Notes under the pieces: model-generated | The model's input: only the letters and a program-made list of their open reading frames with translations | What the model was told of the DNA's origin: nothing | Databases searched by the model: none | Position numbers and translations under genes: made by a program | Shown: positions 1-64,000 of the stretch, piece after piece | Position numbering within the stretch: the stretch's first letter is position 1 | How the letters are laid out: the number at the start of each line of letters is the position of its first letter | From: Luteolibacter sp. | Lineage (GTDB): Bacteria > Verrucomicrobiota > Verrucomicrobiia > Verrucomicrobiales > Akkermansiaceae | Assembly: GCA_047921195.1 (NCBI GenBank) | Contig: JBLRWN010000009.1 | Coordinates: 396-64,395 of the forward strand | Length of the DNA stretch: 64,000 bases | Direction of reading: 5' to 3'

Positions 1-1
1 G

Positions 2-1861
2 GATCACCTCCGCACCCTCAACATCACCTCCCAACGCGGCCTCGGCGAAATGTTCGATGGCTCGGTCGGCGCGGGCACCGTGCTCTGGCCCTTCGGTGGC
101 AAGCACCAGATCACCCCGCCCGACGCCATGGTCGCCAAGCTGCCTTTGTTAGAGGGCGACACCGAAACAAGCACCCACATGGCCTGGGGATACGATCCCT
201 ACCTCTCCGAACAATCCCCCTTCCACGGCGCAGTCTATGCCGTCACCGAATCCGTCTGCAAAGCCGTCGCCTCCGGCGCGCGCCTCAGCGACATCCGCCT
301 CACCCTCCAGGAATACTTCCCCAAACTCGGCACCGACCCGAAGCGGTGGGGGTTGCCGTTCGCCGCCCTGTTAGGCGCGTTCCACGCCCAGCACATGCTC
401 CGCCTTGCCGCGATTGGCGGCAAGGATTCGATGTCCGGCTCGTTCAACGAGCTCGATGTCCCACCCACCCTCGTCTCCTTCGCCGTCGCGCCCGGCATGG
501 CAAGCCTCGCCCTCAGCCCCGAATTCAAAAAATCCGGCTCCACCATCTCCCTCGTCACCCTCCCGCGCGACGCCGACAACCTCCCCGATTTCGAAGCCCT
601 CAAAGAAACCGCCGAAGCGCTTCACCAGCTCAACCAGGACGGCAAGCTCCTCTCCCTCCACCACATCGGCGCTTCCGGCCTCGCCGCCGCCCTCGCCAAA
701 TGCTGCTTCGGAAACCGTATCGGCTTCCAATGGAGCGCGGACATCAGTCCGCCCGAAGTCACCCGCGAAGCCTATTTCACCTTCCTTCTCGAACACGAAC
801 CCGTAGAGGCGGATTGCATCCGCCAAGCCCTCCCATCCGTTCAGCATATCGGCCAAGCCACCGCCGATCCCACCCTCGTTCTCAACGGTGAATCCCACCC
901 GCTCACCGACCTTCAATCCGCATGGGAATCGACCCTCGAACCCGTCTACCCGACAAAGCCTGAGATCCCAGCCCGTGAATCGCAGATCATCGATGTTCCG
1001 CTCTTCAAATCATCCACAATCCATCATCCACGATCCCCGATCTCACGTCCGAGGGTCGTGATCCCCGCCTTTCCCGGCACCAACAGCGAATACGACTCCG
1101 CCAAAGCCTTCCGCCAAGCCGGAGCCGACGCCGAAATCCTCGTCTTCCGCAACCTCACTGCGAAACACATCGAGGAATCGCTAACAGCACTCGCCGCCAA
1201 AATTCGCCAATCCCAGATCCTCATGATCCCCGGTGGTTTCAGCGCCGGCGACGAACCCGACGGCTCCGCCAAATTCATCGCCACCATCATCCGCAGCCCG
1301 CGCGTGGCCGATGCCATCTTAGATCTCCTCAAAAACCGCGACGGACTCATCCTCGGCATCTGCAACGGCTTCCAGGCCCTCATTAAAACCGGCCTCGTGC
1401 CCTACGGGGAAATCTCAAATCTCAAATCTGATATTTCAAATCCGCAAGCGCCGACGCTCGTTCACAACACCCTCGGCCGCCACATTTCGCGCTACGCCCA
1501 CACCCGCGTCACCAGCACGCTCTCCCCGTGGTTTGCCAACAGCGTGCCCGGCGACATCCACGCTATTCCATTCTCCCATGGCGAAGGCCGCTTCTACGCC
1601 AGCGACGAAATCATTTCCCAACTCGCCGCCACCGGCCAGATCGCCACCCAATACTGCGACGAAAACGGCACTCCATCCATGGACATCACCCACAACCCGA
1701 ACGGCTCGCTCGGCGCCATCGAAGGCATCACCAGCCCGTGTGGCCGCGTCCTCGGGAAAATGGGCCACACCGAACGCGCTGGCACCCACGTCGCCAAAAA
1801 TATCCCCGGCAACAAACATCAGCCGATCTTCGAGGCCGGCGTCGCCTACTTCACCGCCTGA
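2..1861 (+). CDS. purL: Phosphoribosylformylglycinamidine synthase (large fused type), 5'-truncated by window edge
   Basis: Frame open from base 2 (DHLRTLNITSQRGLGEMFDGSVG); AIGGKDSMSGS, FPGTNSEYD, PGGFSAGDEPDG, LGICNGFQAL glutaminase Cys motif, HGEGR, GKMGHTER. Confidence 0.95.
   Translation, partial: DHLRTLNITSQRGLGEMFDGSVGAGTVLWPFGGKHQITPPDAMVAKLPLLEGDTETSTHMAWGYDPYLSEQSPFHGAVYAVTESVCKAVASGARLSDIRLTLQEYFPKLGTDPKRWGLPFAALLGAFHAQHMLRLAAIGGKDSMSGSFNELDVPPTLVSFAVAPGMASLALSPEFKKSGSTISLVTLPRDADNLPDFEALKETAEALHQLNQDGKLLSLHHIGASGLAAALAKCCFGNRIGFQWSADISPPEVTREAYFTFLLEHEPVEADCIRQALPSVQHIGQATADPTLVLNGESHPLTDLQSAWESTLEPVYPTKPEIPARESQIIDVPLFKSSTIHHPRSPISRPRVVIPAFPGTNSEYDSAKAFRQAGADAEILVFRNLTAKHIEESLTALAAKIRQSQILMIPGGFSAGDEPDGSAKFIATIIRSPRVADAILDLLKNRDGLILGICNGFQALIKTGLVPYGEISNLKSDISNPQAPTLVHNTLGRHISRYAHTRVTSTLSPWFANSVPGDIHAIPFSHGEGRFYASDEIISQLAATGQIATQYCDENGTPSMDITHNPNGSLGAIEGITSPCGRVLGKMGHTERAGTHVAKNIPGNKHQPIFEAGVAYFTA
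1410..1444 (+). repeat. Five degenerate 7-bp units inside purL (aaatctc aaatctc aaatctg atatttc aaatccg)
   Basis: Read directly; encodes part of EISNLKSDISNPQ. Confidence 0.7.
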
Positions 1862-1864
1862 CGC

Positions 1865-1890
1865 AGCCGGAGCCTCCGGCTCCGGTTTTC
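1865..1890 (+). terminator. Hairpin plus U-run after purL (also REP-like)
   Basis: ccggagcc-tcc-ggctccgg followed by tttt, 4 nt after the stop codon; the same core recurs near 53785. Confidence 0.6.
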
Positions 1891-2089
1891 CCGTACATTG
1901 GAACTTCCGGTTCCTGCAAAAACACACAACGCCCCATTCTCATTGGCAAGGCACCTCCATCGCAGCCTCTGCCCATGTTTTGAGCAGTTGTTCTTTGAGT
2001 TTCTGGTCATCAACGCTCTGCACGGCGGCATGCGAATCTCCTTTATTGAAGATAAATTTCCAGATGGGATTTCGTAACCATTTCCACAC

Positions 2090-3505
2090 GTGAAGTTTTA
2101 CCTCTCCCTATCTCTGCTGTTCTCCTCGCTGACGCCGCTGGTGCTCGCCGGGACCAAGCCCAACATCCTGTTCATCTTCTCGGATGATCAAAGCTACGAA
2201 GCCGTCGGTGCCCTTGGCCACACCGATATCGAAACGCCGAACATCGACCGCCTCGTCAAAAACGGAACCACCTTCACCCACGCTTACAACATGGGCGCAT
2301 GGCATGGCGCGGTGTGCGTGGCCAGCCGCACCATGCTCATGAGCGGTCGCACCCTGTGGCGAGCCCGCGATTTGGAAAAATCACTCGACGATGAAAGCCG
2401 GGCCGGCCGCCTTTGGCCGCAACGCATGGCAGCCCGAGGATACGAGACGTATTACAGCGGCAAGTGGCACGTCAGCACCGCACTGGATAAATGCTTCGAC
2501 CATGTCATCAACGGACGCCCGGGCATGCCGCGTGCGAGACGCGAGGCATACCATCGCCCGCCCGTCGGTGAACCCGATTCCTGGAGCCCGAGCGACCCCC
2601 AGCAAGGCGGGTTCTGGGAGGGTGGCAGGCATTGGAGCGAGGTGCTCGCCGATGATGGCATCACATTCATCGATCAGGCCGCCGAATCGGAAAAGCCATT
2701 CTTCATGATGCTCGCGTTCAACGCGCCGCACGACCCCCGCCAGTCGCCGCAGGAATATGTCGATCGCTACCCGCTCGATCGCATCAAGGTGCCGGAAAGC
2801 TTCCTGCCGGAATACCCGTTCAACGAGCAAATGGGTGCCGGTCGTGACCTTCGCGACGAGTTCCTCGCGCCGTTCCCGCGCACCGAAAACGCCGTCAAAA
2901 TCCACCGCCAGGAGTATCACGCGATCACCACCCACATGGACACCCAGATCGGCCGCATCCTCGACGCCCTGGAAAAATCAGGCAAGGCCGACAACACGTG
3001 GATCATCTTCACCTCCGACCACGGCCTTGGCGTTGGGCATCACGGGCTGTTCGGAAAACAGAACATGTATGATCACAGCCTGCGCGTGCCATTCATCGTC
3101 ACCGGGCCAGGCGTTGAGGCCGGGGCGAAAATCACAGCCCCGATCCACCTGCAGGACGCGATGGCCACCGCCATCGACCTCGCCGGTGCCGACAATAATG
3201 GCATCGAGTTCCAAAGCCTGCTGCCTCTTCTCAAGACTCAAAAGGGCGGACTCGACGCAGTCTATGCCGCATACACCGCAACCCAGCGTGCCGTCATCGA
3301 CGACGGCTGGAAGCTCATTCTCTACCCGAATGCGAAAACCGCACGACTCTTCAATCTGACCGAAGATCCCAAGGAAATCAACGACCTTGCCGCCGATCCA
3401 GCGATGGAAGGTCGCAAAAAAGCCCTCTACGCGAAGTTCCGCGAACTGCAGGCCCGCTACGGCGATGAGCTCGATCTCAATGCGGTTTTTCCAAGTTTGA
3501 AGTGA
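2090..3505 (+). CDS. Exported formylglycine-dependent sulfatase (S1 family)
   Basis: Signal peptide; KPNILFIFSDDQ, CVASRTMLMSGR (CxxxR), GKWH, TSDHG, GKQNMYDHSLRVPFI; GTG start. Confidence 0.9.
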   Translation: MKFYLSLSLLFSSLTPLVLAGTKPNILFIFSDDQSYEAVGALGHTDIETPNIDRLVKNGTTFTHAYNMGAWHGAVCVASRTMLMSGRTLWRARDLEKSLDDESRAGRLWPQRMAARGYETYYSGKWHVSTALDKCFDHVINGRPGMPRARREAYHRPPVGEPDSWSPSDPQQGGFWEGGRHWSEVLADDGITFIDQAAESEKPFFMMLAFNAPHDPRQSPQEYVDRYPLDRIKVPESFLPEYPFNEQMGAGRDLRDEFLAPFPRTENAVKIHRQEYHAITTHMDTQIGRILDALEKSGKADNTWIIFTSDHGLGVGHHGLFGKQNMYDHSLRVPFIVTGPGVEAGAKITAPIHLQDAMATAIDLAGADNNGIEFQSLLPLLKTQKGGLDAVYAAYTATQRAVIDDGWKLILYPNAKTARLFNLTEDPKEINDLAADPAMEGRKKALYAKFRELQARYGDELDLNAVFPSLK

Positions 3506-3508
3506 ACT

Positions 3509-5242
3509 ATGAAAATCCATCCGCTTCTCATTCCGTTGCTCTTCCTCACTCCGTTACAGGCGCAATGGTCGGTGATGGAGGATGATCCCCGGCCGCGCAA
3601 TCCGGCACGGTTGTTCGAGGTCTTCTCAAAGGAAGACTGGGCGAAAAGCAACTTCGCCACCGAAGAGGAATTGAAATGGTTCCGCGATGCGAAATTCGGC
3701 ATGTTCCTCCACTTCGGACTCTCGACGTTCATGAACGCGGAATTGAGCTGGGGTGTTTGTAATGTGCGCAAAGCCCCCGACACCGGCTCCGGCCCCTATC
3801 CCACTGAGGAGTGGACTGCGTGGATGGACGAATTCCATTTACCGGACTTCGATGCGGATAAACTCGTCCAGCACGCGATGGATGCCGGAATGCGCTACAT
3901 CGTGGTCATCGCCAAACATCATGACGGTTTTCACATGTGGGACACCGCGCTGTCCGAATTCAAGATCACCAACGCGCCGTTCGGCCGGGATTATCTCAAG
4001 GAAATCGCGGATGCCTGCCACAAGGCAGGGCTGAAATTCGGCATCTATTACTCCCAACGCGATTGGGTCCATCCCGACTACGATCCAGTCAACCACGAGG
4101 GCGAGCGGCATCGGCGCTACATCCAGTATCAATTCGATGCGGTGCGCGAGCTTTGCACGAAATACGGCAAAGTCGATGTGTTTTGGTTCGACGCGCTGTG
4201 GTGGGGTGGGATGTTCCATGCCGACATGTGGGATGCGGAAAAGCTCACCCGCATGATCCGCGAACTCCAGCCGGGCATCCTCATCAACAACCGGAACAGC
4301 CTGCCAGGCGATTTCGATACGCCGGAACATCGCATCGGCATGTTCCAAAACCACCGCCCGTGGGAAAGTTGCATGACGGTTTGCAAGACGTGGTCCTACA
4401 GCGACACACCGACGAAGTCGCCCAAGGAACTCATCAGCATGCTCGTGGGCACCCTGACGGGCGACGGCAACCTCCTCCTGAGCTGGGGACCGAAATGGAG
4501 CGGTCAATTCGCGGCCGACCAGGTTGATGCGCTCAAACAGGTCGGCGCTTGGGTGCGCCAAAACGAAGCGGCCATCTTCAGCACGCGCGGCGGCCCTTGG
4601 CACCCGGCGGAATGGGGTGGCAGCGTCCATCGCGCCAAGACGGTTTTTCTGCATGTGACATCGATGCCTCCAAGCGGAACTCTGGAACTGGTTGGCCTGG
4701 ATCCGAAGGTTGTGAAGGCCACGATTCACGGGGGGGCACACCTCGCGTTCGATCAGAAAGGCGGCAAGATGCGGATCTCGATTCCGACGGAACTGCTCGA
4801 CCCGATCTGCACCGTGGTCGAACTCACTCTCGATCGCCCCGTCACTCCCATCATCCCGCCGGTCGTTGAGCAATCCATCTTCAACGATCCGGCATACGGA
4901 CGGGTGATATCGGAAATCACCAACCCGGAAGTCATCACCGCGGATGGCGAGAAGAATCCACACACCATCATCGATCTTGGGGCTGCGAGAATGGTGCGCG
5001 GGATCCGCATCGAGCACACGAATGGCGCGAGCGAGGTCATGGTTGCGCTATCCCGGGATGGCCAGAAGTGGGAGGAAATCTCGATATCCGGCGATCTCTC
5101 CGATGCTTGGGAAATCCCGGTGACCCGATTCGAAGCCGGTGCGCATGTGCCCGGGCGTCAAGCGCGCTTCGTGAGGATCGAGCGGAAGCCGCATGCGCCC
5201 GGCGCACTCACACTGCGCATGGTTAGGGTATTCGGCGAATGA
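3509..5242 (+). CDS. Alpha-L-fucosidase (GH29) with C-terminal discoidin/F5-8-like module
   Basis: Signal peptide; WFRDAKFGMFLHFG, KHHDGF, VFWFD nucleophile region, PWESCMT; C-terminal IDLGAARMVRGIRI...ARFVRI. Confidence 0.88.
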   Translation: MKIHPLLIPLLFLTPLQAQWSVMEDDPRPRNPARLFEVFSKEDWAKSNFATEEELKWFRDAKFGMFLHFGLSTFMNAELSWGVCNVRKAPDTGSGPYPTEEWTAWMDEFHLPDFDADKLVQHAMDAGMRYIVVIAKHHDGFHMWDTALSEFKITNAPFGRDYLKEIADACHKAGLKFGIYYSQRDWVHPDYDPVNHEGERHRRYIQYQFDAVRELCTKYGKVDVFWFDALWWGGMFHADMWDAEKLTRMIRELQPGILINNRNSLPGDFDTPEHRIGMFQNHRPWESCMTVCKTWSYSDTPTKSPKELISMLVGTLTGDGNLLLSWGPKWSGQFAADQVDALKQVGAWVRQNEAAIFSTRGGPWHPAEWGGSVHRAKTVFLHVTSMPPSGTLELVGLDPKVVKATIHGGAHLAFDQKGGKMRISIPTELLDPICTVVELTLDRPVTPIIPPVVEQSIFNDPAYGRVISEITNPEVITADGEKNPHTIIDLGAARMVRGIRIEHTNGASEVMVALSRDGQKWEEISISGDLSDAWEIPVTRFEAGAHVPGRQARFVRIERKPHAPGALTLRMVRVFGE

Positions 5243-5279
5243 TCCAAAACACGCCGACAATCCCCACACCAATCGGACT

Positions 5280-5316
5280 GCGCAAAATCGAAGATTTTTT
5301 GCGCGAAATCGAAGAT
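5280..5316 (+). promoter_or_regulatory. Tandem direct repeat, 21-bp period (gcgcaaaatcgaagat / gcgcgaaatcgaagat), candidate XylR/AraC-type operator
   Basis: Read directly in the intergenic region upstream of 5462; matching reverse-complement pair at 8521-8555. Confidence 0.55.
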
Positions 5317-5461
5317 ATGAAGTTCTTTTTCCCTTTGGCCCGCAAAAGATTTGGTTAAACAAGGGCGCGCATCAAGAGCGACCGGCCGATATCAACACAG
5401 CGGCAAACCCACCAATCGATGACAGCAATATCCTGATCCCGCTGTATCCGAATCACATCCG

Positions 5462-7261
5462 ATGAACCTGATCATAGCTGATAAAAAAACCGTTCGGAGT
5501 GGCGGCGCCTTGATTGCGCTGACCTTGGGATTTCTCACGACCACAGTTGGTGCGCAGAATGCCGAAGCACCGGCCGCACCGGTGGCGGAAGTGGAGCACG
5601 TGATTCCACGCGACGCTCATGTGATCGCGGTGAATCAAGTGGGCTATGCGAAAGGCCGGCCGATGCGCTTTACCGCGCCACTTACGGATGATGGCGCGCC
5701 GTTTCTGGTGCGGGCTTCGACAGGGGGTGACGCATTGTTTCGCGGAGTGATCCACGGGCATCTCGGTGATTTTTCCGGCATCGAGGCATCCGGGGGGGAA
5801 TATGTGGTCGAAGTGCGGGGAGGGGGCTTGAAGGATACCGTGAGCGATCCGTTCCTGATCCTCGAAAATCTCTATCAGGATCAATTCTGGCAGGCGGCGG
5901 TGGACTTCCTCATCGATTCCCGTTCGGTGATCGGCACGCACGCCAGCGCATACGGCGGCTGCCCGTGGCGGGATGGCACCTACTATGATGCGATCGTGCC
6001 CTCGCTCGTGCTCTTCCACCTCGCCGATCCCGAGCGGGTGAAGGCAATGCCGAAACAGATCGACTGGGAGGCCGAAAAACAACGGGTGCTCGCGCCGGAT
6101 TTCGAATTCACCGAGAAAGACCCCGGCGCCAAGGGACTGATGGAATTCGTCAAGGCCTACTACGAGCTCGAACCGCCCGCCGCCAACGCGCCGGATGTGG
6201 TGAAGCTGATGCACTGGGGTGCTGGATTTTATCTCGTGAAGCCATTCACCCGCGACCCCTCGGGCGATCCCGATGGCCGCCGGATCCACGCGCAAACGAT
6301 CGAACAGGTTGCCTACGTCGTGTGGGCATGGCCAGTGCTGAAGGAGTGGCTGCCGGAGTCCTTTTACCGACAATGCCTCGAATTCTGTCTGGCGAACTGG
6401 GAGCCCTCGCTGGAAATCAGCAAATGGTGGCATCCCGAAACCTACCTCAAGCCCGAGGATCTGGTCGAAGGCAATCCGATGGGCGGATTGCTGCACCCAT
6501 ACAAAGGCCGCCACGCACCGGGCCACTCGATCGTTCCCAACCTGTTGATGCACGAGGTCGCCATGCGCGAAGGCCGCGGGGATGCGGCAATCTATCTCGA
6601 TGCCGCGGTGAAGCAGGCCGCGTGGATTGTCGAAAACATCGATTGGAACGATCCGCGCACCACCAAGGGGCACCGCATGAGTGAACATCGCACGATTCCG
6701 AATCTCGTCTGGCTTTTGCAGAACTACCCGGATCACGCCCCTGCCGGATTGCGGGAGAAAATCAATGCGTGGGCCGCAGTCGCCATCAGCCGGTCCGACA
6801 ACCTGTGGGACTACCGGCGGTATGATCTGGACGAGCATTGGTCGATTCCCAAGCTCAACGATGTCGGCAACCTGCTTTCGTTTCCCGCCATCGCCACTGC
6901 CGCGAGCTGGGTGATGGATGATGCCACGCAAAAAAACCGGCTGAAACAAATCTCGACCGCCGCGATCGACCACGTGTTCGGTCGCAACCCGCGCCTCGCC
7001 GCTGCGCCGCACAAGCCGGACTTCGGGTTTGCCGGCATCGAGCGCGGCTGGCCCAAAGGGTATCGGGACGACGTCTGCGCCCGGCTCGAACTCGTCCGTG
7101 GTTCGATCTCATCCGCACCCGGCAGCGAGATGTTTCCCTTCCACCCGGAAGGTGCGTTCCGCCATCCCGAAGGTTGGGTTAATTACGGAGCGGCATGGTG
7201 CATCAGCCTGGCGTATCTCCAGTTTGATGCGGCCGGAACGATTCCGAACGTCCGCCCGTGA
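5462..7261 (+). CDS. Exported protein with GH9-type N-terminal Ig-like domain and helical catalytic-like region; putative glycan-active enzyme
   Basis: Signal peptide; IAVNQVGY motif typical of GH9 N-terminal Ig domains; Trp/Asp/His-rich helical C-terminus; glycan-locus context. Confidence 0.55.
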   Translation: MNLIIADKKTVRSGGALIALTLGFLTTTVGAQNAEAPAAPVAEVEHVIPRDAHVIAVNQVGYAKGRPMRFTAPLTDDGAPFLVRASTGGDALFRGVIHGHLGDFSGIEASGGEYVVEVRGGGLKDTVSDPFLILENLYQDQFWQAAVDFLIDSRSVIGTHASAYGGCPWRDGTYYDAIVPSLVLFHLADPERVKAMPKQIDWEAEKQRVLAPDFEFTEKDPGAKGLMEFVKAYYELEPPAANAPDVVKLMHWGAGFYLVKPFTRDPSGDPDGRRIHAQTIEQVAYVVWAWPVLKEWLPESFYRQCLEFCLANWEPSLEISKWWHPETYLKPEDLVEGNPMGGLLHPYKGRHAPGHSIVPNLLMHEVAMREGRGDAAIYLDAAVKQAAWIVENIDWNDPRTTKGHRMSEHRTIPNLVWLLQNYPDHAPAGLREKINAWAAVAISRSDNLWDYRRYDLDEHWSIPKLNDVGNLLSFPAIATAASWVMDDATQKNRLKQISTAAIDHVFGRNPRLAAAPHKPDFGFAGIERGWPKGYRDDVCARLELVRGSISSAPGSEMFPFHPEGAFRHPEGWVNYGAAWCISLAYLQFDAAGTIPNVRP

Positions 7262-8456
7262 TGACATTGAAATGATCTTCCCGATAGCGGCTGGGGGTGG
7301 TGCCAAGCTGGCTGCGGAATGCGGAGGCCATGTATTCGGCGCTGCGGAAGCCCGCGCGCCCGGCGATCTCGCCAATGGGCAAATTGCTCAGGCGAAGCAG
7401 TTCGATCGCCCGGTTGACTCTGATGCGGCGGATTTCGCTGGCGGGAGTGAATGCCAGCGATGCGCTGAACTTCTGCTCAAGCCCCCGGCGGCTCAGGCCG
7501 GCATGTCGCGCAACATCCTCGACGGTGATCGGTCCGGTTGCCTCGCTACGGATGAACTGCAAGGCTTTGACAACCGCTGGATCCTCAACCGCAAGGGTGT
7601 CGGTCGATTGACGCACGGCAACGCCGAGCGGGGAGATGAGAACATTGGCGGGTGGAGCACCGTCCGGATCGTGAATCATTATGTCGAGTTCGCGTGCGGC
7701 GCGGTATCCGATTTCCGAAGCGGGCAGACGCACCGCGGAAATCGGCACTGGAGCGACCTCGCAGAACAGATCATCATCACTGCCACTGAGTACCGCGACT
7801 TCGAGTGGCATTGACAATCCGGCAGCTGCGCAAGCATACAGCAGTTCACGTGCGCTGCTGGTGTTCCAGACGAACGCGGCGAGCGGCTTTGGCTGGGCTG
7901 CGAGCCATGTTCCGAGCCGTTTGATATCGAGATTCCAATCCGGCTCGGCACCAAGGTTTGGCGGGGCCTCGAAGATCGGGCAAACGCATCCCGCATCCGC
8001 GAGTGCCTTGGCGAAGGCCTTCTGATGGGCCGTGACGTATTCGATGCCGACCAGGCTGAAGTATGCGAAATTGCGGAATCCGCGCTCAAGCAGATGTTGT
8101 GCCGCCATGGTTGCGGCGGCGCACTGGTCGGCCGATACGCGTGGAAAGTCGACGCCCGCCAGTTCGATTCCAGACACATTCACCACGGGCAGGCGCAAGT
8201 TTTCCAACTGATCCGCCAGCTCGGGAAAGCCAACCCGCGCAATTACGCCGTCGCCACGCCAGCCGTTCGGCAGCCAGCGTTGGCGTTGTTCGACGCCGCG
8301 CGGCTCGACGAACAACTGCCACCCGCCCTGTTCGCGGCTGTAGCGCTGGATTCCGCCGATCACATCGCGGCCCCACATCGTCGAGGTGTCCACCAGTACG
8401 GCGATCCTCAGGGCGGATCGTTGGATCGCGTGGCTACTTGGTTGGTGTTTCGACAT
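7203..8456 (-). CDS. XylR-type transcriptional regulator (periplasmic-binding-like N-terminus plus AraC HTH)
   Basis: RIAVLVDTSTMWGRDVIGGI, GDGVIAR, SGSDDD, VRQSTD, ITVEDVARHAGLSRRGLEQKF, GFRSAEYMASAFR..GTTPSRYR; start placed at ATG 8456. Confidence 0.9.
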   Translation of the reverse strand: MSKHQPSSHAIQRSALRIAVLVDTSTMWGRDVIGGIQRYSREQGGWQLFVEPRGVEQRQRWLPNGWRGDGVIARVGFPELADQLENLRLPVVNVSGIELAGVDFPRVSADQCAAATMAAQHLLERGFRNFAYFSLVGIEYVTAHQKAFAKALADAGCVCPIFEAPPNLGAEPDWNLDIKRLGTWLAAQPKPLAAFVWNTSSARELLYACAAAGLSMPLEVAVLSGSDDDLFCEVAPVPISAVRLPASEIGYRAARELDIMIHDPDGAPPANVLISPLGVAVRQSTDTLAVEDPAVVKALQFIRSEATGPITVEDVARHAGLSRRGLEQKFSASLAFTPASEIRRIRVNRAIELLRLSNLPIGEIAGRAGFRSAEYMASAFRSQLGTTPSRYREDHFNVITGGRSESFRPHQTGDTPG

Positions 8457-8520
8457 GGCGGGGGATTTCTCAATTTCGTATCGAAACCGGTCCATTGTCC
8501 AATACACAATCGTAGGGAAT

Positions 8521-8555
8521 ATTCGATTTTACGCATAAATTCTTCGAAAATGCGC
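8521..8555 (-). promoter_or_regulatory. Tandem 21-bp-period repeat between the divergent regulator and hydrolase genes, candidate operator
   Basis: ttcgattttacgc and ttcgaaaatgcgc; reverse complements match gcg(c/t)(a/g)nnntcgaa at 5280-5316. Confidence 0.5.
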
Positions 8556-8633
8556 AATTTCACAATTCATCATGAGGATCTCGCATCTTTTGGGCGGATG
8601 TTCACGTATGCTGAATCACCACCCCATCACTGC

Positions 8634-9416
8634 ATGAAAGCCCTGTTTCTTGTATTTTTATCAGTCGGAATCATCTGTGCGCAACCGCAACTTGAACGCT
8701 TTGATGTCGATGGCCATCAGGCGTTTCTTCAAGCCGCGGCGGAACCCGCCCCAGAAAAGCCATGGATCTGGTATGCGCCGAACGTCAACGGTAACTTCAT
8801 CCTCCTCAAACACCGGATATATACCGACGCGTTTCTCAACGCCGGCATCGCGATTGCAAGTTGCGACCTCGGCGAGGTGCGCGGCGCGCCGGGAAGCACT
8901 GCGAAGTTTTCCCAATTCTACAAGGAAATGGTCCATCGCGGATACTCCGCAAAACCAATCCTTCTGGGGCAGAGTCGCGGGGGAATGATGACCCTCGCAT
9001 GGGCGGTCCGCAATCCCGACAAGGTCACCGCATGGGTCGGCATCTATCCGGTGTGCAACCTCACCAGCTACCCGTTGTCGCGGTCGTCAATCGCAGCCAC
9101 CTTGGCTGATTTCGGAATGGATGAGCAGGGCATCCGCGCACGACTCGACGCATTCAACCCGATTTCCAACCTGGAGGGACTCGCCAAAAACAAGGTGCCG
9201 ATGTTCTCGGTGCACGGTGACAAGGACGCCATCGTGCCTCATGAGGAGAATACCATGTTGCTTCAGCGGAACTACGAAAGCCTTGGTGGACCGATCGAAG
9301 TAAAAGTAGTCCCTGGTGGCGGCCATGAGATCAGCCCCGCGTTTTTCGAATGCCAGGAACTGCTCGATTTCATTATCAAACACGCGGCTTCGGCCCGTAG
9401 CATGGAACTGCGGTAG
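8634..9416 (+). CDS. Exported alpha/beta hydrolase
   Basis: Signal peptide MKALFLVFLSVGIICAQ; GQSRGG nucleophile elbow, HGDKDAIVP, GGGH. Confidence 0.8.
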   Translation: MKALFLVFLSVGIICAQPQLERFDVDGHQAFLQAAAEPAPEKPWIWYAPNVNGNFILLKHRIYTDAFLNAGIAIASCDLGEVRGAPGSTAKFSQFYKEMVHRGYSAKPILLGQSRGGMMTLAWAVRNPDKVTAWVGIYPVCNLTSYPLSRSSIAATLADFGMDEQGIRARLDAFNPISNLEGLAKNKVPMFSVHGDKDAIVPHEENTMLLQRNYESLGGPIEVKVVPGGGHEISPAFFECQELLDFIIKHAASARSMELR

Positions 9417-9565
9417 ATACATCATGCCCTATCCGTGCGGCCCTTTCCCACCGAGACCATCACCCCGCATTTATGCAACACAATGAAAGCTTCGCTTCTG
9501 GACCGCTTTTCCGGGGCCAGACCCAAAGTCTTCGGACTTTTTGTATCGTTGCCTCATAACACGCT

Positions 9566-10786
9566 GTGACAGCGCGATTTTTTGGACGGGCTTTTCCATC
9601 GACAAAGCGCTTGGAATGGCGTGACGCTGTGCCGGTGCCGACGGTTCAACTGAAATACCAGACATTCCATCCCTCCATATGGCCGAAGATGATCGGAGAG
9701 GTTTCGCGGGATGCGCGGGCGGGGGATTTGGTGCGCGTCCTTGGGCGCGAGGGGCGTCCGTTCGGATGGGGCTTCTGGAATCCGAAATCCCGCATGCCGC
9801 TCAGGATTTTCAGCCACCGTGAGGAGGAGCTGGACGAGACGTTTTTCCTTGAGGCGATCCGCAGGGCGGGGGAGTTGCGGCGTGGCATTCACCAACTCGA
9901 TGAAACGACCGAGGCCTACCGGGCAATCCACGGCGACGCGGATTTCCTGCCGGGATTGGTGGCGGATAAATTCGGCGACGTGCTTTCGGTCGAAATTACG
10001 AACCTTGCGGCCTGGCAGCGGTTGCCGGACTGGCTGCCCCACCTCCACGAGGCGTTCAGCACCTCGCGGGTGCTGGTGCGGGTGGACCCGCATCTGGCCG
10101 GAGTCGAGGGGATTCCGTCGCGGGGCGGTCAGCCATCCGACGATGTGCGCACCGTCAAGCTGCGCGAATCCGGCATCCGCTACGAAATCGACTGCCGCGA
10201 CGGGCACAAAACCGGTTTTTTCTGCGATCAACGCGACAACCGCGCGCGTTTCGCGAAGCTGGCCGCCGGCCGCTCGGTGCTCGATTTGTGCTGCTACACC
10301 GGTGGATTTTCGGTCTCGGCTGCCTTGGCCGGTGCGGCGGATGTGACGGCCGTCGACCTCGATGAGGCAGCGATCGCGATGGCCATCCGCAATGCGAATC
10401 TGAACCAGGCCAAGGTCAAGTTCACCCACGCCGACGCCTTCACCTGGATGCGCACCATGATCGCCAACGGGCGGAAGTGGGATCTGGTGATCGCCGATCC
10501 GCCGAAATTTATCCACGGCAAGGAAGACGACCTCGGGGTGGCGAAATACGCCGACATGAACAAGCTCGCTCTCCAGCTTGTCGAGCCCGGGGGCTTGTTC
10601 ATCACATGCTCGTGCTCGGGCCAGCTCGGGGCGGATGCGTTCGAGCGAATCGTCACCAGTGCCGCGCACCGGCAGGATTTGCGCTTGCAGATTTTCGACC
10701 GCACAGGCGCTGGCGTGGACCACCCGACGCTCTCGAATTACCCAGAGTCGAGATATCTCAAGTTATTGTGGTCCAGGGTTTTGTGA
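9566..10786 (+). CDS. rlmI: RlmI-like class I SAM-dependent rRNA methyltransferase
   Basis: PUA-like N-terminus, HGDADFLPGLVAD, GHKTGFFCDQRDNR, VLDLCCYTGGFS, DLVIADPPKF; start uncertain. Confidence 0.75.
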   Translation: MTARFFGRAFPSTKRLEWRDAVPVPTVQLKYQTFHPSIWPKMIGEVSRDARAGDLVRVLGREGRPFGWGFWNPKSRMPLRIFSHREEELDETFFLEAIRRAGELRRGIHQLDETTEAYRAIHGDADFLPGLVADKFGDVLSVEITNLAAWQRLPDWLPHLHEAFSTSRVLVRVDPHLAGVEGIPSRGGQPSDDVRTVKLRESGIRYEIDCRDGHKTGFFCDQRDNRARFAKLAAGRSVLDLCCYTGGFSVSAALAGAADVTAVDLDEAAIAMAIRNANLNQAKVKFTHADAFTWMRTMIANGRKWDLVIADPPKFIHGKEDDLGVAKYADMNKLALQLVEPGGLFITCSCSGQLGADAFERIVTSAAHRQDLRLQIFDRTGAGVDHPTLSNYPESRYLKLLWSRVL

Positions 10787-10802
10787 AGTGATTTGCCAAA
10801 AT

Positions 10803-11594
10803 TCAGGGCGAGGGTGGGGGAGGCACGACGCGGGGCCTTGGTTGGCGTTGCGGGGCCATTCTACCCTCAAGGGCGTGGTCGAGCCCGCGGCGCAGAGCGT
10901 AAGCGCGGCGTTTCCATTCGGTGGGGATGGCATCGGTGAGTTCGTGCTGGCTGGTGCCGCGATCGAAGCGGTCGTCGAAGATCACGTCGCCCTCGGCGTT
11001 CTGAATGGTGAGCCAGTAGCCATCGCCGACTTTGCGCACGGTGGCGCGGCCCTCGGCATTGGCGATAAAGGCTTCGCGTTCGGCGAGGTTGACGACGCGC
11101 ATCGGGCCTTGCTCCGAGAGGAAAACCGCTTCTTCGGCTGCTTGACCGGCGAATTCCGGGACGGGCAGGGGGCTTGCGCCGAGGGTGACCGGGATTTCGA
11201 GCTGACTGCCGCCACGGAAGACCGATAGCGTCACCGCCTCACCAGGTTGGTGGAGCCGGAGCAGGGTCGAGAGCTGCGCTTCATTGACCAGGAGTTGTTC
11301 GTTGAGCTTCCAAATCAAGTCGGCTTCCTGGAGGCCGGCGTTGGCAGCAGGGCCGTTCGCGTGGACGGATTTTAGCAAAAACCCGACACCGGGCGGGAGC
11401 GACGGAAGGTGAGCGATGAGCGACGGGTCGGGCTTGGATAAATCGAGCCCCAGCCAGCTTCTCGGCGCGCTGGGAAAGGTCGGGATCACCACGCCAGGAT
11501 GCGGATGGACGGCAACCGCCCGGGTATCCGCGTCTTGATCCGCATGGGCGGGGAGCACGAGCATCCAGAGCAGAATGAAGGTGCGGATTTTCAT
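10803..11594 (-). CDS. Exported PDZ-domain protein
   Basis: Signal peptide; WLGLDL..., GFLLKSVHANGPAANAGLQEADLIWKLN, VTLSVFRGG. Confidence 0.75.
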   Translation of the reverse strand: MKIRTFILLWMLVLPAHADQDADTRAVAVHPHPGVVIPTFPSAPRSWLGLDLSKPDPSLIAHLPSLPPGVGFLLKSVHANGPAANAGLQEADLIWKLNEQLLVNEAQLSTLLRLHQPGEAVTLSVFRGGSQLEIPVTLGASPLPVPEFAGQAAEEAVFLSEQGPMRVVNLAEREAFIANAEGRATVRKVGDGYWLTIQNAEGDVIFDDRFDRGTSQHELTDAIPTEWKRRAYALRRGLDHALEGRMAPQRQPRPRVVPPPPSP

Positions 11595-11596
11595 GC

Positions 11597-12109
11597 TCAA
11601 AAGGTGCTTACGGGCATGAGAAGCATTTCCTCACGCGGCGATGAAACGTGAACGATGAGACCGGTTTGCGCGTCGAGCAGGCGGTTTTCCTCGACCACGC
11701 GCATGCGCACGGCGCGCAGGGCGATCCCATCGGGGTCGTCGAGCCAACCTTCGTCTTCGACCCATGCGAGACGCGTCGATTCATCGACGAGGTGCATGTT
11801 TTGTGGGTCCAGAGCAAGGGTCGCATGATCGTCGGACGAGAGAGTAAATGCGAGATCTTCGACCTGCGGAGAGACCAACCATGCGGCGACCGCCAGGAGA
11901 CCTGCGACGGCGGCGGCGGCGGCATTCCATGGGGCGGTTTTGCGCGGAGTCACGGGTTTCGACGCCGGAATTTCGGCGGGAGGATTTTCCACACCCGCGA
12001 GCTCATCGAGCAGCGTGTGGATGGATTCCGTTGCGGAGCCGCTGAGGGCCACCGGCATCAGGCTGCGGCGGAGCTTGGATTCGAAGTGGCTAAGGTTATC
12101 CGAGTGCAT
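11597..12109 (-). CDS. Single-pass membrane protein, probable anti-sigma factor
   Basis: Overlaps the end of the ECF sigma gene; one central hydrophobic segment. Confidence 0.55.
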   Translation of the reverse strand: MHSDNLSHFESKLRRSLMPVALSGSATESIHTLLDELAGVENPPAEIPASKPVTPRKTAPWNAAAAAVAGLLAVAAWLVSPQVEDLAFTLSSDDHATLALDPQNMHLVDESTRLAWVEDEGWLDDPDGIALRAVRMRVVEENRLLDAQTGLIVHVSSPREEMLLMPVSTF

Positions 12110-12632
12110 GGCGTTCCTCCTTCCAGTTGCGCAAATCGCGTTCCAGTTGTTCCAAGGCGTATCGATAACGGGATGCGGCCGTGTTTGGCGAAATCGCCAA
12201 GGCTTCGGAGATCTGCTGGAAGGTCAGGTCGCTCCAGACTTTCATGACGACAACCTCGCGCAGCTTCGGGCTCAGGCGCTCGACCGCTTGGCGGAGCCGC
12301 TCGGAATCCTCGTCGTCCTCCATCACTGGGTCGAGCCAGACGTCCTGAAAATCATGAAGAAACACGATGTTGCCTTCGCGCTTGCGGCGGCGGGTGTCGC
12401 TGCGGTGCAGATTCAATCCGCAAAAGCGGATCGTCGAAAACGCGAGGGGCAGATCGGGTGGGGAGCCATCGGATTTCGCCTGATGGTGCCAGAGCCGCAA
12501 AATCGCTTCCTGCACGAGATCCTCGGCGTCCTGGCGAGTTTTCGCCCAGCCACGCGCAAACAACAAAAGCCGCGGGCCGTTCTCGGCCAACCAGGCTTTC
12601 CATGTCGATGCGGTCGCGGGGCTTTCGCTCAT
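12096..12632 (-). CDS. ECF-family RNA polymerase sigma factor
   Basis: DAEDLVQEAILRLW (region 2); LSPKLREVVVMKVWSDLTFQQISEALAISPNTAASRYRYA (region 4). Confidence 0.92.
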   Translation of the reverse strand: MSESPATASTWKAWLAENGPRLLLFARGWAKTRQDAEDLVQEAILRLWHHQAKSDGSPPDLPLAFSTIRFCGLNLHRSDTRRRKREGNIVFLHDFQDVWLDPVMEDDEDSERLRQAVERLSPKLREVVVMKVWSDLTFQQISEALAISPNTAASRYRYALEQLERDLRNWKEERHALG

Positions 12633-12881
12633 CTCTTTGGGTAGAATGCCTGCAATCCGCAGTTTTGTCTGTAATTTTTGTCTGCGGAAACCCGAGGACA
12701 ACTTATCGGAGAAGCAGGGGGGGCAGGTCGGAAGCATCGACACATCATGTGAACCGGAAGACGGACGAGGATGATCGATGGTAAACCTCCCTATTCGATT
12801 CCGCATTACATACATTGTCACAAGTTTATAATGGGGATTTCCTCCAAGGGTTTGAAACGGCAGGCCCGCTGATGATGTGGC

Positions 12882-13838
12882 CTAGCGGTGTTTTTCGATC
12901 ATGGCCTCGATCCATTGGTTGGCGGTGCGCCAGGCCATGTCGCCGAAGCTGGCAGCGTGAATAGCCCATTCACGTGCGAAATCCAAGGCCGAGCGCAGCG
13001 GGTTCGCATCGGCGGCACACATCAGGGCGCTGAGGACGAGTAAATTGGCGAGCAAGATCACGACCAGCGACAAAAATGTGCCGTTTTCCTTCAGGTCTGG
13101 CTGGTCCTTGGGCAGCATCCAGACGGTCCAGATCATGTGAAACATCCAGGTTGCACCGATGAGCGCGTAAAACACCGGATCCCACACCTCGGAGATCACG
13201 CCGAAATGGCGGAGTCCCAAGTGCGCCAAAACGACCCAGATCGAGTAAAATGGAACGAAATACGGCGACAAAGCAATCAAGAGGTTGGTTTTCGTCGTCG
13301 TGATGTATCCACCCGAGGTGCTGACGTGGATTTTTGAGACCTTGCCGAGGTGACAAAACACGAAAATTGCGTGTGTTACCTCGTGACCTAGGACGTATAA
13401 ATAAAGAAAGAAATTCCGGAAAAATCCGGATAACAGCCACGTTGTCAGTAGAATGCATCCGATCATGAAATGCCAGAACTCGCTGGCTTTCCAAAAATCC
13501 TGGTGAACGGCCGCATGGTTGAGTCGGGAGAAGAACGTCCACATCGTGATCCATGCGAATGGCAGCAGAAGCAGGCCGATGGCGATACGCATGGCGGATT
13601 TGAGGATGCCGTAATCTTCCTCGAAGTCGTCTTGGTGGCGTGAAGCGGTCGTGCTCGCCCGCATCACGGACTGGATGGATTTGCGTTGGCCCGGCGGTGC
13701 GATGCGGCGATTTGCGCGGTCGTGGGCACGGTCGCTGGCGCCTTTCAGGGTCTCCTGAAGGGTTTTGCGGGTTCGCTTGCGGTTGCTCCCGGCGGCTTTG
13801 GATGCCGTGGAACTCCCCTTCTCTCTGCTTCTGGCCAT
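12882..13838 (-). CDS. Membrane protein with HExxH motif, possible M50-like metallopeptidase
   Basis: Several TM segments; YVLGHEVTHAIF; ALSPYFVP; basic N-terminal tail. Confidence 0.55.
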   Translation of the reverse strand: MARSREKGSSTASKAAGSNRKRTRKTLQETLKGASDRAHDRANRRIAPPGQRKSIQSVMRASTTASRHQDDFEEDYGILKSAMRIAIGLLLLPFAWITMWTFFSRLNHAAVHQDFWKASEFWHFMIGCILLTTWLLSGFFRNFFLYLYVLGHEVTHAIFVFCHLGKVSKIHVSTSGGYITTTKTNLLIALSPYFVPFYSIWVVLAHLGLRHFGVISEVWDPVFYALIGATWMFHMIWTVWMLPKDQPDLKENGTFLSLVVILLANLLVLSALMCAADANPLRSALDFAREWAIHAASFGDMAWRTANQWIEAMIEKHR

Positions 13839-14190
13839 GCTTGTGCGGGCGATGCATGGAGGATTATTTAGGATTTCTTAACGAATCAAGCGCGAAAACG
13901 GCGAGAGTGCAGCAGCAAAATGTTTTGACCGATGCGCAGAGGCGCTGCGCTCGAGGTGGTAAGCGCTGAGTTCAGGATTTTTCCGCGATGTCCACCTGTC
14001 GCACTCAGCACCTCCGCGCTACGAATTTGATATGAATCCGCATGAATGCCATCTGCGTGGATCTTGTTGATCTGGGGTTAGATGAGCACTTCCATGCATC
14101 CGGACTGAAGTCCCTTTACACAGGACCGTGAAATGAGGATCTTGCAGCGGTCATGCGCTTGATTCCCCGGCTTCTTAAGGAGAAAAACTG

Positions 14191-15111
14191 ATGTCCGCCA
14201 TTTCCAAGCCCCGCAGTTTTCTGGCCGCCGCGCGTGTTGCGAATCTTCCCGGCGTGGCATGCCATGGGATCACCGGGGCTTTGCTTGCGCAGTGGTTGAT
14301 TTCGCGGCAAACCATCGAGCCGCAGGCCATCGATTGGGGGCTTGTTTCCATGGTGGCGCTGGCGGGCATCTTGTTGTGCGTGGCGGGCAATTTGCTGAAC
14401 GACTGGCATGACCGTGGGTGGGACCGCGAATTCCGCCCCGAACGGGCGCTTCCCTCCGGTCATTTCCGCCCGGCGACCTTTCTGGTGTTGGGCTCGTTGG
14501 CGCTGCTACTGGGGGTGGCGGCGATGTTTGTTCTCGATGCACGCGCCGGGGGGATCGCCCTTGCGATCGCCGGATGTGTGGTGATTTACACCCGCTGCCA
14601 CAAGACGACCGTCTGGTCGGTCGTGCCGCTGGCGCTTTGCCGCGGTCTTCTGCCAATCATGGGTGCGTTTGCGGTTGCAGGCGGTTTGCCATGGGATACC
14701 CCCGCCCTGTTGGTGATTCCGGCGTTCGGTGCGGCGTTGTTTTTTTGGGTCTGCGGGCTTTCGCTCGATGCGCGGGGTGAATCCACCGGCGCGTCAGGCC
14801 GCTCGCTGTTTCCGTGGTTGCTGCTTGTAGCCGCACCATGCGTGATGGTGGCGGCGCTTGCCGGGACCTTGCGATTTCCATGGTTCGCGCTGGTGCCTGT
14901 CGGGCTCTGGCTGGTGCTGGTGCGCGGGCCGTTCCGTCGCACCGCGAAACAGCGTGTTTCCGCGTTGCTTGCCGGGCTGCCGTTGCTCGATTTCCTGGTG
15001 CTCGCACCGGTGTGGATGCTCACCGCCGGAGCACCTCATGGGATTTTGTGGATCCCGATGCTGGCTTTTGCCAGCGGGCGGCTTCTCCAGCGGGCGGCCT
15101 CGGCGACCTGA
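14191..15111 (+). CDS. UbiA-family prenyltransferase
   Basis: GNLLNDWHDRGWDREFRPERALPSG Asp-rich motif; multi-TM. Confidence 0.8.
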   Translation: MSAISKPRSFLAAARVANLPGVACHGITGALLAQWLISRQTIEPQAIDWGLVSMVALAGILLCVAGNLLNDWHDRGWDREFRPERALPSGHFRPATFLVLGSLALLLGVAAMFVLDARAGGIALAIAGCVVIYTRCHKTTVWSVVPLALCRGLLPIMGAFAVAGGLPWDTPALLVIPAFGAALFFWVCGLSLDARGESTGASGRSLFPWLLLVAAPCVMVAALAGTLRFPWFALVPVGLWLVLVRGPFRRTAKQRVSALLAGLPLLDFLVLAPVWMLTAGAPHGILWIPMLAFASGRLLQRAASAT

Positions 15112-15168
15112 AATTTTCCCGATTTGTTTCGTGTCCCGGGCGGCGAAATTTGCTAGGACGGCGATGCT

Positions 15169-15885
15169 ATGGAATCACAAACACCACCACAGTCCCCCAC
15201 CCCGCCGGCAGATGCCGGGAAAAAACCGATGTCCACAGGTGCCAAGGTCGGCATGGGATGCGGTGTCCTTGCGATGGTCGGCGTAATCGTCGTCGTGCTG
15301 CTTGTCAGCTGGTGCAACAAGACGGTTGGCGGATACATGCGAGATTTTGCCGACAACCCGGAGCGGGCGACCGCGGAGCTCATGATCAACATGAGTCCCG
15401 AGCTTGAGCTTGTGGGAAGCAATGACGCCGAGGCGACCATCACGTTCCGCGACAAGGCGAGTGGCAAGGAAACGACGATGAGCTGGTCGGACGTCGCCGA
15501 AGGACGCTTCAGCATTAGCGACTCGGAGGGCAATGAGCTTACGTTTGGCGCAGCGAACATGGAGGCCGTGCCCGACTGGGTGCCACGCCTGCCGGATGCC
15601 ACCCAGGTGGCTTCTTCCTATCATTCAGTGGATGGTGGAAAAATGACGGGGGCTTACATGGCCACCTCGTCGATGCAAACCGCCGAGCTGGAGGCCCTCT
15701 TCGCGGAAAAGGCCGGGGAACTGGGCATGGAGGTTGTGTTCAACACACAACACTCGGATGGCTCGCAGGAAATGCGGATGATCGGATACAAGCAGGGCGA
15801 TCGTGGCTTCAGCGTCACCATCGTGCGCGAGGGTTCGGCTGAGGCGAACGTGCAGATCATGTATGAGGATGCCACCGGTAACTGA
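15169..15885 (+). CDS. Hypothetical single-pass membrane protein
   Basis: 238-aa ORF with one N-terminal TM helix; no recognised family. Confidence 0.6.
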   Translation: MESQTPPQSPTPPADAGKKPMSTGAKVGMGCGVLAMVGVIVVVLLVSWCNKTVGGYMRDFADNPERATAELMINMSPELELVGSNDAEATITFRDKASGKETTMSWSDVAEGRFSISDSEGNELTFGAANMEAVPDWVPRLPDATQVASSYHSVDGGKMTGAYMATSSMQTAELEALFAEKAGELGMEVVFNTQHSDGSQEMRMIGYKQGDRGFSVTIVREGSAEANVQIMYEDATGN

Positions 15886-15894
15886 GCGGGCGCC

Positions 15895-16809
15895 CTAACA
15901 GGTATTCAGCACCGCCAGCGTCCTGACCGCCTGCCAGGCGGCTTCGACGTTGTGGACGCGGAAGATATCGCCTCCGCGAGCCATCGCGGAGGCGATGCAT
16001 GCGATGGTGCCCGCATCGCGATCACGCGGATCCGGAATGCCGAGCACCTCGCCGATCACCGTTTTGCGGGAAACCGGCACCAGCAGCGGACGTCCGAATG
16101 CGGAGAGGCGGGTGAGGTTCTGATAGATCGTGAGGTTGTCGTCGCGTTGTTTCGCGAAATCGATTCCGGGGTCGAGGATGATGGATTCCGCGGCAAGTCC
16201 GGCGTCGGTGGCGAGCTTGATTTTATCGTGAAAAAACCGTTCCAACTCGGCCATCACATCGGGCCATTGCTGGTGGAAATGCGGCACCTTCGGCTCGCCG
16301 ACGCTGTGCATGATGAGAAGCGCCGCGCCGTGATCCGCACAAAGCCGCGCATTTTTGGCATCCGGGAGCGCGCTCATGTCGTTGATGATCTCGACGCCGC
16401 CCATTTCCAGCACCGCCTTCACCACCCCGGGGCGCCAGGTGTTGGCGGAGAGGATCGGCGGCCAGACTTGATCCGCATCCCTGGGCGTGGTGTTGGCGAC
16501 GATTTCGCCCCAGCGCGTAATGACGCGGTGGAACCGGTCGATTTCCTCGATTTCCGGGACGGCCGGGCGGTTCGTGCGCGCGCTTTCCGCGCCGATATCG
16601 ATCACGTCCGCCCCTGCAACAATCTGGGTGCGGGCGGTGTCGACGGCGTCGTCCGCCGCAAGCGAGCCATCACCGGAAAACGAATCGTCGTTCACGTTGA
16701 TGATGCCCATGACGAGCGGGCGGCGGGGAAATTCCAAGGATCGAGTCGGCAGGCGGAGTCGCATTCGCCGAAGGATAATGAACGGCTTGAGAATCCGCAA
16801 GGCGGGCAT
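15895..16809 (-). CDS. folP: Dihydropteroate synthase
   Basis: VMGIINVNDDSFSGDG, DIGAESART, INDMSA, LDPGIDFAK, SRKTVIG, FRVHNV; start at 16809 or 16764. Confidence 0.93.
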   Translation of the reverse strand: MPALRILKPFIILRRMRLRLPTRSLEFPRRPLVMGIINVNDDSFSGDGSLAADDAVDTARTQIVAGADVIDIGAESARTNRPAVPEIEEIDRFHRVITRWGEIVANTTPRDADQVWPPILSANTWRPGVVKAVLEMGGVEIINDMSALPDAKNARLCADHGAALLIMHSVGEPKVPHFHQQWPDVMAELERFFHDKIKLATDAGLAAESIILDPGIDFAKQRDDNLTIYQNLTRLSAFGRPLLVPVSRKTVIGEVLGIPDPRDRDAGTIACIASAMARGGDIFRVHNVEAAWQAVRTLAVLNTC

Positions 16810-16906
16810 GCGGGATGGGAACAATCGCGATCGGGGAAAATTGTCACGATCACTGCGGTGGTTCCGGCTTGCCAGATGGGGAAATCGGGTGACGATTCCC
16901 GCGTTT

Positions 16907-17974
16907 ATGGAAGCCATCCACGTCGAATCCGTCACGAAGAGTTTTGGGAATGTCCGCGCGCTCGATGGCATCGACGTCGAGATCCACCCGGGCGAGTTGT
17001 TTTTCCTGCTGGGCGCTTCGGGCTGTGGCAAGACCACCTTGCTGCGCTGCATCGCTGGTTTGGAGACGCCGACGTCCGGAACCATCCGGTTTGGCGCGCG
17101 CGACGTCACCACCCTGCCGCCACACAAGCGTGAGGCGGCAATGGTTTTTCAGAGCTACGCGCTGTGGCCGCATCTCACGGTCGGCCAGAACATCGCGTTC
17201 GGGCTGGAGGAGCGCAAGGTGCCCAAGGACGAGATCAAGACGCGCGTCGAGGAAGCGCTCGAAATGGTGCAGCTCCCCGGATTTGGCACCCGCTCGATCG
17301 ACCAGATGTCCGGCGGCCAGCAACAACGCGTCTCGCTCGCCCGCGCCCTGGTGGTGAAACCGAAATGCCTGCTCCTCGATGAACCGCTCTCCAACCTTGA
17401 CGCCCAGCTCCGCGTCGAAATGCGCCGCGAAATCCGCCGCATCGTGAAGGAAAACGGGCTGACCGCCGTGTACGTCACCCACGATCAGGAGGAAGCCCTC
17501 GCCATGGCCGATCGCATGGCGGTGCTCACGCGCGGGAAAATCGGCCAAGTCGGCCCGCCGGAGGAAATCTATCGGAACCCGCATAGCGCATACGTCGCCG
17601 GATTCATCGGCGAGACGAATCTGATCGAAGGCGAAACCGCCGGTGTGCGCGACCGCATCTGCACCGTCAAGACCGCAAGTGGCACGCTCACCGGCCGTCT
17701 CACCGACCCGGATTGGACGCCCGCCACCGGCGAGGCCGTGCGCGTCTCAGTGCGCCCGGAAGCATGGCGGCTGCATCAAACGGAAGGCAACAACCCGACC
17801 CATGGGAAAATCCTCGAACGAACGTATCTCGGCCAGCGCATCCAATACTGGATCGACACGCCCTTCGGCCGCCAGCAGGTCGTCGAAATGAATCCACACA
17901 TCATCCACGAACCGGGCGACGATTCGATCTTTCTCCACGCACGTGAGGATGATGTGGTGGTGGTGCGGGGGTGA
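16907..17974 (+). CDS. ABC transporter ATP-binding protein (PotA/FbpC-like) with TOBE domain
   Basis: GASGCGKT, VFQSYALWPH, MSGGQQQRVSLARAL, LLLDEPLSNLD, VTHDQEEA. Confidence 0.92.
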   Translation: MEAIHVESVTKSFGNVRALDGIDVEIHPGELFFLLGASGCGKTTLLRCIAGLETPTSGTIRFGARDVTTLPPHKREAAMVFQSYALWPHLTVGQNIAFGLEERKVPKDEIKTRVEEALEMVQLPGFGTRSIDQMSGGQQQRVSLARALVVKPKCLLLDEPLSNLDAQLRVEMRREIRRIVKENGLTAVYVTHDQEEALAMADRMAVLTRGKIGQVGPPEEIYRNPHSAYVAGFIGETNLIEGETAGVRDRICTVKTASGTLTGRLTDPDWTPATGEAVRVSVRPEAWRLHQTEGNNPTHGKILERTYLGQRIQYWIDTPFGRQQVVEMNPHIIHEPGDDSIFLHAREDDVVVVRG

Positions 17975-18041
17975 TGATATCAAAACGAATATCATCGCTT
18001 GCACCCGCACGCTTCTCGCGGATGATTCACTCGTGATGACC

Positions 18042-18500
18042 ATGCACACGCTCGAACAATCGCAGTTTCTTCCGATCACGGTCGAACAGGCATGGGATTT
18101 TTTCTCCAGGCCACGCAATGTCGATGAGATCACGCCCGCGGAGCTCGGATTCCGCACCACTTACATCGCAGGCGACCGCATCCACAACGGACAGATTATC
18201 ACCTACCGCATCCGCGTCGCGCCCATGGTGCATGTGTCGTGGGTCACCGAGATCAAGCACGTCGTGGAAGGGCGGTCGTTCGTCGACGAACAACGCTTCG
18301 GCCCCTACAAATTCTGGCACCACCGCCACAGTTTCGAAGCGGTCGAAGGCGGCGTGAAGATGACCGACCTCGTCCACTACGCCCTCCCCTTCGGCCCCTG
18401 CGGCGCAATCGCCCACGGGATTTTCGTCCGCAAAAAACTCGAACACATCTTTGCCCACCGCAAACAAATCCTCGCCGCCAAGTTCGGCGGGAACGGTTGA
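18042..18500 (+). CDS. SRPBCC-family protein
   Basis: AWDFFSRPRN, WVTEI, FVDEQRFGPYKFWHHRHSF, MTDLVHY. Confidence 0.85.
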   Translation: MHTLEQSQFLPITVEQAWDFFSRPRNVDEITPAELGFRTTYIAGDRIHNGQIITYRIRVAPMVHVSWVTEIKHVVEGRSFVDEQRFGPYKFWHHRHSFEAVEGGVKMTDLVHYALPFGPCGAIAHGIFVRKKLEHIFAHRKQILAAKFGGNG

Positions 18501-18687
18501 TCTCATACCCAAGGAGTGGTGAAACGTGTTCGCTCATGCCCATGAGATGACCATGAGTTGAGCGAATTTACCTGGCATGGGCTTTCCATGGGCACGGCGG
18601 ACGCGTTCCGCCGCTCCTTGGAAACGCTGCATCGGAAAAACATCGCGTAATCGCTTTCACCACCCTTACACATGACTGCCTGCCGAA

Positions 18688-21021
18688 TCAGCGACGGCGG
18701 CGAAGGAGGCACAACATGCCAAGACCGCCGAGAAGTGCGGTGGTGGGCTCGGGGATGACGGTCATTGTTACGAAATGAGTTGCTGCAGTTTGATCTTCAG
18801 TGAAATTCAAGCCGCCTGATGTGTCATCGTATTTAAAGTTCCACTGATTTAATCCGATGGTGAAGATCGAATTATTAGCAAGCTCTTCGCCGTTATATGT
18901 GAAAAGCTGATCACTTGTCCACCCACCGAAATAGCTGATGAGAGTGAGCTTCGTTCCAATCGCAAGAGCAGTGCTCGTTGCCAGATCGGTCAATGTGAGA
19001 ACGGTGCCGGTGGCAATATTCAGAGTGCCCGATGCATAAGTAAGATCTCCTGAAATTTCTGGCGTAGTACTGAAGAGGTTCGTCTGGAATTCATAGGAGT
19101 AAATGGAGCCTTCCTCGAAAATCAAGTCCCCGACACCAAGGGATTCGATGGAATTTCCGGGTGCCAGTGTGCCACCGGACTGGACGATTACGGTACCGGT
19201 AATTGTGCCGCTTCCCATGAGAGTTGCGCCTTCTGAAACCAGGGTATTGCTTGTGATTGAACCATTGACGGCAAGCATGCCTGCACTGACGAGAGTGTCT
19301 CCGGTGTAGGTGTTGGTGCCATTGAGTTCAACCACGCCGCCACCCGTTTTTGTGACACCCTGCATTCCATTTGCTCCATCCGAAATGTGCCCTGAAAAAA
19401 CCACTCTTCCCCCAGTGGCTGAGGTGAGGCGGACAGCACTATCGAGTGTTACATTTCCAGAATATGTGGAAACTCCGCTTGTCGCATCACTGCCCAATGT
19501 AGGAAATAAAACCGAGCTGATCGAAAAGTTATCTAGGCCGATCATGTCGCGGCTGCCAGTGCCCGTGGATGCTGTCAATGCAGCTATTCGTATCATCAGC
19601 GCACTCTTGTCGCTGATGGCTTCCATGTCGAACGCATCACTCAAGGTGAAGGGAGTAATGCCGGTGCTTGCGTCGGATATGAAAGTGCCACCGGTGAATG
19701 TGGTCCACGATGTCCCGCCGTTAGTCGAATACTGGACGGCATAGGTTGTCGAACGCGTTTGATCGTTCAGGAGCATAAGATCGAGAGAGATATCGGACAG
19801 TTTTTCACCTTTGGTGGATGTGCTGAACGCCACGGCGGCGCCGGGATCTAGGCCTCCCGTTCCAGCCTGTCTAATACCGAGAGCCCGGTTGGTCGCGGCC
19901 GCCTGCGTAGATGTATCACTTGAAAGACCGATGCTTGCGGAAGCCACATTGTAGAATCCTCCGGATGTCGTACCCCATGACGTGGCAGTTGATGTGAACG
20001 TGCCGACATTGCCGAGCGAAGAAGAGGTGGCACCCGTATAAACCTGCCAATTTTCCGGCAAACCGCTGCCCAGGGAGTCGAAATTTTGCGTGTAGGCGAG
20101 TGTTGTTCCGCTATCGACCGTAATGTTATTAGAGACGTTGGCCCCGGGACCGGCAAGCAGGGAGCTGCCCTGTGTGATGGAGACCGATCCGGTGCCAAGA
20201 GCGCTCGTTCCCTCGGCTTGGAGCGTGCCTGCTGTGATCATGGTGTTGCCGGAATACTCATTGGAGCCGCTTAGGATCAGGGTGCCTGCACCGGTCTTGG
20301 TCACTCCGAATTCACCGTTAATGTTGCCCCCCAACGCAAGTTCACCGCTGTTGCGAATCTCGGTATTTGCAGTAAGATTGATTGCGCCGGTGGCCCTCGA
20401 TACCGTGGAACCGGTGAGTTGCAGGCCGGTGTTTGATGCACCAGCGGTAAGGCGAAAGGACCCCCCCGAGGTCGGAGTGGAATTACCAACCGAAACCGTT
20501 CCGTAATTCTGAATTCTGGCCTGTAGCGTGTCGTTGGTGATGAGGTCCATGAAATCGAAGGTCTGATTTACCGCTGACCCCGTTACCTCTCCTGTCTGGG
20601 AACTGAATGTGTTGAATCCATCCGTGCTAATGGCAACTGCGTATTGATTACCCGCTGTATTGCTAGCAGAGACTCCGAAGGTGAGAGATTTTGCAAAGAG
20701 AATATGATCGGCATCCGGCGCAACGGTGAATCCAAGATATTGGTTTGAAAAATTCGGCGATGACTGAGGAACGTAGTTCCCGGTGCTGGCGTAGACATTA
20801 GTACCGCTGTTCGCGGTCAGGCCTGTTCTCGCGAGCTCAGAACTGATGGCCCCAGTGGCATCCGTGCCGACCACAGTGTCTGTGGTGCCGCTCAAACCGT
20901 TGATGCCATAAGTTACAATCTGTGCGCTCCCCAGCGCTGCACTCATCCATAGCACAATTGAGCAAGCGGAGTAATGCATAAGTCGTGAACGTGAAACAGC
21001 AAACGTATCCTTGTAAATCAT
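18688..21021 (-). CDS. PEP-CTERM surface protein with autotransporter-associated beta-strand repeats
   Basis: C-terminal VIPEPTTALLGGLGMLCLLRRRR; two GVTKTGxGxxxLxGxNxYxG repeats; start uncertain (ORF open to 21150). Confidence 0.9.
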   Translation of the reverse strand: MIYKDTFAVSRSRLMHYSACSIVLWMSAALGSAQIVTYGINGLSGTTDTVVGTDATGAISSELARTGLTANSGTNVYASTGNYVPQSSPNFSNQYLGFTVAPDADHILFAKSLTFGVSASNTAGNQYAVAISTDGFNTFSSQTGEVTGSAVNQTFDFMDLITNDTLQARIQNYGTVSVGNSTPTSGGSFRLTAGASNTGLQLTGSTVSRATGAINLTANTEIRNSGELALGGNINGEFGVTKTGAGTLILSGSNEYSGNTMITAGTLQAEGTSALGTGSVSITQGSSLLAGPGANVSNNITVDSGTTLAYTQNFDSLGSGLPENWQVYTGATSSSLGNVGTFTSTATSWGTTSGGFYNVASASIGLSSDTSTQAAATNRALGIRQAGTGGLDPGAAVAFSTSTKGEKLSDISLDLMLLNDQTRSTTYAVQYSTNGGTSWTTFTGGTFISDASTGITPFTLSDAFDMEAISDKSALMIRIAALTASTGTGSRDMIGLDNFSISSVLFPTLGSDATSGVSTYSGNVTLDSAVRLTSATGGRVVFSGHISDGANGMQGVTKTGGGVVELNGTNTYTGDTLVSAGMLAVNGSITSNTLVSEGATLMGSGTITGTVIVQSGGTLAPGNSIESLGVGDLIFEEGSIYSYEFQTNLFSTTPEISGDLTYASGTLNIATGTVLTLTDLATSTALAIGTKLTLISYFGGWTSDQLFTYNGEELANNSIFTIGLNQWNFKYDDTSGGLNFTEDQTAATHFVTMTVIPEPTTALLGGLGMLCLLRRRR

Positions 21022-21300
21022 GGCGACTGCAATGTTGCTTGGGGAAATGCGATTCAGCTGACACGATTTCACCGTGTGTATGAATGGTTTCATAATGCTC
21101 GGGGAGAATTTAACAACATCATGCCGATAGCACGATCCCTGCCAACTCAAAAAAGCATTTTGCGCGTGACATTTTGGTCACGGAAAATGGGCGCAATCCT
21201 TGGTCTCCCGGCTGGGAGTGATTACACGTTGTAATTCAAAGGCTTAGAACATCCCGGATCCCCCCCTCGTTCTCACGAATGAGCCTGTGTGTGGGATAGC

Positions 21301-21768
21301 TTACACTCGCGTGAGTGGAATTTGTGGCATTGCTACCGGGCTCCAAGGATTTTCGCTGAAATCTCCGGACTCGATGGCATGGAGCGTGGATGTGCAGAGC
21401 CGAAGCAGCGATGCGACGTCGACACCGAGGTGGTGCGGGGCGAACGGGGCAAGCCTTGCGATGGCGGAGCGGAAGATTCTGGAGGCAGGTGTGAGGCGGC
21501 GGCCGTGATGTGGGTGATCCGGGTGCTCATGCTGCTTGCGGAGGTGGACAAATGCCCCGGCGATCTGGATGAGCGCTTTGTAGAATTCGCGGTCGGGGCC
21601 GTTGGTTTTCAACCAAAGGTCCTCAAGCACATCGTGGGCCTCGTAGTAGTCGCCGCGGTTGAAGCATTCGAAATAGCCGAGGTAGCGTGGATCGGTCGTG
21701 GAGTCTGCCTTCACCGCAAGCGTCTCGACGAAGGCGGCGATGCGGTCGGATTTTTTGGGCTGCGTCAT
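21301..21768 (-). CDS. DUF309-family protein
   Basis: FNRGDYYEAHDVLEDLW, FYKALIQIAGAFVH. Confidence 0.85.
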   Translation of the reverse strand: MTQPKKSDRIAAFVETLAVKADSTTDPRYLGYFECFNRGDYYEAHDVLEDLWLKTNGPDREFYKALIQIAGAFVHLRKQHEHPDHPHHGRRLTPASRIFRSAIARLAPFAPHHLGVDVASLLRLCTSTLHAIESGDFSENPWSPVAMPQIPLTRV

Positions 21769-21811
21769 GGGATCATCCAAAAATTCACAATCGGAAATCA
21801 ACGAGAGGATT

Positions 21812-21861
21812 CCGGGGACAGGATGTCCCCGGGACGGACTGGGGCAGGATGCCCCAGCCAC
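21812..21861. repeat. Pair of REP-like palindromes
   Basis: ccggggaca-gga-tgtccccgg and ctggggca-gga-tgccccag between pgi and DUF309. Confidence 0.6.
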
Positions 21862-21885
21862 AAACAGAATGCCCCAGTCATGAGC

Positions 21886-23442
21886 TCAGAGATGGAAGCG
21901 GTCATCGGCGGGGGATTTGCCGAGGATTTGCTGGCATTCGCCGTTGGCGGCGAGGTGGGTGAGGCAGTGGTAGACGTCCTCGGGGTCGGCATCGATTTCG
22001 GTGGCGATGGATTCGGCGTCCTTGAGTTCGGCGGTGAGGTGGCCGCGCACGGCGTTGAGTGTTTCGAGGAACACACCTGCGGCCTTTTTCCCGGCTTCGA
22101 CGCCGGGTTGGTGGTAGGCGTTGATGTTGACGAGTGAGGCGTAGAAGGAGACGGTGCGTTCGAAGAGCGCGATGAGCATGCCAAGTTGGAATGGGCCGAC
22201 CTCCGGGATGGAAATCGTGAGGGATTGGCGGCCGGATTCATGCAGTGCCTTGCGGGTGCCGCGGAGGAAGCCTTGGAGGTAATCGGCGGTGGTGACGCCG
22301 GGGTCGACCTCGATGCCGGGTTTCGAGCGGCCCTTGCGCACTTCGATGAAGGTGGCGAAAAAGTTGTTCACCCCGTCGCGGAGTTGCTGGACGTATGCGT
22401 GCTGGTCGGTCGACCCTTTGTTTCCGTAGACGGCGATGCCTTGGTGCACGGTGTTGCCATCGAGGTCGAGCTCCTTGCCGAGCGATTCCATGACGAGCTG
22501 CTGGAGGTATTTGGAGAACAGGACGAGAGCATCCTTGTAGGGCAGCACGACCATGTCCTTTTCCCCGCTGCCGTTGGTGGCGTGGTGCCATGCGAGGGCG
22601 AGGCGGAGGGCGGCGTTATGCGACGGATCGTCAGTCTTGCGCGTCTCGGCGTCCATCGCGGCGGCACCGGCGAGCATGGCATCGATGTCGAGCCCTTGGA
22701 GGGCGGCGGGCACGAGGCCGACGGTCGAAAGCACCGAGGTGCGGCCGCCGACCCAATCCTCCATCGGGAAGCGGGCGATGAATCCGCATTTTTCGGCGTA
22801 TTGGTCGAGCTGCGACCCGTTGCCGGTGATGGCCACGGCATGGCTACCGAAATTCAGTCCGGCTGCCTTGTATGCGGCTTTGGTTTCGAGCATGCCATTG
22901 CGGGTCTCCGGAGTGCCGCCGGATTTTGAGATCACGATCACCAGGGTCTTGCCGAGGCCGAGGCGTTCGAGGCGCGCGAGGGTGTGATCGATCCCTTCGG
23001 GGTCGGTGTTGTCGAGGAAGTGAATGGGCAGCTTGGCATGGTGACCGAGTGCCTCGGCGACCAACTGCGGACCGAGTGCGGATCCGCCGATGCCCACAAC
23101 GAGCAATTGTTCGAACACCCCGCCGCCCGGCGGGCGAACGCCGCCGTGGTGCACCTGCTCGGCAAATGCCTTGAGCGCGATGAGCGGGGCGGTGATGGCT
23201 CCTTGCAATTCGGGTTTCGGCGCGAGCTCCGGAGCGCGCAACCAATAGTGGCCGACCATGCGGCCTTCGTCGGGGTTGGCGATGGCGCCGGCTTCAAGCG
23301 CGCGCATGTCGGCAAACGCCCGCTCGATCAACGCGGCGCGGGTTTGCAATTGATCCGATGGAAGGTCCATCAAGGAAAGATCGAGAGAGAACCCAAGCTC
23401 GGGGTAGCGGAGATGATTGGCGTTGAAATCGGTCCAGGACAT
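21886..23442 (-). CDS. pgi: Glucose-6-phosphate isomerase
   Basis: [61 protein letters not shown]. Confidence 0.96.
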
Positions 23443-23517
23443 GGTGGTGACGCCCGCGTTTTTTGCCAGGCGCGCGAGGTTATGCCGAGTCGCCTGCGAT
23501 GCCAATGAAAACCGCGT

Positions 23518-24585
23518 CTACGTCGCTCGATCGAGGAACATTGTGAACTCGCGGCGGTTGTAGGTGAGGTGGGTGGTCTGCAGGTGGTGAATGCCTGCGG
23601 AGGCGGCCGCGCTGCGGATGTGGTGTTCCATTTGGATCATCTCCCCCACCCCTTCGGCCCCAGCGGTTTTCAGGGTGAAAACGATCATCGCTCCGGCTTG
23701 GAGCGATGGTGCCAGACGCGCGACTTGTGCGAAGGCGTCGGACGCCGGGCCATTCATGTCGCACAGCAGCGCATCGAATCGCCGGCCGGCGGATGGCTTC
23801 CAGCGTGAAACATCGGCGAGGAAAAATTCGAGCCCGTCGGCGCGGTCGAGCGCCGCTGCGAGCGGTGCGCGGTCGATCGCGGTGACGCGGTATCCGTGGC
23901 GCAGTAGCTCGGACGTCATCCCGCCCGGGCATGCTCCGAGCTCCAGCCAATGGGCACCATGTTCCGGTGGCGTGCCGAACATCCGCATGTGGTGCAGCGC
24001 CTCGACAATCTTGGCCCCGGCGCGGCTGAGCACCTCACCGCCGGACTGGCGGATGAATCGTGTGCCGCCGGGGTGGAAGCCATTGGCCTGGCGCGGCGTC
24101 TGCAATCCACAGAAGAGCCCGGTGCGACCGACGAGGACGTGGACGACCGGATCGTCCGGCTCTAACAAGTCAACACCGGCAGCCGCCCCGGGCATGCACT
24201 GCAGCGCGCGGCCGCGCAGGTTCGATGCGAGTTTGCGGAAGTAGCCGTGTTTCGCGTGTGGTTCGAACGACCCGATGAGCAGCGCCTTTGGATGGTGTGT
24301 TGAGAATTTTCCTGCGATCGCGGCGGCGGCTTTCTCGATGAAGCCTGTGGTTTTTTCCGGATTGCACGGCCACGCGCGGTGGACCGGCATTTGCCAACGG
24401 CAGAACATCCGGACGCCGGGAAAGATGGGAAAATCCGAGCCCGTGGCGACCACACGGCGGTAGTCCCCTTCCCCGTCTTTGGTGACCGACGACGGGGCAA
24501 TGGATTGGGCGAATTCGGCGAACACCTCGGGAACCCGGACCAACCACCATGCGGGTTCGAGGGATGCGGCGGCTGGTTCGGTCAT
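23518..24585 (-). CDS. RlmM/FtsJ-like SAM-dependent RNA 2'-O-methyltransferase
   Basis: SRAGAKIVEA, LELGACPGGMT, VTAIDRAP, LLCDMN, FTLK. Confidence 0.75.
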   Translation of the reverse strand: MTEPAAASLEPAWWLVRVPEVFAEFAQSIAPSSVTKDGEGDYRRVVATGSDFPIFPGVRMFCRWQMPVHRAWPCNPEKTTGFIEKAAAAIAGKFSTHHPKALLIGSFEPHAKHGYFRKLASNLRGRALQCMPGAAAGVDLLEPDDPVVHVLVGRTGLFCGLQTPRQANGFHPGGTRFIRQSGGEVLSRAGAKIVEALHHMRMFGTPPEHGAHWLELGACPGGMTSELLRHGYRVTAIDRAPLAAALDRADGLEFFLADVSRWKPSAGRRFDALLCDMNGPASDAFAQVARLAPSLQAGAMIVFTLKTAGAEGVGEMIQMEHHIRSAAASAGIHHLQTTHLTYNRREFTMFLDRAT

Positions 24586-24773
24586 GGGGGAAACGATTGG
24601 AAAAGGTTGGCACGCGTTGTGCTAAATTCGGTTGTCGCGATCAATCAGGCGGCCTGGCGGAAGTTTCTTGGGATTTTGGGTTTTCCCGGGAGCCATCTGC
24701 CAGGTCGCCTTCTTTTTTCAGATGTCGACCATCGGCGACACGACCGGGAGGATGGCAAACCAAGTGGCGGATT

Positions 24774-26342
24774 CTACGCTTCGGTTGGAGGTGCGGCGCT
24801 TGCCTGGATCGATTCGCCGGACTGGGTCTCGACGAGCGGGCGGGCGAGCATTTCCTCGTAGATGCGGATGTAGTTGCGTGCCACTTCCTTGTGGCTGAAG
24901 CGCTCGCGGCTTTCGCGCATGATGCGCCGGATGTGTTCATGGCGCATGTCCCACGGCAGGGCATGAAATGCCATCGCCTGGTCAATCCCCCAGCGCAGCG
25001 CACCGGGATCGTAGGTCTTGAAGCTGAATCCATTGCCGGTCGCGCGGTCGAGGTCGATGTGCTCGATGGTATCGTAAAGCCCACCGGTGGCATGGACGAT
25101 CGGGAGGTTGCCGTAAAGCGGCGCGGTCATTTGCGGCAGGCCGCACGGCTCGAAGAGCGAGGGCATGAGCATGTAATCGGCCCCCGCGTATGCGAGGCGT
25201 GAAAGGCGTTCTTCGAAATCCACCACCGCCACGCGGTTGCCAAGGTCGAACTCCGCGACGATGCGCTCGAGCCAGATCTGGTGCGGGCCGTTGGCGACGA
25301 CGACGATCTGGAGGTTTCTGTCCCAGTAATCGGAGACCGTCCGCTGCAGGATGTCGCTGAGCAATTGCGGCCCCTTTTGCACCGGATCGAGGCGCGACGG
25401 CCAGAAGAAGATCGCGGCGCCCGGGTCTTCATCGAGTTGCAACTCGTGCTGAAGCGCCTGTTTGTTCGCGGCCTTGCCCTCGGCGACGTCGTCGACGCCA
25501 AAGGTGCGGACGAGTGCCGGATCGGTCTCCGGGTTGTAGGACACATCGGGCGCGTTGAGGATGCCCGCGGAGCATCCGGCATGATACTTGTTGCGAAGCT
25601 CGGCCCGCACCGGATCGGGCACGACGCTGTGCCAGCCGTCGACGATTTCCTGAAGGAACCGCGGGCTGACGGTGTTGATGTAGTGCGCGGCGAAGATACC
25701 CGAGGAGAGCAGCTCGACGCTGCAATCGTAGCGCGCTTCGTAGTAGTTCGTCGGCGCGTCGTTGAAATACAGGTTCATCCAGAACTCGGCGGCGTCGATG
25801 CCGATTTCCTCGATCTCCGCAAGGCTGGTATCGCGCGAGTGGATGTTGTGGACGGTGAACAGGCTTTTGATGCCGCGCCGCCGGGCCATCGCCGGGATCA
25901 GGGCGGTCATCCAGTCGTTGCAGTGGATGAGGTCCGGGCGGGCGTGAGGGATGATGTGGTTGATCACCTCGCGCTGGAACACCAGGGCGATGCGCATCGA
26001 TTCCTCGTTGTGGCTGCTGTAGACTTGTTCGCGGTAATAGAAAATCCGGTCTTCCGCGAGGTGGATGTGGCTCTCAGGGAGCACCTCGTGGTATTTGCGG
26101 AGCTCCTTTTCATGGAGGTCGAAAATGTCGCCCTGAAACATCCGGCGGTAGTTGGGAAGCGCGACGTGGACGTCGGCCCCGAGTTCGTAAAGCGCGGATA
26201 CCAGCGAAGCTGAAACATCCGCCAACCCGCCGGCCTTCGCGGACATCCTTTGCGCCATGTTGCCCATGCCCGACGGAAGGTAGGTGATCTCGGGCGTGAC
26301 GATGAGGATTCTGGGATTTGCGGGTGGGGATTCGGACTTCAT
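24774..26342 (-). CDS. glgA: Glycogen/starch synthase (GT5)
   Basis: AKAGGLADV, IHCNDWMTA, FTVHN, RLDPVQKG, LMPSLFEPCGLPQM, TGGLYDT. Confidence 0.9.
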   Translation of the reverse strand: MKSESPPANPRILIVTPEITYLPSGMGNMAQRMSAKAGGLADVSASLVSALYELGADVHVALPNYRRMFQGDIFDLHEKELRKYHEVLPESHIHLAEDRIFYYREQVYSSHNEESMRIALVFQREVINHIIPHARPDLIHCNDWMTALIPAMARRRGIKSLFTVHNIHSRDTSLAEIEEIGIDAAEFWMNLYFNDAPTNYYEARYDCSVELLSSGIFAAHYINTVSPRFLQEIVDGWHSVVPDPVRAELRNKYHAGCSAGILNAPDVSYNPETDPALVRTFGVDDVAEGKAANKQALQHELQLDEDPGAAIFFWPSRLDPVQKGPQLLSDILQRTVSDYWDRNLQIVVVANGPHQIWLERIVAEFDLGNRVAVVDFEERLSRLAYAGADYMLMPSLFEPCGLPQMTAPLYGNLPIVHATGGLYDTIEHIDLDRATGNGFSFKTYDPGALRWGIDQAMAFHALPWDMRHEHIRRIMRESRERFSHKEVARNYIRIYEEMLARPLVETQSGESIQASAAPPTEA

Positions 26343-26449
26343 GGAATCGCGAGGCTTGCTGTGTTAGGGATTGACACTCAAAGCATGCGGCATGCCGGAT
26401 TTTTGCCAATCACAATCTTTTGACATTCCCGCCCGGTTTTCCTAACCGC

Positions 26450-29400
26450 TCACCGTCCGTGGGGCAGCAGGTCGTCAACCGTCAGCATCGGTTTTCCAAC
26501 CTCGTCGCGGTGTTTCGCGACGTCCTCGGGAGCGATCGCCGGGGCCTCGTTGCCGAAGCTCGAACGGATGTAGGTGAGGACGGCAGCGATTTGCCCATCG
26601 TTTTGATAGGGCATGGGCGGCATCACCATGTTGTATTCCACGCCCTTGACGGTGATCGGTCCCTGAAGCCCGCGGAGCTGAATGCGGATCAGGTTTTCGG
26701 CAGGACCGAGCACCCATTCGGATCCGGCGAGCGGCGGCCCTGCGGGTCCGCCTTCGCCTTGTTGTCCGTGGCAGGCGGCGCACATGATGTATTGCTGCTG
26801 GCCCATCTTGCGGAGGGCTTCCGCATCGGCCAACGGCGCGGCGGGCTGGATGGTGGCCGGATCAAGAACCGGGAATGTCGTCGGCGTGCCCGGCGGCACC
26901 TCGGCGGAGCTGCCTTTCAGCGAGTCGAGCCAGGCCACCAGATCGCGCATCTCCCGGGGCGCGAGCAACGGCCCCATGGCGGGCATGGCCGATGGCGCGA
27001 ATGTAACCTCTTTCACGTCGCCGGCCATCACTCGATGCGCGGTATCGGCCGTGGCGATGTCGTAATACGCACCACCGCCGCCATGATAGGTCCCGGAAAT
27101 GGATGCTTCGTTGGTGAGTTTGAGGCTCACCGTGCCGAAGCCCGGGGAGATTTCCGCATCGGGAAGCACCAGCGATTCGAGCAACTTGCGGCGGTCCAGA
27201 CGGTTGGCGACGCCCGCGAGATTCGGCCCCGCCTCGCCGCCCGCCGCATGGCCCGCATTCGCCCGGTGGCAGCGCATGCACTCGCCTTGTGGGTGCGAGT
27301 TGAAAATCCGGCGGCCCCGCAGCGGATCACCACCATGGAGCATGGCAAGCCATGGTGCCAGCGGATCGCGCGCACTCTCGACCGCCTGTTGATACGCCTT
27401 CAACGCACCTGCAACTGCGGGCGAGGATGCCGCACGCATTTCCGCAGCTTCGAGTCGTTCGATCGCGTCACCCGCCGCACCAAGCCGAAGGGTGAGGTTG
27501 ATGATCGACTGCGCGACAATCGCGTCCGCCTCCGGAACCGGCAGCCCGCCAAGGATCGCCCATGCATCACGAGCGCGTGAAGAATCCGGTGTGGAAACGG
27601 CCTCCCGCAAGCCCGGCAGCGCGGCTTCTGGGTCATGCGTGGCCAGCAATCGCAGCGCCATCAGCGCGACGGCATCAGCTTCGTCGGTGGCGAGTTTGCG
27701 GAGCAGCGGCTCGGCCTTTTCGCTGGAGATCCGGGAGAGGGTTTCAAGGGCTTTCGCACGGGTTTCGGCTGCCAGCGAAGAACGTCCGGCCAGCGCGCCG
27801 ATTGCATTTACGTCCACCTGAAGATCGTAAATGCCGATGTATCCGAGCGCCGCATGTGCGTTGATCGAGTCGCCATCAAGAAGTCGGGGCAACTCGGATT
27901 GAAGCACGACGGATGCCTCCGCCGCCGGGCGCACATCCAGCGGCGCGTGGTCGCCGGTGAATTGGTTCGCCACATGCGGCTCGGCCCATTTACCGAGCAA
28001 TCGTGCGGCCTCATCGCGCGCTGCCTGTGGCATTTCGGAGTCGAGCAGCACGTCTACCAGACGCCGGGCGTTCGTTTCGCCGCCAAGGCGGTAGGCATTG
28101 TGGAGCAGCCGCCGCTGCATGAATGGCGACATCGCTTTGAAACGATCCTCCTCGATCATCCGCGCCACACTCGGGCGAGCGAGTGAGATTCCGTCGTCGC
28201 AGACCGCGCGCAGGGCCTCGGTGAAAACCAGTGATCGTGGTGAAGTGAGAAACGCCGTCATTTCATGACCCCCGAGCCGACGCATCGCGACGACAGCCGC
28301 AATATCCAACGCCTCGTCGCCGAAATCCTGAAGCTTTGCGAGTCGTCCCACATTTTCCGTAGCAAGCGCCGCAAGGGCCACCGCACCGGCATGGCGGAGA
28401 AACACATCCTCATCCTTGTTCTCACGGATCATCTGGCAGACTGCCTCGAAGTGCCGCCTGCCATTGAGTTTGGCGGCGGCAAATGCGGCGAAATAACGCA
28501 CCCGTGGGGATTTATCGGCGAGCGCCTGGTCGATTGGCAGGGCATTGCCATCCATCGGCGATTCACCAAGCACACGCCAAGTCTGTGCGCGAATTTCAGC
28601 ATCGGCATCGTCGATGAGTCCGCGCAATGCCTCCGCCGCCGCTTGCCTGAGCCCGGCATCCGCACCCGGCATCTCATCCGGGAAAGGAACGGGCACGCCA
28701 TCACCACGGCGTGCAAGAATGCCCAGCCCCCACACGCTGTGCAGGCGGGTAAAAAAGCCGCGCTCTCGCGCTGTGCCGGATATCAATTTTCCCAAAGCAC
28801 CATCCAGCCGGGTGAGCGCGATCTGCGCCCGCAACCGGACGCGCATGTCCGGGTGTTCGAGCAAAGCCAGCAACTCATCCGCAGCCCGGTGCGCAAATCC
28901 CTCGCGAATGAACACGTCGGTGGCGACCACACCATCCAGCCAAGATGGAGCATCCGGGTTTTCCACAATCAAGAGCCGCCCGTCGTCGTGCGACTGCCAG
29001 CCGCCGATGAAGTCACTCACAATCACCTTGCCGTCCCATGTGTAATCCACGTCCGTCGCACACGCCCCCTGCATGAACCAACGCGAATCCGTCATCTTGA
29101 AACCCGCGCCATCCGCAGCCATCTCGAAGGACCACACGCCGGAAAGCGCCGGATTGCCACGGTAGTCGCAGATCAGAAAACGGCCGCGCTCCGAATCACA
29201 AAAACCCGCGCCCGGATGAACCGTCAACCCGGACGGCCCCGAGGTGAGCAAGGCCACCGGCGGGATGATCGAGAGCGGTTGCTCGGGATTCCGCTCGTGC
29301 CACATCTTCTCGTCCATCCAGCGGTTTGGCGGGCGCCGCTCAAGGCCAATGCGCGAATGAAACGAATGCATCGTCTGGTGCCCCATGCGCCAGCCGCTGT

Positions 29401-30265
29401 CGCCGAATTCTGTTAGATAAACGATGCGCGCGGCATCGCCCTGGTCCGAGTTGTTGTCCACGGTGAAGAGATTCCCGTGGTAATCGAATGCCAGCTCCTT
29501 CGGGTTGCGCAGCCCGGTGTGGATCACCTCAAAGTTGCTGCCATCCGGATCAAAGCGGAAAACCACACCTTGGTCGGGGTAATGGTATTTGGTTCCCTCA
29601 CGCGTCGTCACCGAGAGCCCGCGGTCACCGATGGTGCCGTAAATCCTGCCATCCGGCCCGAGCGTGAAGCCGTTCATGTCGTGACCGGAGAACGAGACGC
29701 GGACGCCGAATCCCTCGGCTACCACCTCGCGCACGTCGGCGGTGCCATCGCCGTTGCTGTCGCGCATTTTCCAGATTGCCGGGATGTTTGCGAAATAGAC
29801 GGCACCCTCGAAGGCGAAAACCCCGGAGGCGAGGCCGTCCAACATCCCATCGAAGCCCTCGGCAAACACCTGCGCCTTGTCCACATCCCCGTCCCCGGTG
29901 GTGTCGACGTGCATGCGCACGCGGTCGCTGGTGTCGGTGAAATATCCTTCGGGCAGCTGGTGCTCCCAGCGCTGATACATCGCCAGTCGATCGGCGGTCG
30001 TTTGCGAGGCGATGTCTTCCAGAAACCAATACTCGCGGCTGCGGTTGTCGCACACGCCCTTGCGCAGCCGGTTAGCTTCGGCGACGAAAATCCGGCCCTG
30101 CTCGTCGATCGAAAACGCCGAGGGCGAGACGACCGGTTGCTCCTCTCCACGCGCCAGCTCGCGCACCTCGAATCGCGGATCGACAACCACGCCGTCCGTT
30201 GCGGCGGCGCCCGAAAACGCGGGCACCAACGCACCCGCGATCATAAGAAATGAATGTTTTTTCAT
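26450..30265 (-). CDS. PVC-type membrane-bound dehydrogenase-like protein: beta-propeller, HEAT repeats, two c-type heme domains
   Basis: Signal peptide; GLRNPKELAFD propeller motif; HEAT-like repeats; CMRCH and CAACH; GPNLAG, GPPLAGSEWV. Confidence 0.85.
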   Translation of the reverse strand: MKKHSFLMIAGALVPAFSGAAATDGVVVDPRFEVRELARGEEQPVVSPSAFSIDEQGRIFVAEANRLRKGVCDNRSREYWFLEDIASQTTADRLAMYQRWEHQLPEGYFTDTSDRVRMHVDTTGDGDVDKAQVFAEGFDGMLDGLASGVFAFEGAVYFANIPAIWKMRDSNGDGTADVREVVAEGFGVRVSFSGHDMNGFTLGPDGRIYGTIGDRGLSVTTREGTKYHYPDQGVVFRFDPDGSNFEVIHTGLRNPKELAFDYHGNLFTVDNNSDQGDAARIVYLTEFGDSGWRMGHQTMHSFHSRIGLERRPPNRWMDEKMWHERNPEQPLSIIPPVALLTSGPSGLTVHPGAGFCDSERGRFLICDYRGNPALSGVWSFEMAADGAGFKMTDSRWFMQGACATDVDYTWDGKVIVSDFIGGWQSHDDGRLLIVENPDAPSWLDGVVATDVFIREGFAHRAADELLALLEHPDMRVRLRAQIALTRLDGALGKLISGTARERGFFTRLHSVWGLGILARRGDGVPVPFPDEMPGADAGLRQAAAEALRGLIDDADAEIRAQTWRVLGESPMDGNALPIDQALADKSPRVRYFAAFAAAKLNGRRHFEAVCQMIRENKDEDVFLRHAGAVALAALATENVGRLAKLQDFGDEALDIAAVVAMRRLGGHEMTAFLTSPRSLVFTEALRAVCDDGISLARPSVARMIEEDRFKAMSPFMQRRLLHNAYRLGGETNARRLVDVLLDSEMPQAARDEAARLLGKWAEPHVANQFTGDHAPLDVRPAAEASVVLQSELPRLLDGDSINAHAALGYIGIYDLQVDVNAIGALAGRSSLAAETRAKALETLSRISSEKAEPLLRKLATDEADAVALMALRLLATHDPEAALPGLREAVSTPDSSRARDAWAILGGLPVPEADAIVAQSIINLTLRLGAAGDAIERLEAAEMRAASSPAVAGALKAYQQAVESARDPLAPWLAMLHGGDPLRGRRIFNSHPQGECMRCHRANAGHAAGGEAGPNLAGVANRLDRRKLLESLVLPDAEISPGFGTVSLKLTNEASISGTYHGGGGAYYDIATADTAHRVMAGDVKEVTFAPSAMPAMGPLLAPREMRDLVAWLDSLKGSSAEVPPGTPTTFPVLDPATIQPAAPLADAEALRKMGQQQYIMCAACHGQQGEGGPAGPPLAGSEWVLGPAENLIRIQLRGLQGPITVKGVEYNMVMPPMPYQNDGQIAAVLTYIRSSFGNEAPAIAPEDVAKHRDEVGKPMLTVDDLLPHGR

Positions 30266-30286
30266 GAAATCGTGTGATCGCCCTTC

Positions 30287-30946
30287 TTAAGGTCGCGCGG
30301 TGTTTTCACCACCATGAATGTTCCCCTCGGTCACCTCCACAGCACGAAAGGCGCTCAAATCGTCGAATGAGCCGAGCCCGATCCTGCCCTCACCCAGCGT
30401 CCGGTCTTCGGCACTGAGCACTTCCACTCCATCGAACCACACGCGGATGGATCCATTCTCCACGTCCCGCTCAAGGATCAGCTTGTGCCAGTGCTCCGGC
30501 TTCCAATCGAGTTTGTCCACCCGGGTTTTCGTGATCGGCTTGCGATCCGCGTGATCGACGAGGTGGATGTGCAGATGCACCCCATCAGCCGATTGTCCGA
30601 GATGCGCATAATAAAAGCGCGTCTCGGAGGTCTGCCCGAATGCGATGCAGACGTCGTTGTTGCCCGCGTTGAACAAATCCAGCCTCACCTCGGCCTTGAG
30701 CGTGAACGATCCCCATGTGCGACCTTCATACCATGCGAGGTTGCGCGGCCGCCTTACTTCGGATTTGAAGTTCGACTGCTTGAGCAGCCGCAGCATCGAC
30801 TGCCCTTCGGACTTCTCCCACGCCCACGCCGCCTCATCCGGCAGCAACCAGCGCTTCGGATCATCCAGCGGTCTCACAGGCTCACCAGCGAACGTAGTCG
30901 CCGCAAAAACCACGGACATCACTGGAGGCAAGGATCTGAAAAACAT
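30287..30946 (-). CDS. Exported concanavalin-A-like (DUF1080-like) protein
   Basis: Signal peptide; SFTLKAEVR, WHKLILER, IRVWFDG, GRIGLGSFDD. Confidence 0.55.
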   Translation of the reverse strand: MFFRSLPPVMSVVFAATTFAGEPVRPLDDPKRWLLPDEAAWAWEKSEGQSMLRLLKQSNFKSEVRRPRNLAWYEGRTWGSFTLKAEVRLDLFNAGNNDVCIAFGQTSETRFYYAHLGQSADGVHLHIHLVDHADRKPITKTRVDKLDWKPEHWHKLILERDVENGSIRVWFDGVEVLSAEDRTLGEGRIGLGSFDDLSAFRAVEVTEGNIHGGENTARP

Positions 30947-31104
30947 GCGCCTGATACGAACCTCGTCACCCCGATCTTCAGCCAATGCGGATTTTTTGCA
31001 CGGGGATAACAGACCATCGGAGCCACCACACTTTGTGGTGGATAAGAATGGGATGCGAATGGGCATGCTGCGAAGCATCTTTTTTATCCTCATTTCATCC
31101 TTCA

Positions 31105-31130
31105 GGCCGACAGGAGGTGTCGGCCCTCCG
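31105..31130. repeat. REP-like palindrome
   Basis: ggccgaca-ggagg-tgtcggcc-ctcc. Confidence 0.5.
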
Positions 31131-31176
31131 GCAATCGCCACAACCGCGCCGAGTTTCATCGTTGCGCCACATTGCC

Positions 31177-33924
31177 ATGCCGCTAATCTCCCGGCAAGTG
31201 ATCGAAGTGCGTTTCCAGCGCGGGCTCTACCTGCCCGAATGCGACCTGTGGCTCGATCCGTGGGATGCGAAGCCACGGGCGTTCGTGTCGCATGGCCACG
31301 CCGATCATTTTGCAAGGCACGAAAAAGCCATCTGCTCGGAAACCACTGCCGCCGTGATACGCGCCCGCTTCGGCATTGCCGAGTCGCGCCTCGACCCACT
31401 GCCATTTCAAGTGCCGCGGGTCGAAGACGGATTCCGCATCCGCATGCTGCCCGCCGGGCATGTCCTCGGCTCGGCGATGCTCCACATCACCCGGGTGCGC
31501 GACAACGCGACACTTCTCTACACCGGCGATTTCAAGACCCGTCGGTCACGCATCGCCGAGCCGGTGATGTTCGTCGCCGCGGACACCCTGATTTTGGAAA
31601 CCACCTACGGCCTGCCGAATTTCGTCTTTCCCCCGCAAATGGACGTCGAGGCCGCGGTGATGAGATTTTGCAACGATGCCATTGCCGATGGTGAGACGCC
31701 GGTGCTTTGCGGCTACTCGTTCGGCAAAGCCCAGGAGGCGCTCGCCTTGCTGGCCGAACACGGCATCCCCGCCGTGCTCCACCCGACCGTCGCGGAAATG
31801 ACGCGGGTCTGCCGCGAACTCGGCGCGAATCTCCCTGAGTCAGCCACTCTTGAGGAAGGCACCACGGTGCCACCCGGGCACGTCGTGATTGCCCCGCCCA
31901 ACGGTCTTCGCTCGCACGTCGTCCGCCGCTTGAAAAACACCCGCACCGCCATGCTCAGCGGCTGGGCGCTGCAAACCGGATCGAACTACCGCTACCGCGT
32001 CGACGAGGTGCTCCCGATGTCGGATCACGCCGACCATCCGGGCCTGCTCGAATGCATCAACCGCGTGCGGCCGCGCCGGGTGCTCACCGTGCATGGATAC
32101 GCCCGCGAATTCGCCGCCGAGCTTCGCGGCAAAGGCAAGGACGCATGGTGCGCCGCAGGCGGCGACCAACTCGAACTCGCCCCCATCGTGGCCAACCAGG
32201 CATCCGGCGGAGGACGATCGCATGCCGCCATCGCCCCGCGCCACATCCGGCCGATTTGTGAAATGGCTGACTTCAGCGATATCTGCCGCCTTGTCGGCGA
32301 GACCAGCAGCCGCCTGGCGAAAATCGAATACATCGCAAACTATCTGAAAGGCATTGGCACGCTCACCGATCTGCGGTTGGCGGCATTCTGGCTCAGCGGA
32401 GAAGCCTTGCCTCGCGAAGCCGGGCGGCGTCCGCTCCACGTCGGAGTGGCCGCATTGCGCCGCGCGCTCACCGCAATCCCCGGGTGCCGCGAGGAACGCT
32501 ACCGCGAAATCTCCGCCACCCAGAACGATGCGGCACGCACCGCGCGGTTGCTGCTTCAGGAACTGGCACTCAAACCCGAACCGCTGCGCTACGCCGAACT
32601 CGACCAGTTCTTCCTCGACCTCGCCGCCGCCCCGGGATCCATCGCGCGCATCCAACTTCTCAGCGACCGCCTCCACAGGCTTCATCCCGTCGAGGGCGAG
32701 ACCTTGGTGAAGCTCCTCACCGGCGACCTGCGCATCGGGCTGCGCGAAGGTCTCGTCGAAGAAGCCGTTGCCGCCGCATTTAACGCGGACATCTCGAGCA
32801 TTCGCCAAGCCCATATGCTCACAGGCGACATCGGCGAGGCGGCCGCGCTCGCACATTGTGGCCGGCTAGATGAGGCCGCACTGCGCCCGCTCGTCCCTAT
32901 CAAGGCCATGCTCGCGTCGCCGCTCGAACGAATCGAAGGCAGCGACGAGCATACCACGGACATCCGCTTCGCTCCCCTGCCCTTCCCCACCCCGCTCTGG
33001 CTCGAACCGAAGTTCGACGGCATCCGCGCGCAGCTCCACAAAGCCGGCGGTCGCGCCGCGCTCTTCTCGCGCGATCTCCGTCCGCTCGATGCCGAGTTTC
33101 CCGAACTCATCCGCGCCGCCCTGCGTATCCCCGGCGATTTCATCCTCGACGGCGAACTCATCGCCCATGCCGACGGGCGCAAACTCGGCTTCGCCGACCT
33201 CCAGAAACGTCTCGGACGCAAAGCTGCCGATGGCGATCTTTTCCTCATCGATAGCGACAGCACCGCGACCATCCCGCTGCGCTTCATCGCCTTCGATGCC
33301 CTGTGGATGGACGGCAGCGATCTCACTCCATGCCCTTTGTCCGATCGCCGCGCCGCCTTGGAATCCATCGCGCTCGACGCCCCCTTTGAAATCATCCCGT
33401 GCCACCGGCCCGATGATCCATCCGCCGTCGACGCCCATTTCAAACAAGCCATCCGCGACGGCCACGAAGGCCTCATCGCCAAGGACCCCGCCAGCACATA
33501 CACCCCGGGCCGGCGCGGCCGTGCATGGCTCAAGCTCAAGGGCGTCATGCCCACGCTCGATTGCGTCGTCACCATCGCCGAACAGGGCCACGGCAAACGC
33601 TCCGATGTCCTCTCCGACTATACATTCGCCGTGCGCGACGAGGCCACCGGCACGCTCCGCGTCATCGGCAAGGCTTACAGCGGACTCACCGATCTGGAGA
33701 TCGAGGACCTCACCGAACACTTCAAAAAACACACCCTTCGCAAGGAACGCCGCAAACACCACGTCGAACCGAACCTCGTCCTCGAAATCGCCTTCGACGC
33801 CATCCGCCGCTCCACCCGCCACGACTCCGGTCTCGCCCTGCGCTTCCCCCGGATCAAAACCATCCGCCGCGACAAAACCCTCGACGACATCGACACCCTC
33901 CAAACCGCAACGGCGCTTCTCTAA
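31177..33924 (+). CDS. Fusion of MBL/beta-CASP nuclease and ATP-dependent DNA ligase
   Basis: SHGHADH, AGHVLGS, YTGDF, SDHADH; ligase EPKFDG, DGEL, FIAFD, EGLIAK, WLKLK, RFPR; one uninterrupted frame. Confidence 0.92.
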   Translation: MPLISRQVIEVRFQRGLYLPECDLWLDPWDAKPRAFVSHGHADHFARHEKAICSETTAAVIRARFGIAESRLDPLPFQVPRVEDGFRIRMLPAGHVLGSAMLHITRVRDNATLLYTGDFKTRRSRIAEPVMFVAADTLILETTYGLPNFVFPPQMDVEAAVMRFCNDAIADGETPVLCGYSFGKAQEALALLAEHGIPAVLHPTVAEMTRVCRELGANLPESATLEEGTTVPPGHVVIAPPNGLRSHVVRRLKNTRTAMLSGWALQTGSNYRYRVDEVLPMSDHADHPGLLECINRVRPRRVLTVHGYAREFAAELRGKGKDAWCAAGGDQLELAPIVANQASGGGRSHAAIAPRHIRPICEMADFSDICRLVGETSSRLAKIEYIANYLKGIGTLTDLRLAAFWLSGEALPREAGRRPLHVGVAALRRALTAIPGCREERYREISATQNDAARTARLLLQELALKPEPLRYAELDQFFLDLAAAPGSIARIQLLSDRLHRLHPVEGETLVKLLTGDLRIGLREGLVEEAVAAAFNADISSIRQAHMLTGDIGEAAALAHCGRLDEAALRPLVPIKAMLASPLERIEGSDEHTTDIRFAPLPFPTPLWLEPKFDGIRAQLHKAGGRAALFSRDLRPLDAEFPELIRAALRIPGDFILDGELIAHADGRKLGFADLQKRLGRKAADGDLFLIDSDSTATIPLRFIAFDALWMDGSDLTPCPLSDRRAALESIALDAPFEIIPCHRPDDPSAVDAHFKQAIRDGHEGLIAKDPASTYTPGRRGRAWLKLKGVMPTLDCVVTIAEQGHGKRSDVLSDYTFAVRDEATGTLRVIGKAYSGLTDLEIEDLTEHFKKHTLRKERRKHHVEPNLVLEIAFDAIRRSTRHDSGLALRFPRIKTIRRDKTLDDIDTLQTATALL

Positions 33925-33939
33925 CACATCATCCGTGAA

Positions 33940-36489
33940 TCACTCCGCAGATGAACCCAAAACATCCGCGATCTCGCGAAGTAAATCAGCATCTTGCTCG
34001 CTCAGTCGCGCGGCTTTGACTGAAATTTCGGCGAGCAATCCGGCTTGGAGCTCTCGGTCTTTCATCATCTTCGCTATCTCGAGAGCTTGCCCAAATGAGC
34101 CTGCCTTTGTGCATCCGAGAGCAACGTCATAAAGAACCAACGATTTTAAATCATCTTCCAAAGGATCGGCCGCTTGGATTGCGTGAGACAACATTTCCCT
34201 CGCTTTGTTCATATTTCCGATTTTCGCATAGACGCCTGCAATGTCTGCCAATGCCCACGTTTTGGACATTTCTAATGGCTCGGCCATCGCTGATCCAACG
34301 GCTTCTTTCAGGATCTGCTCCGTCTTTTCGGTGTGATTCATTTCTGCGAAAACATCCGCAATAGCGCGCAATCTGTCATGATATTTCGTTTCGGTATCCT
34401 TGTTTTCATCTAGCGCTTGAGTGAGCAGCTTGGTCGCTCTGTCTATCTCGCCTTTTTCCACATAAAATGCTGCAACTCTGGCAAAAACCCAAGATTTCCA
34501 GTTTGCATCTTCGATTTCCCCGATCGTCTCAAAAATCCGCTCGAAATCACCAGCCTCGGCATACTGGCGCGAAACCGCGCTCAATGCTCTGAATCGATCA
34601 CTGTCATCGGATATGGTTCGAGCTGTATTGTGAGCTTCCGTCAGCAGTTTCGCCGCGAGTTCGGTTTCTCCGGCATTCGCAATCGTGTGGCTGAGCTCGG
34701 TCAATGCCGGGGATTTGTGCTCTGCGGATTCGATGCGCTTGGCGATTTCAATGACCTCGTCGAAATCTCCCGTTTGTTCAAACTGCTTTGAGACTGCGCG
34801 CAACGCCCAGGATTGTTGCTGTGGGTCGCGGATTTGCCTCACATGGTCGAGGGTTTGGGATCGAAGTTGTGCCGCCTGCTCCGTTTGCCCGGCGTTCGCA
34901 TACTTACCGGCAATCTCGGCCAATGCCGAAGGGCTTTCATACGAATGGGGATTGATCGCGGTCGCGAGTGTGAGCGCTCGATCAAGGTCGCCGAGATTTG
35001 CATAACCCATGGCGAGAGAGCGCAAGACTTTATGGTCCAGTTCTGCGGCCTCAAGGTGCCTGGCGGCATGGAGGGCCATGGACAAGATTCGCAGGGCTTC
35101 ATCGCTGTTACCCGCCTCAAGATACCCACCCGCTATGACGAACAATACCCACGATTTGTCATCGCTACGCTCACTCGCGAGAGCCGTATCCAAGCCTTCC
35201 GAAAGAAGTTGGTCGGCCAGTGCCTGCTCTCCGAGTTCCCGGTATTTGCCTGCAATGCCCACATGCACGGTGAACTCGGTCCGCGCGTGGGCAAAGCTCC
35301 TCGCCCTCTTGGTATCGGCCCTCTCATAGGCTTTAGCCAAAAGATCCAGCGCACGCTCATTGTTCCCGGCATTCGCATATTCACTCGCAATTTCCAGCAA
35401 TGCTTTGGATTGGTCACTTCGGTAGCGTATTGTGGGGACTGTCTCAACCGCCTCGGCAAATATCCGCTCTGCCAGTGCCTCCCGGCCATCCAGCGCATAT
35501 GCGCGTGCGATCAGAGTCAAAGCTCTGGCACGATGATGCGCTCCCCATTTGTCGAAACCGCGGGCGATCACCAGCGCTTGGTTGAAATCGCCGGAAAGCG
35601 CATGATGGCCTGCGATGTCAGCCAACACCCCGTTCTTATACGCACTATTGCCGATCATTTCCGCCACGTTCATAGCTTGGCCTAGGTAGCCCAACTCCAA
35701 GTACATGTTAGAGATGCCGGTTAAGACCTCGGATTTACCTAAAGTCTGGTCTGATAGATCAATCGCTTCCAGCGCTTGGGCCACAAGTTCCGCGATCCTC
35801 TCCTTTTGCCCGTCCGCTCCATAGGCTTCTGCAATTCCGAGCAATGCTCGGGATTGGTAGTTTTCACGCACATTGAGCTTGTTTACCATGTCGAGGGCCT
35901 GCTCGAAGTCACCAGCCTTGCCATAATGAATTGCAATTCCAGCCATGGCTTTGGTATAAAGATATTTTTGATCTTCAATGATCATCGCGGTCTTCATCGC
36001 TTGATCGAAGTCGCCGATTTCCGCAAATTTGATCGCAATATCGGCCAATGCCCCAAGGCCGTTCATGATGACGCCATCGTATTCCCTTTCAACCGTTTGT
36101 GCGGTCGTGATGGTTTCCGAGAGGAGCCGTGATGCCTGTTCCTTTTCACCTGCCTCGGCATACTTGCCTGCGATCTCGCACAACAACCGCAAGTCCGGCC
36201 ATGGATTGGTTTTGGCAGTCTCGAGGGCTTGAGAGAGCAGTTGCAAGGCCTGCTGCGGTTGCCCTTTTTCGGCATGCACTTCCGCGATCCCGGCCATGGC
36301 AACGGATCGATGCGATGGGCTCTTGATTTCCTTTGCGACCAGCAAGGCACAGGAAAGCGGGCATCGCCGGGCATCCTCCAGTCCATCCAATGAGGATTCT
36401 GAGGTAATTGAATCCGATCGATCCGAACACGCCGAAACGCTGATGGCGGCGATGCACAAAAGTCCGGCTGCTCGTGCGGAAAGAATCAT
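33940..36489 (-). CDS. Large TPR-like helical repeat protein, probable lipoprotein
   Basis: Lipobox-like VSAC; many repeats of the form ALxxIAxxYAxAGxxxxAxxLLxxAL. Confidence 0.75.
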   Translation of the reverse strand: MILSARAAGLLCIAAISVSACSDRSDSITSESSLDGLEDARRCPLSCALLVAKEIKSPSHRSVAMAGIAEVHAEKGQPQQALQLLSQALETAKTNPWPDLRLLCEIAGKYAEAGEKEQASRLLSETITTAQTVEREYDGVIMNGLGALADIAIKFAEIGDFDQAMKTAMIIEDQKYLYTKAMAGIAIHYGKAGDFEQALDMVNKLNVRENYQSRALLGIAEAYGADGQKERIAELVAQALEAIDLSDQTLGKSEVLTGISNMYLELGYLGQAMNVAEMIGNSAYKNGVLADIAGHHALSGDFNQALVIARGFDKWGAHHRARALTLIARAYALDGREALAERIFAEAVETVPTIRYRSDQSKALLEIASEYANAGNNERALDLLAKAYERADTKRARSFAHARTEFTVHVGIAGKYRELGEQALADQLLSEGLDTALASERSDDKSWVLFVIAGGYLEAGNSDEALRILSMALHAARHLEAAELDHKVLRSLAMGYANLGDLDRALTLATAINPHSYESPSALAEIAGKYANAGQTEQAAQLRSQTLDHVRQIRDPQQQSWALRAVSKQFEQTGDFDEVIEIAKRIESAEHKSPALTELSHTIANAGETELAAKLLTEAHNTARTISDDSDRFRALSAVSRQYAEAGDFERIFETIGEIEDANWKSWVFARVAAFYVEKGEIDRATKLLTQALDENKDTETKYHDRLRAIADVFAEMNHTEKTEQILKEAVGSAMAEPLEMSKTWALADIAGVYAKIGNMNKAREMLSHAIQAADPLEDDLKSLVLYDVALGCTKAGSFGQALEIAKMMKDRELQAGLLAEISVKAARLSEQDADLLREIADVLGSSAE

Positions 36490-36572
36490 CCCTAGCCCAT
36501 ACGACACCAATCTCCCGATTCTTCGGGTAAACCAACCTTGACCACTCGGCAATCAAAGGCTATACATTTTGC

Positions 36573-36824
36573 GTGCCAGATACGTACAACATCAAGCAAG
36601 CGCAAGCCGGTTTACCGAAGCTCTGTCGATCGGGAAAACGATTCGTGATCGCGAATCGCAATAAGCCGGTGATGGTCGCAATGCCCGTGAATGACTTTGA
36701 AGCGCTCATGGAAACGCTTGATGTCCTGGGCGACCCGCATGCGATGAAAGCGCTGAATATCGCCCGCGAAGGCAAAACCACCTACCGCCAACTCGACCTC
36801 GATGATCCGGATTTCGGCCTCTAA
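36573..36824 (+). CDS. Phd/YefM-family antitoxin
   Basis: YNIKQAQAGLPKL, FVIANRNKPVMV, DFEALMETLDVL; overlaps the toxin gene. Confidence 0.85.
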   Translation: MPDTYNIKQAQAGLPKLCRSGKRFVIANRNKPVMVAMPVNDFEALMETLDVLGDPHAMKALNIAREGKTTYRQLDLDDPDFGL

Positions 36825-37089
36825 GCAAGTCACGGCTTGGCTCACGGCGCTACCACCGCAGACCAAACACCGCGTCCGCCTTGCCTTGCGGGCGTTGGCG
36901 AAGGGCCGGGGTGACATCAAGGGGCTTCAGGGGCCTCTCGAAGGATTCAATCGCCTGCGCATCGGCGGGATTCGCATCATCTACCGGCAGGTTTCCGCCA
37001 GCGAGATCCGCCTTGATCACGCCCAAACCCGCGACGTGGTTTACGAAGTCTTCGAACGCATTCTCGAGAATCGGAGAGATTCATCATAG
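36802..37089 (+). CDS. RelE/ParE-family toxin
   Basis: GDIKGLQGPLEGFNRLRIGGIRIIY; 95 aa; paired with antitoxin. Confidence 0.85.
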   Translation: MIRISASKQVTAWLTALPPQTKHRVRLALRALAKGRGDIKGLQGPLEGFNRLRIGGIRIIYRQVSASEIRLDHAQTRDVVYEVFERILENRRDSS

Positions 37090-37150
37090 GAAAGCCAATG
37101 AAAATAGACGATGAGAGTGCGGGGCGCGACTGCGTCCTTACCTCAGATCT

Positions 37151-38086
37151 CTATGAGCTGAAGTGATGCCAACCGCCGGGCGGAATGGGATCGGCCTCCC
37201 GGCCAGTGATTTCGCCGATTTGGGTGAGGAGGACATCGGGAAAGGCGGATTTCCAAGCGGATGCGAGGGCGGATGCGAGGGCGGATGGATCGCCGCGATG
37301 GGTGAAGAGAAGCTCGAAGTCCTCGCCGTCGTTGAGCGCGGCATCGAGTTCCACGCCTGCGTGGCGCGGCACGGCAGCACGATCGAGGGTGAATCCGACG
37401 CCGGATGCCCGGGCGAGTTTCGGCAGATCCGCCGCAAGGCCGTCGGACAAGTCCATCATGGACGATGGTTTGAAGTGGCGTACGAGCCAAGCCGCCTCGG
37501 CGAGCCGCGGGAAAAAATCGAGATGTCGCCCGCTGGCGAACGAACCACCGAGCCGGCCGGTGACGTAAATCGCATCGCCAGGCATGGCGGTGGAGCGCAG
37601 CGTGAGGTGTTTGCGCTTCACTCGGCCGGTGGCGGCGATCGAGATGACCGCGGCAGAGTCTGTCGGCACCGCGCTGGTCTCTCCGCCCGCGATCTTTGCG
37701 CCGCTCCATTCCAGCGCACGCGCCATTCCCTGATAGAGCCCGTCCACCCATGCGACCGCGCGCTCGGGAGGCATGGCGATGGTGGAGAGGAAACGATCCG
37801 GCGCGCCGCCCATCGCCGCGAAATCCGAGACCAGGCGCATGATCGCTTTCCATCCGACGCGCTGCGGATCGGTGTCCGGCGGATAATGGATCGACTCGAC
37901 GATGGCATCGGTTTTGAGCAGGGTGAGCACGTCGTCGTCTTGCGGATCCGTGGATTCATCGACCACCGCACAATCGTCGCCGGGGCCTGCGGCGACGCCA
38001 GCAGGGAGCGGCACAAGGCGGGCGATCCGCTCGATGAGCGCGTCTTCGCCGATGTCACGTAGGGTGGGTTCGTGCGGAGGATTCAT
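37151..38086 (-). CDS. thiL: Thiamine-monophosphate kinase
   Basis: GEDALI, GPGDDCAV, KTDAIVE, SDFAAMGG, GGET, MMDLSDGLAADL, GEDFELLF. Confidence 0.93.
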   Translation of the reverse strand: MNPPHEPTLRDIGEDALIERIARLVPLPAGVAAGPGDDCAVVDESTDPQDDDVLTLLKTDAIVESIHYPPDTDPQRVGWKAIMRLVSDFAAMGGAPDRFLSTIAMPPERAVAWVDGLYQGMARALEWSGAKIAGGETSAVPTDSAAVISIAATGRVKRKHLTLRSTAMPGDAIYVTGRLGGSFASGRHLDFFPRLAEAAWLVRHFKPSSMMDLSDGLAADLPKLARASGVGFTLDRAAVPRHAGVELDAALNDGEDFELLFTHRGDPSALASALASAWKSAFPDVLLTQIGEITGREADPIPPGGWHHFSS

Positions 38087-38889
38087 GGTGGATTGTTTGC
38101 GAAAGATTCCCGGAGACTTCCGGGGTTGCTGGTGATGATCGCCTGCGTGCCGAGCTTTTGGAAGCGTGCTGCTTGGCGGGGATCGTTGACCGTCCACACG
38201 TGATGCTCGAATCCGGCCGCGATCACGGCTTTGATGAAATCATCACTGATGTCGGAATGCCGCGAGGCGAGCCCGTCCGCACCGGATTCACGGAGCGTCT
38301 GTAGCACGGATTCGAGCGATGGTCGAAATCCGCTGAACAGGCGACCTTTGCGCACGCGGCACAACCAGTGCGCCTTGTATTGCGGTGCCTGCTTCTTGAT
38401 TTCGCGGAGCAGCCCGGCATCGAAGGAGAGAAACACAATCTGGCCTGCGGTGATTGGTGATGAGTCGAGTGTGGCCAGAATCGGCGAGATTATTTCCGCT
38501 CCGGCTTTGATGTCGAGATAGACGAGCTTGCCGGGCGGCACGGTTGCAAGCACCTGGTCTAGGGTCGGGATGCGCTCCCCATGGAAGGCGTCGCCGTGAT
38601 GCGCCCCCACATCGATGGATTGGAGTTCCTCCAAGGTCGAGTCGCGCACCACGAGCCGGCGATTTGCGACCTTTCGCGTGTCTGCATCGTGGATGCAGAC
38701 GACGTGCCCGTCCTTGGTGAGTTGCAGGTCGACCTCGATGCCATCGGCTCCCTGCTGCCATGCGAGGTTGAATGCGGTGAGCGTGTTTTCCGGCGCGTCG
38801 TGCGATGCACCACGGTGGGCGATGATGAGTGGTGACGCCGCGGATGTTGTGATCACGAGGAGCCAGAGGGCGCCCGCAACGATTGGCAT
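38083..38889 (-). CDS. Glycerophosphodiester phosphodiesterase
   Basis: IIAHRGASHDAPENTLTAF, GIEVDLQLTKDG, CIHD, LDIK, WTVND. Confidence 0.9.
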   Translation of the reverse strand: MPIVAGALWLLVITTSAASPLIIAHRGASHDAPENTLTAFNLAWQQGADGIEVDLQLTKDGHVVCIHDADTRKVANRRLVVRDSTLEELQSIDVGAHHGDAFHGERIPTLDQVLATVPPGKLVYLDIKAGAEIISPILATLDSSPITAGQIVFLSFDAGLLREIKKQAPQYKAHWLCRVRKGRLFSGFRPSLESVLQTLRESGADGLASRHSDISDDFIKAVIAAGFEHHVWTVNDPRQAARFQKLGTQAIITSNPGSLRESFANNPP

Positions 38890-38907
38890 GGCCTGGAGAT
38901 TGAGGCA

Positions 38908-38952
38908 GCGGGCGAGACGCCCGCGCCACGTGGCAAGGGCGTCCTGCCCGTT
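38908..38952. repeat. Pair of REP-like palindromes
   Basis: gcgggcgagacgcccgcgccac and gtggcaagggcgtcctgcccgtt; the first is the reverse complement of the unit at 53946-53963. Confidence 0.65.
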
Positions 38953-39092
38953 GCCTGCAACGAAGAATTCGGTCGGAAATGTGGAACACATCGCGGAGCG
39001 AAGATGGCGGTAATTGCGAGGGTGTGCAACCCGGGGAATCACCCGGACAAAACAACTTTATTCGCGAGGTTGCCTGATGAATTTTGAAATTG

Positions 39093-39125
39093 AACCGCAG
39101 ATGAACAGGATGCACGCAGATAAAC
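39093..39125. repeat. Short degenerate tandem array (ccgcagatgaacaggatgcacgcagataaac)
   Basis: Read directly; ccgcagatgaac also occurs near 33946. Confidence 0.4.
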
Positions 39126-39136
39126 AAGATACAATA

Positions 39137-39601
39137 TCACCCGGCGAAGCCTTCATCGACAAGGAGTTTGCCACTGGCAATCGCTTCGTTGGCGAGCTCG
39201 TCGCAGCGCTCATTGTCGGGGTGGCCGGCGTGGCCTTTGACCCACCTCCATTCGATTTTATGTGACCCCATCACGGCGAGCAGCCGCTCCCAGAGGTCGC
39301 GGTTTTTCACCGGCTCTTTTTTCGAGTTGATCCAGTTTTTCCGCTGCCACCCATCGATCCATTTCGAATTGATCGCATCGACAAGGTATTTTGAATCAGA
39401 AAAAATCGTGACCTCGCACGGTTCACGGAGGACTTCGAGTCCGGCGATCGCAGCGCGGAGTTCCATGCGGTTGTTGGTGGTCATGCGATATCCCGCCGAG
39501 AGCTCCTTGCGGTGATTGCCGCTTTCGAGAATCACGCCGTATCCGCCGGGGCCCGGGTTTCCCTTGCAGCCGCCATCGGTGTGGATGATCACTTTTCTCA
39601 T
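39137..39601 (-). CDS. rnhA: Ribonuclease HI
   Basis: IHTDGGCKGNPGPGGYG, TTNNRMEL, SDSKY, WVKGHAGHPDNERCDELA. Confidence 0.97.
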   Translation of the reverse strand: MRKVIIHTDGGCKGNPGPGGYGVILESGNHRKELSAGYRMTTNNRMELRAAIAGLEVLREPCEVTIFSDSKYLVDAINSKWIDGWQRKNWINSKKEPVKNRDLWERLLAVMGSHKIEWRWVKGHAGHPDNERCDELANEAIASGKLLVDEGFAG

Positions 39602-40203
39602 GGTGCAATGGCAGCTAAGCGGGCGTCCATCAACCGGGCGACGTGTTTGGCCAGCATGTCGGATTCCAGATTGACCCGCGAACCGATGACTGCGGCATGC
39701 AGGTTGGTGTTTTCCCACGTATGCGGGGTGATCCAGAAGGTGGCGGTGTCGTTTTTCAAATCCGCAATCGTCAGGGAAATGCCGTCGATGGCGAGCGACC
39801 CTTTGTCGATGCAAAGTGGCAGCAGGTCGGCAGGCAGCCGCACATCAACACGATGATCCTGGCCATGCGACTCAAGCGCGGTGATCTCGCCGGTGGCATC
39901 GACATGGCCGAGCACGAAGTGCCCGCCAAAGCGGTCGCCCACGCGCATCGCGCGTTCGAGATTCACCTGCGATCCGGCGGCGAGACCGCCGAGCGACGTG
40001 ACGGTGAGCGTTTGCATCAACAGATCGAAATGCATGTCGCTGGCATCGCCGGCCGCAAGCGTGAGGCAGCAACCATTCACCGCCACCGAATCACCAAGCG
40101 CCACCTCGGCGGCGAATGGCGCATGGATGGTGAGGCGCGCCTGGTCGCCGCGCTCTACGAGCGAGACAACCGTGCCTGTGCATTCGACGAGTCCGGTAAA
40201 CAT
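39598..40203 (-). CDS. ribE: Riboflavin synthase alpha chain (ribE; ribC in E. coli naming)
   Basis: MFTGLVE, GDSVAVNGCCLT, VNLERAM, GGHFVLGHVD, KGSLAIDGISLT, VNLESD. Confidence 0.96.
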   Translation of the reverse strand: MFTGLVECTGTVVSLVERGDQARLTIHAPFAAEVALGDSVAVNGCCLTLAAGDASDMHFDLLMQTLTVTSLGGLAAGSQVNLERAMRVGDRFGGHFVLGHVDATGEITALESHGQDHRVDVRLPADLLPLCIDKGSLAIDGISLTIADLKNDTATFWITPHTWENTNLHAAVIGSRVNLESDMLAKHVARLMDARLAAIAP

Positions 40204-40286
40204 GGCGCGGGCAGTGAGCCTTGCCTCCCCTTGGCGATCAAGGGGAATTTTTGTCGACACGACCGGTCGATCCGGCTCGCCATCGC

Positions 40287-42395
40287 TTACTTTGCAGCCC
40301 GGAGCATGAAGTCCTTCACCGTCACACCACGGCTGCCGTTCTTCAGTTCGACATGGATGGTGTTTTCGCCTGCCTTGAGATCGAGCGTGACGGGCTCCGT
40401 GTATTCCCACATGCCGATGGTATATGGCACGTCGATTTCAGTCGGGGCGGTGCCACCGTTCGAGGAAATGATGAGCTTCTGGCCTTTTTGCAAGGTCGCG
40501 ACATTGCCCATGATCTGGTATTTCCCAGCCTCGGGAACCTCGATGACGTAATCGGCCTTGAAGCCACCCAGCATGTGGATCTGCATGCCATCTCCGAAAC
40601 TTTTCATGGCGGCGGATTTCCCGGAGGACTTCGCGTGCCCGACGGACGGGATGATCATCACGCCGTTTTCGATGCGCACTTCCTTGTCTGCGGAGGCCAC
40701 GGCGGCGGAGCGGAGTTGTTGTTCGCGCTCGTTGGCTTCAGCGAGTTCCTGGCCGAGCGGACCGAGCGTCTGGGCGCTGGCGGCGATAATGCGCTGCTGA
40801 TAAAGACCGGCGCGGCTCCAGAATCCACCGGCAACCTTGCGGCGGTCATTGTAAGCCTGCTCGCCGAGAACGCGGCTGATCCACTGGGCGCGCAGGACCT
40901 TGAGGTAACCTTCGGCATCCGCGCGGGCCTGGGAATCGAGCAGGAAATGGCTGCCACTCATCGGTGTGTCATCCTTGTCCCACCAGCTCGCATGAAATCC
41001 GGCACCGAGGACGGTAACCCAGCCTTTGGGCGTCCAATGGCCGACCGCAGCGTGTGCGCGCTGGGTGACCCCCCACGTCGGAATGCCGAAGGCGCGGAGA
41101 ATGAAGCGGCCGTAGAACGCACGGCGTCCGCAGATGCCGCCATTGAGGACGATGTTCTGGTATTGGTGCAGGGTCGGGATGTCATATTTCACGTTTTGCG
41201 ATCCATAGGGCACTTCCGAGCGAACCGAGGAAACGTAGCGCCAACCGTAGTCCGGGTTGTAAATGTGATCGGGGCGGTAGTTGCGGAGCATCGTGCGTCC
41301 CCATTGGAGCATTTCATCCGGCGCGTCGCTGTTGACGACGTTGCGGTATTCCCATGCGGCGAGGTGTTCGAATGCGGGATCGAGTTCTCCGGCGAGGTAG
41401 GCTTTTTCGTAATGGAGGTAGCGTTGCACCGGATCGACGTCGAGCGTCGGCAGATCCGCCGGCTCCTTGGGCTTCGACTGGCCAATCGGGCGGGCATGCA
41501 CGACGCTGGTGCCGATCGCAAGGCGGCGGAAAAGCCCCTCCGATGCGCGCGGACTGGCTTTTTGGATCTTTGCGAAAATCGCGGCGGCATTCCCCCATTC
41601 ACCGAATGCGGCACCACCGGCGGCCAGCATTTCCTTCATCAGTCCGGCATCGCTGAGAAGTTGGTCAATCACCGCCGCATTGCCGGGTGCGCTTTCAGCA
41701 AAGCGCGCGAGTTTCTCCGGGCCTGCAGAAGCCAACACCGCGCCCTTTGCCAACGTGGCATCCAGGGCATCGTTGCCGAGAACGGACGCGAGCGACTCGA
41801 TGAGCTTTTTCGATGCCGCGGTCTCCGCGTCGCGCGCATTTGTCAATGCAGCCTGGGCGGCGGCGTTTTCGCGTTTGAATTTCTCCTCGTTCTTCAGGGC
41901 CTCATCGAGTTTGGCCTGCCGCTCTTTGAGGGCCGCCATGCCCTCTTCACGGTTTTTCTGCCAATTCGCGAGATCCTTGCGGGCGGCTTCACGCTCAGCA
42001 TCGGTTTTCGCGTTTTTAAGATTTTGCTCGGCCCTGGCGATCCCCTTGTCGGCGCCACCGATCCATTTCCCCGTGGCATGTGCGACAAGGCCGCGCGCCG
42101 CTCCGATGGATCCAAGATTTTTTTGGGCTTCGTCGGCGGCAGTCTTGGCGACGACGACGGCTTCATGAGCTTGGTCCAATGCCGCCTGCAAACCGGAATC
42201 CACGGCAGGAAGTGCGGTTTTCACCTCCCCTTTCACCGATTCGAGCATCGCGGCGTAACGCTCAAGGTGCTTTTCGCCTTCCGCTGTGAGCGGCGGCAAC
42301 TGTGGCGCATTGCGAGGGCGGGCGGATGCGATTCCTGCAATCAGGGAAAATCCAATCGCAGGCAGAAGTAGGAGCTTGGTCAACGAGATGGGCAT
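40287..42395 (-). CDS. Exported hypothetical protein: coiled coil, transglutaminase-like motif, C-terminal CBM6/35-like module
   Basis: Signal peptide; GGICGRRA...RAFGIP...HA..W; C-terminal TLDLKAGENTI. Confidence 0.55.
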   Translation of the reverse strand: MPISLTKLLLLPAIGFSLIAGIASARPRNAPQLPPLTAEGEKHLERYAAMLESVKGEVKTALPAVDSGLQAALDQAHEAVVVAKTAADEAQKNLGSIGAARGLVAHATGKWIGGADKGIARAEQNLKNAKTDAEREAARKDLANWQKNREEGMAALKERQAKLDEALKNEEKFKRENAAAQAALTNARDAETAASKKLIESLASVLGNDALDATLAKGAVLASAGPEKLARFAESAPGNAAVIDQLLSDAGLMKEMLAAGGAAFGEWGNAAAIFAKIQKASPRASEGLFRRLAIGTSVVHARPIGQSKPKEPADLPTLDVDPVQRYLHYEKAYLAGELDPAFEHLAAWEYRNVVNSDAPDEMLQWGRTMLRNYRPDHIYNPDYGWRYVSSVRSEVPYGSQNVKYDIPTLHQYQNIVLNGGICGRRAFYGRFILRAFGIPTWGVTQRAHAAVGHWTPKGWVTVLGAGFHASWWDKDDTPMSGSHFLLDSQARADAEGYLKVLRAQWISRVLGEQAYNDRRKVAGGFWSRAGLYQQRIIAASAQTLGPLGQELAEANEREQQLRSAAVASADKEVRIENGVMIIPSVGHAKSSGKSAAMKSFGDGMQIHMLGGFKADYVIEVPEAGKYQIMGNVATLQKGQKLIISSNGGTAPTEIDVPYTIGMWEYTEPVTLDLKAGENTIHVELKNGSRGVTVKDFMLRAAK

Positions 42396-42542
42396 GACTG
42401 AATAACGTCGTCATAGACGGTTTCTTTCGATTTTCTTGAAAATTCTCCAACCCGTCGGCCGCAACCTTCTGTCGTGACTCCATCGGGCCGTTTGGCGCTG
42501 GACGCGCTGCATCCAGAGGTACAACCTCCGCAACTCCCTGCC

Positions 42543-43403
42543 ATGGCAGACATTCCATCAAGCAAATCCACCTCGTCAGCTCGCTCGCCCTTTGCCGGAT
42601 GCCTCATCTTCATTGCCGCCGGCCTGGTCATGCTTTTCCTGATCGGTTTCTCGACATACGTCCTGTTCCGCCAATACGCGGAGATCGAGAAATTCACCGA
42701 GCCCTCCCCTGCCCCGCGCAGCATCGTTGCGATTCGCGATCACGAAACTGATATCGTCGCCCTTGCCGAATCGCTTGAAGCATTCCGGCAACGGCTCGAT
42801 GGCACGCCCGCCACCGAACTCCGCCTCACACCCCAGGAAATCAATCTCGCCATCGCAGCATACGAACCACTCGAGGAACTGCGCGGCACATTCGAGGTCA
42901 TTGCCATCCACGATGACCACCTCGAAATCGCCATTTCCTTCACCCTCAATGGCAAGCCCCGCCTGACCCGTGACGGGGAAAGCGGTTGGATCACCAGCGA
43001 CTCACGCCATCTCAACGCAACCATTCATGCGCGCCCCGCCTTGCTGCAACATGAGCTGATTCTCCAGATTCTCGAAATCCACCCGACGTCCGGAGCCGAA
43101 GTCCCCCGGGAATTCATCGAGTTGATGTCGCCCTACCGCATCACCGAGCGCTATCTGGAACACCCGGTGATCGCACCCGCCATGGCCACGCTCACTCGCG
43201 TTGGCATCGAGGATGGCACCTTGGTTTTCACCCGTGAACCTGGCGTGAATCCCGTCGATTTCATCTCGGATTCCGAAGTGAATTCCGGAGCAAGGCGATT
43301 TTTCCTGTTTTTCGGTGCCGGGGCGTCGCTATTCCTGTTGTTCGCCAGCATCGTCATCTTCCTTGGCCTGCGAAATGCAAAAAAACGAGACCACCAAGCG
43401 TAG
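42543..43403 (+). CDS. Hypothetical membrane protein (N- and C-terminal TM helices)
   Basis: Long ORF with host-like codon usage; no recognised family. Confidence 0.6.
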   Translation: MADIPSSKSTSSARSPFAGCLIFIAAGLVMLFLIGFSTYVLFRQYAEIEKFTEPSPAPRSIVAIRDHETDIVALAESLEAFRQRLDGTPATELRLTPQEINLAIAAYEPLEELRGTFEVIAIHDDHLEIAISFTLNGKPRLTRDGESGWITSDSRHLNATIHARPALLQHELILQILEIHPTSGAEVPREFIELMSPYRITERYLEHPVIAPAMATLTRVGIEDGTLVFTREPGVNPVDFISDSEVNSGARRFFLFFGAGASLFLLFASIVIFLGLRNAKKRDHQA

Positions 43404-43451
43404 CTTTTTCAAATTCCAACCGTATCAATCACCCGAATTCGAATCCAACGC

Positions 43452-44732
43452 ATGAAACTCCGCCACACCCTACCCATTTGCTTCCTAATCGCGAGCATTC
43501 CCTTCACCGCCGCGAATGAGGAAACCCCACCTGCCGCAACGGACGAATCCACCGCCGAATCCACTGCGGATGCCGCCAAGCAGGATGATGCGGAGAACGC
43601 CGCATCCGATGACTCAAAAGAGCCCGACGAAGCCACCGAACTCAGCAAGGCGAACCGCCTCGCCGCCACCCGGCTTACCCACGAAACCAACGAACTCCGC
43701 GCCGAAATCACCCGCCTCAAGATGGAGCGCGAGTTGATCTCCGAGCGGCTCGCTCTCGAAACCGCCAAACGCAACGAAGCCCTTCGCGAAGCCATCGCAC
43801 CCCTCGAAGCCGAGCGAGAACAGCTCGCCCGTGAAGGCGAAATCGCCAAACAACGCGCCGAGAAACTCACCAACGAGCTCAAGTCTCTCCAGACCGAAGC
43901 CGCCCTCGAACTCACCGCGATGCAAAACGAAATCCGCCGCATCGAGGCGATTGAGCGCCGCGCCAAGTTCGCCGACGCCGAACCGCAATACCTGAAAAAC
44001 CCGCTGCGAGAAGATGGCACCCTCGTCATTTCCGACCGCCGCATCCCGCTCAACGGCCCGGTCACCACCGAACTCGCCGACTTCGTCACCACCCGCATCC
44101 AATTCTGGAACAACAAGGACCGCGAACTGCCGATCTTCATCGTCATCGACAGCTCGCCCGGCGGCTCGGTGATGGCCGGCTACCGCATTCTTAAGGCCAT
44201 GGAGTCGAGCGACGCGCCGATCCATGTCGTCGTCAAATCCTTCGCCGCCTCGATGGCCGCAGCCATCTGCACGCTCGCCGAACATTCCTACGCCTACCCG
44301 AACGCCGTGCTGCTCCACCACCAGATCAGCAACTCGATCATGTTCGCCCGCCTCAATCTCACCCAGCAGCGCGAGTTTTACCAACAAACCACCCGCTGGT
44401 GGGACCGCTTCGGCGTCCCCATCGCCGCGAAAATGGGCATCACCGCCGACAAATTCATCGAAATGATGTATGAGAAAGCCAGCAGCGGCGACTGGGTGGA
44501 ATTCGCCGACGAGGCGCACAAACTCAAGTGGGTGAACCACATCGTCGAAACCATTGAGGAAACCGCCATCCTCAAGGATCCGGACAAAACCGAAGGGGCC
44601 GCACCCGCCGCACAACTCAAGCTCGAAGAGCAGCTCGACGACGAAGGCCGCCCGTTCATCTGGCTGCCGCGCATCGACCCCACCGACGTCTGGTTCCTCC
44701 ACAATCCCGACGGCTACTTCCGCGCTCGCTGA
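43452..44732 (+). CDS. Exported ClpP-like serine protease with N-terminal coiled coil
   Basis: Signal peptide; IDSSPGGSVMAG, AASMAA (Ser), LLHHQ (His), GDWVEFADEA. Confidence 0.8.
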   Translation: MKLRHTLPICFLIASIPFTAANEETPPAATDESTAESTADAAKQDDAENAASDDSKEPDEATELSKANRLAATRLTHETNELRAEITRLKMERELISERLALETAKRNEALREAIAPLEAEREQLAREGEIAKQRAEKLTNELKSLQTEAALELTAMQNEIRRIEAIERRAKFADAEPQYLKNPLREDGTLVISDRRIPLNGPVTTELADFVTTRIQFWNNKDRELPIFIVIDSSPGGSVMAGYRILKAMESSDAPIHVVVKSFAASMAAAICTLAEHSYAYPNAVLLHHQISNSIMFARLNLTQQREFYQQTTRWWDRFGVPIAAKMGITADKFIEMMYEKASSGDWVEFADEAHKLKWVNHIVETIEETAILKDPDKTEGAAPAAQLKLEEQLDDEGRPFIWLPRIDPTDVWFLHNPDGYFRAR

Positions 44733-44834
44733 AATTTTCATTTCCGGGCAAAAAGATGCTTGCCAACCATCCGCCGCATCCATAACAGTCCCGCCCCCGC
44801 CGCACCCCGGCCGGGGACAAATCACCAACAAAAC

Positions 44835-44907
44835 GCGAGGATAGCTCAGTTGGTAGAGCAGTTGGCTTTTAACCAATTGGTCCTGGGTTCGAGTCCCAGT
44901 CCTCGTA
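44835..44907 (+). tRNA. tRNA-Lys (anticodon TTT), CCA not encoded
   Basis: Acceptor GCGAGGA/TCCTCGT, D arm GCTC/GAGC, anticodon arm GTTGG-CTTTTAA-CCAAT, T arm CTGGG-TTCGAGT-CCCAG. Confidence 0.97.
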
Positions 44908-45314
44908 CTTCCCTTTTCAACGCTGCCTGACGTGCAGCGTTTTTTGTTTCTGGCAACTCCACCCACCGTTCGACGAGAGGGCTGGGACGAGAACCCCTGC
45001 GCAGCATCATGGGTTCGACTGCCACTTTCGATCGCATCGAAACATCCATCTCACCGCGAAGCGCACCCCGCAGAGACGCAGCACAGCGAAGTCAATCCCA
45101 GTCCTCGTACTTCCCTTTTCAACGCTGCCTGACGTGCAGCGTTTTTTGTTTCTGGCAACTCCACCCACCGTTCGACGAGAGGGCTGGGACGAGAACCCCT
45201 GCGCAGCATCATGGGTTCGACTGCCACTTTCGATCGCATCGAAACATCCATCTCACCGCGAAGCGCACCCCGCAGAGACGCAGCACAGCGAAGTCAATCC
45301 CAGTCCTTGTACTT
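44894..45314 (+). repeat. Exact 202-bp tandem duplication starting in the tRNA T-loop, plus a third imperfect tRNA 3'-end copy
   Basis: tcccagtcctcgtactt at 44894 and 45096, tcccagtccttgtactt at 45298; intervening sequences identical by eye. Confidence 0.92.
44919..44945 (+). terminator. Rho-independent terminator after tRNA-Lys (second copy 45121-45147)
   Basis: aacgctgc-ctgacgt-gcagcgtt followed by a T-run. Confidence 0.8.
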
Positions 45315-45570
45315 CATTGCTAAAGTGCTGAAATTCAAATGATTGCGAATTTCTCGCCAGCCCGGAAATTGCCGAATGTGCATGAAAATGTGTAGTGTGT
45401 TTGTATTTGGCCTATTTTATCCATAGGCGTCCGAATGGTGTAAAATGGCCACTTTGCCCCACCATTTCACCCGCCAATCTAAATCCGGATCGTCCTCGCC
45501 ACCTTCCCCCACTCCCCGCGCCCGGCCACGCGTGATAGACGACGCGGCATTTTTCCGGTAGTCTCACCCC

Positions 45571-45846
45571 ATGAACTTCGATTGGCGTGGCCGGGTGATC
45601 CTCCAGAAACTCGCGGAGGGCTGCATCGTGCGTGAGGCGGCGGCAGCGGCGGGCATCACCAAGCGGGCCGTGAAACTCCGCATGGCGTCGAACGCTGGAT
45701 TCCGTGAAGCGGTCGCTCAGGCCCGTGAGGCAGGCGCAGACGAACGACGCTTCCGCCTGTGGCTGCGTCATCACTTCCGTGGCCGTCGTCCGCCTACGGG
45801 GAAAGGACACGGCGGTCGGCCAGCGTTCAGCTATGGCCGCCGGTGA
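45571..45846 (+). CDS. Small HTH-like protein resembling phage terminase small-subunit-type HTH proteins
   Basis: ILQKLAEGCIVREAAAAAGIT...FREAVAQAREAG pattern; resemblance recalled, not searched. Confidence 0.4.
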   Translation: MNFDWRGRVILQKLAEGCIVREAAAAAGITKRAVKLRMASNAGFREAVAQAREAGADERRFRLWLRHHFRGRRPPTGKGHGGRPAFSYGRR

Positions 45847-45905
45847 GGAGTCCGAGTGAATTCCGGCTGGCAAGCGAGTTCACAAAGCCCCATATTCGGA
45901 TTGCC

Positions 45906-46112
45906 ATGGTCACTCAACAATACCGCGAAGCCAACGAGCTTGCCGACCTCCTCGACTTCTACGAAGACGCCAGCAAATCCAAAGTCGCAAAACCCGAAGA
46001 ATTCGCCGACCTCATCGCCAGAACCCGAGCCGACCTCGCCGAGCAAGAGCGAATCGACGGCAAGCCAGCCGACCCAAGGGAACAGCGCCAAGAATTCCTC
46101 GTGGCGACCTGA
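45906..46112 (+). CDS. Small hypothetical protein
   Basis: 68-aa helical ORF with host-like codon usage. Confidence 0.45.
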   Translation: MVTQQYREANELADLLDFYEDASKSKVAKPEEFADLIARTRADLAEQERIDGKPADPREQRQEFLVAT

Positions 46113-46335
46113 TCCCGCCTTTGATCCCTCAATCTTTCTCGATTTCGTTAGGGTCGTCGGCCTGCGGGGCGTGATCAATGCGGTCTACCAACATTACTTA
46201 CGGTCTTTTTTGACCTTCTTCAGCTTTTGCGTGACCGGCCTTGGGCCGCCATCTTCCGCACCCACGGGTCTTTCGACTTCGAGAAGTCTTGCGGCTTGGC
46301 GGTTCAAAATTCCCAATCCGCAGGTGGCATCGCTC

Positions 46336-47382
46336 TCACCCATCCTGCATCGCCCTCACCTCGTCGCGGACCAGGCGCACCAATTCCGGCGGTGCAATCG
46401 CCTTGGCCTGGCGGCCGAAGCTCAGCACCCAGCGCACCACCTCTTCCAATCGGCCCACCTCGAATCTTACCTCCACCGGGTTGCCTTTCGCATCGAGCAT
46501 CTTGACCTCCTGCGTCGGATGCCAGCGGCGCTCTTGGGCCAACCGCGCCGCATACTGGCGCAGTTCCACCCGCACCACGTGCCGGGTCTCATCGCCATCG
46601 ACATTCCACACGCCGAACGATCGCCGCAAGTAAGTCGCACCATCGAAATCTGCCGACCGTTCGAATCGGCCTTTCATCACCTTGGTGTTTGAGATCCTCG
46701 GCAAAGCGAACGTCCGCAGCGCCGCGCGGTCCAGATCATGCGCGATCAGATACCAGCCACCCTCGACCTCGCCGAGATGCAGTGGTTGCACCGCTCTGAC
46801 CTCTCCCTCGTCCGCCCCGAGCTTGCGGTAGAGGAAGGAAATTTCACGCTGGTCCAGCACCGCCTTGGCCAGCTTGCCGAAGGCCCCGAGCACCTTCGTG
46901 TCTTGAACCACCGCTTTGCGCGAAAACGCCTCGTCGAGATCGTTCCACGTGAACCCCACCTTCCCCAGCATACCCTGCGTGAGCTTCGCGAAGGCCGCGC
47001 TCAGCGCATCCGACACCCGCGTCCCCCGGATCCCGCGCAGCGCGCTGCGGGTGAAAAACAACGTCGCCAGCTCGTCCTCCGACAACTGGAACACCGGAAA
47101 ATCCGACACATCCCCGTCGTAGCGGTAGCCGTGCAGATCCTCGCAATACACCAGCGGCAGACCCAGCGAATCGCGCATGAAATTGATGTCGCGCTGGATC
47201 GTCTTGCGCGTCACCCCCAACCGCTCCGCCAGCGTCGAACAGTTCGGCAGGCCGCCTTTGCAGATCACCGCATGAATCTCGTAGATCCGCTGAATCGGCC
47301 GCCGCGTGCTGCCATCGCGCGGAGCATGCACCGCCGGATTCGCAACGGACGACTTCGGAGCAGGGCGGGAGCGGGTTTTCAT
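46336..47382 (-). CDS. HTH-WYL-WCX transcriptional regulator (YafY/PafB-like)
   Basis: LAERLGVTRKTIQRDI HTH; QPLHL..GGWYLIAHD; RTFALPRI; EVVRWVLSFG. Confidence 0.92.
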   Translation of the reverse strand: MKTRSRPAPKSSVANPAVHAPRDGSTRRPIQRIYEIHAVICKGGLPNCSTLAERLGVTRKTIQRDINFMRDSLGLPLVYCEDLHGYRYDGDVSDFPVFQLSEDELATLFFTRSALRGIRGTRVSDALSAAFAKLTQGMLGKVGFTWNDLDEAFSRKAVVQDTKVLGAFGKLAKAVLDQREISFLYRKLGADEGEVRAVQPLHLGEVEGGWYLIAHDLDRAALRTFALPRISNTKVMKGRFERSADFDGATYLRRSFGVWNVDGDETRHVVRVELRQYAARLAQERRWHPTQEVKMLDAKGNPVEVRFEVGRLEEVVRWVLSFGRQAKAIAPPELVRLVRDEVRAMQDG

Positions 47383-47624
47383 CGGGTAGGTTCGGGTGGA
47401 AGATTCTCAAGATCCTGCTGCAGCGACTCAGGAGTAAACGACGGGATCCTGCGGCGGAATAGCTCGTCGTCGAACTCGAATCGGTTCATTCCAGCGATAC
47501 CAGCCGCCACGGATCTGGGAATTCTTCCGCTCGAAAATAGCGAGACGGCCAGCTCCAGCCTCAATTCGCTTTCGTGAAACGAAGTGAGTGCCGGATCATC
47601 TGGCAAGGTCAAGATCACGCCCAA
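47379..47624 (-). CDS. UPF0175-family protein (putative antitoxin)
   Basis: ELRLELAVSLFSSGRIPRSVAAGIAGMNRFEF..EL..RRIP; TTG start; 4-nt overlap with the WYL gene. Confidence 0.75.
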   Translation of the reverse strand: MGVILTLPDDPALTSFHESELRLELAVSLFSSGRIPRSVAAGIAGMNRFEFDDELFRRRIPSFTPESLQQDLENLPPEPTR

Positions 47625-47752
47625 GCTGTATTCCGAAACAACGGGATGCCAACTTCAAAAAAAATGACGGATTCCGAGCGTTTTTCACACCCTACCCCCG
47701 CCGTTGTCCCACCCCGGGGGGTAAAAACGGACATGCTGAAACACGAAAACCG

Positions 47753-47827
47753 TGTGAGCTTCGCGAACCTTCATTGATGCAAAACCTGTTTGCTTGGACT
47801 GAGGTTACGAGGTCAAATTCAGAAATG
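47753..47827 (+). repeat. Left copy of ~75-bp inverted repeat
   Basis: tgtgagcttcgcgaac...cctgtttgcttggactgaggttacgaggtcaaattc; reverse complement at 53514-53588. Confidence 0.9.
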
Positions 47828-47834
47828 AGACCAA

Positions 47835-47869
47835 CCTTCAACCTTCAACCTTCAACCTTCAACCCTTAA
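47835..47869 (+). repeat. (ccttcaa)x4 plus cccttaa heptamer array
   Basis: Read directly; same unit family as 51979-52062. Confidence 0.85.
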
Positions 47870-47882
47870 CTCTCCCACCTCC

Positions 47883-48224
47883 ATGCACCCCTTCGCCCCC
47901 GGCGACCGCGTCGTCGCCATCAACCTCGACATTTCCGTTCCGTTGTATCCGAACGGAGATTGTAGCGCTCACCCCTTTCTTTTTCCGGACGGACCATTGC
48001 GGCGCAATGTGGTTTACCGTGTTGATGCGGTCTGTGATCGCAAAGGTCGCCAAGGACTCTACCTCTGCGGGATGCGTATTTTCTGGGGAGGGCGCGATAT
48101 CGCTTGGGATTCCTCCCGCTTCCGCAAGGTTGAAGAGGTCGGCCACCCCCCAGTGGCCGTCAAAAAAGCAAAACCCGTGAGAGCCAAAAGCATTCAAAAA
48201 ACTCCCTCAACGATCACCGCATGA
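47883..48224 (+). CDS. Hypothetical protein (SH3/KOW-like start FAPGDRVV)
   Basis: 113-aa ORF; ATGA overlap with the SLOG gene. Confidence 0.55.
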   Translation: MHPFAPGDRVVAINLDISVPLYPNGDCSAHPFLFPDGPLRRNVVYRVDAVCDRKGRQGLYLCGMRIFWGGRDIAWDSSRFRKVEEVGHPPVAVKKAKPVRAKSIQKTPSTITA

Positions 48225-48856
48225 CGCTGGACACCTTCGCCTCCCTCATCTCCTCCGCGCCCGCCCCGGTGATCCTCATCGAAGGCCGTCGCTCGATCCC
48301 GGATGACGTCGCGCACCTGGCCCGGCGGGTTTCCTCCATGCTGGCCACGCGCTTTCCCGCCCTGCGCTTCCGCTCCGGCAATGCCACCGGGACCGACCAA
48401 GCATTCGCTGCAGGCGTGATCGACGTGGCACCCGAACGCCTGGAAATCATCGCCCCCTACGCCATGCACCGCGCCAAGTCCCGCCACCCGCTCGTGCGTT
48501 ACGAGTCACCGGAATCCCTCAGCGAAGAGGAGTTGGAACAAGTGAAATCGCTTACCATGGCCGCCACCCCCGCCAATAAATCCTTGATCCGCTGCTACGG
48601 CCGTGGCGGACGCGCCGCCGCCCAGGCTGCCTGCCTGATCCGCGACACCCTGAAAGTCACCGGCATGAATGAGTCGGCGCGCCGAGTAGTCACGGCGGAT
48701 CGAGCCGAGTCCGCCCTACCCATCCCCACCGCCGCCCTGTTCTGGGTCGATCCCGCCGAACCCGAAACCGGCGGCACCGGCCACACCATCCGCGTCTGCC
48801 GCCTCCAAGGCGTCCCTGTGATCTTCCAACGCGATTGGCAGGCCTGGGCAGTATGA
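48221..48856 (+). CDS. SLOG-superfamily (DprA/YpsA-like) nucleotide-binding protein
   Basis: ILIEGRR, FRSGNATGTDQAF, GGTGHTIRVC..QGVPV. Confidence 0.7.
   Translation: MTLDTFASLISSAPAPVILIEGRRSIPDDVAHLARRVSSMLATRFPALRFRSGNATGTDQAFAAGVIDVAPERLEIIAPYAMHRAKSRHPLVRYESPESLSEEELEQVKSLTMAATPANKSLIRCYGRGGRAAAQAACLIRDTLKVTGMNESARRVVTADRAESALPIPTAALFWVDPAEPETGGTGHTIRVCRLQGVPVIFQRDWQAWAV
48729..48849 (+). repeat. 121-bp direct repeat, copy 1 (3' end of SLOG gene)
   Basis: Matches 49975-50095 with 5 substitutions counted by eye. Confidence 0.9.
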
Positions 48857-48910
48857 TGCTTTATTTCACATGTTGCATTTATTTCAGATGGATGTCAGAT
48901 TATCTCCGCC

Positions 48911-49348
48911 ATGAGTACCACCTTAGAACCATCCCGTTTAACCCCTGGCGATCAAGGCGCCTTGCGCAGTCTGCTGGAGGCGTTGCACGGCCCCGGCGAT
49001 TCCGCCAACGCCACGATCACCGTGGGCAATCGACCGATTTCATTGCCAACACCTGCCCTCGGACTTGTCACCGAGCTGTTGGAACATCTTGCCGCAGGAC
49101 GCTCTGTCACGGTGCTTGGCGCTGAAGAGGAAATTTCACCACGCGAAGCGGCGGAGCTGTTGGGAGTCTCCCGACCGTTTGCCTCCCGGCTCTTCGATGA
49201 TGGGCAGATTCCCAGCCGCCGGGTGGGCACCCACCGCCGTGCCTACATCAAGGATGTGCTCGCCTACCGGGAACGCCAGCACACCGCACGGCGTGCAGCC
49301 CTCGACGAACTCGCGGCAGAAGGCCAACGACTCAACCTTGGATACTGA
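48911..49348 (+). CDS. Excisionase-like HTH protein, antitoxin of PIN pair
   Basis: EISPREAAELLGVSRPFASRLFDDGQIPSRRVGTHRR; RRAALDELAAEGQRLNLGY. Confidence 0.85.
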   Translation: MSTTLEPSRLTPGDQGALRSLLEALHGPGDSANATITVGNRPISLPTPALGLVTELLEHLAAGRSVTVLGAEEEISPREAAELLGVSRPFASRLFDDGQIPSRRVGTHRRAYIKDVLAYRERQHTARRAALDELAAEGQRLNLGY

Positions 49349-49352
49349 AGGA

Positions 49353-49922
49353 ATGAGCCCCTCCGTTGTTGTCCTCGATGCCTGCACGCTCTACCCGGCG
49401 GCCTTGCGCGACGTCCTGATGCGACTGGCTCTTCACCAACTCATCCACGCCCGCTGGACGGATGCCATTCACGACGAATGGATAGAGGCGGTGCTCCGCG
49501 ACCGGCAGGATCTTACCCGTGAGCGCTTGCAACGGACCCGTGAACTGATGGATTTTCATTCGGAGGGTAGTCTGGTCACGGGTTACGAACATCGGATTCA
49601 AGATCTCGAACTACCCGATAAGGATGACCGCCATGTGCTGGCAGCCGCCATCGAAACGGAAGCCGACAGCATTCTCACTTGGAATTTGAAGGACTTCCCC
49701 GTGGCTTTACTCGCCAGCCATGGAATCCACGCGACGACCCCGGACGAGTTGCTCTCCAGACTCAGTAAAGACCACCCGGAGGAGATGATCACCGTCCTGC
49801 GCGAGGCGCGTCTCTGCTTGAGACAGCCACCGGTTTCGGCCGCCGAATACCTTGCGACCTTGAGCAACCAAGGACTGATCCGCACCTGCGCAATTCTCCA
49901 ACCGCGAATTCATGAACTGTAA
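49353..49922 (+). CDS. PIN-domain toxin (VapC-like)
   Basis: VVLDACTLYP, WTDAIHDEW, DKDDRHVLAAA, ILTWNLKDFP. Confidence 0.88.
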   Translation: MSPSVVVLDACTLYPAALRDVLMRLALHQLIHARWTDAIHDEWIEAVLRDRQDLTRERLQRTRELMDFHSEGSLVTGYEHRIQDLELPDKDDRHVLAAAIETEADSILTWNLKDFPVALLASHGIHATTPDELLSRLSKDHPEEMITVLREARLCLRQPPVSAAEYLATLSNQGLIRTCAILQPRIHEL

Positions 49923-49974
49923 TGTCAGCAATCCCGTACATCCTCACGGTTGGAAATGATCCAGTCTCTCTGAT

Positions 49975-50102
49975 CCGCCGCCCTGTTCTGGATCGACCCC
50001 ACCGACCCCGAAGCCGGCGGCACCGGCCACACCATCCGCGTCTGCCGCCTCCAAGGCGTCCCTGTGATCTTCCAACGCGATTGGCAGGCCTGGGCGACTT
50101 GA
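49975..50102 (+). pseudogene. Orphan 3' fragment of SLOG gene (direct repeat copy 2)
   Basis: Encodes AALFWIDPTDPEAGGTGHTIRVCRLQGVPVIFQRDWQAWAT-stop with no 5' part. Confidence 0.85.
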
Positions 50103-50105
50103 TGC

Positions 50106-50193
50106 GCTTATGACACAATCCCACCACCAACCTAACCTCCACCCCGATTCCGCTTCACACCCATAGGCCTTTTCGCTTTTCTCACAGAGTGCT
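50106..50193 (+). repeat. Conserved ~88-bp intergenic element, copy A
   Basis: gcttatgacacaatc...ctccaccccgattccgcttcacacc...gccttttcgcttttctc...gtgct; homologous to 52227-52313. Confidence 0.8.
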
Positions 50194-50243
50194 CAGCAAC
50201 CAACTGGAGCCTTCTGAAAACCTCCCCCACACAGCCATCCGAC

Positions 50244-51620
50244 GTGCATCCCGAATCCCAACACCTCGAATACAAACGCGAGATTACCGACACTCTCGAA
50301 CGCGAGGTCGTGGGCTTTCTCAACAGCCGCGAAGGCGGGCGCATCCTGATCGGAGTGGATGATTCTGGAACGATCCTCGGACTCGCCGATCCGGATGGCG
50401 ATCAGCTCAAGATCAAAGACCGCTTGAAGCAGAATATCCAGCCCTCATGCCTCGGCCTCTTCGACGTATTGATCGAGGAGAGCGAGGGAAAAACTTGGAT
50501 CAAACTGCTCGTCGCCAGCGGTTCGGAAAAACCCTACTACCTCCGCAAGCAAGGCATGAGCCCCCGGGGCTGCTTTCTGCGCATCGGCAGCGCCACCGAG
50601 CCCATGCCAGAGCGCCAAATCGAGGCCCTTTTCGCCAAACGCACACGCAATTCCATCAGCCGCATCGCATCCCCACGCCAGGACCTCAAATTCTCCCAAC
50701 TCAAAATTTACTACGAAGCAACGGGACGCGAACCCAATGCCCAGTTTCTCAAAAACCTCGAACTCTTCACCGAGGACGACCGCTACAACTACGCCGCCTA
50801 TCTATTGGCGGACATCAACAACACGTCCATCAAAGTCGCCAAATATCGTGGCACAGACCGGGTCGATCTGATCGAAAACGAGGAATACGGAAATTGCTGC
50901 CTGGTCAAGGCGACCAAACAGGTGCTCGACAAACTCGATCTCGAAAACCGCACCCTCACCCGCATCACCCCGAAAGAGCGTCAGGAAACCCGCCTTCTCG
51001 ATCCCGTCGCCCTGCGCGAGGCCGTGATCAACGCCATCATCCACAACGACTACAGCTACGAAGGCGTTCCCAAGTTCGAACTGTTTGCCGACAGACTGGA
51101 GATCACCTCAACCGGCAGCATTCCCCAGGGCCTGAGCGAAGCCGAGTTTTTCGAAGGCTACTCCATCCCCCGCAACAAGGAGTTGATGCGCATCTTCCGC
51201 GACCTCGACATGGTGGAATACCTTGGGTCCGGCATGCCCCGCATCCTCCGGGCCTACCCTAAGGAATGCTTCCGCTTCTGCGAAAACTTCACCCGCATGG
51301 TATTCCCATTCCCTTTGTCAGGGGCAGAGTCAGGGGCAGAGTCGAGGGCCCAGTCAGGGGCCCAGTCAGGGGCCCAGTCAGGGGCCCAGTCAGGGGCCCA
51401 GTCGGAACGCGTTCTCCTAGCGCTCACAGACTGCCCACTTTCTTCTCAAGAAATCGCTCTCATCCTCGACTTGGAATCCAAATCAGGATCCTTGAAGCGC
51501 TCACTGAAACAACTGCTCGAAGAAGGCTTGGTGGAATACACCATCCCCGAAAAACCCAACAGCCGCCTCCAAAAATACCGACTCACCGCACAAGGCAGAA
51601 AGATGAAGGATGAAGGATGA
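50244..51620 (+). CDS. AlbA_2 (Schlafen-like) domain plus ATP-binding RecG-C-like domain plus C-terminal wHTH
   Basis: ESQHLEYKRE, FLNSREGGRILIGVDDSG, ALREAVINAIIHNDYS, RNKELMRIF, GSGMPRI, KPNSRLQKYRLT. Confidence 0.85.
   Translation: MHPESQHLEYKREITDTLEREVVGFLNSREGGRILIGVDDSGTILGLADPDGDQLKIKDRLKQNIQPSCLGLFDVLIEESEGKTWIKLLVASGSEKPYYLRKQGMSPRGCFLRIGSATEPMPERQIEALFAKRTRNSISRIASPRQDLKFSQLKIYYEATGREPNAQFLKNLELFTEDDRYNYAAYLLADINNTSIKVAKYRGTDRVDLIENEEYGNCCLVKATKQVLDKLDLENRTLTRITPKERQETRLLDPVALREAVINAIIHNDYSYEGVPKFELFADRLEITSTGSIPQGLSEAEFFEGYSIPRNKELMRIFRDLDMVEYLGSGMPRILRAYPKECFRFCENFTRMVFPFPLSGAESGAESRAQSGAQSGAQSGAQSGAQSERVLLALTDCPLSSQEIALILDLESKSGSLKRSLKQLLEEGLVEYTIPEKPNSRLQKYRLTAQGRKMKDEG
51318..51401 (+). 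repeat. 7 x 12-bp in-frame tandem repeat (SGAE/SGAQ linker)
   Basis: tcaggggcagag x2, tcgagggcccag, tcaggggcccag x4. Confidence 0.92.
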
Positions 51621-51622
51621 AG
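51602..51622 (+). repeat. (gatgaag)x3 heptamer array supplying the start codon of the four-helix gene
   Basis: Read directly; reverse complement of the downstream ccttcat-type array. Confidence 0.8.
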
Positions 51623-51972
51623 GACAGACAGACCTCGTGGAACGGACGACCGAGTTCGCACTCCGGGTCGTGAGAATGTTCGTCGCCCTGCCGAAGACGG
51701 AGGAAGCCCGCGTTCTCGGCAGACAAGTCTTGCGCTCCGGCACATCCGTCGGCGCGAACTACCGTGAAGCCCAGCGCGCCCGCTCAAAAGCCGAATTCGT
51801 TTCCAAAATCGGCGACTGTCTCAAAGAGCTCGACGAGTCATCCTACTGGCTCGAACTCCTCGTCCGCTCCGAAATAGTCCCCGAAACCAAACTCGCGGCC
51901 CTCCGCGACGAGAACAACCAACTCTTGGCCATTTTCACCGCAATCTCTAAGAAAGCCAAAGGAGCCCCCTAA
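51610..51972 (+). CDS. Four-helix-bundle protein (23S rRNA IVS-protein/Avd-like family)
   Basis: LVERTTEFALRV, LGRQVLRSGTSVGANYREA.RARSKAEFVSKI...LKELDES.YWLELL. Confidence 0.93.
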   Translation: MKDEGQTDLVERTTEFALRVVRMFVALPKTEEARVLGRQVLRSGTSVGANYREAQRARSKAEFVSKIGDCLKELDESSYWLELLVRSEIVPETKLAALRDENNQLLAIFTAISKKAKGAP

Positions 51973-51978
51973 TCTTCC

Positions 51979-52062
51979 CCCTCAGCCCTCATCCTTCAGC
52001 CCTCATCCTTCAACCCTCATCCTTCAACCCTCATCCTTCAACCTTAAACCTTCATCCTCCAT
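51979..52062 (+). repeat. 12 degenerate heptamers (ccctcat/ccttcaa family)
   Basis: ccctcag ccctcat ccttcag ccctcat ccttcaa ... cctccat. Confidence 0.9.
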
Positions 52063-52234
52063 CCACAAAGCCAAAGGCCTCGACTCCAAAGCCGTCATCC
52101 TCATCGGCATGCCCCCGCAGCAAGATCTCGCCAGCGACTACGAGAAATACACCTGGTTCATGGCCGTCAGCCGGGCGCGGCAGATGCTGGCCGTGGTGGA
52201 AGGGCGAAGCGGCCACTCCGACGAGTGCTTATAA
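52061..52234 (+). pseudogene. 3' fragment of a UvrD-like SF1 helicase gene
   Basis: IHKAKGLDSKAVIL (motif V-like) and FMAVSRARQML (motif VI-like), then stop; no 5' part. Confidence 0.75.
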
Positions 52235-52313
52235 CACAATCTAAGATCTGCTAAATCTCCACCCCGATTCCACTTCACACCCTCCCGCCTTTTCGCTTTT
52301 CTCCGAACGTGCT
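52227..52313 (+). repeat. Conserved ~88-bp intergenic element, copy B
   Basis: Homologous to 50106-50193. Confidence 0.8.
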
Positions 52314-52359
52314 TTACCGACCATTCACCTCCCTCAACTTGCGTCCCACTTGAAGTGCA

Positions 52360-53385
52360 ATGAGACAGGATCTCCCACAGCCCTCCGGCGAATTCCTCTT
52401 TTACTCCGGCCCCGATGGACGGATGAAGGTGGAGTGCCGCTTTCAAGACGAGACGCTCTGGCTCACCCAGCGGCTCATGGCCGATCTGTTCGGGGTCGGC
52501 GTTCCCGCGATCAACAAACACCTGAAAAACATCTTCGAGTCCGGGGAATTGAGGGAAGAAGAGGCTATTTCCATTTTGGAAACAACCACTCCCCACGGTG
52601 CAATTGAGGGGAAAACCCAGACCCAGAAGACGCGTTTCTACAACCTCGACGCCATCATCGCGGTGGGCTACCGGGTCAACAGTTACCAAGCCACGCAGTT
52701 CCGGATATGGGCGACGCGGACTCTCAAAGAGTTCATCATCAAGGGCTTCGTGATGGACGACGAGCGTCTCAAGCAGGGCGGCACGGTCTTTGGCGTGGAT
52801 TACTTTGAGGAATTGCTGGAGCGCATCCGCGAAATCCGGGCCAGCGAGCGACGGTTTTACCAGAAAATCACCGACATCTACGCCACTGCGGTCGATTATG
52901 ACCCCAAGGCACCGGTCACCCGCGAATTCTTTGCCACCGTCCAGAACAAGCTCCACTGGGCCATCACCGGCAAGACCGCCGCCGAGCAGATCTACGCCTC
53001 CGCCGATGCCGAGAAACTCCACATGGGACTCACCAGCTGGAAAAACGCACCCCAGGGAAAAATCCTGAAGTCGGACATCACGGTCGCTAAAAACTACCTG
53101 AGCGCGAAGCACATCGAGGAGCTGAATCGCATCATTTCCGCCTACCTCGAACTCGCCGAAAACCGCGCCCGCCGGGGCATCTTTACGAGAATGAATGAAT
53201 GGGTCACGTTCCTCCACAGCTTCCTGGAACTTTCCAACTACCCCATCCTGCAAGACGCCGGGAAGGTTTCCGCCGTAGAAGCCCACCTGAAAGCCGAGGC
53301 GGAATTTGAAACCTTCCGCAAACGCCAAGATCTCGAATACCGATCCGACTTCGACGAGGAAATCCGCCGCATCCAAGGAGACTAA
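52360..53385 (+). CDS. RhuM-family protein
   Basis: TLWLTQRLMADLFGV, FYNLDAIIAVGYRVNS..ATQFRIWAT, DYFEELLERIREIRASERRFYQK, FFATVQNKLHWA. Confidence 0.92.
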   Translation: MRQDLPQPSGEFLFYSGPDGRMKVECRFQDETLWLTQRLMADLFGVGVPAINKHLKNIFESGELREEEAISILETTTPHGAIEGKTQTQKTRFYNLDAIIAVGYRVNSYQATQFRIWATRTLKEFIIKGFVMDDERLKQGGTVFGVDYFEELLERIREIRASERRFYQKITDIYATAVDYDPKAPVTREFFATVQNKLHWAITGKTAAEQIYASADAEKLHMGLTSWKNAPQGKILKSDITVAKNYLSAKHIEELNRIISAYLELAENRARRGIFTRMNEWVTFLHSFLELSNYPILQDAGKVSAVEAHLKAEAEFETFRKRQDLEYRSDFDEEIRRIQGD

Positions 53386-53513
53386 GAATCTAGCAGTGAT
53401 TCATTTCAGTATTTGCCCTCGCTCCGCTCACGCCATGCCAATTCCGCTTCGCCAAAAGCAACCGCCGCTACCGCTCCCACCGCATTCAGCCTCTAAAAAT
53501 TTCAGCTTCTCCG

Positions 53514-53588
53514 CATTTCAGAATTTGACCTCGTAACCTCAGTCCAAGCAAACAGGCTTCGCATCAAATAAAGTTCGCGAAGCTCACA
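53514..53588 (-). repeat. Right copy of ~75-bp inverted repeat
   Basis: gaatttgacctcgtaacctcagtccaagcaaacagg...gttcgcgaagctcaca; reverse complement of 47753-47827. Confidence 0.9.
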
Positions 53589-53596
53589 GGGCTTTA

Positions 53597-53628
53597 AGCT
53601 TTTCAGCTTTTCAGCTTTTCAGATTTTT
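53597..53628 (+). repeat. (agcttttc)x3 plus agattttt octamer array
   Basis: Read directly; related degenerate units at about 53497-53520 and on the minus strand at about 63805-63845. Confidence 0.75.
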
Positions 53629-53779
53629 CGCATTTACCCCACACCCCCCCATCTTCCTCCCGTGAACCTGGACCACGCGATCGAACGGCTCTACGCACTC
53701 AAGGTGGACACGACCACCCGCGACGGCGACGGCACCCCGCACGAGAAACCGCACAAGCCGTTGCTCCTCCTCGCCGTCC

Positions 53780-53828
53780 GTGGCTGGAGCCTCCGGCTCC
53801 AGGCCGTCCCCGGAGCATCTTGCTCCGG
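53780..53828. repeat. REP-like palindrome pair inside HNH remnant
   Basis: ctggagcc-tcc-ggctccag and ccggagca-tct-tgctccgg. Confidence 0.7.
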
Positions 53829-53940
53829 ATTTCCAAATGCCCTCGCCACACCCGATCACATCCCGTGGTGCCAGGAACTCCGCGACCGCTTCACCGCGCG
53901 CTTCGAGGTCGTCCGTAAGCTGAACGACCGCAACAGCCAA

Positions 53941-54002
53941 GGGAGCGCGGGCGTCTCGCCCGCTTCTTCTCCCTCCAATGCGGCCAAGATGGCCGCGCTC
54001 CC
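53941..54002. repeat. REP-like composite palindrome inside HNH remnant
   Basis: gggagcgcgggcgtctcgcccgc ... gcggccaagatggccgcgctccc. Confidence 0.75.
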
Positions 54003-54307
54003 CACCAACGGGCCTCGTCGCGCCGTAGCCCAATGGCGAAGGCGGATCGCCCTCTGCACAAACCACCACTAGGTCATGGACCGCGACATCATCGCTCCCG
54101 GGGCCGGACCTGCACTGGCATGTTTCGAAACTGATCGGTCCGCGCAGATCGAACAGCGAAGAGAAGCTCGCGGAGCTGGCAGGCCAGGCCTTGCTTCTGC
54201 CCAAAGATGAAGCTTTCTATCCAAATGCGGAGGGGTGGAGTGGAGGCTCAAGAAATTGACCGCCTGAAAATCATGGGCCGCAGGCAAAAACCCGCCATGA
54301 GCACCGA

Positions 54308-54658
54308 ATGCCGGATTGCCAGCCACTCCACAAAGTGTTTCATTTCCCCGGAACGACGATCACCCTCCAACCTTCCGTCCTGCAATGGGCGCGCCAGCGG
54401 GCACGGCTCGGCGTGGACGCGTTGGTCGCGAAATTCCGCAGGAAGGACGCGGAAAAAAGAATATCGGAGCAACCCATGATCGAAGAGCCGCAATTATCAA
54501 AACAGCTAACTGCTGCGGAGCGGCGACGCTTCGGCACGGCGCTTGTGGCGAACACGCGAAAAGGCAAAACGCTGTACCGCAACGGACTCGACCTGCTCGA
54601 CATGAAACGGGAATCCTCGTTCAAGGAATTCGCCCGGAACCTCGATTTCCCGCTCTGA
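54308..54658 (+). pseudogene. Internally deleted HTH-ImmA/IrrE-like gene
   Basis: N-terminal LQPSVLQWARQRARLGVDALVAK joined to C-terminal RRFGTALVANTRKGKTLYR..LL.MKRESSFKEFA; no HExxH core; family recalled, not searched. Confidence 0.5.
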
Positions 54659-54662
54659 CCCG

Positions 54663-54770
54663 ATGTATCTGCCTCCCAATGTCTGCGAAGCAATGGATGT
54701 GAAATGGGGCAAATGCTACGAGATGTTGAGAAAAGAACAGGCGAGCTTCCATCTTCGACCCGCACCATAA
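54663..54770 (+). pseudogene. Internally deleted DUF4411-like (PIN-like) gene
   Basis: MYL joined directly to PNVCEAMDVKWGKCYEMLRKEQASFHL, resembling the DUF4411 C-terminus; usual position after ImmA/IrrE genes. Confidence 0.4.
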
Positions 54771-54874
54771 TATTCCATCCAAGGTTTTGACACATCGGCT
54801 CCTGAAACCTAAAAGCCTTCCAACATGTCTCTGCCAATCCATCACGATTTAATTTATTAGAAGCCGGAAGATTA

Positions 54875-56068
54875 ATGAAGGTCACACCCACATCTAGTCA
54901 ATTTGTCAGCCTGTTCTCCGGGTGTGGCGGGTTCGATCTAGGTCTCATGAATTCTGGATTTATCCCATTGCATGCCTACGACCACTGCAAGGAGGCTGTT
55001 CAACATTACCAAAAGAATGTATGCGCAAGAGTTGAGCAAATCGATCTTACGCAGTTCGCACCCAGTCACTCGAAAGCGCCGGAGGTTGTGATCGCAGGGC
55101 CGCCGTGCCAAGGGTTTTCAACGGCGGGAAAGCGTGACGTGGCTGATAAGCGCAACCATTTACTGCCCTTGGCGGGCCGCCTCGCTGCTGACCTCAATCC
55201 GAAAGTCATTGTCATCGAAAACGTAGCCGCCGCCTCTTCTGGTGCTCATCGTCGCTATTGGGACGATGTCGAGAATTTCCTACGTTCCAAAGATTATCGA
55301 ACCCACACCCTGCGCGCGGACGCGGCTGAACTCGGCCTCGCTCAATCCCGTCGCCGCCTGCTCCTCTTTGCTTGGAACACCCGGCGCGACATCGATTTCG
55401 CGATTGTCCCTGTGCCAAAGGTATCCTTGGCCGATGTCTTGAGTGGCGTCGAACATCTTCCCAACCACGACCCGGAATCTTTAGACCCGTGCTCGCGCGA
55501 CTATCGAATCGCTACCCGCATCGGTCCAGGGCAAAAACTCAGCAATGTTCGGGGTGGCCCGCGCTCCGTCCACACATGGAACATCCCGGATGTATTTGGA
55601 ACAACCACAGCTGCCGAATGTCGCATGCTCGAGTTCATCATGCGCGTCCGCAGGCAACAGCGACGCCGGGATTTTGGCGACGCCGATCCGGTTTCTGTCG
55701 CCACGTTGAAGAGGGAATTCAAGAACCAAACTATGTGCTTGGTTCGTTCTCTTCTAGCAAAAGGATATTTGCGTCGGATCGGTGCATATCTCGACCTCTG
55801 CCACAGTTTCAATGGCAAATACCGACGTTTTCAGTGGGACAACAAGGCCTGCACCGTTGATACCCGTTTTGGCGAGGCGCAGCTTTTCCTGCACCCGAAC
55901 GAACACCGCCCCTTCACTATCCGCGAGGCTGCCCGCATCCAAGGTTTCCCAGACGACTACGAGTTCGATTGCGCCAAGCGCGCTGCGTTCCGCCTGATCG
56001 GGAATGCCGTCCCCCCTCCCATGGGGAGCATGGCCGCCAAATTCACACGGGAACTCCTTGGACAATGA
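54875..56068 (+). CDS. DNA (cytosine-5) methyltransferase
   Basis: Motifs I LFSGCGG, IV GPPCQGFS, VI ENV, VIII QSRRR, IX TIREAARIQGFPD, X IGNAVPP. Confidence 0.93.
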   Translation: MKVTPTSSQFVSLFSGCGGFDLGLMNSGFIPLHAYDHCKEAVQHYQKNVCARVEQIDLTQFAPSHSKAPEVVIAGPPCQGFSTAGKRDVADKRNHLLPLAGRLAADLNPKVIVIENVAAASSGAHRRYWDDVENFLRSKDYRTHTLRADAAELGLAQSRRRLLLFAWNTRRDIDFAIVPVPKVSLADVLSGVEHLPNHDPESLDPCSRDYRIATRIGPGQKLSNVRGGPRSVHTWNIPDVFGTTTAAECRMLEFIMRVRRQQRRRDFGDADPVSVATLKREFKNQTMCLVRSLLAKGYLRRIGAYLDLCHSFNGKYRRFQWDNKACTVDTRFGEAQLFLHPNEHRPFTIREAARIQGFPDDYEFDCAKRAAFRLIGNAVPPPMGSMAAKFTRELLGQ

Positions 56069-57129
56069 GCGCACGCGACCGCATCCTCGAAATGGTAACC
56101 GCTTGGCAGGCCGTGACCCCCAAGCCTGAGGACGCTGCGGAACTCGCCCGCATTCTGGATCAGCTTCGTTTTCTCGACCGCGTCAAGTTCACCCCCTATG
56201 TGCCCACTCTATACTCGAGCCACCCCGCATCTTTCGAGGAACGCTTCCATGGCTGGCTCAAGAACCCGAACCTTTCCTCGGAGCAGAGCCGCGATCTTTT
56301 CGAATTCGCTCATCGCATCGCCTTTTTCTCCTTCGATGACTTCACAGCCATGTTTCAGAACGCATTCCACGGCCCGATCAGCCGCTGGTGCATTACTAAA
56401 GCGGGCATCCGACTCGATCAAGCCAACTGGCAAGCACGACTCCGGGAGGCACGCTTTCAGCAGACTTGGTTTTGCCCGGTCACCGACAGCCTTCTCATCA
56501 GCGTCTTTCACCACGTCAACGGCATTGAGGGCAAGGACCGCAAACCGACCTTCCGCGAACTGATGCACTTCGGCGACGAAACCGAAGATCGTAACACCAA
56601 CAAAATCCACAAACACATCCGCAACAAAGGATACAAACGCATAGTCCTTCTCGAAGACTTCGTCGGCACCGGCGGTCAATCCCTGGAATCGGTCGATTGG
56701 GCAATCAGAAATCTTGGGCTACCAGTTCTCTTCTGCCCGATGATCATCGCACCCGAGGGCGCAGCAAAGTATCGCGATCTGAAGAATACGCTTGACCGAG
56801 AAAGAGCCAATAATCCTGACCTGCCCGAATTCGAATTTACGCCTGTCATAGAATTGGGCCACGATTGTTTCTGCCATAACACTGAAACCACACCAGACGC
56901 ATTATTCGACCGAATCCGCCAACTCGCCGAGGAGGTCCACAACCGATTGACCGAATCTCAGCAGCACTGCCGCGAAGGAGCGCTTGGTTGGTGGAACGCC
57001 GATTCCCCGCAAAAGGGAGCCGCAGTCGTCATGTTTTCTAACACGCCGAACAACTCTCTGCCACTCCTCCATCACGGCTCCGTCGAATGGAGCCCGCTCT
57101 TCCCTCGCGTCGCCCGCCAACCGCTATGA
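56065..57129 (+). CDS. Phosphoribosyltransferase-like conflict protein (PRTase-CE-like)
   Basis: RIVLLEDFVGTGGQ PRPP-loop-like motif; VVMFSNTPNNSLPLL; WSPLFPR; ATGA overlap with the MTase stop. Confidence 0.7.
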   Translation: MSARDRILEMVTAWQAVTPKPEDAAELARILDQLRFLDRVKFTPYVPTLYSSHPASFEERFHGWLKNPNLSSEQSRDLFEFAHRIAFFSFDDFTAMFQNAFHGPISRWCITKAGIRLDQANWQARLREARFQQTWFCPVTDSLLISVFHHVNGIEGKDRKPTFRELMHFGDETEDRNTNKIHKHIRNKGYKRIVLLEDFVGTGGQSLESVDWAIRNLGLPVLFCPMIIAPEGAAKYRDLKNTLDRERANNPDLPEFEFTPVIELGHDCFCHNTETTPDALFDRIRQLAEEVHNRLTESQQHCREGALGWWNADSPQKGAAVVMFSNTPNNSLPLLHHGSVEWSPLFPRVARQPL

Positions 57130-59261
57130 ACGGGTATCTCCCAAATCCATTCACTGAAGCCTACGTGACCCACACGGTTTCGGACGAGCACTTCGTTCGG
57201 TTCTTCAGCCCGGTGCTCGTCGCGTCGGCGGGTGCCATTCTCCAACCCGGCAACGTTGTCATAAAAGGCACTCAGGGTTCGGGTAAGAGCATGCTTCTCC
57301 GCCTTTTAGATCCGGAGATCCGTATCGCCTATTACAACATCGATAGCCGGGAAGAAAACCCGGATACCCGATACCCAGTCTCGGCGGGTCTGCGAAACTT
57401 CGTCTCCACCCGGGTGGATCTCAACAAAAGTGGCCTGCTCGACATCGTCAATACTTTGCCCGATTCGCCTAGCTCTGATGACCTTGCGGACATGACCAAG
57501 TCCTTCGCCGACTTCTTCAACTATTGGCTAATGCGGGGGCTGCTTCTGGGTCTCGATAAAATTAGCACTAACCCTGTCCCCTTCGGTGGCCTAGTCGATA
57601 CTGTTAACAGGGATGCCTTCGCCGCTGCCCTCGCCTCCCAAGACTGCTGGAGTGGTGCTCTGCACGACGCACTCGACTGGGAGAGCCTTAAAGAAGGTGT
57701 CAAGAACCGGATCATCGACTACCGTGCCTGGGCCAACGGCAATCGTGATCTGCCCGCATCCCTCCGCCAATCCCGCACCATGATCGGCGAGCCACTCGCA
57801 CGTGCCGCAGAACTACTCAAGACTACAGGAGTGATTGACCCCGCGACCAACGTCTTCGCCACTATCGACCAGATCGAAGCCCTCTGGATGCGGGACGAAG
57901 GTAAACGCGGGCTGGGTGAGCGCCTCCGCCGCGAGCTTCATGAGGTGCTCGGGAAACGCGATGATCGTGTTTCCTACCGCATCGGGGCTCGCCGCTACGA
58001 CTGGGGCAAAGGCGGCTCCCTCGCCATGCGCGATGGGCGCGAGCTGGAGGAAGAAAGGGATTTCCAAATCTTCGACATCGACGCACTCTTAAGGCGCGGC
58101 GAAAACGCTAAAAACTGGACCTTCCGCCGCCTTGTCAAAGATGTCTTCCGCAGACGGGTTCAGACTACTTTTCAAGAACCCGCCCAAATACCAGAGAATT
58201 TGCATGAATTCGCCTCCTTCTTCGGCCCTTCGCCTACTCCCCAGGAAGTTGTAGCTGAGACCATCAAAAATCCCGATTTTCAAAAACTGATCAAACTCGA
58301 CAACGATTGGCCCGAGCCGTGGCGGGAAACTATCCTGCGCTGCTATCGCCGGGAAATCCAAGGCATTCCCACGCCGCCACCGGCGAACTACCCGTGCGAC
58401 CCGCTCAATGCACTACTGCTCTCTGCTTGGGGGCTTCAGACCGGCGGCAAAGGTAAGAACCCAGCCAAGACCCACCGCCGACAGCTTGAACCACCCCAAT
58501 CCGCCGCCGACGCACCTTTGAGCGCTGCCAAGAAATATTGGCGAAAGGAGCGCTATCCTCAGGCTGTCTTGCAGTTGATCTCCCGTCATCAGCAGAAGAT
58601 GCTGTGGTGGGGCGAGGCTAAGGTGCTTTCACTTTGCGGCAGCAACATACTTCGCTTCATCACCATCTGCCGCGTCACTTGGGACTATTGGCAACGACTT
58701 ACCGATGGCGAACCTTCCATTTCGTCGCGGAATGCCATCGTTCGCGCCGATATCCAGTCCCGCGCCATCTTCGAAGCCTCCCGCAAAGTCCACGAGGCTC
58801 TGATGCGCCAGCCCGGACAGCCCGCCGGAGATGTGCGCAGCCGTTTCCTCAATAAGATCGCCTCTTGGCTGCGCTCCCGCCTGATCGACGACATCGCTAT
58901 GTCCAACCCCGGACAAAACGGATTTTCCCTGCGCGTGAGCGACCTCGAAGCAGAGCCGGATCTCCGACAGCTCATCGAAGAGGCCGTCGGCTGGGGCGAT
59001 CTCTATGAGATCGACCATACTTCGAAAATCAAAACCGAGCGTTCCAGCGAACCACGAAAGAAATACTACATCAACCCAGCGCTATCCCCATTCTATGAAC
59101 TGCCGGAAGCCCATACGAAGGAGCCTGTGTATGCCACACTCGACGACATCTTGAAGCACGCCATCGATTGCGGAGCCATCAAGGCAACGTCCACGGCCGC
59201 CGCGTCCACGCCAGCCGAGGAGAACCCCAACCAGCCATGGCTGTTCCCCAAAGAACCGTGA
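57126..59261 (+). CDS. P-loop ATPase (ORC/CDC6-like conflict ATPase) with C-terminal wHTH-like region
   Basis: NVVIKGTQGSGKSMLLR Walker A; VFATIDQIE Walker B-like; YYINPALSPFYELP; ATGA overlap. Confidence 0.75.
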   Translation: MNGYLPNPFTEAYVTHTVSDEHFVRFFSPVLVASAGAILQPGNVVIKGTQGSGKSMLLRLLDPEIRIAYYNIDSREENPDTRYPVSAGLRNFVSTRVDLNKSGLLDIVNTLPDSPSSDDLADMTKSFADFFNYWLMRGLLLGLDKISTNPVPFGGLVDTVNRDAFAAALASQDCWSGALHDALDWESLKEGVKNRIIDYRAWANGNRDLPASLRQSRTMIGEPLARAAELLKTTGVIDPATNVFATIDQIEALWMRDEGKRGLGERLRRELHEVLGKRDDRVSYRIGARRYDWGKGGSLAMRDGRELEEERDFQIFDIDALLRRGENAKNWTFRRLVKDVFRRRVQTTFQEPAQIPENLHEFASFFGPSPTPQEVVAETIKNPDFQKLIKLDNDWPEPWRETILRCYRREIQGIPTPPPANYPCDPLNALLLSAWGLQTGGKGKNPAKTHRRQLEPPQSAADAPLSAAKKYWRKERYPQAVLQLISRHQQKMLWWGEAKVLSLCGSNILRFITICRVTWDYWQRLTDGEPSISSRNAIVRADIQSRAIFEASRKVHEALMRQPGQPAGDVRSRFLNKIASWLRSRLIDDIAMSNPGQNGFSLRVSDLEAEPDLRQLIEEAVGWGDLYEIDHTSKIKTERSSEPRKKYYINPALSPFYELPEAHTKEPVYATLDDILKHAIDCGAIKATSTAAASTPAEENPNQPWLFPKEP

Positions 59262-60277
59262 GCACGACTTACCAATTTCGCCCATGGGGCGAACTAACCT
59301 GGACTCTGGGACTTAGCGCACCACGCAACTGGAGGCTCCTCGGTTGCGTTGCCGCCGAAGAGCGCTCTGTCGCCGCCCTGCTTGCCCTCCACCAAATGCA
59401 GGCGCTAGAAAGGGTTGAAATGCTCCGCATCCTCGATCCCGAACCAACCGACGCAGCTGCTGAGGAATCGTTCATCCGACAGCGCCTCGACGCCTGTGCG
59501 GTCGCCGGGGTTCAATGCCAACCCGATACCACCACGCTCGACGCCCCGCTGCAAAACCCTGCATGGAGGAAACGATTGGCGTTTCCGCAGAACACCTCCT
59601 TGTGTCTTGACATCAGTTCCCTACCCAAACGTTTTTTCTTTCCCATCATCAAGGCCGCGCTCCTCTCTCCTAACGTGTGCGACTTTCTCATCCTCTACAC
59701 CAAGCCGCGCAATTACCCGGACGGCCCACTTGCCAGCAATCCCCGCGACTGGGCTACTCTCACAGGCTTTGGCTGCGAGGATCCTGATAACCAGATTGCC
59801 GCCGCCGCCCGTCTGATTGTCGGCGCGGGGTTTGCCGTGGACGGGTTGCATGACCACCTTGAGGGCCAAGGGAGTCGCATGGAGGTGGACGTCCTCATCC
59901 CTTTCCCTGCAGAGCCATGGACTTCCGTCCGCCGCTCTTGGGAATCCGCACGCACCATTGAGGAAGCCCTTGGAGCGGATCCTGATAATGAGCTCGCGGA
60001 GGTGAAACCCATCCACCATCGCATGGGTGCTCTTGATACATCCACCGCATTCGACCGCCTCCGTATTCTGACGCAGAACGGCACAAGTCACGCCGCGCTC
60101 GCCCCGCTTGGCCCCAAGCCTCTCTCCGTCGCCATGTGCCTCCTCGCCACCCAATCCGACCGCTTCCCCGTCTATTATGCCCAGCCCAGAACCTACGCCT
60201 TGGACTACTCCACCGGATGCGAGACGACCTACGCCTACTGGATCAAGCACCAAGGCAATAATTATTATAAAATATAG
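59258..60277 (+). CDS. Uncharacterised alpha/beta protein with two CARF-like Rossmann half-motifs
   Basis: CLDISSLPK and ALAPLGPKPLSVAMCLLA; YYAQPRTY; GTGA overlap with the ATPase stop; 339 aa. Confidence 0.55.
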   Translation: MSTTYQFRPWGELTWTLGLSAPRNWRLLGCVAAEERSVAALLALHQMQALERVEMLRILDPEPTDAAAEESFIRQRLDACAVAGVQCQPDTTTLDAPLQNPAWRKRLAFPQNTSLCLDISSLPKRFFFPIIKAALLSPNVCDFLILYTKPRNYPDGPLASNPRDWATLTGFGCEDPDNQIAAAARLIVGAGFAVDGLHDHLEGQGSRMEVDVLIPFPAEPWTSVRRSWESARTIEEALGADPDNELAEVKPIHHRMGALDTSTAFDRLRILTQNGTSHAALAPLGPKPLSVAMCLLATQSDRFPVYYAQPRTYALDYSTGCETTYAYWIKHQGNNYYKI

Positions 60278-60381
60278 ATTTATACACGGATATTATCTGT
60301 GTCTGGAATCATGCCGACTATCGAAAAAATCTCGATGCAATCTGCCTCATATTCAGTGATCTTGCCGAATAACTACTTAAG

Positions 60382-60753
60382 TTAATAATCCATCGTCATT
60401 CGGTAATGCATATGGATTTCATTGCGGCGGAGTGTCTCGCTTGCTGCCGGATTCTTTAAGCAATCATAGATCCCCGCCCATTGCGCATCGGAAGGATAGA
60501 GAGTCTCATCAGAGAGTTTCCCAGCTTCGGCACGGACCCATGCTTCATTCGCAAATAGCTTGAGGTTTTCAGGCCATGAACTGTCAGGGGAGTCATAATC
60601 ATCTGGGTGCAGGCCGGGGAAGGAGTAGGAAACTGCAAACCACGCTGCGAGGAATTCTGAAGGGCTAAGGTTTCTAAGTTCATGACGGGAGGCATCGCGA
60701 ATGCGATTTTGCGCGTCCATTAATGATTTTGGTATGAGGGAATCGTTTTGCAT
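60382..60753 (-). CDS. Hypothetical protein
   Basis: 123-aa ORF in an AT-rich gap, co-oriented with the REase. Confidence 0.5.
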   Translation of the reverse strand: MQNDSLIPKSLMDAQNRIRDASRHELRNLSPSEFLAAWFAVSYSFPGLHPDDYDSPDSSWPENLKLFANEAWVRAEAGKLSDETLYPSDAQWAGIYDCLKNPAASETLRRNEIHMHYRMTMDY

Positions 60754-60861
60754 GGAATTAGTGCTACCAGGCAGAATCCCGGTTGCCAGGAAAAAAATGA
60801 ATTTTTTTTCGGGTTGCTTCTCCCCTCATTATCAATTTGCGACATTGTTTATTCAGGCAAT

Positions 60862-62106
60862 TCAAAGTCTGTCGTTTGCCGCTGTCTGTTTATCACGCAC
60901 CATGGCAATGAAGGTCTCAAGATTCCAAAGGTAGGATTTTTCAGCCTGAGGATAGGAAACATGAATGGCCTCCGGGATCACAAGCTGAAGATGATGGGAG
61001 CGCATCTGTTCCAACTGGTCGGTTGAAATGGATGGTTGCAGCGTAACGAGGTGCTTATCCTTCACTCGGACGCTTTCTGCGAGCACTTGCCGCCACCGAT
61101 CCTTGCATGAGGTTTTCGCACCCAGCAAGGTCAGGAGTCCGTCAGGAAAAGTCTGATCTAAATAGTTTTTCTTACTCGGGAAAAGAAAATCGGGTTTGGC
61201 CTTTGCCTCAAGAGTCACGCCCCTCTCGAATGTGAGTCCGTGCTCACGGAAAATTTCGGCAAGATGGTTCTCAAACGCGAGTCCCGCTCGAGCTTTCCGG
61301 CGATTGTGCACGGACAATGAGTAGCTTACGAAGTCATCAACGTCCTCGAACTTTTGTTCGAGTCGTTTGTTTACGATATGCCGTTCGAGCACACGAAACG
61401 CGTATTCCTCACTCTCCATCCACGACATGATCGCTTCATCCGATCCATCCTGTGCTTTTACTTCAGAAACTTCCTTTCGGATGAAGTTTCCAAACTTTGC
61501 GGTGGTTGGGAAGTTTTCTCCAAAGAGTTCAAGTATTCGTTCCAGCAATGCATCATCCTTGACGATAATCTCGACGCCCGCTGCCTCAAGTATTCGTGCG
61601 CGTGTCATATCCACGATCTGAGCATCTTTAACAACTGCCGTGACAAATCCTTTTTCGCGTTCGGCGGTGATTCCAAAAAGCCATCTTAGCTGGTTTTCGC
61701 TTGTAGATCCCGCAGGTGCCGCAAAAACGGTTGCGGAGCTGATATCCGCCTTGAATGCGATGATCATCGAATCACCAGCACGAGCTCTGCCTTCCCTGCC
61801 GATTACCGCGTTGTCCGAATAATAAAGCCGCCATTCGGTCCGTGTCGGGTGGTTCGCGCGTGAATCATACCAACTCATGTTTCCCGCATCATCCACAATC
61901 TCTTCTTCATTGTCGGATAGATAAATGAACCGGGTGGGAATCCCATTACCCTCATTACCTTTCCGCGAAGTATCGCCAAGGATCTCACGTAATACAGGGG
62001 ATGAGTTGAATTCGTGCCCGTTCGATGCGTTGGGGTCCACTTCTACCGATGTTAGTTGCTTCCATGCAAAACACGAAAATACTTGTGAGAGTTGACCAAA
62101 GCTCAT
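60862..62106 (-). CDS. EcoRII-like type II restriction endonuclease
   Basis: RRKARAGLAFENHL, KPDFLFP, LGAKTSCKDRWRQVL matching the EcoRII catalytic domain. Confidence 0.85.
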   Translation of the reverse strand: MSFGQLSQVFSCFAWKQLTSVEVDPNASNGHEFNSSPVLREILGDTSRKGNEGNGIPTRFIYLSDNEEEIVDDAGNMSWYDSRANHPTRTEWRLYYSDNAVIGREGRARAGDSMIIAFKADISSATVFAAPAGSTSENQLRWLFGITAEREKGFVTAVVKDAQIVDMTRARILEAAGVEIIVKDDALLERILELFGENFPTTAKFGNFIRKEVSEVKAQDGSDEAIMSWMESEEYAFRVLERHIVNKRLEQKFEDVDDFVSYSLSVHNRRKARAGLAFENHLAEIFREHGLTFERGVTLEAKAKPDFLFPSKKNYLDQTFPDGLLTLLGAKTSCKDRWRQVLAESVRVKDKHLVTLQPSISTDQLEQMRSHHLQLVIPEAIHVSYPQAEKSYLWNLETFIAMVRDKQTAANDRL

Positions 62107-62112
62107 GAGATC

Positions 62113-63285
62113 TCAGTTTGATGGTTTACGTTTCTTGTTAGGATATTTTATGCTTTTTTGTGGCATTACTACAATTTTTTCAGATTCATCCGAGCGATCG
62201 TATAGAACCAGATCAGCCGCTGTACCAACAGGGCGATTTAGAGTGTTAATTACGGCAGCAGCTATACGCTCGACAACAGGCACAATTACCGAATTACCAA
62301 ACTGGCGGTAAGCTTGAGTGTCTGACACCTGGATCTTGAATGAGTCAGGATATCCCATGAGGCGCGCACATTCCCTAGGAGTAAGTCTTCTCGGGTTTTT
62401 ATTTCGTCCCTGGTCAATAAGAATCTCAGATCCATCTTTGTAATAGCGGGCACTGAGAGTTCGGGCGATATCCTTGCCATTAACAAGTCCAAATCCAAAG
62501 CCATTTCCTGCCGCTTTGTGCTTTGCAGCATAGTTCTGGAGATAATTCCAGAGGTGATCGTTAAGGGTATATTTTGGTTCCGGGTTTTTTTCGAGAATCG
62601 TTTCGAGTTTCGGGCCTTGTTCAGGAAAAACGGGGAATTCAAAGCTACGTGGTTCGCGAAATCCGACGATGAAAATGCGCTCACGATTTTGTGGCACGAC
62701 ACTCTTTCCGTTTATAATTCTTGTCTGGACGGTGTAGCCAAGATCCTTGGTAAGCGTTTCGTAAATGATTTTAAATGTGTTTCCTTTGTCGTGATTCTGT
62801 AGATTCTTAACGTTTTCCAACACAAATGCGGCTGGCCTGTGGTAATCGATGATATCGGCAATTGCAAAAAAGAGATTGCCTTGTTTCGCATCGTCGAAGC
62901 CATGGGCTCGTCCAAGGCTGTTTTTCTTTGATACTCCGGCAATGCTAAAGGGTTGGCAAGGAAAGCCGCCGCAGAGGATGTCGTGGGCAGGTATGTCGGC
63001 AACAGCAATGCTGTGGATGTCCCCATGGGGTTTCTCGCCGTAGTTTGCCTCGTAAGAAAGCTGACTGAACTTGTCGTAATCTGACGAAAACACGCATTTC
63101 GCTCCCTGTCTCTCGAAAGCGATTCGAAAGCCGCCAATGCCGCAGAACAGGTCGATGAAGCGATAATCTTTCGTCATGCCTTCCTCTCGTACCTCACTGG
63201 GGGTCTGTTTGGGGGGGGTGCGGGCAGATTTCGTCTTCGACTGGGTCTTACGAGCAACGGTTGGTGTCTTTTTCTTTGCTGGCAT
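62113..63285 (-). CDS. dcm: Dcm/M.EcoRII-like DNA (cytosine-5) methyltransferase
   Basis: [75 protein letters not shown]; start between 63177 and 63360. Confidence 0.9.
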
Positions 63286-63372
63286 CGGTGCGATTTTTGC
63301 AGAAGGAGACATACTGCCGACTGCCTTGTCGAGTGCGGGTGCAAATTTCCTCGTTTTCAAACTGCCTCCAAG

Positions 63373-63798
63373 TCATTTGCCAAGCAATCGCGGCAGCCGA
63401 TTTTCCAGCCATTCGGAGCTGCGTTTCGTCTTCACCGCGCATTCCCAGATCGTGACCACATGCCAGCCCGCGTCGCGCAGGGCAGTTTCATTGCGGAGGT
63501 CGCGGGCCTTATTGCCCTCGATCTTCTTGCGCCACCATGCGCGGCGGGTTTTCGGCAGGCGGTAGTGCGGGCAATGCACGTGGCCGTGCCAGAAGCAGCC
63601 GTGGACGAAGATGACGGTGCGGTATTTCGGCAGGACGAGGTCGGGCTTGCCAGGGAGCAAGCGATTCTTCGGGCCGTTGACGGTGAAGCGGTAGCCGAGG
63701 CGGTGGAGCATGGATCGCAGGGCCAGCTCCGGCTTCGTGTCGCGCCCGCGAATGCGCGACATGACCTCGGAGCGCTTTTCCGGGGTGAAGACGTCCAT
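63373..63798 (-). CDS. vsr: Very-short-patch repair endonuclease
   Basis: MDVFTPEKRSEVMSRIR.RDTKPE, LPGKPDLV, FVHGCFWHGH, N.ARD, WECA. Confidence 0.96.
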   Translation of the reverse strand: MDVFTPEKRSEVMSRIRGRDTKPELALRSMLHRLGYRFTVNGPKNRLLPGKPDLVLPKYRTVIFVHGCFWHGHVHCPHYRLPKTRRAWWRKKIEGNKARDLRNETALRDAGWHVVTIWECAVKTKRSSEWLENRLPRLLGK

Positions 63799-64000
63799 GG
63801 CGGAATAAAAGCTGAAAATCGGAAAAACGAAAATGCGGAAATCAGGCTTATGGTTCGAGATGCACCTGGCCAGGTATTCTTGTGAAATGGTGCGGCGGAA
63901 GGGTGGTCAATGCACGGCGGGAAGCTCTTGCTCATTGACTTCCCTTCCACGCTTACGACAGGAGTGTCGTAGTTCCTTTGAGGAGGCCCGGAGCGAGACG

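Follow-up and report, generated by a model that had tools for sequence, protein, structure and literature searches.

The first description of tRNA-linked repeats (TLRs) dates from 1978 (Egan & Landy), and 22 copies at ten loci are counted in E. coli K-12 (PMC8144298). [quoted passage not shown] 2021, PMC8144298). The TLR/RtT elements (Rfam family RF00391), with the RtT RNA (rttR) behind tyrT/tyrV as type member, are a long-standing puzzle of E. coli tRNA operons that goes back to 1978. In the literature searched, the term TLR was used for Enterobacteria only. The E. coli elements were reportedly also treated by Rudd (1999) and by Bosl & Kersten (1991/1994), and we know of no sponge target of a TLR. 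Among DNA elements, att sites of tyrosine-integrase islands and prophages are said to lie in tRNA genes, with the T-loop as one sublocation (reportedly compiled by Williams in 2002). The CTXphi attP(+) and integron attC sites are folded single-strand recombination sites, in the case of CTXphi attP with a mismatched duplex center.

The window analyzed here, a stretch of 64,000 nucleotides from Luteolibacter sp. (NCBI GenBank assembly GCA_047921195.1, contig JBLRWN010000009.1), contains a tandem array behind a tRNA-Lys gene. An earlier reading of the sequence, referred to below as the original prediction, had described a small noncoding, possibly mobile or amplifiable element tailored to its host tRNA, and had drawn a parallel to the repeats behind E. 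coli tyrT. As outlined below, the array very probably represents two copies of a tRNA-linked repeat, placing the element in the TLR family.

Results

Layout of the array behind tRNA-Lys

The sole tRNA gene of the window is tRNA-Lys(UUU) at 44835–44908 of the + strand, called by ARAGORN and by the Rfam tRNA model (74.2 bits); no cloverleaf beyond these positions was called in the window by either program. Tandem Repeats Finder assigned a 202-bp period to positions 44894–45315 (2.1 copies, 99% matches), BLAST gave 100% identity between the units 44894–45095 and 45096–45297, and the tRNA-Lys end motif was matched three times (starts at 44894, 45096, and 45298) versus 0.17 matches expected by chance. 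The three analyses thus agree with the predicted two identical 202-bp units that start in the T-loop of tRNA-Lys and are followed by a mismatched third tRNA end. TCCCAGTCCTCGTAC is exactly the last 15 nt of tRNA-Lys, and the identity continues via CTTC to a total of 18–19 nt. The third copy of the tRNA end (45298–45311, TCCTTGTA) has one mismatch; this C>T exchange at 45308 leaves the closing stem of the last copy paired, with G.U in place of G-C. The following features were assigned, with R1 denoting a covariance model made from the five copies of the element found at tRNA loci of this genome.

44835–44908, + strand: tRNA-Lys(UUU) (ARAGORN, Rfam); the repeat opens with its last 15 nt (from 44894)
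44894–45095, + strand: repeat unit 1, 202 bp, comprising tRNA 3′ end, terminator, spacer, and folded TLR body (Tandem Repeats Finder, BLAST)
45096–45297, + strand: repeat unit 2, 202 bp, same sequence as unit 1 (Tandem Repeats Finder, BLAST)
45298–45315, + strand: third copy of the tRNA 3′ end, TCCCAGTCCTTGTACTTC, serving as 3′ arm of TLR copy 2
44919–44951, + strand: intrinsic-terminator-like hairpin (44919–44941) with T-run, between the tRNA and TLR copy 1
45121–45153, + strand: second copy of the terminator (hairpin 45121–45143), between TLR copies 1 and 2
44971–45113, + strand: TLR copy 1, arm to arm (R1, 133.4 bits)
45173–45315, + strand: TLR copy 2 (R1, 131.5 bits)
44977–44987, + strand: 5′ arm GAGGGCTGGGA; partner TCCCAGTCCTC at 45096–45106, 11 pairs including one G.U
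44989–45018, + strand: conserved GAGAACCCC, loop, and GGGTTCGA, forming helix P1
45027–45041, + strand: variable hairpin P2, ttcgat-cgc-atcgaa; compensatory changes at 7 of 7 pairs across the family
45055–45063, + strand: CGCGAAGCG mini-hairpin with GNA triloop; a longer hairpin is found here in some paralogues
45093–45113, + strand: CAATCCC and sense copy of the tRNA-Lys 3′ end, the 3′ arm of copy 1

TLR copy 1 begins 63 nt past the end of tRNA-Lys, and each unit has the predicted terminator in the form of a hairpin with a T-run. By reading the sequence, the antisense arm acgagagggctggga was located at 44973–44987, the gaaccc/gggttc hairpin at 44991–44996 paired with 45011–45016, and TGGGTTCGA at 45010–45018, followed by the 76-nt insert (45019–45094) and by ATCCCAGTCCTCGTA on the ATCCCAG side. 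Taken together, the 5′ arm and the P1 region resemble a T-arm in antisense to which the 5′ half of a sense T-arm is joined. These parts, together with the ttcgat-cgc-atcgaa hairpin, lie where they had been placed originally.

Readings of the element as a tRNA pseudogene, a tmRNA-like gene, or a member of another Rfam family were discarded, as Rfam gave the tRNA match only. A 104-aa open reading frame (45009–45323) was dismissed because it spans units with a period that is not a multiple of 3. A scan of the array for sigma-70-like promoters found none.

Relationship to the E. coli TLR/RtT elements

The 178-bp units of E. coli K-12 are composed of GGGGAAGGAT-GAGAAGC-ttcgaccaa-GGTTCGA-hairpins-CCCGAAGGG-hairpin-GAGTAATCC, followed by TTCCCCCACCACCA, the end of tRNA-Tyr. 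The two kinds of element share their location on the same strand as a tRNA gene and immediately past its 3′ end, the identity of the last ∼18 nt with the tRNA 3′ end, and the organization in tandem units of ∼180–200 bp at several loci per genome. The 2.1 copies found here fall within the one to five tandem copies per locus of TLR/RtT. The order of parts is also the same, i.e. an antisense arm ending in GGAT, GAGAAsC, a loop, GGTTCGA, variable hairpins, CCC-GNA-GGG, YAATCC, and the tRNA end, and Lys-UUU, Ser-GGA, and Pro-CGG are host tRNAs common to both. Differences concern the intrinsic terminator that precedes the element in Luteolibacter units and in those of rrA, rrB, and rrF but not in the tyrT units, the lack of a tpr-like open reading frame in the Luteolibacter units, an identity under the Rfam threshold, and a host that belongs to the phylum Verrucomicrobiota.

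When R1 was applied to the E. coli tyrT locus, its top four matches were exactly the four RF00391 units, end to end, at scores below threshold (17.2–13.9 bits, E values of 6e-4 to 4e-3 with 2.5 kb searched). In the reciprocal search, RF00391 matched three tandem Luteolibacter units over their full length with 24–26 bits (Rfam cut-off, 45); it gave no match in the window at E ≤ 10 and none in this genome at E ≤ 1. Copies matched by both models at the same site were found in Prosthecochloris (42.1 bits with RF00391, 28.4 bits with R1) and behind a Citrobacter tRNA-Ser (35.3 bits with RF00391, 32.5 bits with R1), making the link to RtT a transitive one. A Rouxiella tRNA-Lys copy exceeded the Rfam threshold with 66.7 bits for RF00391. 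In E. coli K-12, RF00391 matched 18 sites behind tRNA genes and one 5S gene; from their coordinates we take the hosts to be Tyr, Pro(proK), Lys/Val, Ser(serX), Arg/Ser, and 5S. On the grounds of shared motifs and reciprocal model matches, the parallel to tyrT drawn in the original prediction goes beyond analogy and becomes a relationship within one family. The same prediction had named a match to an already described tRNA-linked repeat family as evidence against its proposal, and the unit does match the described TLR family (PMC8144298).

Predicted fold and covariation

For the unit of the window alone, the predicted fold closes by pairing of the arms. The single-sequence z-score was only −1.46, so that the support for the fold comes from comparative data. 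In 54 aligned copies, standard pairs occupied 88.3% of the cells versus 75.2% in shuffles (0 of 500 shuffles reached as high a value) and both sides were changed at 20 of 32 pairs, with the pairing being inflated somewhat because the alignment was fitted to the model structure. The covariation score was 0.307, compared with 0.125 for shuffles and 0.02–0.07 when the partners were slid by one to three columns. An independent analysis of 12 copies from different phyla by MAFFT and RNAalifold recovered the closing stem, P1, and the CCC-GNA-GGG mini-hairpin. In the modeled structure, the closing stem joins the exact copy of the last ∼18 nt of the host tRNA to the imperfect antisense arm and is predicted to enclose P1 (GAGAACC/GGTTYGA) and three to four small hairpins, of which several have GNA triloops; the compensatory changes argue that this fold is under selection. 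The multibranch structure closed by the tRNA 3′ end, as originally proposed, is thus backed by comparative covariation.

G.U and U.G pairs exceeded A.C and C.A pairs (102 versus 32), and one P1 pair is G.U in approximately half of the copies. This excess indicates that it is the single-stranded form of the tRNA-sense strand that folds, and not duplex DNA. DNA mini-hairpins are the best-known setting of GNA triloops closed by C-G, and G.T wobbles are tolerated in single-stranded DNA; with both features at hand, the sense-strand signal fits RNA and single-stranded DNA alike.

Copies in the genome, genus, and family

In the same genome, the folded part of ∼140 nt is also present directly 3′ of the Ser-GCU, Ser-GGA, Pro-CGG, and Pro-GGG tRNA genes. 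R1 had eight matches in its own genome, which represent five tRNA loci and one orphan, and truncated units were located on contigs C52 and C33. In each copy, the core has the order GAGAACCCC, loop, GGGTTCGA, hairpins, and CAATCCC; on its 5′ side lies an arm antisense to the T-stem and acceptor 3′ strand of the respective tRNA, and on its 3′ side a sense copy of the end of the same tRNA.

Searches with R1 identified 66 of 151 Luteolibacter genomes as carriers of the element, the highest count being 10 copies in one genome and tandem arrays (periods of ∼186–203 bp) being frequent; within the family Akkermansiaceae, 60 of 201 genomes and 11 of 20 genera were positive. The occurrence of one to three or more tandem copies in relatives is in line with the amplifiable element envisaged originally. 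Among the 29 loci fetched from relatives, 26 had a co-oriented Lys(UUU), Ser(GGA/GCU/CGA), or Pro(GGG) tRNA gene directly upstream, and every checked copy was co-oriented with an upstream tRNA or a displaced tRNA 3′ fragment. At most of the Lys and Ser loci in Luteolibacter, tRNA and TLR are separated by a terminator. A strict 30-nt core pattern had no match in 200 other genomes of the family or in a wider collection of genome contigs, because the sequence diverges too fast for such a pattern and relatives are recovered only by the covariance model. A search for an empty orthologous site via the upstream gene found none, the nearest orthologues being ≤68% identical and not followed by a tRNA-Lys.

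In one exceptional relative, an integrase island is inserted in the tRNA, and the displaced tRNA 3′ fragment, the terminator, and the TLR are left as its flank. The same displaced-fragment layout was found in Luteolibacter pohnpeiensis. Insertion of an island into the tRNA with the TLR left as flank explains "orphan" TLRs.

Arms, cores, and host tRNAs

For 48 copies adjoining a tRNA gene, the exact run shared by the 3′ arm and a tRNA had a median length of 17 nt for the cognate tRNA and of 6 nt for other tRNAs; the corresponding values for the reverse complement of the 5′ arm were 7.5 nt and 5 nt. The sense arm is thus essentially perfect, and the antisense arm is cognate yet imperfect. An example from this genome is the arm GGGGTGGCGGGAT in the Pro-CGG copy versus GGGCTGGCGGGAT in the Pro-GGG copy. 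As the arms match each upstream tRNA, the small noncoding element is indeed tailored to its host, and the test suggested in the original prediction gave the expected outcome: the outer stem changes with the upstream tRNA, and GAGAACC, GGTTYGA, and CAATCC stay fixed.

A tree of the cores with the arms removed required 12 changes of tRNA label, with a minimum of 2. Well-supported clades mix tRNA types, including pairs from this genome (the Pro-GGG with the Ser-GGA copy, and the Ser-GCU with the Pro-CGG copy). Because the cores do not track the tRNA type, they must have spread among tRNA loci by copying or conversion, with arms that remained cognate; the boundary motifs derived from the T-arm could be a source of homology for such an exchange.

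Distribution across bacteria

A three-block pattern (GAGAACC, GGTTYGA, CAATCCC) was scanned over one genome per species, and matches were kept only when a cognate tRNA was located upstream. At least ∼45 matches lay just 3′ of a tRNA or tmRNA gene, and nearly all of them carry the 3′ end of that gene. Among the matches listed, first copies are separated from the tRNA or tmRNA by 13–83 nt and later units of arrays lie further away. The listed matches derive from Verrucomicrobia, Alpha-, Beta-, Gamma-, and Zetaproteobacteria, Prosthecochloris (Chlorobi), Clostridia, Gastranaerophilales (Melainabacteria), Kiritimatiellae, and Rickettsiales, with Ser, Lys, Pro, Arg, Glu, His, and Gly tRNAs and tmRNA as hosts. 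Approximately half of the three-block matches listed had no tRNA upstream within range; judging from the information content of the pattern, these are probably chance matches for the most part, together with a few elements that became separated from their tRNA.

TLRs may form one ancient class that spans many bacterial phyla, and the distribution suggests that Rfam RF00391 is far too narrow. A further, rather improbable scenario is that the core actively relocates between tRNA loci and is refitted via its antisense arm, as a protein-light mobile or self-copying element guided by base pairing, or that it is a sensor of, or a decoy for, enzymes attacking the 3′ ends of tRNAs and not a passive by-product of tRNA operons.

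Discussion

The Luteolibacter element is a divergent new member of the known TLR/RtT kind. A description of the wide distribution of TLRs and of the covariation of their arms was not found in the literature searched. The TLR design is not an enterobacterial oddity, since it spans a Verrucomicrobial family and copies with the same motifs occur in many other phyla. The finding that arms track the host tRNA while cores swap between tRNA loci offers a comparative handle on an old question. In addition, a much deeper alignment becomes available for structural work, with cultured Luteolibacter and E. coli as test beds.

Taken together, the best overall explanation, and one we consider probable, is a pair of TLRs that give rise to a structured RNA by read-through and processing at tRNA-like ends and that have been amplified by unequal recombination. 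Transcription would occur at a low level by read-through of the terminator behind the tRNA, as for E. coli rrA, rrB, and rrF. The transcript would then be cut out and stabilized at its 3′ side because its paired 3′ end resembles a tRNA 3′ end to the tRNA-processing nucleases. Local recombination or gene conversion would keep the 3′ arm identical to the neighboring tRNA and would also expand and contract the array. Selection for the stem would then adapt the 5′ arm to the 3′ arm, which would account for the imperfect state of the former. We lean slightly toward the view that the element works at the RNA level, with production and processing as described. With a strong terminator before each TLR copy and no sigma-70-like promoter, RNA levels may be very low. 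The processed tRNA-mimic RNA, one of the options in the original prediction, has an experimental precedent in E. coli. Release from a tRNA precursor by the tRNA-processing machinery, as proposed for the TLR, would be a trait in common with 3′ETS-leuZ and other by-product RNAs of tRNA operons; a conserved fold of several hairpins and the duplication of the tRNA end set the TLR apart from them.

The original prediction had also offered a folded recombination substrate or a spare attB array, and neither is supported, given the absence of a linked tyrosine recombinase (in this genome and for the listed copies of 10 relatives) and the integration of islands, where present, into the tRNA itself. In a nonautonomous mobile DNA, the sense strand would fold as single-stranded DNA and rebuild a duplex copy of the T-arm and acceptor, which a recombinase acting in trans or an HUH enzyme would insert at tRNA 3′ ends. 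The core clades that unite copies from Ser, Pro, and Lys loci, among them pairs from this genome, would suit such an element, as would the arrays of nearly identical units, the GNA-triloop hairpins, the mismatched center of the rebuilt T-arm duplex (GAG opposite YGA), and the terminator that insulates the element from tRNA transcription. CTXphi attP(+) and attC sites, as commonly described, likewise consist of two inverted target-like copies ∼110 nt apart that can fold to a duplex with a mismatched center, and occur in tandem arrays. They differ from the TLR, which comes without an identified Xer- or IntI-type partner, R and L boxes, or dif-like sites and has homologues in E. coli that were observed as RNA. 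In this genome, no tyrosine recombinase was located near any copy, with no PF00589 match on the TLR-containing contigs; among the TLRs listed for 10 relatives, an integrase lay within ∼25 kb in one case, which is explained by an ordinary tRNA-integrated island. The lack of a linked integrase weakens both the mobile-element and the att-site readings. No copy was detected by blastn in phage and plasmid collections, the imperfect 5′ arm with its median run of 7.5 nt fits stem selection better than templated copying, and the uniform co-orientation of all checked copies with a tRNA or a displaced tRNA fragment also speaks against mobility. E. coli TLRs were detected as RNAs, and their movement was not reported (PMC8144298). 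A mobile DNA is therefore considered unlikely. Even less probable, and in our view very unlikely, are relic or spare att sites, that is repeated attB/attL cores remaining after a series of tRNA-targeting islands had integrated and decayed, or cis-mobilizable elements devoid of open reading frames. Here, the direct copies of the tRNA 3′ end that bracket each unit start in the T-loop, a classic crossover sublocation, and the array lies at an island hotspot, adjoined by a defense island (WYL regulator, HTH-PIN pair, and AlbA-type ATPase); an orphan core is found at the distal end of a type I restriction-modification island behind tRNA-Ser(GGA). Direct repeats of tRNA ends are common to att sites and TLRs and do not discriminate between the two. 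What sets the TLR apart from att sites is a conserved folded module of ∼120 nt between the repeats, with neither an island nor a linked integrase (in this genome and for the listed copies of 10 relatives), and an antisense arm, which is not an att-site feature. The body, which is not decayed island DNA, has a structure that is conserved and covaries from Enterobacteria through Verrucomicrobia and Chlorobi. Moreover, both of the two readable island junctions had crossed over in the tRNA proper, with the TLR staying downstream of the displaced fragment, and no distal copy of the tRNA-Lys end was found on contig C9 past the array.

A neutral hitch-hiker that persists by duplication and gene conversion beside recombinogenic tRNA genes, with neither RNA nor DNA having a function, would account for the patchy presence in 66 of 151 genomes of the genus and for the truncated units on C52 and C33, and it agrees with more than 45 years in which no phenotype became known for the tRNA-linked TLRs in E. 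coli (PMC8144298). We give it little credence, since at least five helices are kept by compensatory changes across phyla and short motifs remain invariant amid a turnover so rapid that the 30-nt pattern matches no other genome of the family. Most improbable is that the duplication is an assembly artefact of a single real unit. The genome is a 146-contig draft, and 202-bp units of 100% identity are hard to resolve for short-read assemblers; the third copy of the tRNA end, however, bears a distinguishing mismatch. Relatives likewise have arrays with ∼200-bp periods behind tRNA-Lys, located on 1.9-Mb contigs and in genomes assembled into one to three contigs, so that the diagnostic third copy and the arrays of these near-complete relatives both argue for a genuine tandem duplication.

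Genomic islands adjacent to tRNA-linked repeats

A variable, defence-type island is located immediately 3' of the tRNA-Lys array (window positions 45316-64000). Gene assignments in this island derive from translations judged by eye and comprise, besides further genes, the following:

46336-47382, - strand: WYL-domain regulator
within 45316-64000: SLOG/DprA-like gene
48911-49922: HTH-PIN pair
50244-51620: AlbA/Schlafen-type ATPase

A distal copy of the tRNA-Lys end beyond the array was not found on its contig.

On contig C3 of the same genome (G000), an orphan core of the tRNA-linked repeat (TLR) was identified at 74855-74990 (- strand), which was closest to the Pro-CGG copy and occurred without a matching 5' arm. 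The gene preceding this core gave a type I R-M methylase-like C-terminal translation, and tRNA-Ser(GGA) with its TLR is situated approximately 9.5 kb upstream, with R-M genes in between. TLRs appear to bracket a type I R-M island on this contig. In two Luteolibacter loci of other genomes, the island insertion was observed within the tRNA itself:

L163 (contig G304:C22), 351-1960: integrase gene, then in sequence tRNA 3' fragment, terminator and TLR
L077, 5200-5450: AT-rich foreign DNA, followed by a tRNA-Pro 3' fragment beginning in the T-arm and a TLR

Incomplete units and related elements

Some second tandem units were truncated, as seen at the Pro-CGG and Pro-GGG TLR loci of G000 (C52:13433-13745 and C33 about 12600-12745 [- strand]). 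The second unit of the Pro-CGG array stops within its last hairpin, and the Pro-GGG locus contains a second spacer and 5' arm, ending exactly at the arm/core junction after GGGCTGGCGGGA. A run of N is present inside the C52 array.

Elements of the same design were also found 3' of tmRNA genes in Ghiorsea sp. (L056), there as three tandem units, and in a Burkholderiales MAG (L066). Weak, sub-threshold matches to Rfam sX4 (RF02223; 29-33 bits) at three loci (L073, L078 and L109) covered tRNA-Ser and the TLR start; a region linked to tRNA-Ser may thus be part of the seed of sX4.

Both tRNA-Ser TLRs of G000 are followed on their 3' side by a similar additional hairpin, ttcttcgcttccttgaaggaagctacgaatggcaagcc on C2 (about 53790-53850) and ttcgtagcttccttgcaggaagcgaagaatggcaagcc on C3 (about 84310-84370, - strand); the similarity of the two loci therefore continues beyond the tRNA-end copy.

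Follow-up and report, generated by a model that had tools for sequence, protein, structure and literature searches.

Pneumococcal BOX, enterobacterial ERIC and mycobacterial MIRU elements are modular interspersed repeats, and stable hairpins are predicted for BOX and ERIC. Invertons of the Hin, Gin and Fim type usually carry repeats of 10–40 nt, lie beside their own recombinase gene and enclose a promoter. REPs are 20–40-nt stem-loops with a terminal tag and include GTAG- and CGTC-tagged families (PMC3733652). We analysed a 64,000-nucleotide stretch of Luteolibacter sp. contig JBLRWN010000009.1 (the window), in which an initial annotation had described a 5.7-kb block of genes bracketed by inverted repeats and read it as a non-autonomous cargo element, an invertible segment, or two copies of an unrecognised dispersed element or structured RNA. 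We consider it probable that the two repeats are nearby representatives of a family of small, non-coding intergenic repeats dispersed in an Akkermansiaceae/Luteolibacter-like genus, a family that itself appears to be previously undescribed. Like REPs and BIMEs, its members are small, non-coding and strictly intergenic, number tens to about a hundred copies, are uneven among related species and often form pairs or clusters in either orientation. Unlike REPs and BIMEs, they have a non-palindromic core of about 65–70 nt without a consensus fold on either strand, and no Y1 transposase gene lies on any copy-carrying contig; many uneven intergenic copies were found, and a 20–40-nt palindrome with a GTAG or CGTC tag was not. 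BOX, ERIC and MIRU elements are likewise about 100 nt, intergenic and modular with variable sub-units, form occasional tandem multimers and have largely unknown functions, but they share no sequence relationship with the repeat described here, in which a single core without a predicted hairpin is nested in arrays of 7–8-nt period.

A repeat search of the window places the inverted arms at 47746–47827 and 53514–53595, each 82 nt long, 90% complementary and spaced 5,686 nt apart. Direct counting gives 74 of 82 identical positions and a longest exact run of 36 nt (47785–47820 and 53521–53556). Several features noticed at the outset hold on re-examination: the inverted repeats themselves, a ttcgcgaa-type palindrome (TTCGCGAA) inside both arms (47760–47767 and 53574–53581), a short-period array beside each copy, and an absence of target-site duplication, as no direct repeat of at least 4 nt was found in the ±6 nt around the arm boundaries, whether strict or extended. 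The weaker outward similarity is also real, with a gapped match covering 47723–47827 and 53514–53619 that is far above chance (blastn E 4.7e-25 with the 3.16-Mb genome as search space), and the outer part of this similarity is a generic genome-wide motif. The left copy (47723–47833, minus strand; core 47746–47827, profile R2 match 47732–47822) points leftwards in the family orientation, towards an operon on the minus strand at 46336–47624 that comprises a UPF0175 antitoxin-like gene (47379–47624) and a WYL-WCX regulator (46336–47382). The right copy (53508–53619, plus strand; core 53514–53595, R2 match 53519–53611) points rightwards, towards a decayed HNH-like ORF at 53662. Directly upstream of the right copy, a possible and very degenerate extra tandem copy (53400–53510, plus strand) matches profile R1 weakly (E 0.013) and is not recovered with R2.

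Further copies define the family. A third, with about 80% identity to the arms, lies upstream of guaB on contig C58, and profile searches that began with the arms find six solid copies in the source genome (profile R2). The same profile counts at least 85, 78, 71, 67 and 34 copies in five relatives, and 55 of the 151 same-genus genomes searched with profile R1 yield matches. Occurrence is patchy: 8 of 16 genomes sampled from the genus have the element, and outside the genus it is confined to three genomes, which belong to two of 19 other genera in the family. Overall, roughly one third to one half of the genomes in the genus carry it, at one to at least 85 copies each. Every one of the 64 copies examined is intergenic; both orientations occur, and some copies form tandem multimers. 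These context calls come from a codon log-odds gene finder trained on the source genome, which misses horizontally acquired genes; a crude ORF-only analysis was set aside as too noisy in high-GC DNA. Exact-pattern scans of genome and metagenome collections (a 22-mer and a pattern of 24 specified bases) returned no match, and the family is visible only through profiles. The copy upstream of guaB has been gained or lost between close relatives: it is absent from four with GuaB identity of at least 90% and likewise missing upstream of guaB in 29 same-genus genomes, and comparison of filled and empty loci delimits an indel of about 165 nt without clear duplication. A conserved guaB regulatory element was ruled out by the same absences. 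The initial annotation had held that many unpaired copies in random contexts, without empty-site or inverted alleles, would mark an ordinary dispersed repeat. Many copies in varied contexts were found, close to that description, and of its three readings the unrecognised dispersed element is the one supported, since additional copies occur in the source genome and relatives contain from tens to at least 85.

The core carries four conserved blocks, TTTGACT, CTCCGTCCAAGC, GGCTTCGC and GTTCGCTAAGCTCAC, separated by variable spacers, and sits within fast-changing arrays. The array unit differs between subfamilies, one of which has inverted array flanks resembling terminal inverted repeats; the core contains none. 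The family as a whole does not share the palindrome of the arms, and its consensus reads TTCGCTAA instead. RNAalifold on 60 aligned copies gives 0 and −0.9 kcal/mol for the two strands, with no base-pair covariation, and single-sequence folds differ between the arms (z-scores −2.3, −1.2, 0.0 and 0.0). Rfam 15 recognises only tRNA-Lys at gathering score in the window, and permissive Rfam scans of all three copies produced chance-level matches only. A structured RNA is not supported, given the lack of a consensus fold, of covariation and of an Rfam match. Block-wise conservation instead suggests that the core may be recognised by a protein, and points to a putative DNA-binding partner.

The arms are closer to each other than family membership alone would predict. 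Their cores are 91% identical against a family mean of 69%, a level of 88% is reached by only 1.2% of pairs, and each arm is the other's nearest relative within the family. With six copies in 3.16 Mb, a rough estimate of the expected number of pairs within 6 kb is about 0.07; two copies so close together are unlikely by chance, so some local event links the arms, and their mutual kinship indicates recent local copying or gene conversion. One arm may recently have been copied from the other, or the two may have been homogenised by gene conversion. Arms far more alike than usual family members count against our reading of them as simple neighbours. The family as a whole may have spread as a non-autonomous repeat, through some enzyme or recombination. 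Each arm occupies an ordinary family slot: the left separates the UPF0175-WYL operon from the first plus-strand gene, and the right separates RhuM from the decayed HNH-like gene. The inverted geometry is thus probably incidental and defines neither a transposon nor a programmed switch.

Next to the left copy, on its inner flank, a (CAACCTT)x5 array (47832–47866, plus strand) lies shortly upstream of an ATG at 47883, and related heptamer arrays occur at 51969–52081 and on contigs C117 and C118. Beside the right copy, a (TTTTCAGC)x3 array on the plus strand (53600–53640, with units proper spanning about 53600–53627) ends in TTTACCCC 21 nt upstream of a GTG at 53662. This array exemplifies a motif that precedes start codons throughout the genome and is no hallmark of the repeat. 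The outer flank of the left copy has degenerate TTTCGTG/TTTCAGC units that end in TTTTTACCCC (47712–47745, minus strand); they represent the same generic motif without a close ORF, the UPF0175 start lying about 90 nt further on. Among 16 strict instances of the 'tttcagc...tttacccc' motif in the whole genome, 14 are followed by an ORF of at least 80 amino acids starting within 60 nt, mostly within 20 nt, and the outer similarity of the arms is this generic motif before start codons. In a regulatory model, each copy would be an outward-reading promoter, operator or leader unit, and the arms would co-regulate the leftward UPF0175-WYL and rightward HNH-like/Dcm-PRTase operons, possibly via the WYL protein. 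Consistent with this model, both arms and the guaB copy share an orientation relative to the next gene, copies of the arm-nearest subfamily with their arrays end 2–15 nt before the ATG of ppk, ruvB (in four species), prfB-like, bioB, ispE and dtd, the core begins with a near-consensus TTGACT, and its block-wise conservation is like that of protein-binding sites. We nevertheless consider it unlikely. A canonical promoter was rejected, as a promoter scan of 47300–54300 found no sigma-70-type promoter, and the consensus lacks a −10-like hexamer at the right spacing from TTGACT. Orientation is not fixed across the family (12 copies in model orientation and 7 reversed between co-directional genes), four close relatives do without the guaB copy, and half of the genus lacks the element. 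A WYL operator was likewise rejected: upstream of their WYL genes, three relatives have a conserved motif in common that differs from the repeat, and none of six WYL homologues has a copy of the repeat nearby.

That the inverted copies are ends recognised in trans, which moved the enclosed defence genes together as a composite or pack-type unit, is in our assessment quite unlikely. The arms, 82 nt long and 90% identical, qualify as terminal inverted repeats, and the family resembles MITEs and composite transposons in being non-autonomous, short and variably present between close relatives, with inverted array flanks in one subfamily and two inverted copies flanking genes here. In the copy-rich relative G328, two back-to-back copies in the geometry of the arms enclose a RelB-MazF cassette, an arrangement that also counts against reading the arms as incidental neighbours, and in G277 a copy with the same orientation likewise comes after RhuM. 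Against mobility, pairs in all geometries in G328 bracket peptidase U32, RNase R-like, HemQ-like and Fic genes, housekeeping genes among them, and the core lacks terminal inverted repeats. The arms have no target-site duplication and the guaB indel no evident one; nor is there a sharp element end, since arm similarity fades outward into the generic pre-start-codon arrays. A second arm–cargo–arm unit was not found in the source genome, in 60 relatives or in the two exact-pattern scans of each of the genome and metagenome collections, and no copies lie close to the nearest RhuM and WYL homologues. An incomplete comparison revealed no empty site for the block, as relatives' contigs stop just past tRNA-Lys; those with the ClpP-like flank gene (99% and 87% identical) break off about 240 nt beyond it, at tRNA-linked repeats. 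Codon usage of the cargo is native-like. A Pfam search of all ORFs from 43.4 to 63.8 kb revealed no recombinase, in agreement with the earlier observation, and a census that covered Phage_integrase (PF00589), Y1_Tnp and Resolvase (PF00239) identified no cognate transposase of these families on copy-carrying contigs; all Phage_integrase and Y1_Tnp matches in the genome sit on contigs without a repeat copy, and contig C9, which carries the arms, has neither.

The same census bears on inversion, in which recombination between the arms would flip the 5.7-kb block, either homologously over the 36-nt run or by an enzyme encoded elsewhere. As in invertons, inverted repeats flank a segment beside regulated genes, and their exact run of 36 nt equals or slightly exceeds the shortest length that permits RecA-dependent exchange. 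An identical WYL protein is encoded on one independent 2.5-kb Logan contig that stops inside this run, which means no more than that assemblies branch at the repeat. Sequencing run SRR32287246 contains positions 45278–47814 of the window at 100% identity. Unlike invertons, the arms have no recombinase or detected promoter and belong to a dispersed family. Resolvase has no match in the 96%-complete assembly, in which no serine invertase was found, no tyrosine recombinase lies on the contig, and the TTCGCGAA palindrome does not characterise the family. The assembly contains one orientation only, with no alternative junction contig, and flipping would lack evident regulatory logic, as neither edge has a detected promoter. 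We regard inversion as very unlikely, and neither a cargo transposon nor a programmed inversion is supported.

For the dispersed repeats themselves, a broader proposal, which we regard as doubtful, is an undescribed class of element in which a protein-recognised non-palindromic core lies within, and perhaps seeds or targets, hypervariable arrays of 7–8-nt period; such elements might act as portable gene punctuation and as accessory-region homology for swapping or flipping defence and toxin–antitoxin cassettes. The family, represented by alignment A3 and profile R2, tags intergenic regions of many uncultured Akkermansiaceae-like genomes, where its copies fragment short-read assemblies and can be mistaken for the ends of transposons, and it could serve as a strain-typing marker or as a test case for the spread of small repeats without an obvious transposase.

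Because the bracket formed by the arms marks neither a new cargo transposon nor a defence-island switch, the 5.7-kb block is to be read as ordinary island content. The enclosed genes (47883–53385) are context and not parts of a mobile unit; all lie on the plus strand, as first described, and comprise two unannotated ORFs, an HTH_17 and PIN_3 gene, an AlbA_2/HATPase_c_4/Fic-like_C gene, a 23S_rRNA_IVP four-helix protein and RhuM, which matches PADLOC PDC-S05. Pfam thus agrees with the labels originally given to these genes except 'SLOG' for 48221–48856, which has no Pfam or PADLOC support. Searches for exact records of RhuM, the HNH-like ORF and a 211-amino-acid ORF found none. The decayed HNH-like ORF (53662–54072, plus strand) is interrupted at 53777–53828 by a separate dispersed element of roughly 50 nt.

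A 5.7-kb block of plus-strand genes is bracketed by two inverted arms (47746-47827 and 53514-53595), which a repeat search returned as 82 nt in length, 90% complementary and 5686 nt apart, with 74/82 identities by direct count. The sequence bears out several features described in the initial annotation: the arms share an exact 36-nt run (47785-47820 and 53521-53556), both contain the palindrome TTCGCGAA, both adjoin an array of short period ((CAACCTT)x5 for the left arm, (TTTTCAGC)x3 for the right), and neither is flanked by a direct repeat indicative of target-site duplication. Allowing one gap extends the similarity to 47723-47827 and 53514-53619, and the arm-arm match has an E value of 4.7e-25 in a blastn search of the entire 3.16-Mb assembly.

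Plain DNA searches recovered the two arms and nothing else in this genome and no arm matches in 60 relatives, and exact-pattern scans of genome and metagenome collections for the repeat were empty. These first searches suggested a private pair, but more sensitive blastn/nhmmer searches revealed a third copy on contig C58 with about 80% identity. A sequence-only covariance model built from the three copies (R1, from alignment A1) had hits in 55 of 151 genomes from the genus, with more than 10 hits in several of these. A second model (R2), based on an alignment of 64 copies from about 25 genomes (A3), identified six solid copies in the genome studied here: the two arms, the C58 copy, C66:15026-15105, C63:5386-5463 and C101:451-518. 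Five relatives carry at least 85, 78, 71, 67 and 34 copies, which are minimum counts because 150 candidates were scored per genome. At family level, the repeat occurs in 8 of 16 genus genomes versus three genomes in 2 of 19 other genera.

The repeat has a core of about 65-70 nt comprising four strongly conserved blocks (TTTGACT, CTCCGTCCAAGC, GGCTTCGC and GTTCGCTAAGCTCAC) separated by variable spacers, and this core sits within arrays of short period that differ in unit between subfamilies (TTTCAGNN, GGTTCTT, GATGATT or CACTCTT). An identical unit often flanks the core on both sides, and one subfamily carries flanking arrays inverted relative to each other. Head-to-tail runs of the core also occur, with three or four units repeating about every 80 nt (G206:C15:88607-88940, G139:C30:5435-5669 and G213:C86:31397-31545, in three genomes). 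The TTCGCGAA palindrome is an arm-specific feature; at this position the family consensus reads TTCGCTAA. No consensus secondary structure was found on either strand, mutual information across alignment columns follows subfamilies rather than base pairs, and the repeat has no Rfam match. It does not fit definitions of REP elements, and literature searches found no specific match to it; the family looks undescribed.

Gene calls around the copies came from a gene finder that uses codon log-odds and was trained on the genome studied here; they place none of the 64 copies inside a gene. Where genes were called on both sides, 12 copies lie between co-directional genes in the model orientation and 7 in reverse; 3 have divergent neighbours and 2 convergent ones. 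Members of the subfamily closest to the arms are usually followed by an array and then, after 2-15 nt, by the ATG of a housekeeping gene; N-terminal sequences assign these genes as ppk, ruvB, a release-factor gene, bioB, a UvrD-like helicase gene, ispE and dtd. The ruvB-associated copy occupies an orthologous position in four species. In the copy-rich relative G328, pairs of all geometries surround ordinary genes (peptidase U32, an RNB exoribonuclease, a chlorite-dismutase-like gene, and a Fic gene with an esterase gene), and one back-to-back pair encloses a RelB-MazF cassette.

The two arms are 91% identical across the core, compared with a family mean of 69% and within-genome means of 66-73%; only 1.2% of all family pairs reach at least 88%. 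By a rough estimate, six copies in 3.16 Mb would yield about 0.07 pairs within 6 kb. Together, these values indicate that the arms are linked by a recent local event. One arm may have been copied from its partner, or the two may have undergone gene conversion; the sequences favour neither.

Among the readings offered in the initial annotation, only that of a dispersed, unrecognised element present in two copies is supported. The most likely account, and one we consider probable, is that the bracketing of the block is incidental and due to two copies, recently related, of an intergenic repeat spread across the genus. That the arms form a portable regulatory module is unlikely: no sigma-70-type promoter was found at 47300-54300. 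A composite mobile unit is quite improbable; no second arm-cargo-arm unit was found, the RhuM and WYL homologues most similar to those here have no repeat copies nearby, no recombinase gene is among the listed island genes, as originally noted, and searches for tyrosine recombinases and Y1 transposases found none on copy-bearing contigs. A RhuM homologue (55% identity) of another species, at locus L144 of genome G277 (G277:C53, 1478-1571 and 1656-2690), has a repeat copy 85 nt downstream in the same relative orientation as in the window, a pairing that could be coincidence or old linkage. Inversion of the segment between its arms is very improbable, the assembly containing no serine recombinase. 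The join across the right arm is taken from this 146-contig, metagenome-type assembly. An independent Logan contig matches 45278-47814 exactly and ends within the 36-nt run, as expected of k-mer graphs at any repeat. Two independent metagenome contigs from close relatives (L137 and L138) end about 240 nt past a ClpP-like gene upstream of tRNA-Lys, at the tRNA and its 202-nt tandem units, a region that is a regular assembly break point.

The C58 copy lies between the guaB-guaA operon and an unannotated gene downstream of floA, and shares with both arms its orientation relative to the downstream gene. The repeat upstream of guaB is absent from all four metagenome contigs with GuaB identity of at least 90%, and the present genome carries about 165 additional nt, the repeat included, from the upstream stop codon to the proximal region that is shared. 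Gain or loss of family members therefore takes place over short time scales, and the copy here does not belong to an essential control region of guaB. The gap 5′ of guaB is an indel hotspot (C58:3160-3400 compared with contigs L127, L129 and L130): a different insertion of about 75 nt is present in L129, and neither insertion occurs in L127 or L130.

The weaker outward similarity reported from tttcagc units to tttacccc is present, but it matches many other sites in the genome and is therefore generic. A strict search for (TTTCMGNN)n ending in TTTACC gave 16 instances in this genome, and 14 of them precede an ORF of at least 80 aa whose start is no more than 60 nt away and in most cases no more than 20 nt, indicating that the outer part of the arms is a genome-wide pre-start-codon motif. 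Two to five TTTCMGNN units with a terminal TTTACC(C) occur shortly 5′ of many start codons, often directly after the preceding gene's stop (window 53600-53640, C72:2435-2479, C7:14530-14570 and C8:79117-79156), and may constitute a translation-initiation or short-leader signal in this organism.

The arms lie in a defence island downstream of tRNA-Lys. In order, it encodes a WYL-WCX regulator and UPF0175 gene (minus strand); two unannotated ORFs, then HTH_17 and PIN_3; an AlbA_2/HATPase_c_4/Fic-like_C protein, then a 23S_rRNA_IVP four-helix protein; RhuM, then a decayed HNH-like gene; and Dcm, PRTase-CE and ORC-CDC6-like genes, then an EcoRII-C/Dcm/Vsr set. WYL homologues in three relatives (L061, L062 and L063) share a 20-nt upstream motif, TTACATATATTGTMACAAGT, which differs from the repeat and is likely the operator of that regulator family; it occurs once in the window (12806-12825, one mismatch), far from the WYL gene. 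Two direct repeats within the block together suggest cassette-wise island assembly: the 3′ end of a 211-aa ORF is duplicated over 131 nt (93%) on either side of the HTH-PIN pair (48729-48859 and 49975-50105), and the AlbA-type gene and RhuM are each preceded by a junction segment of about 78 nt (80%; 50106-50183 and 52227-52303). A 12-nt tandem array of about 7-9 units (51305-51415) runs in frame through the AlbA_2/HATPase_c_4/Fic-like_C ORF, between its ATPase-like and winged-helix domains, and also fills the small contig C124. A separate hairpin-like dispersed element of about 50 nt (53777-53828) interrupts the HNH-like ORF, with copies (80-86% identity) on C4, on C53 and near both ends of contig C9, from which the window derives.
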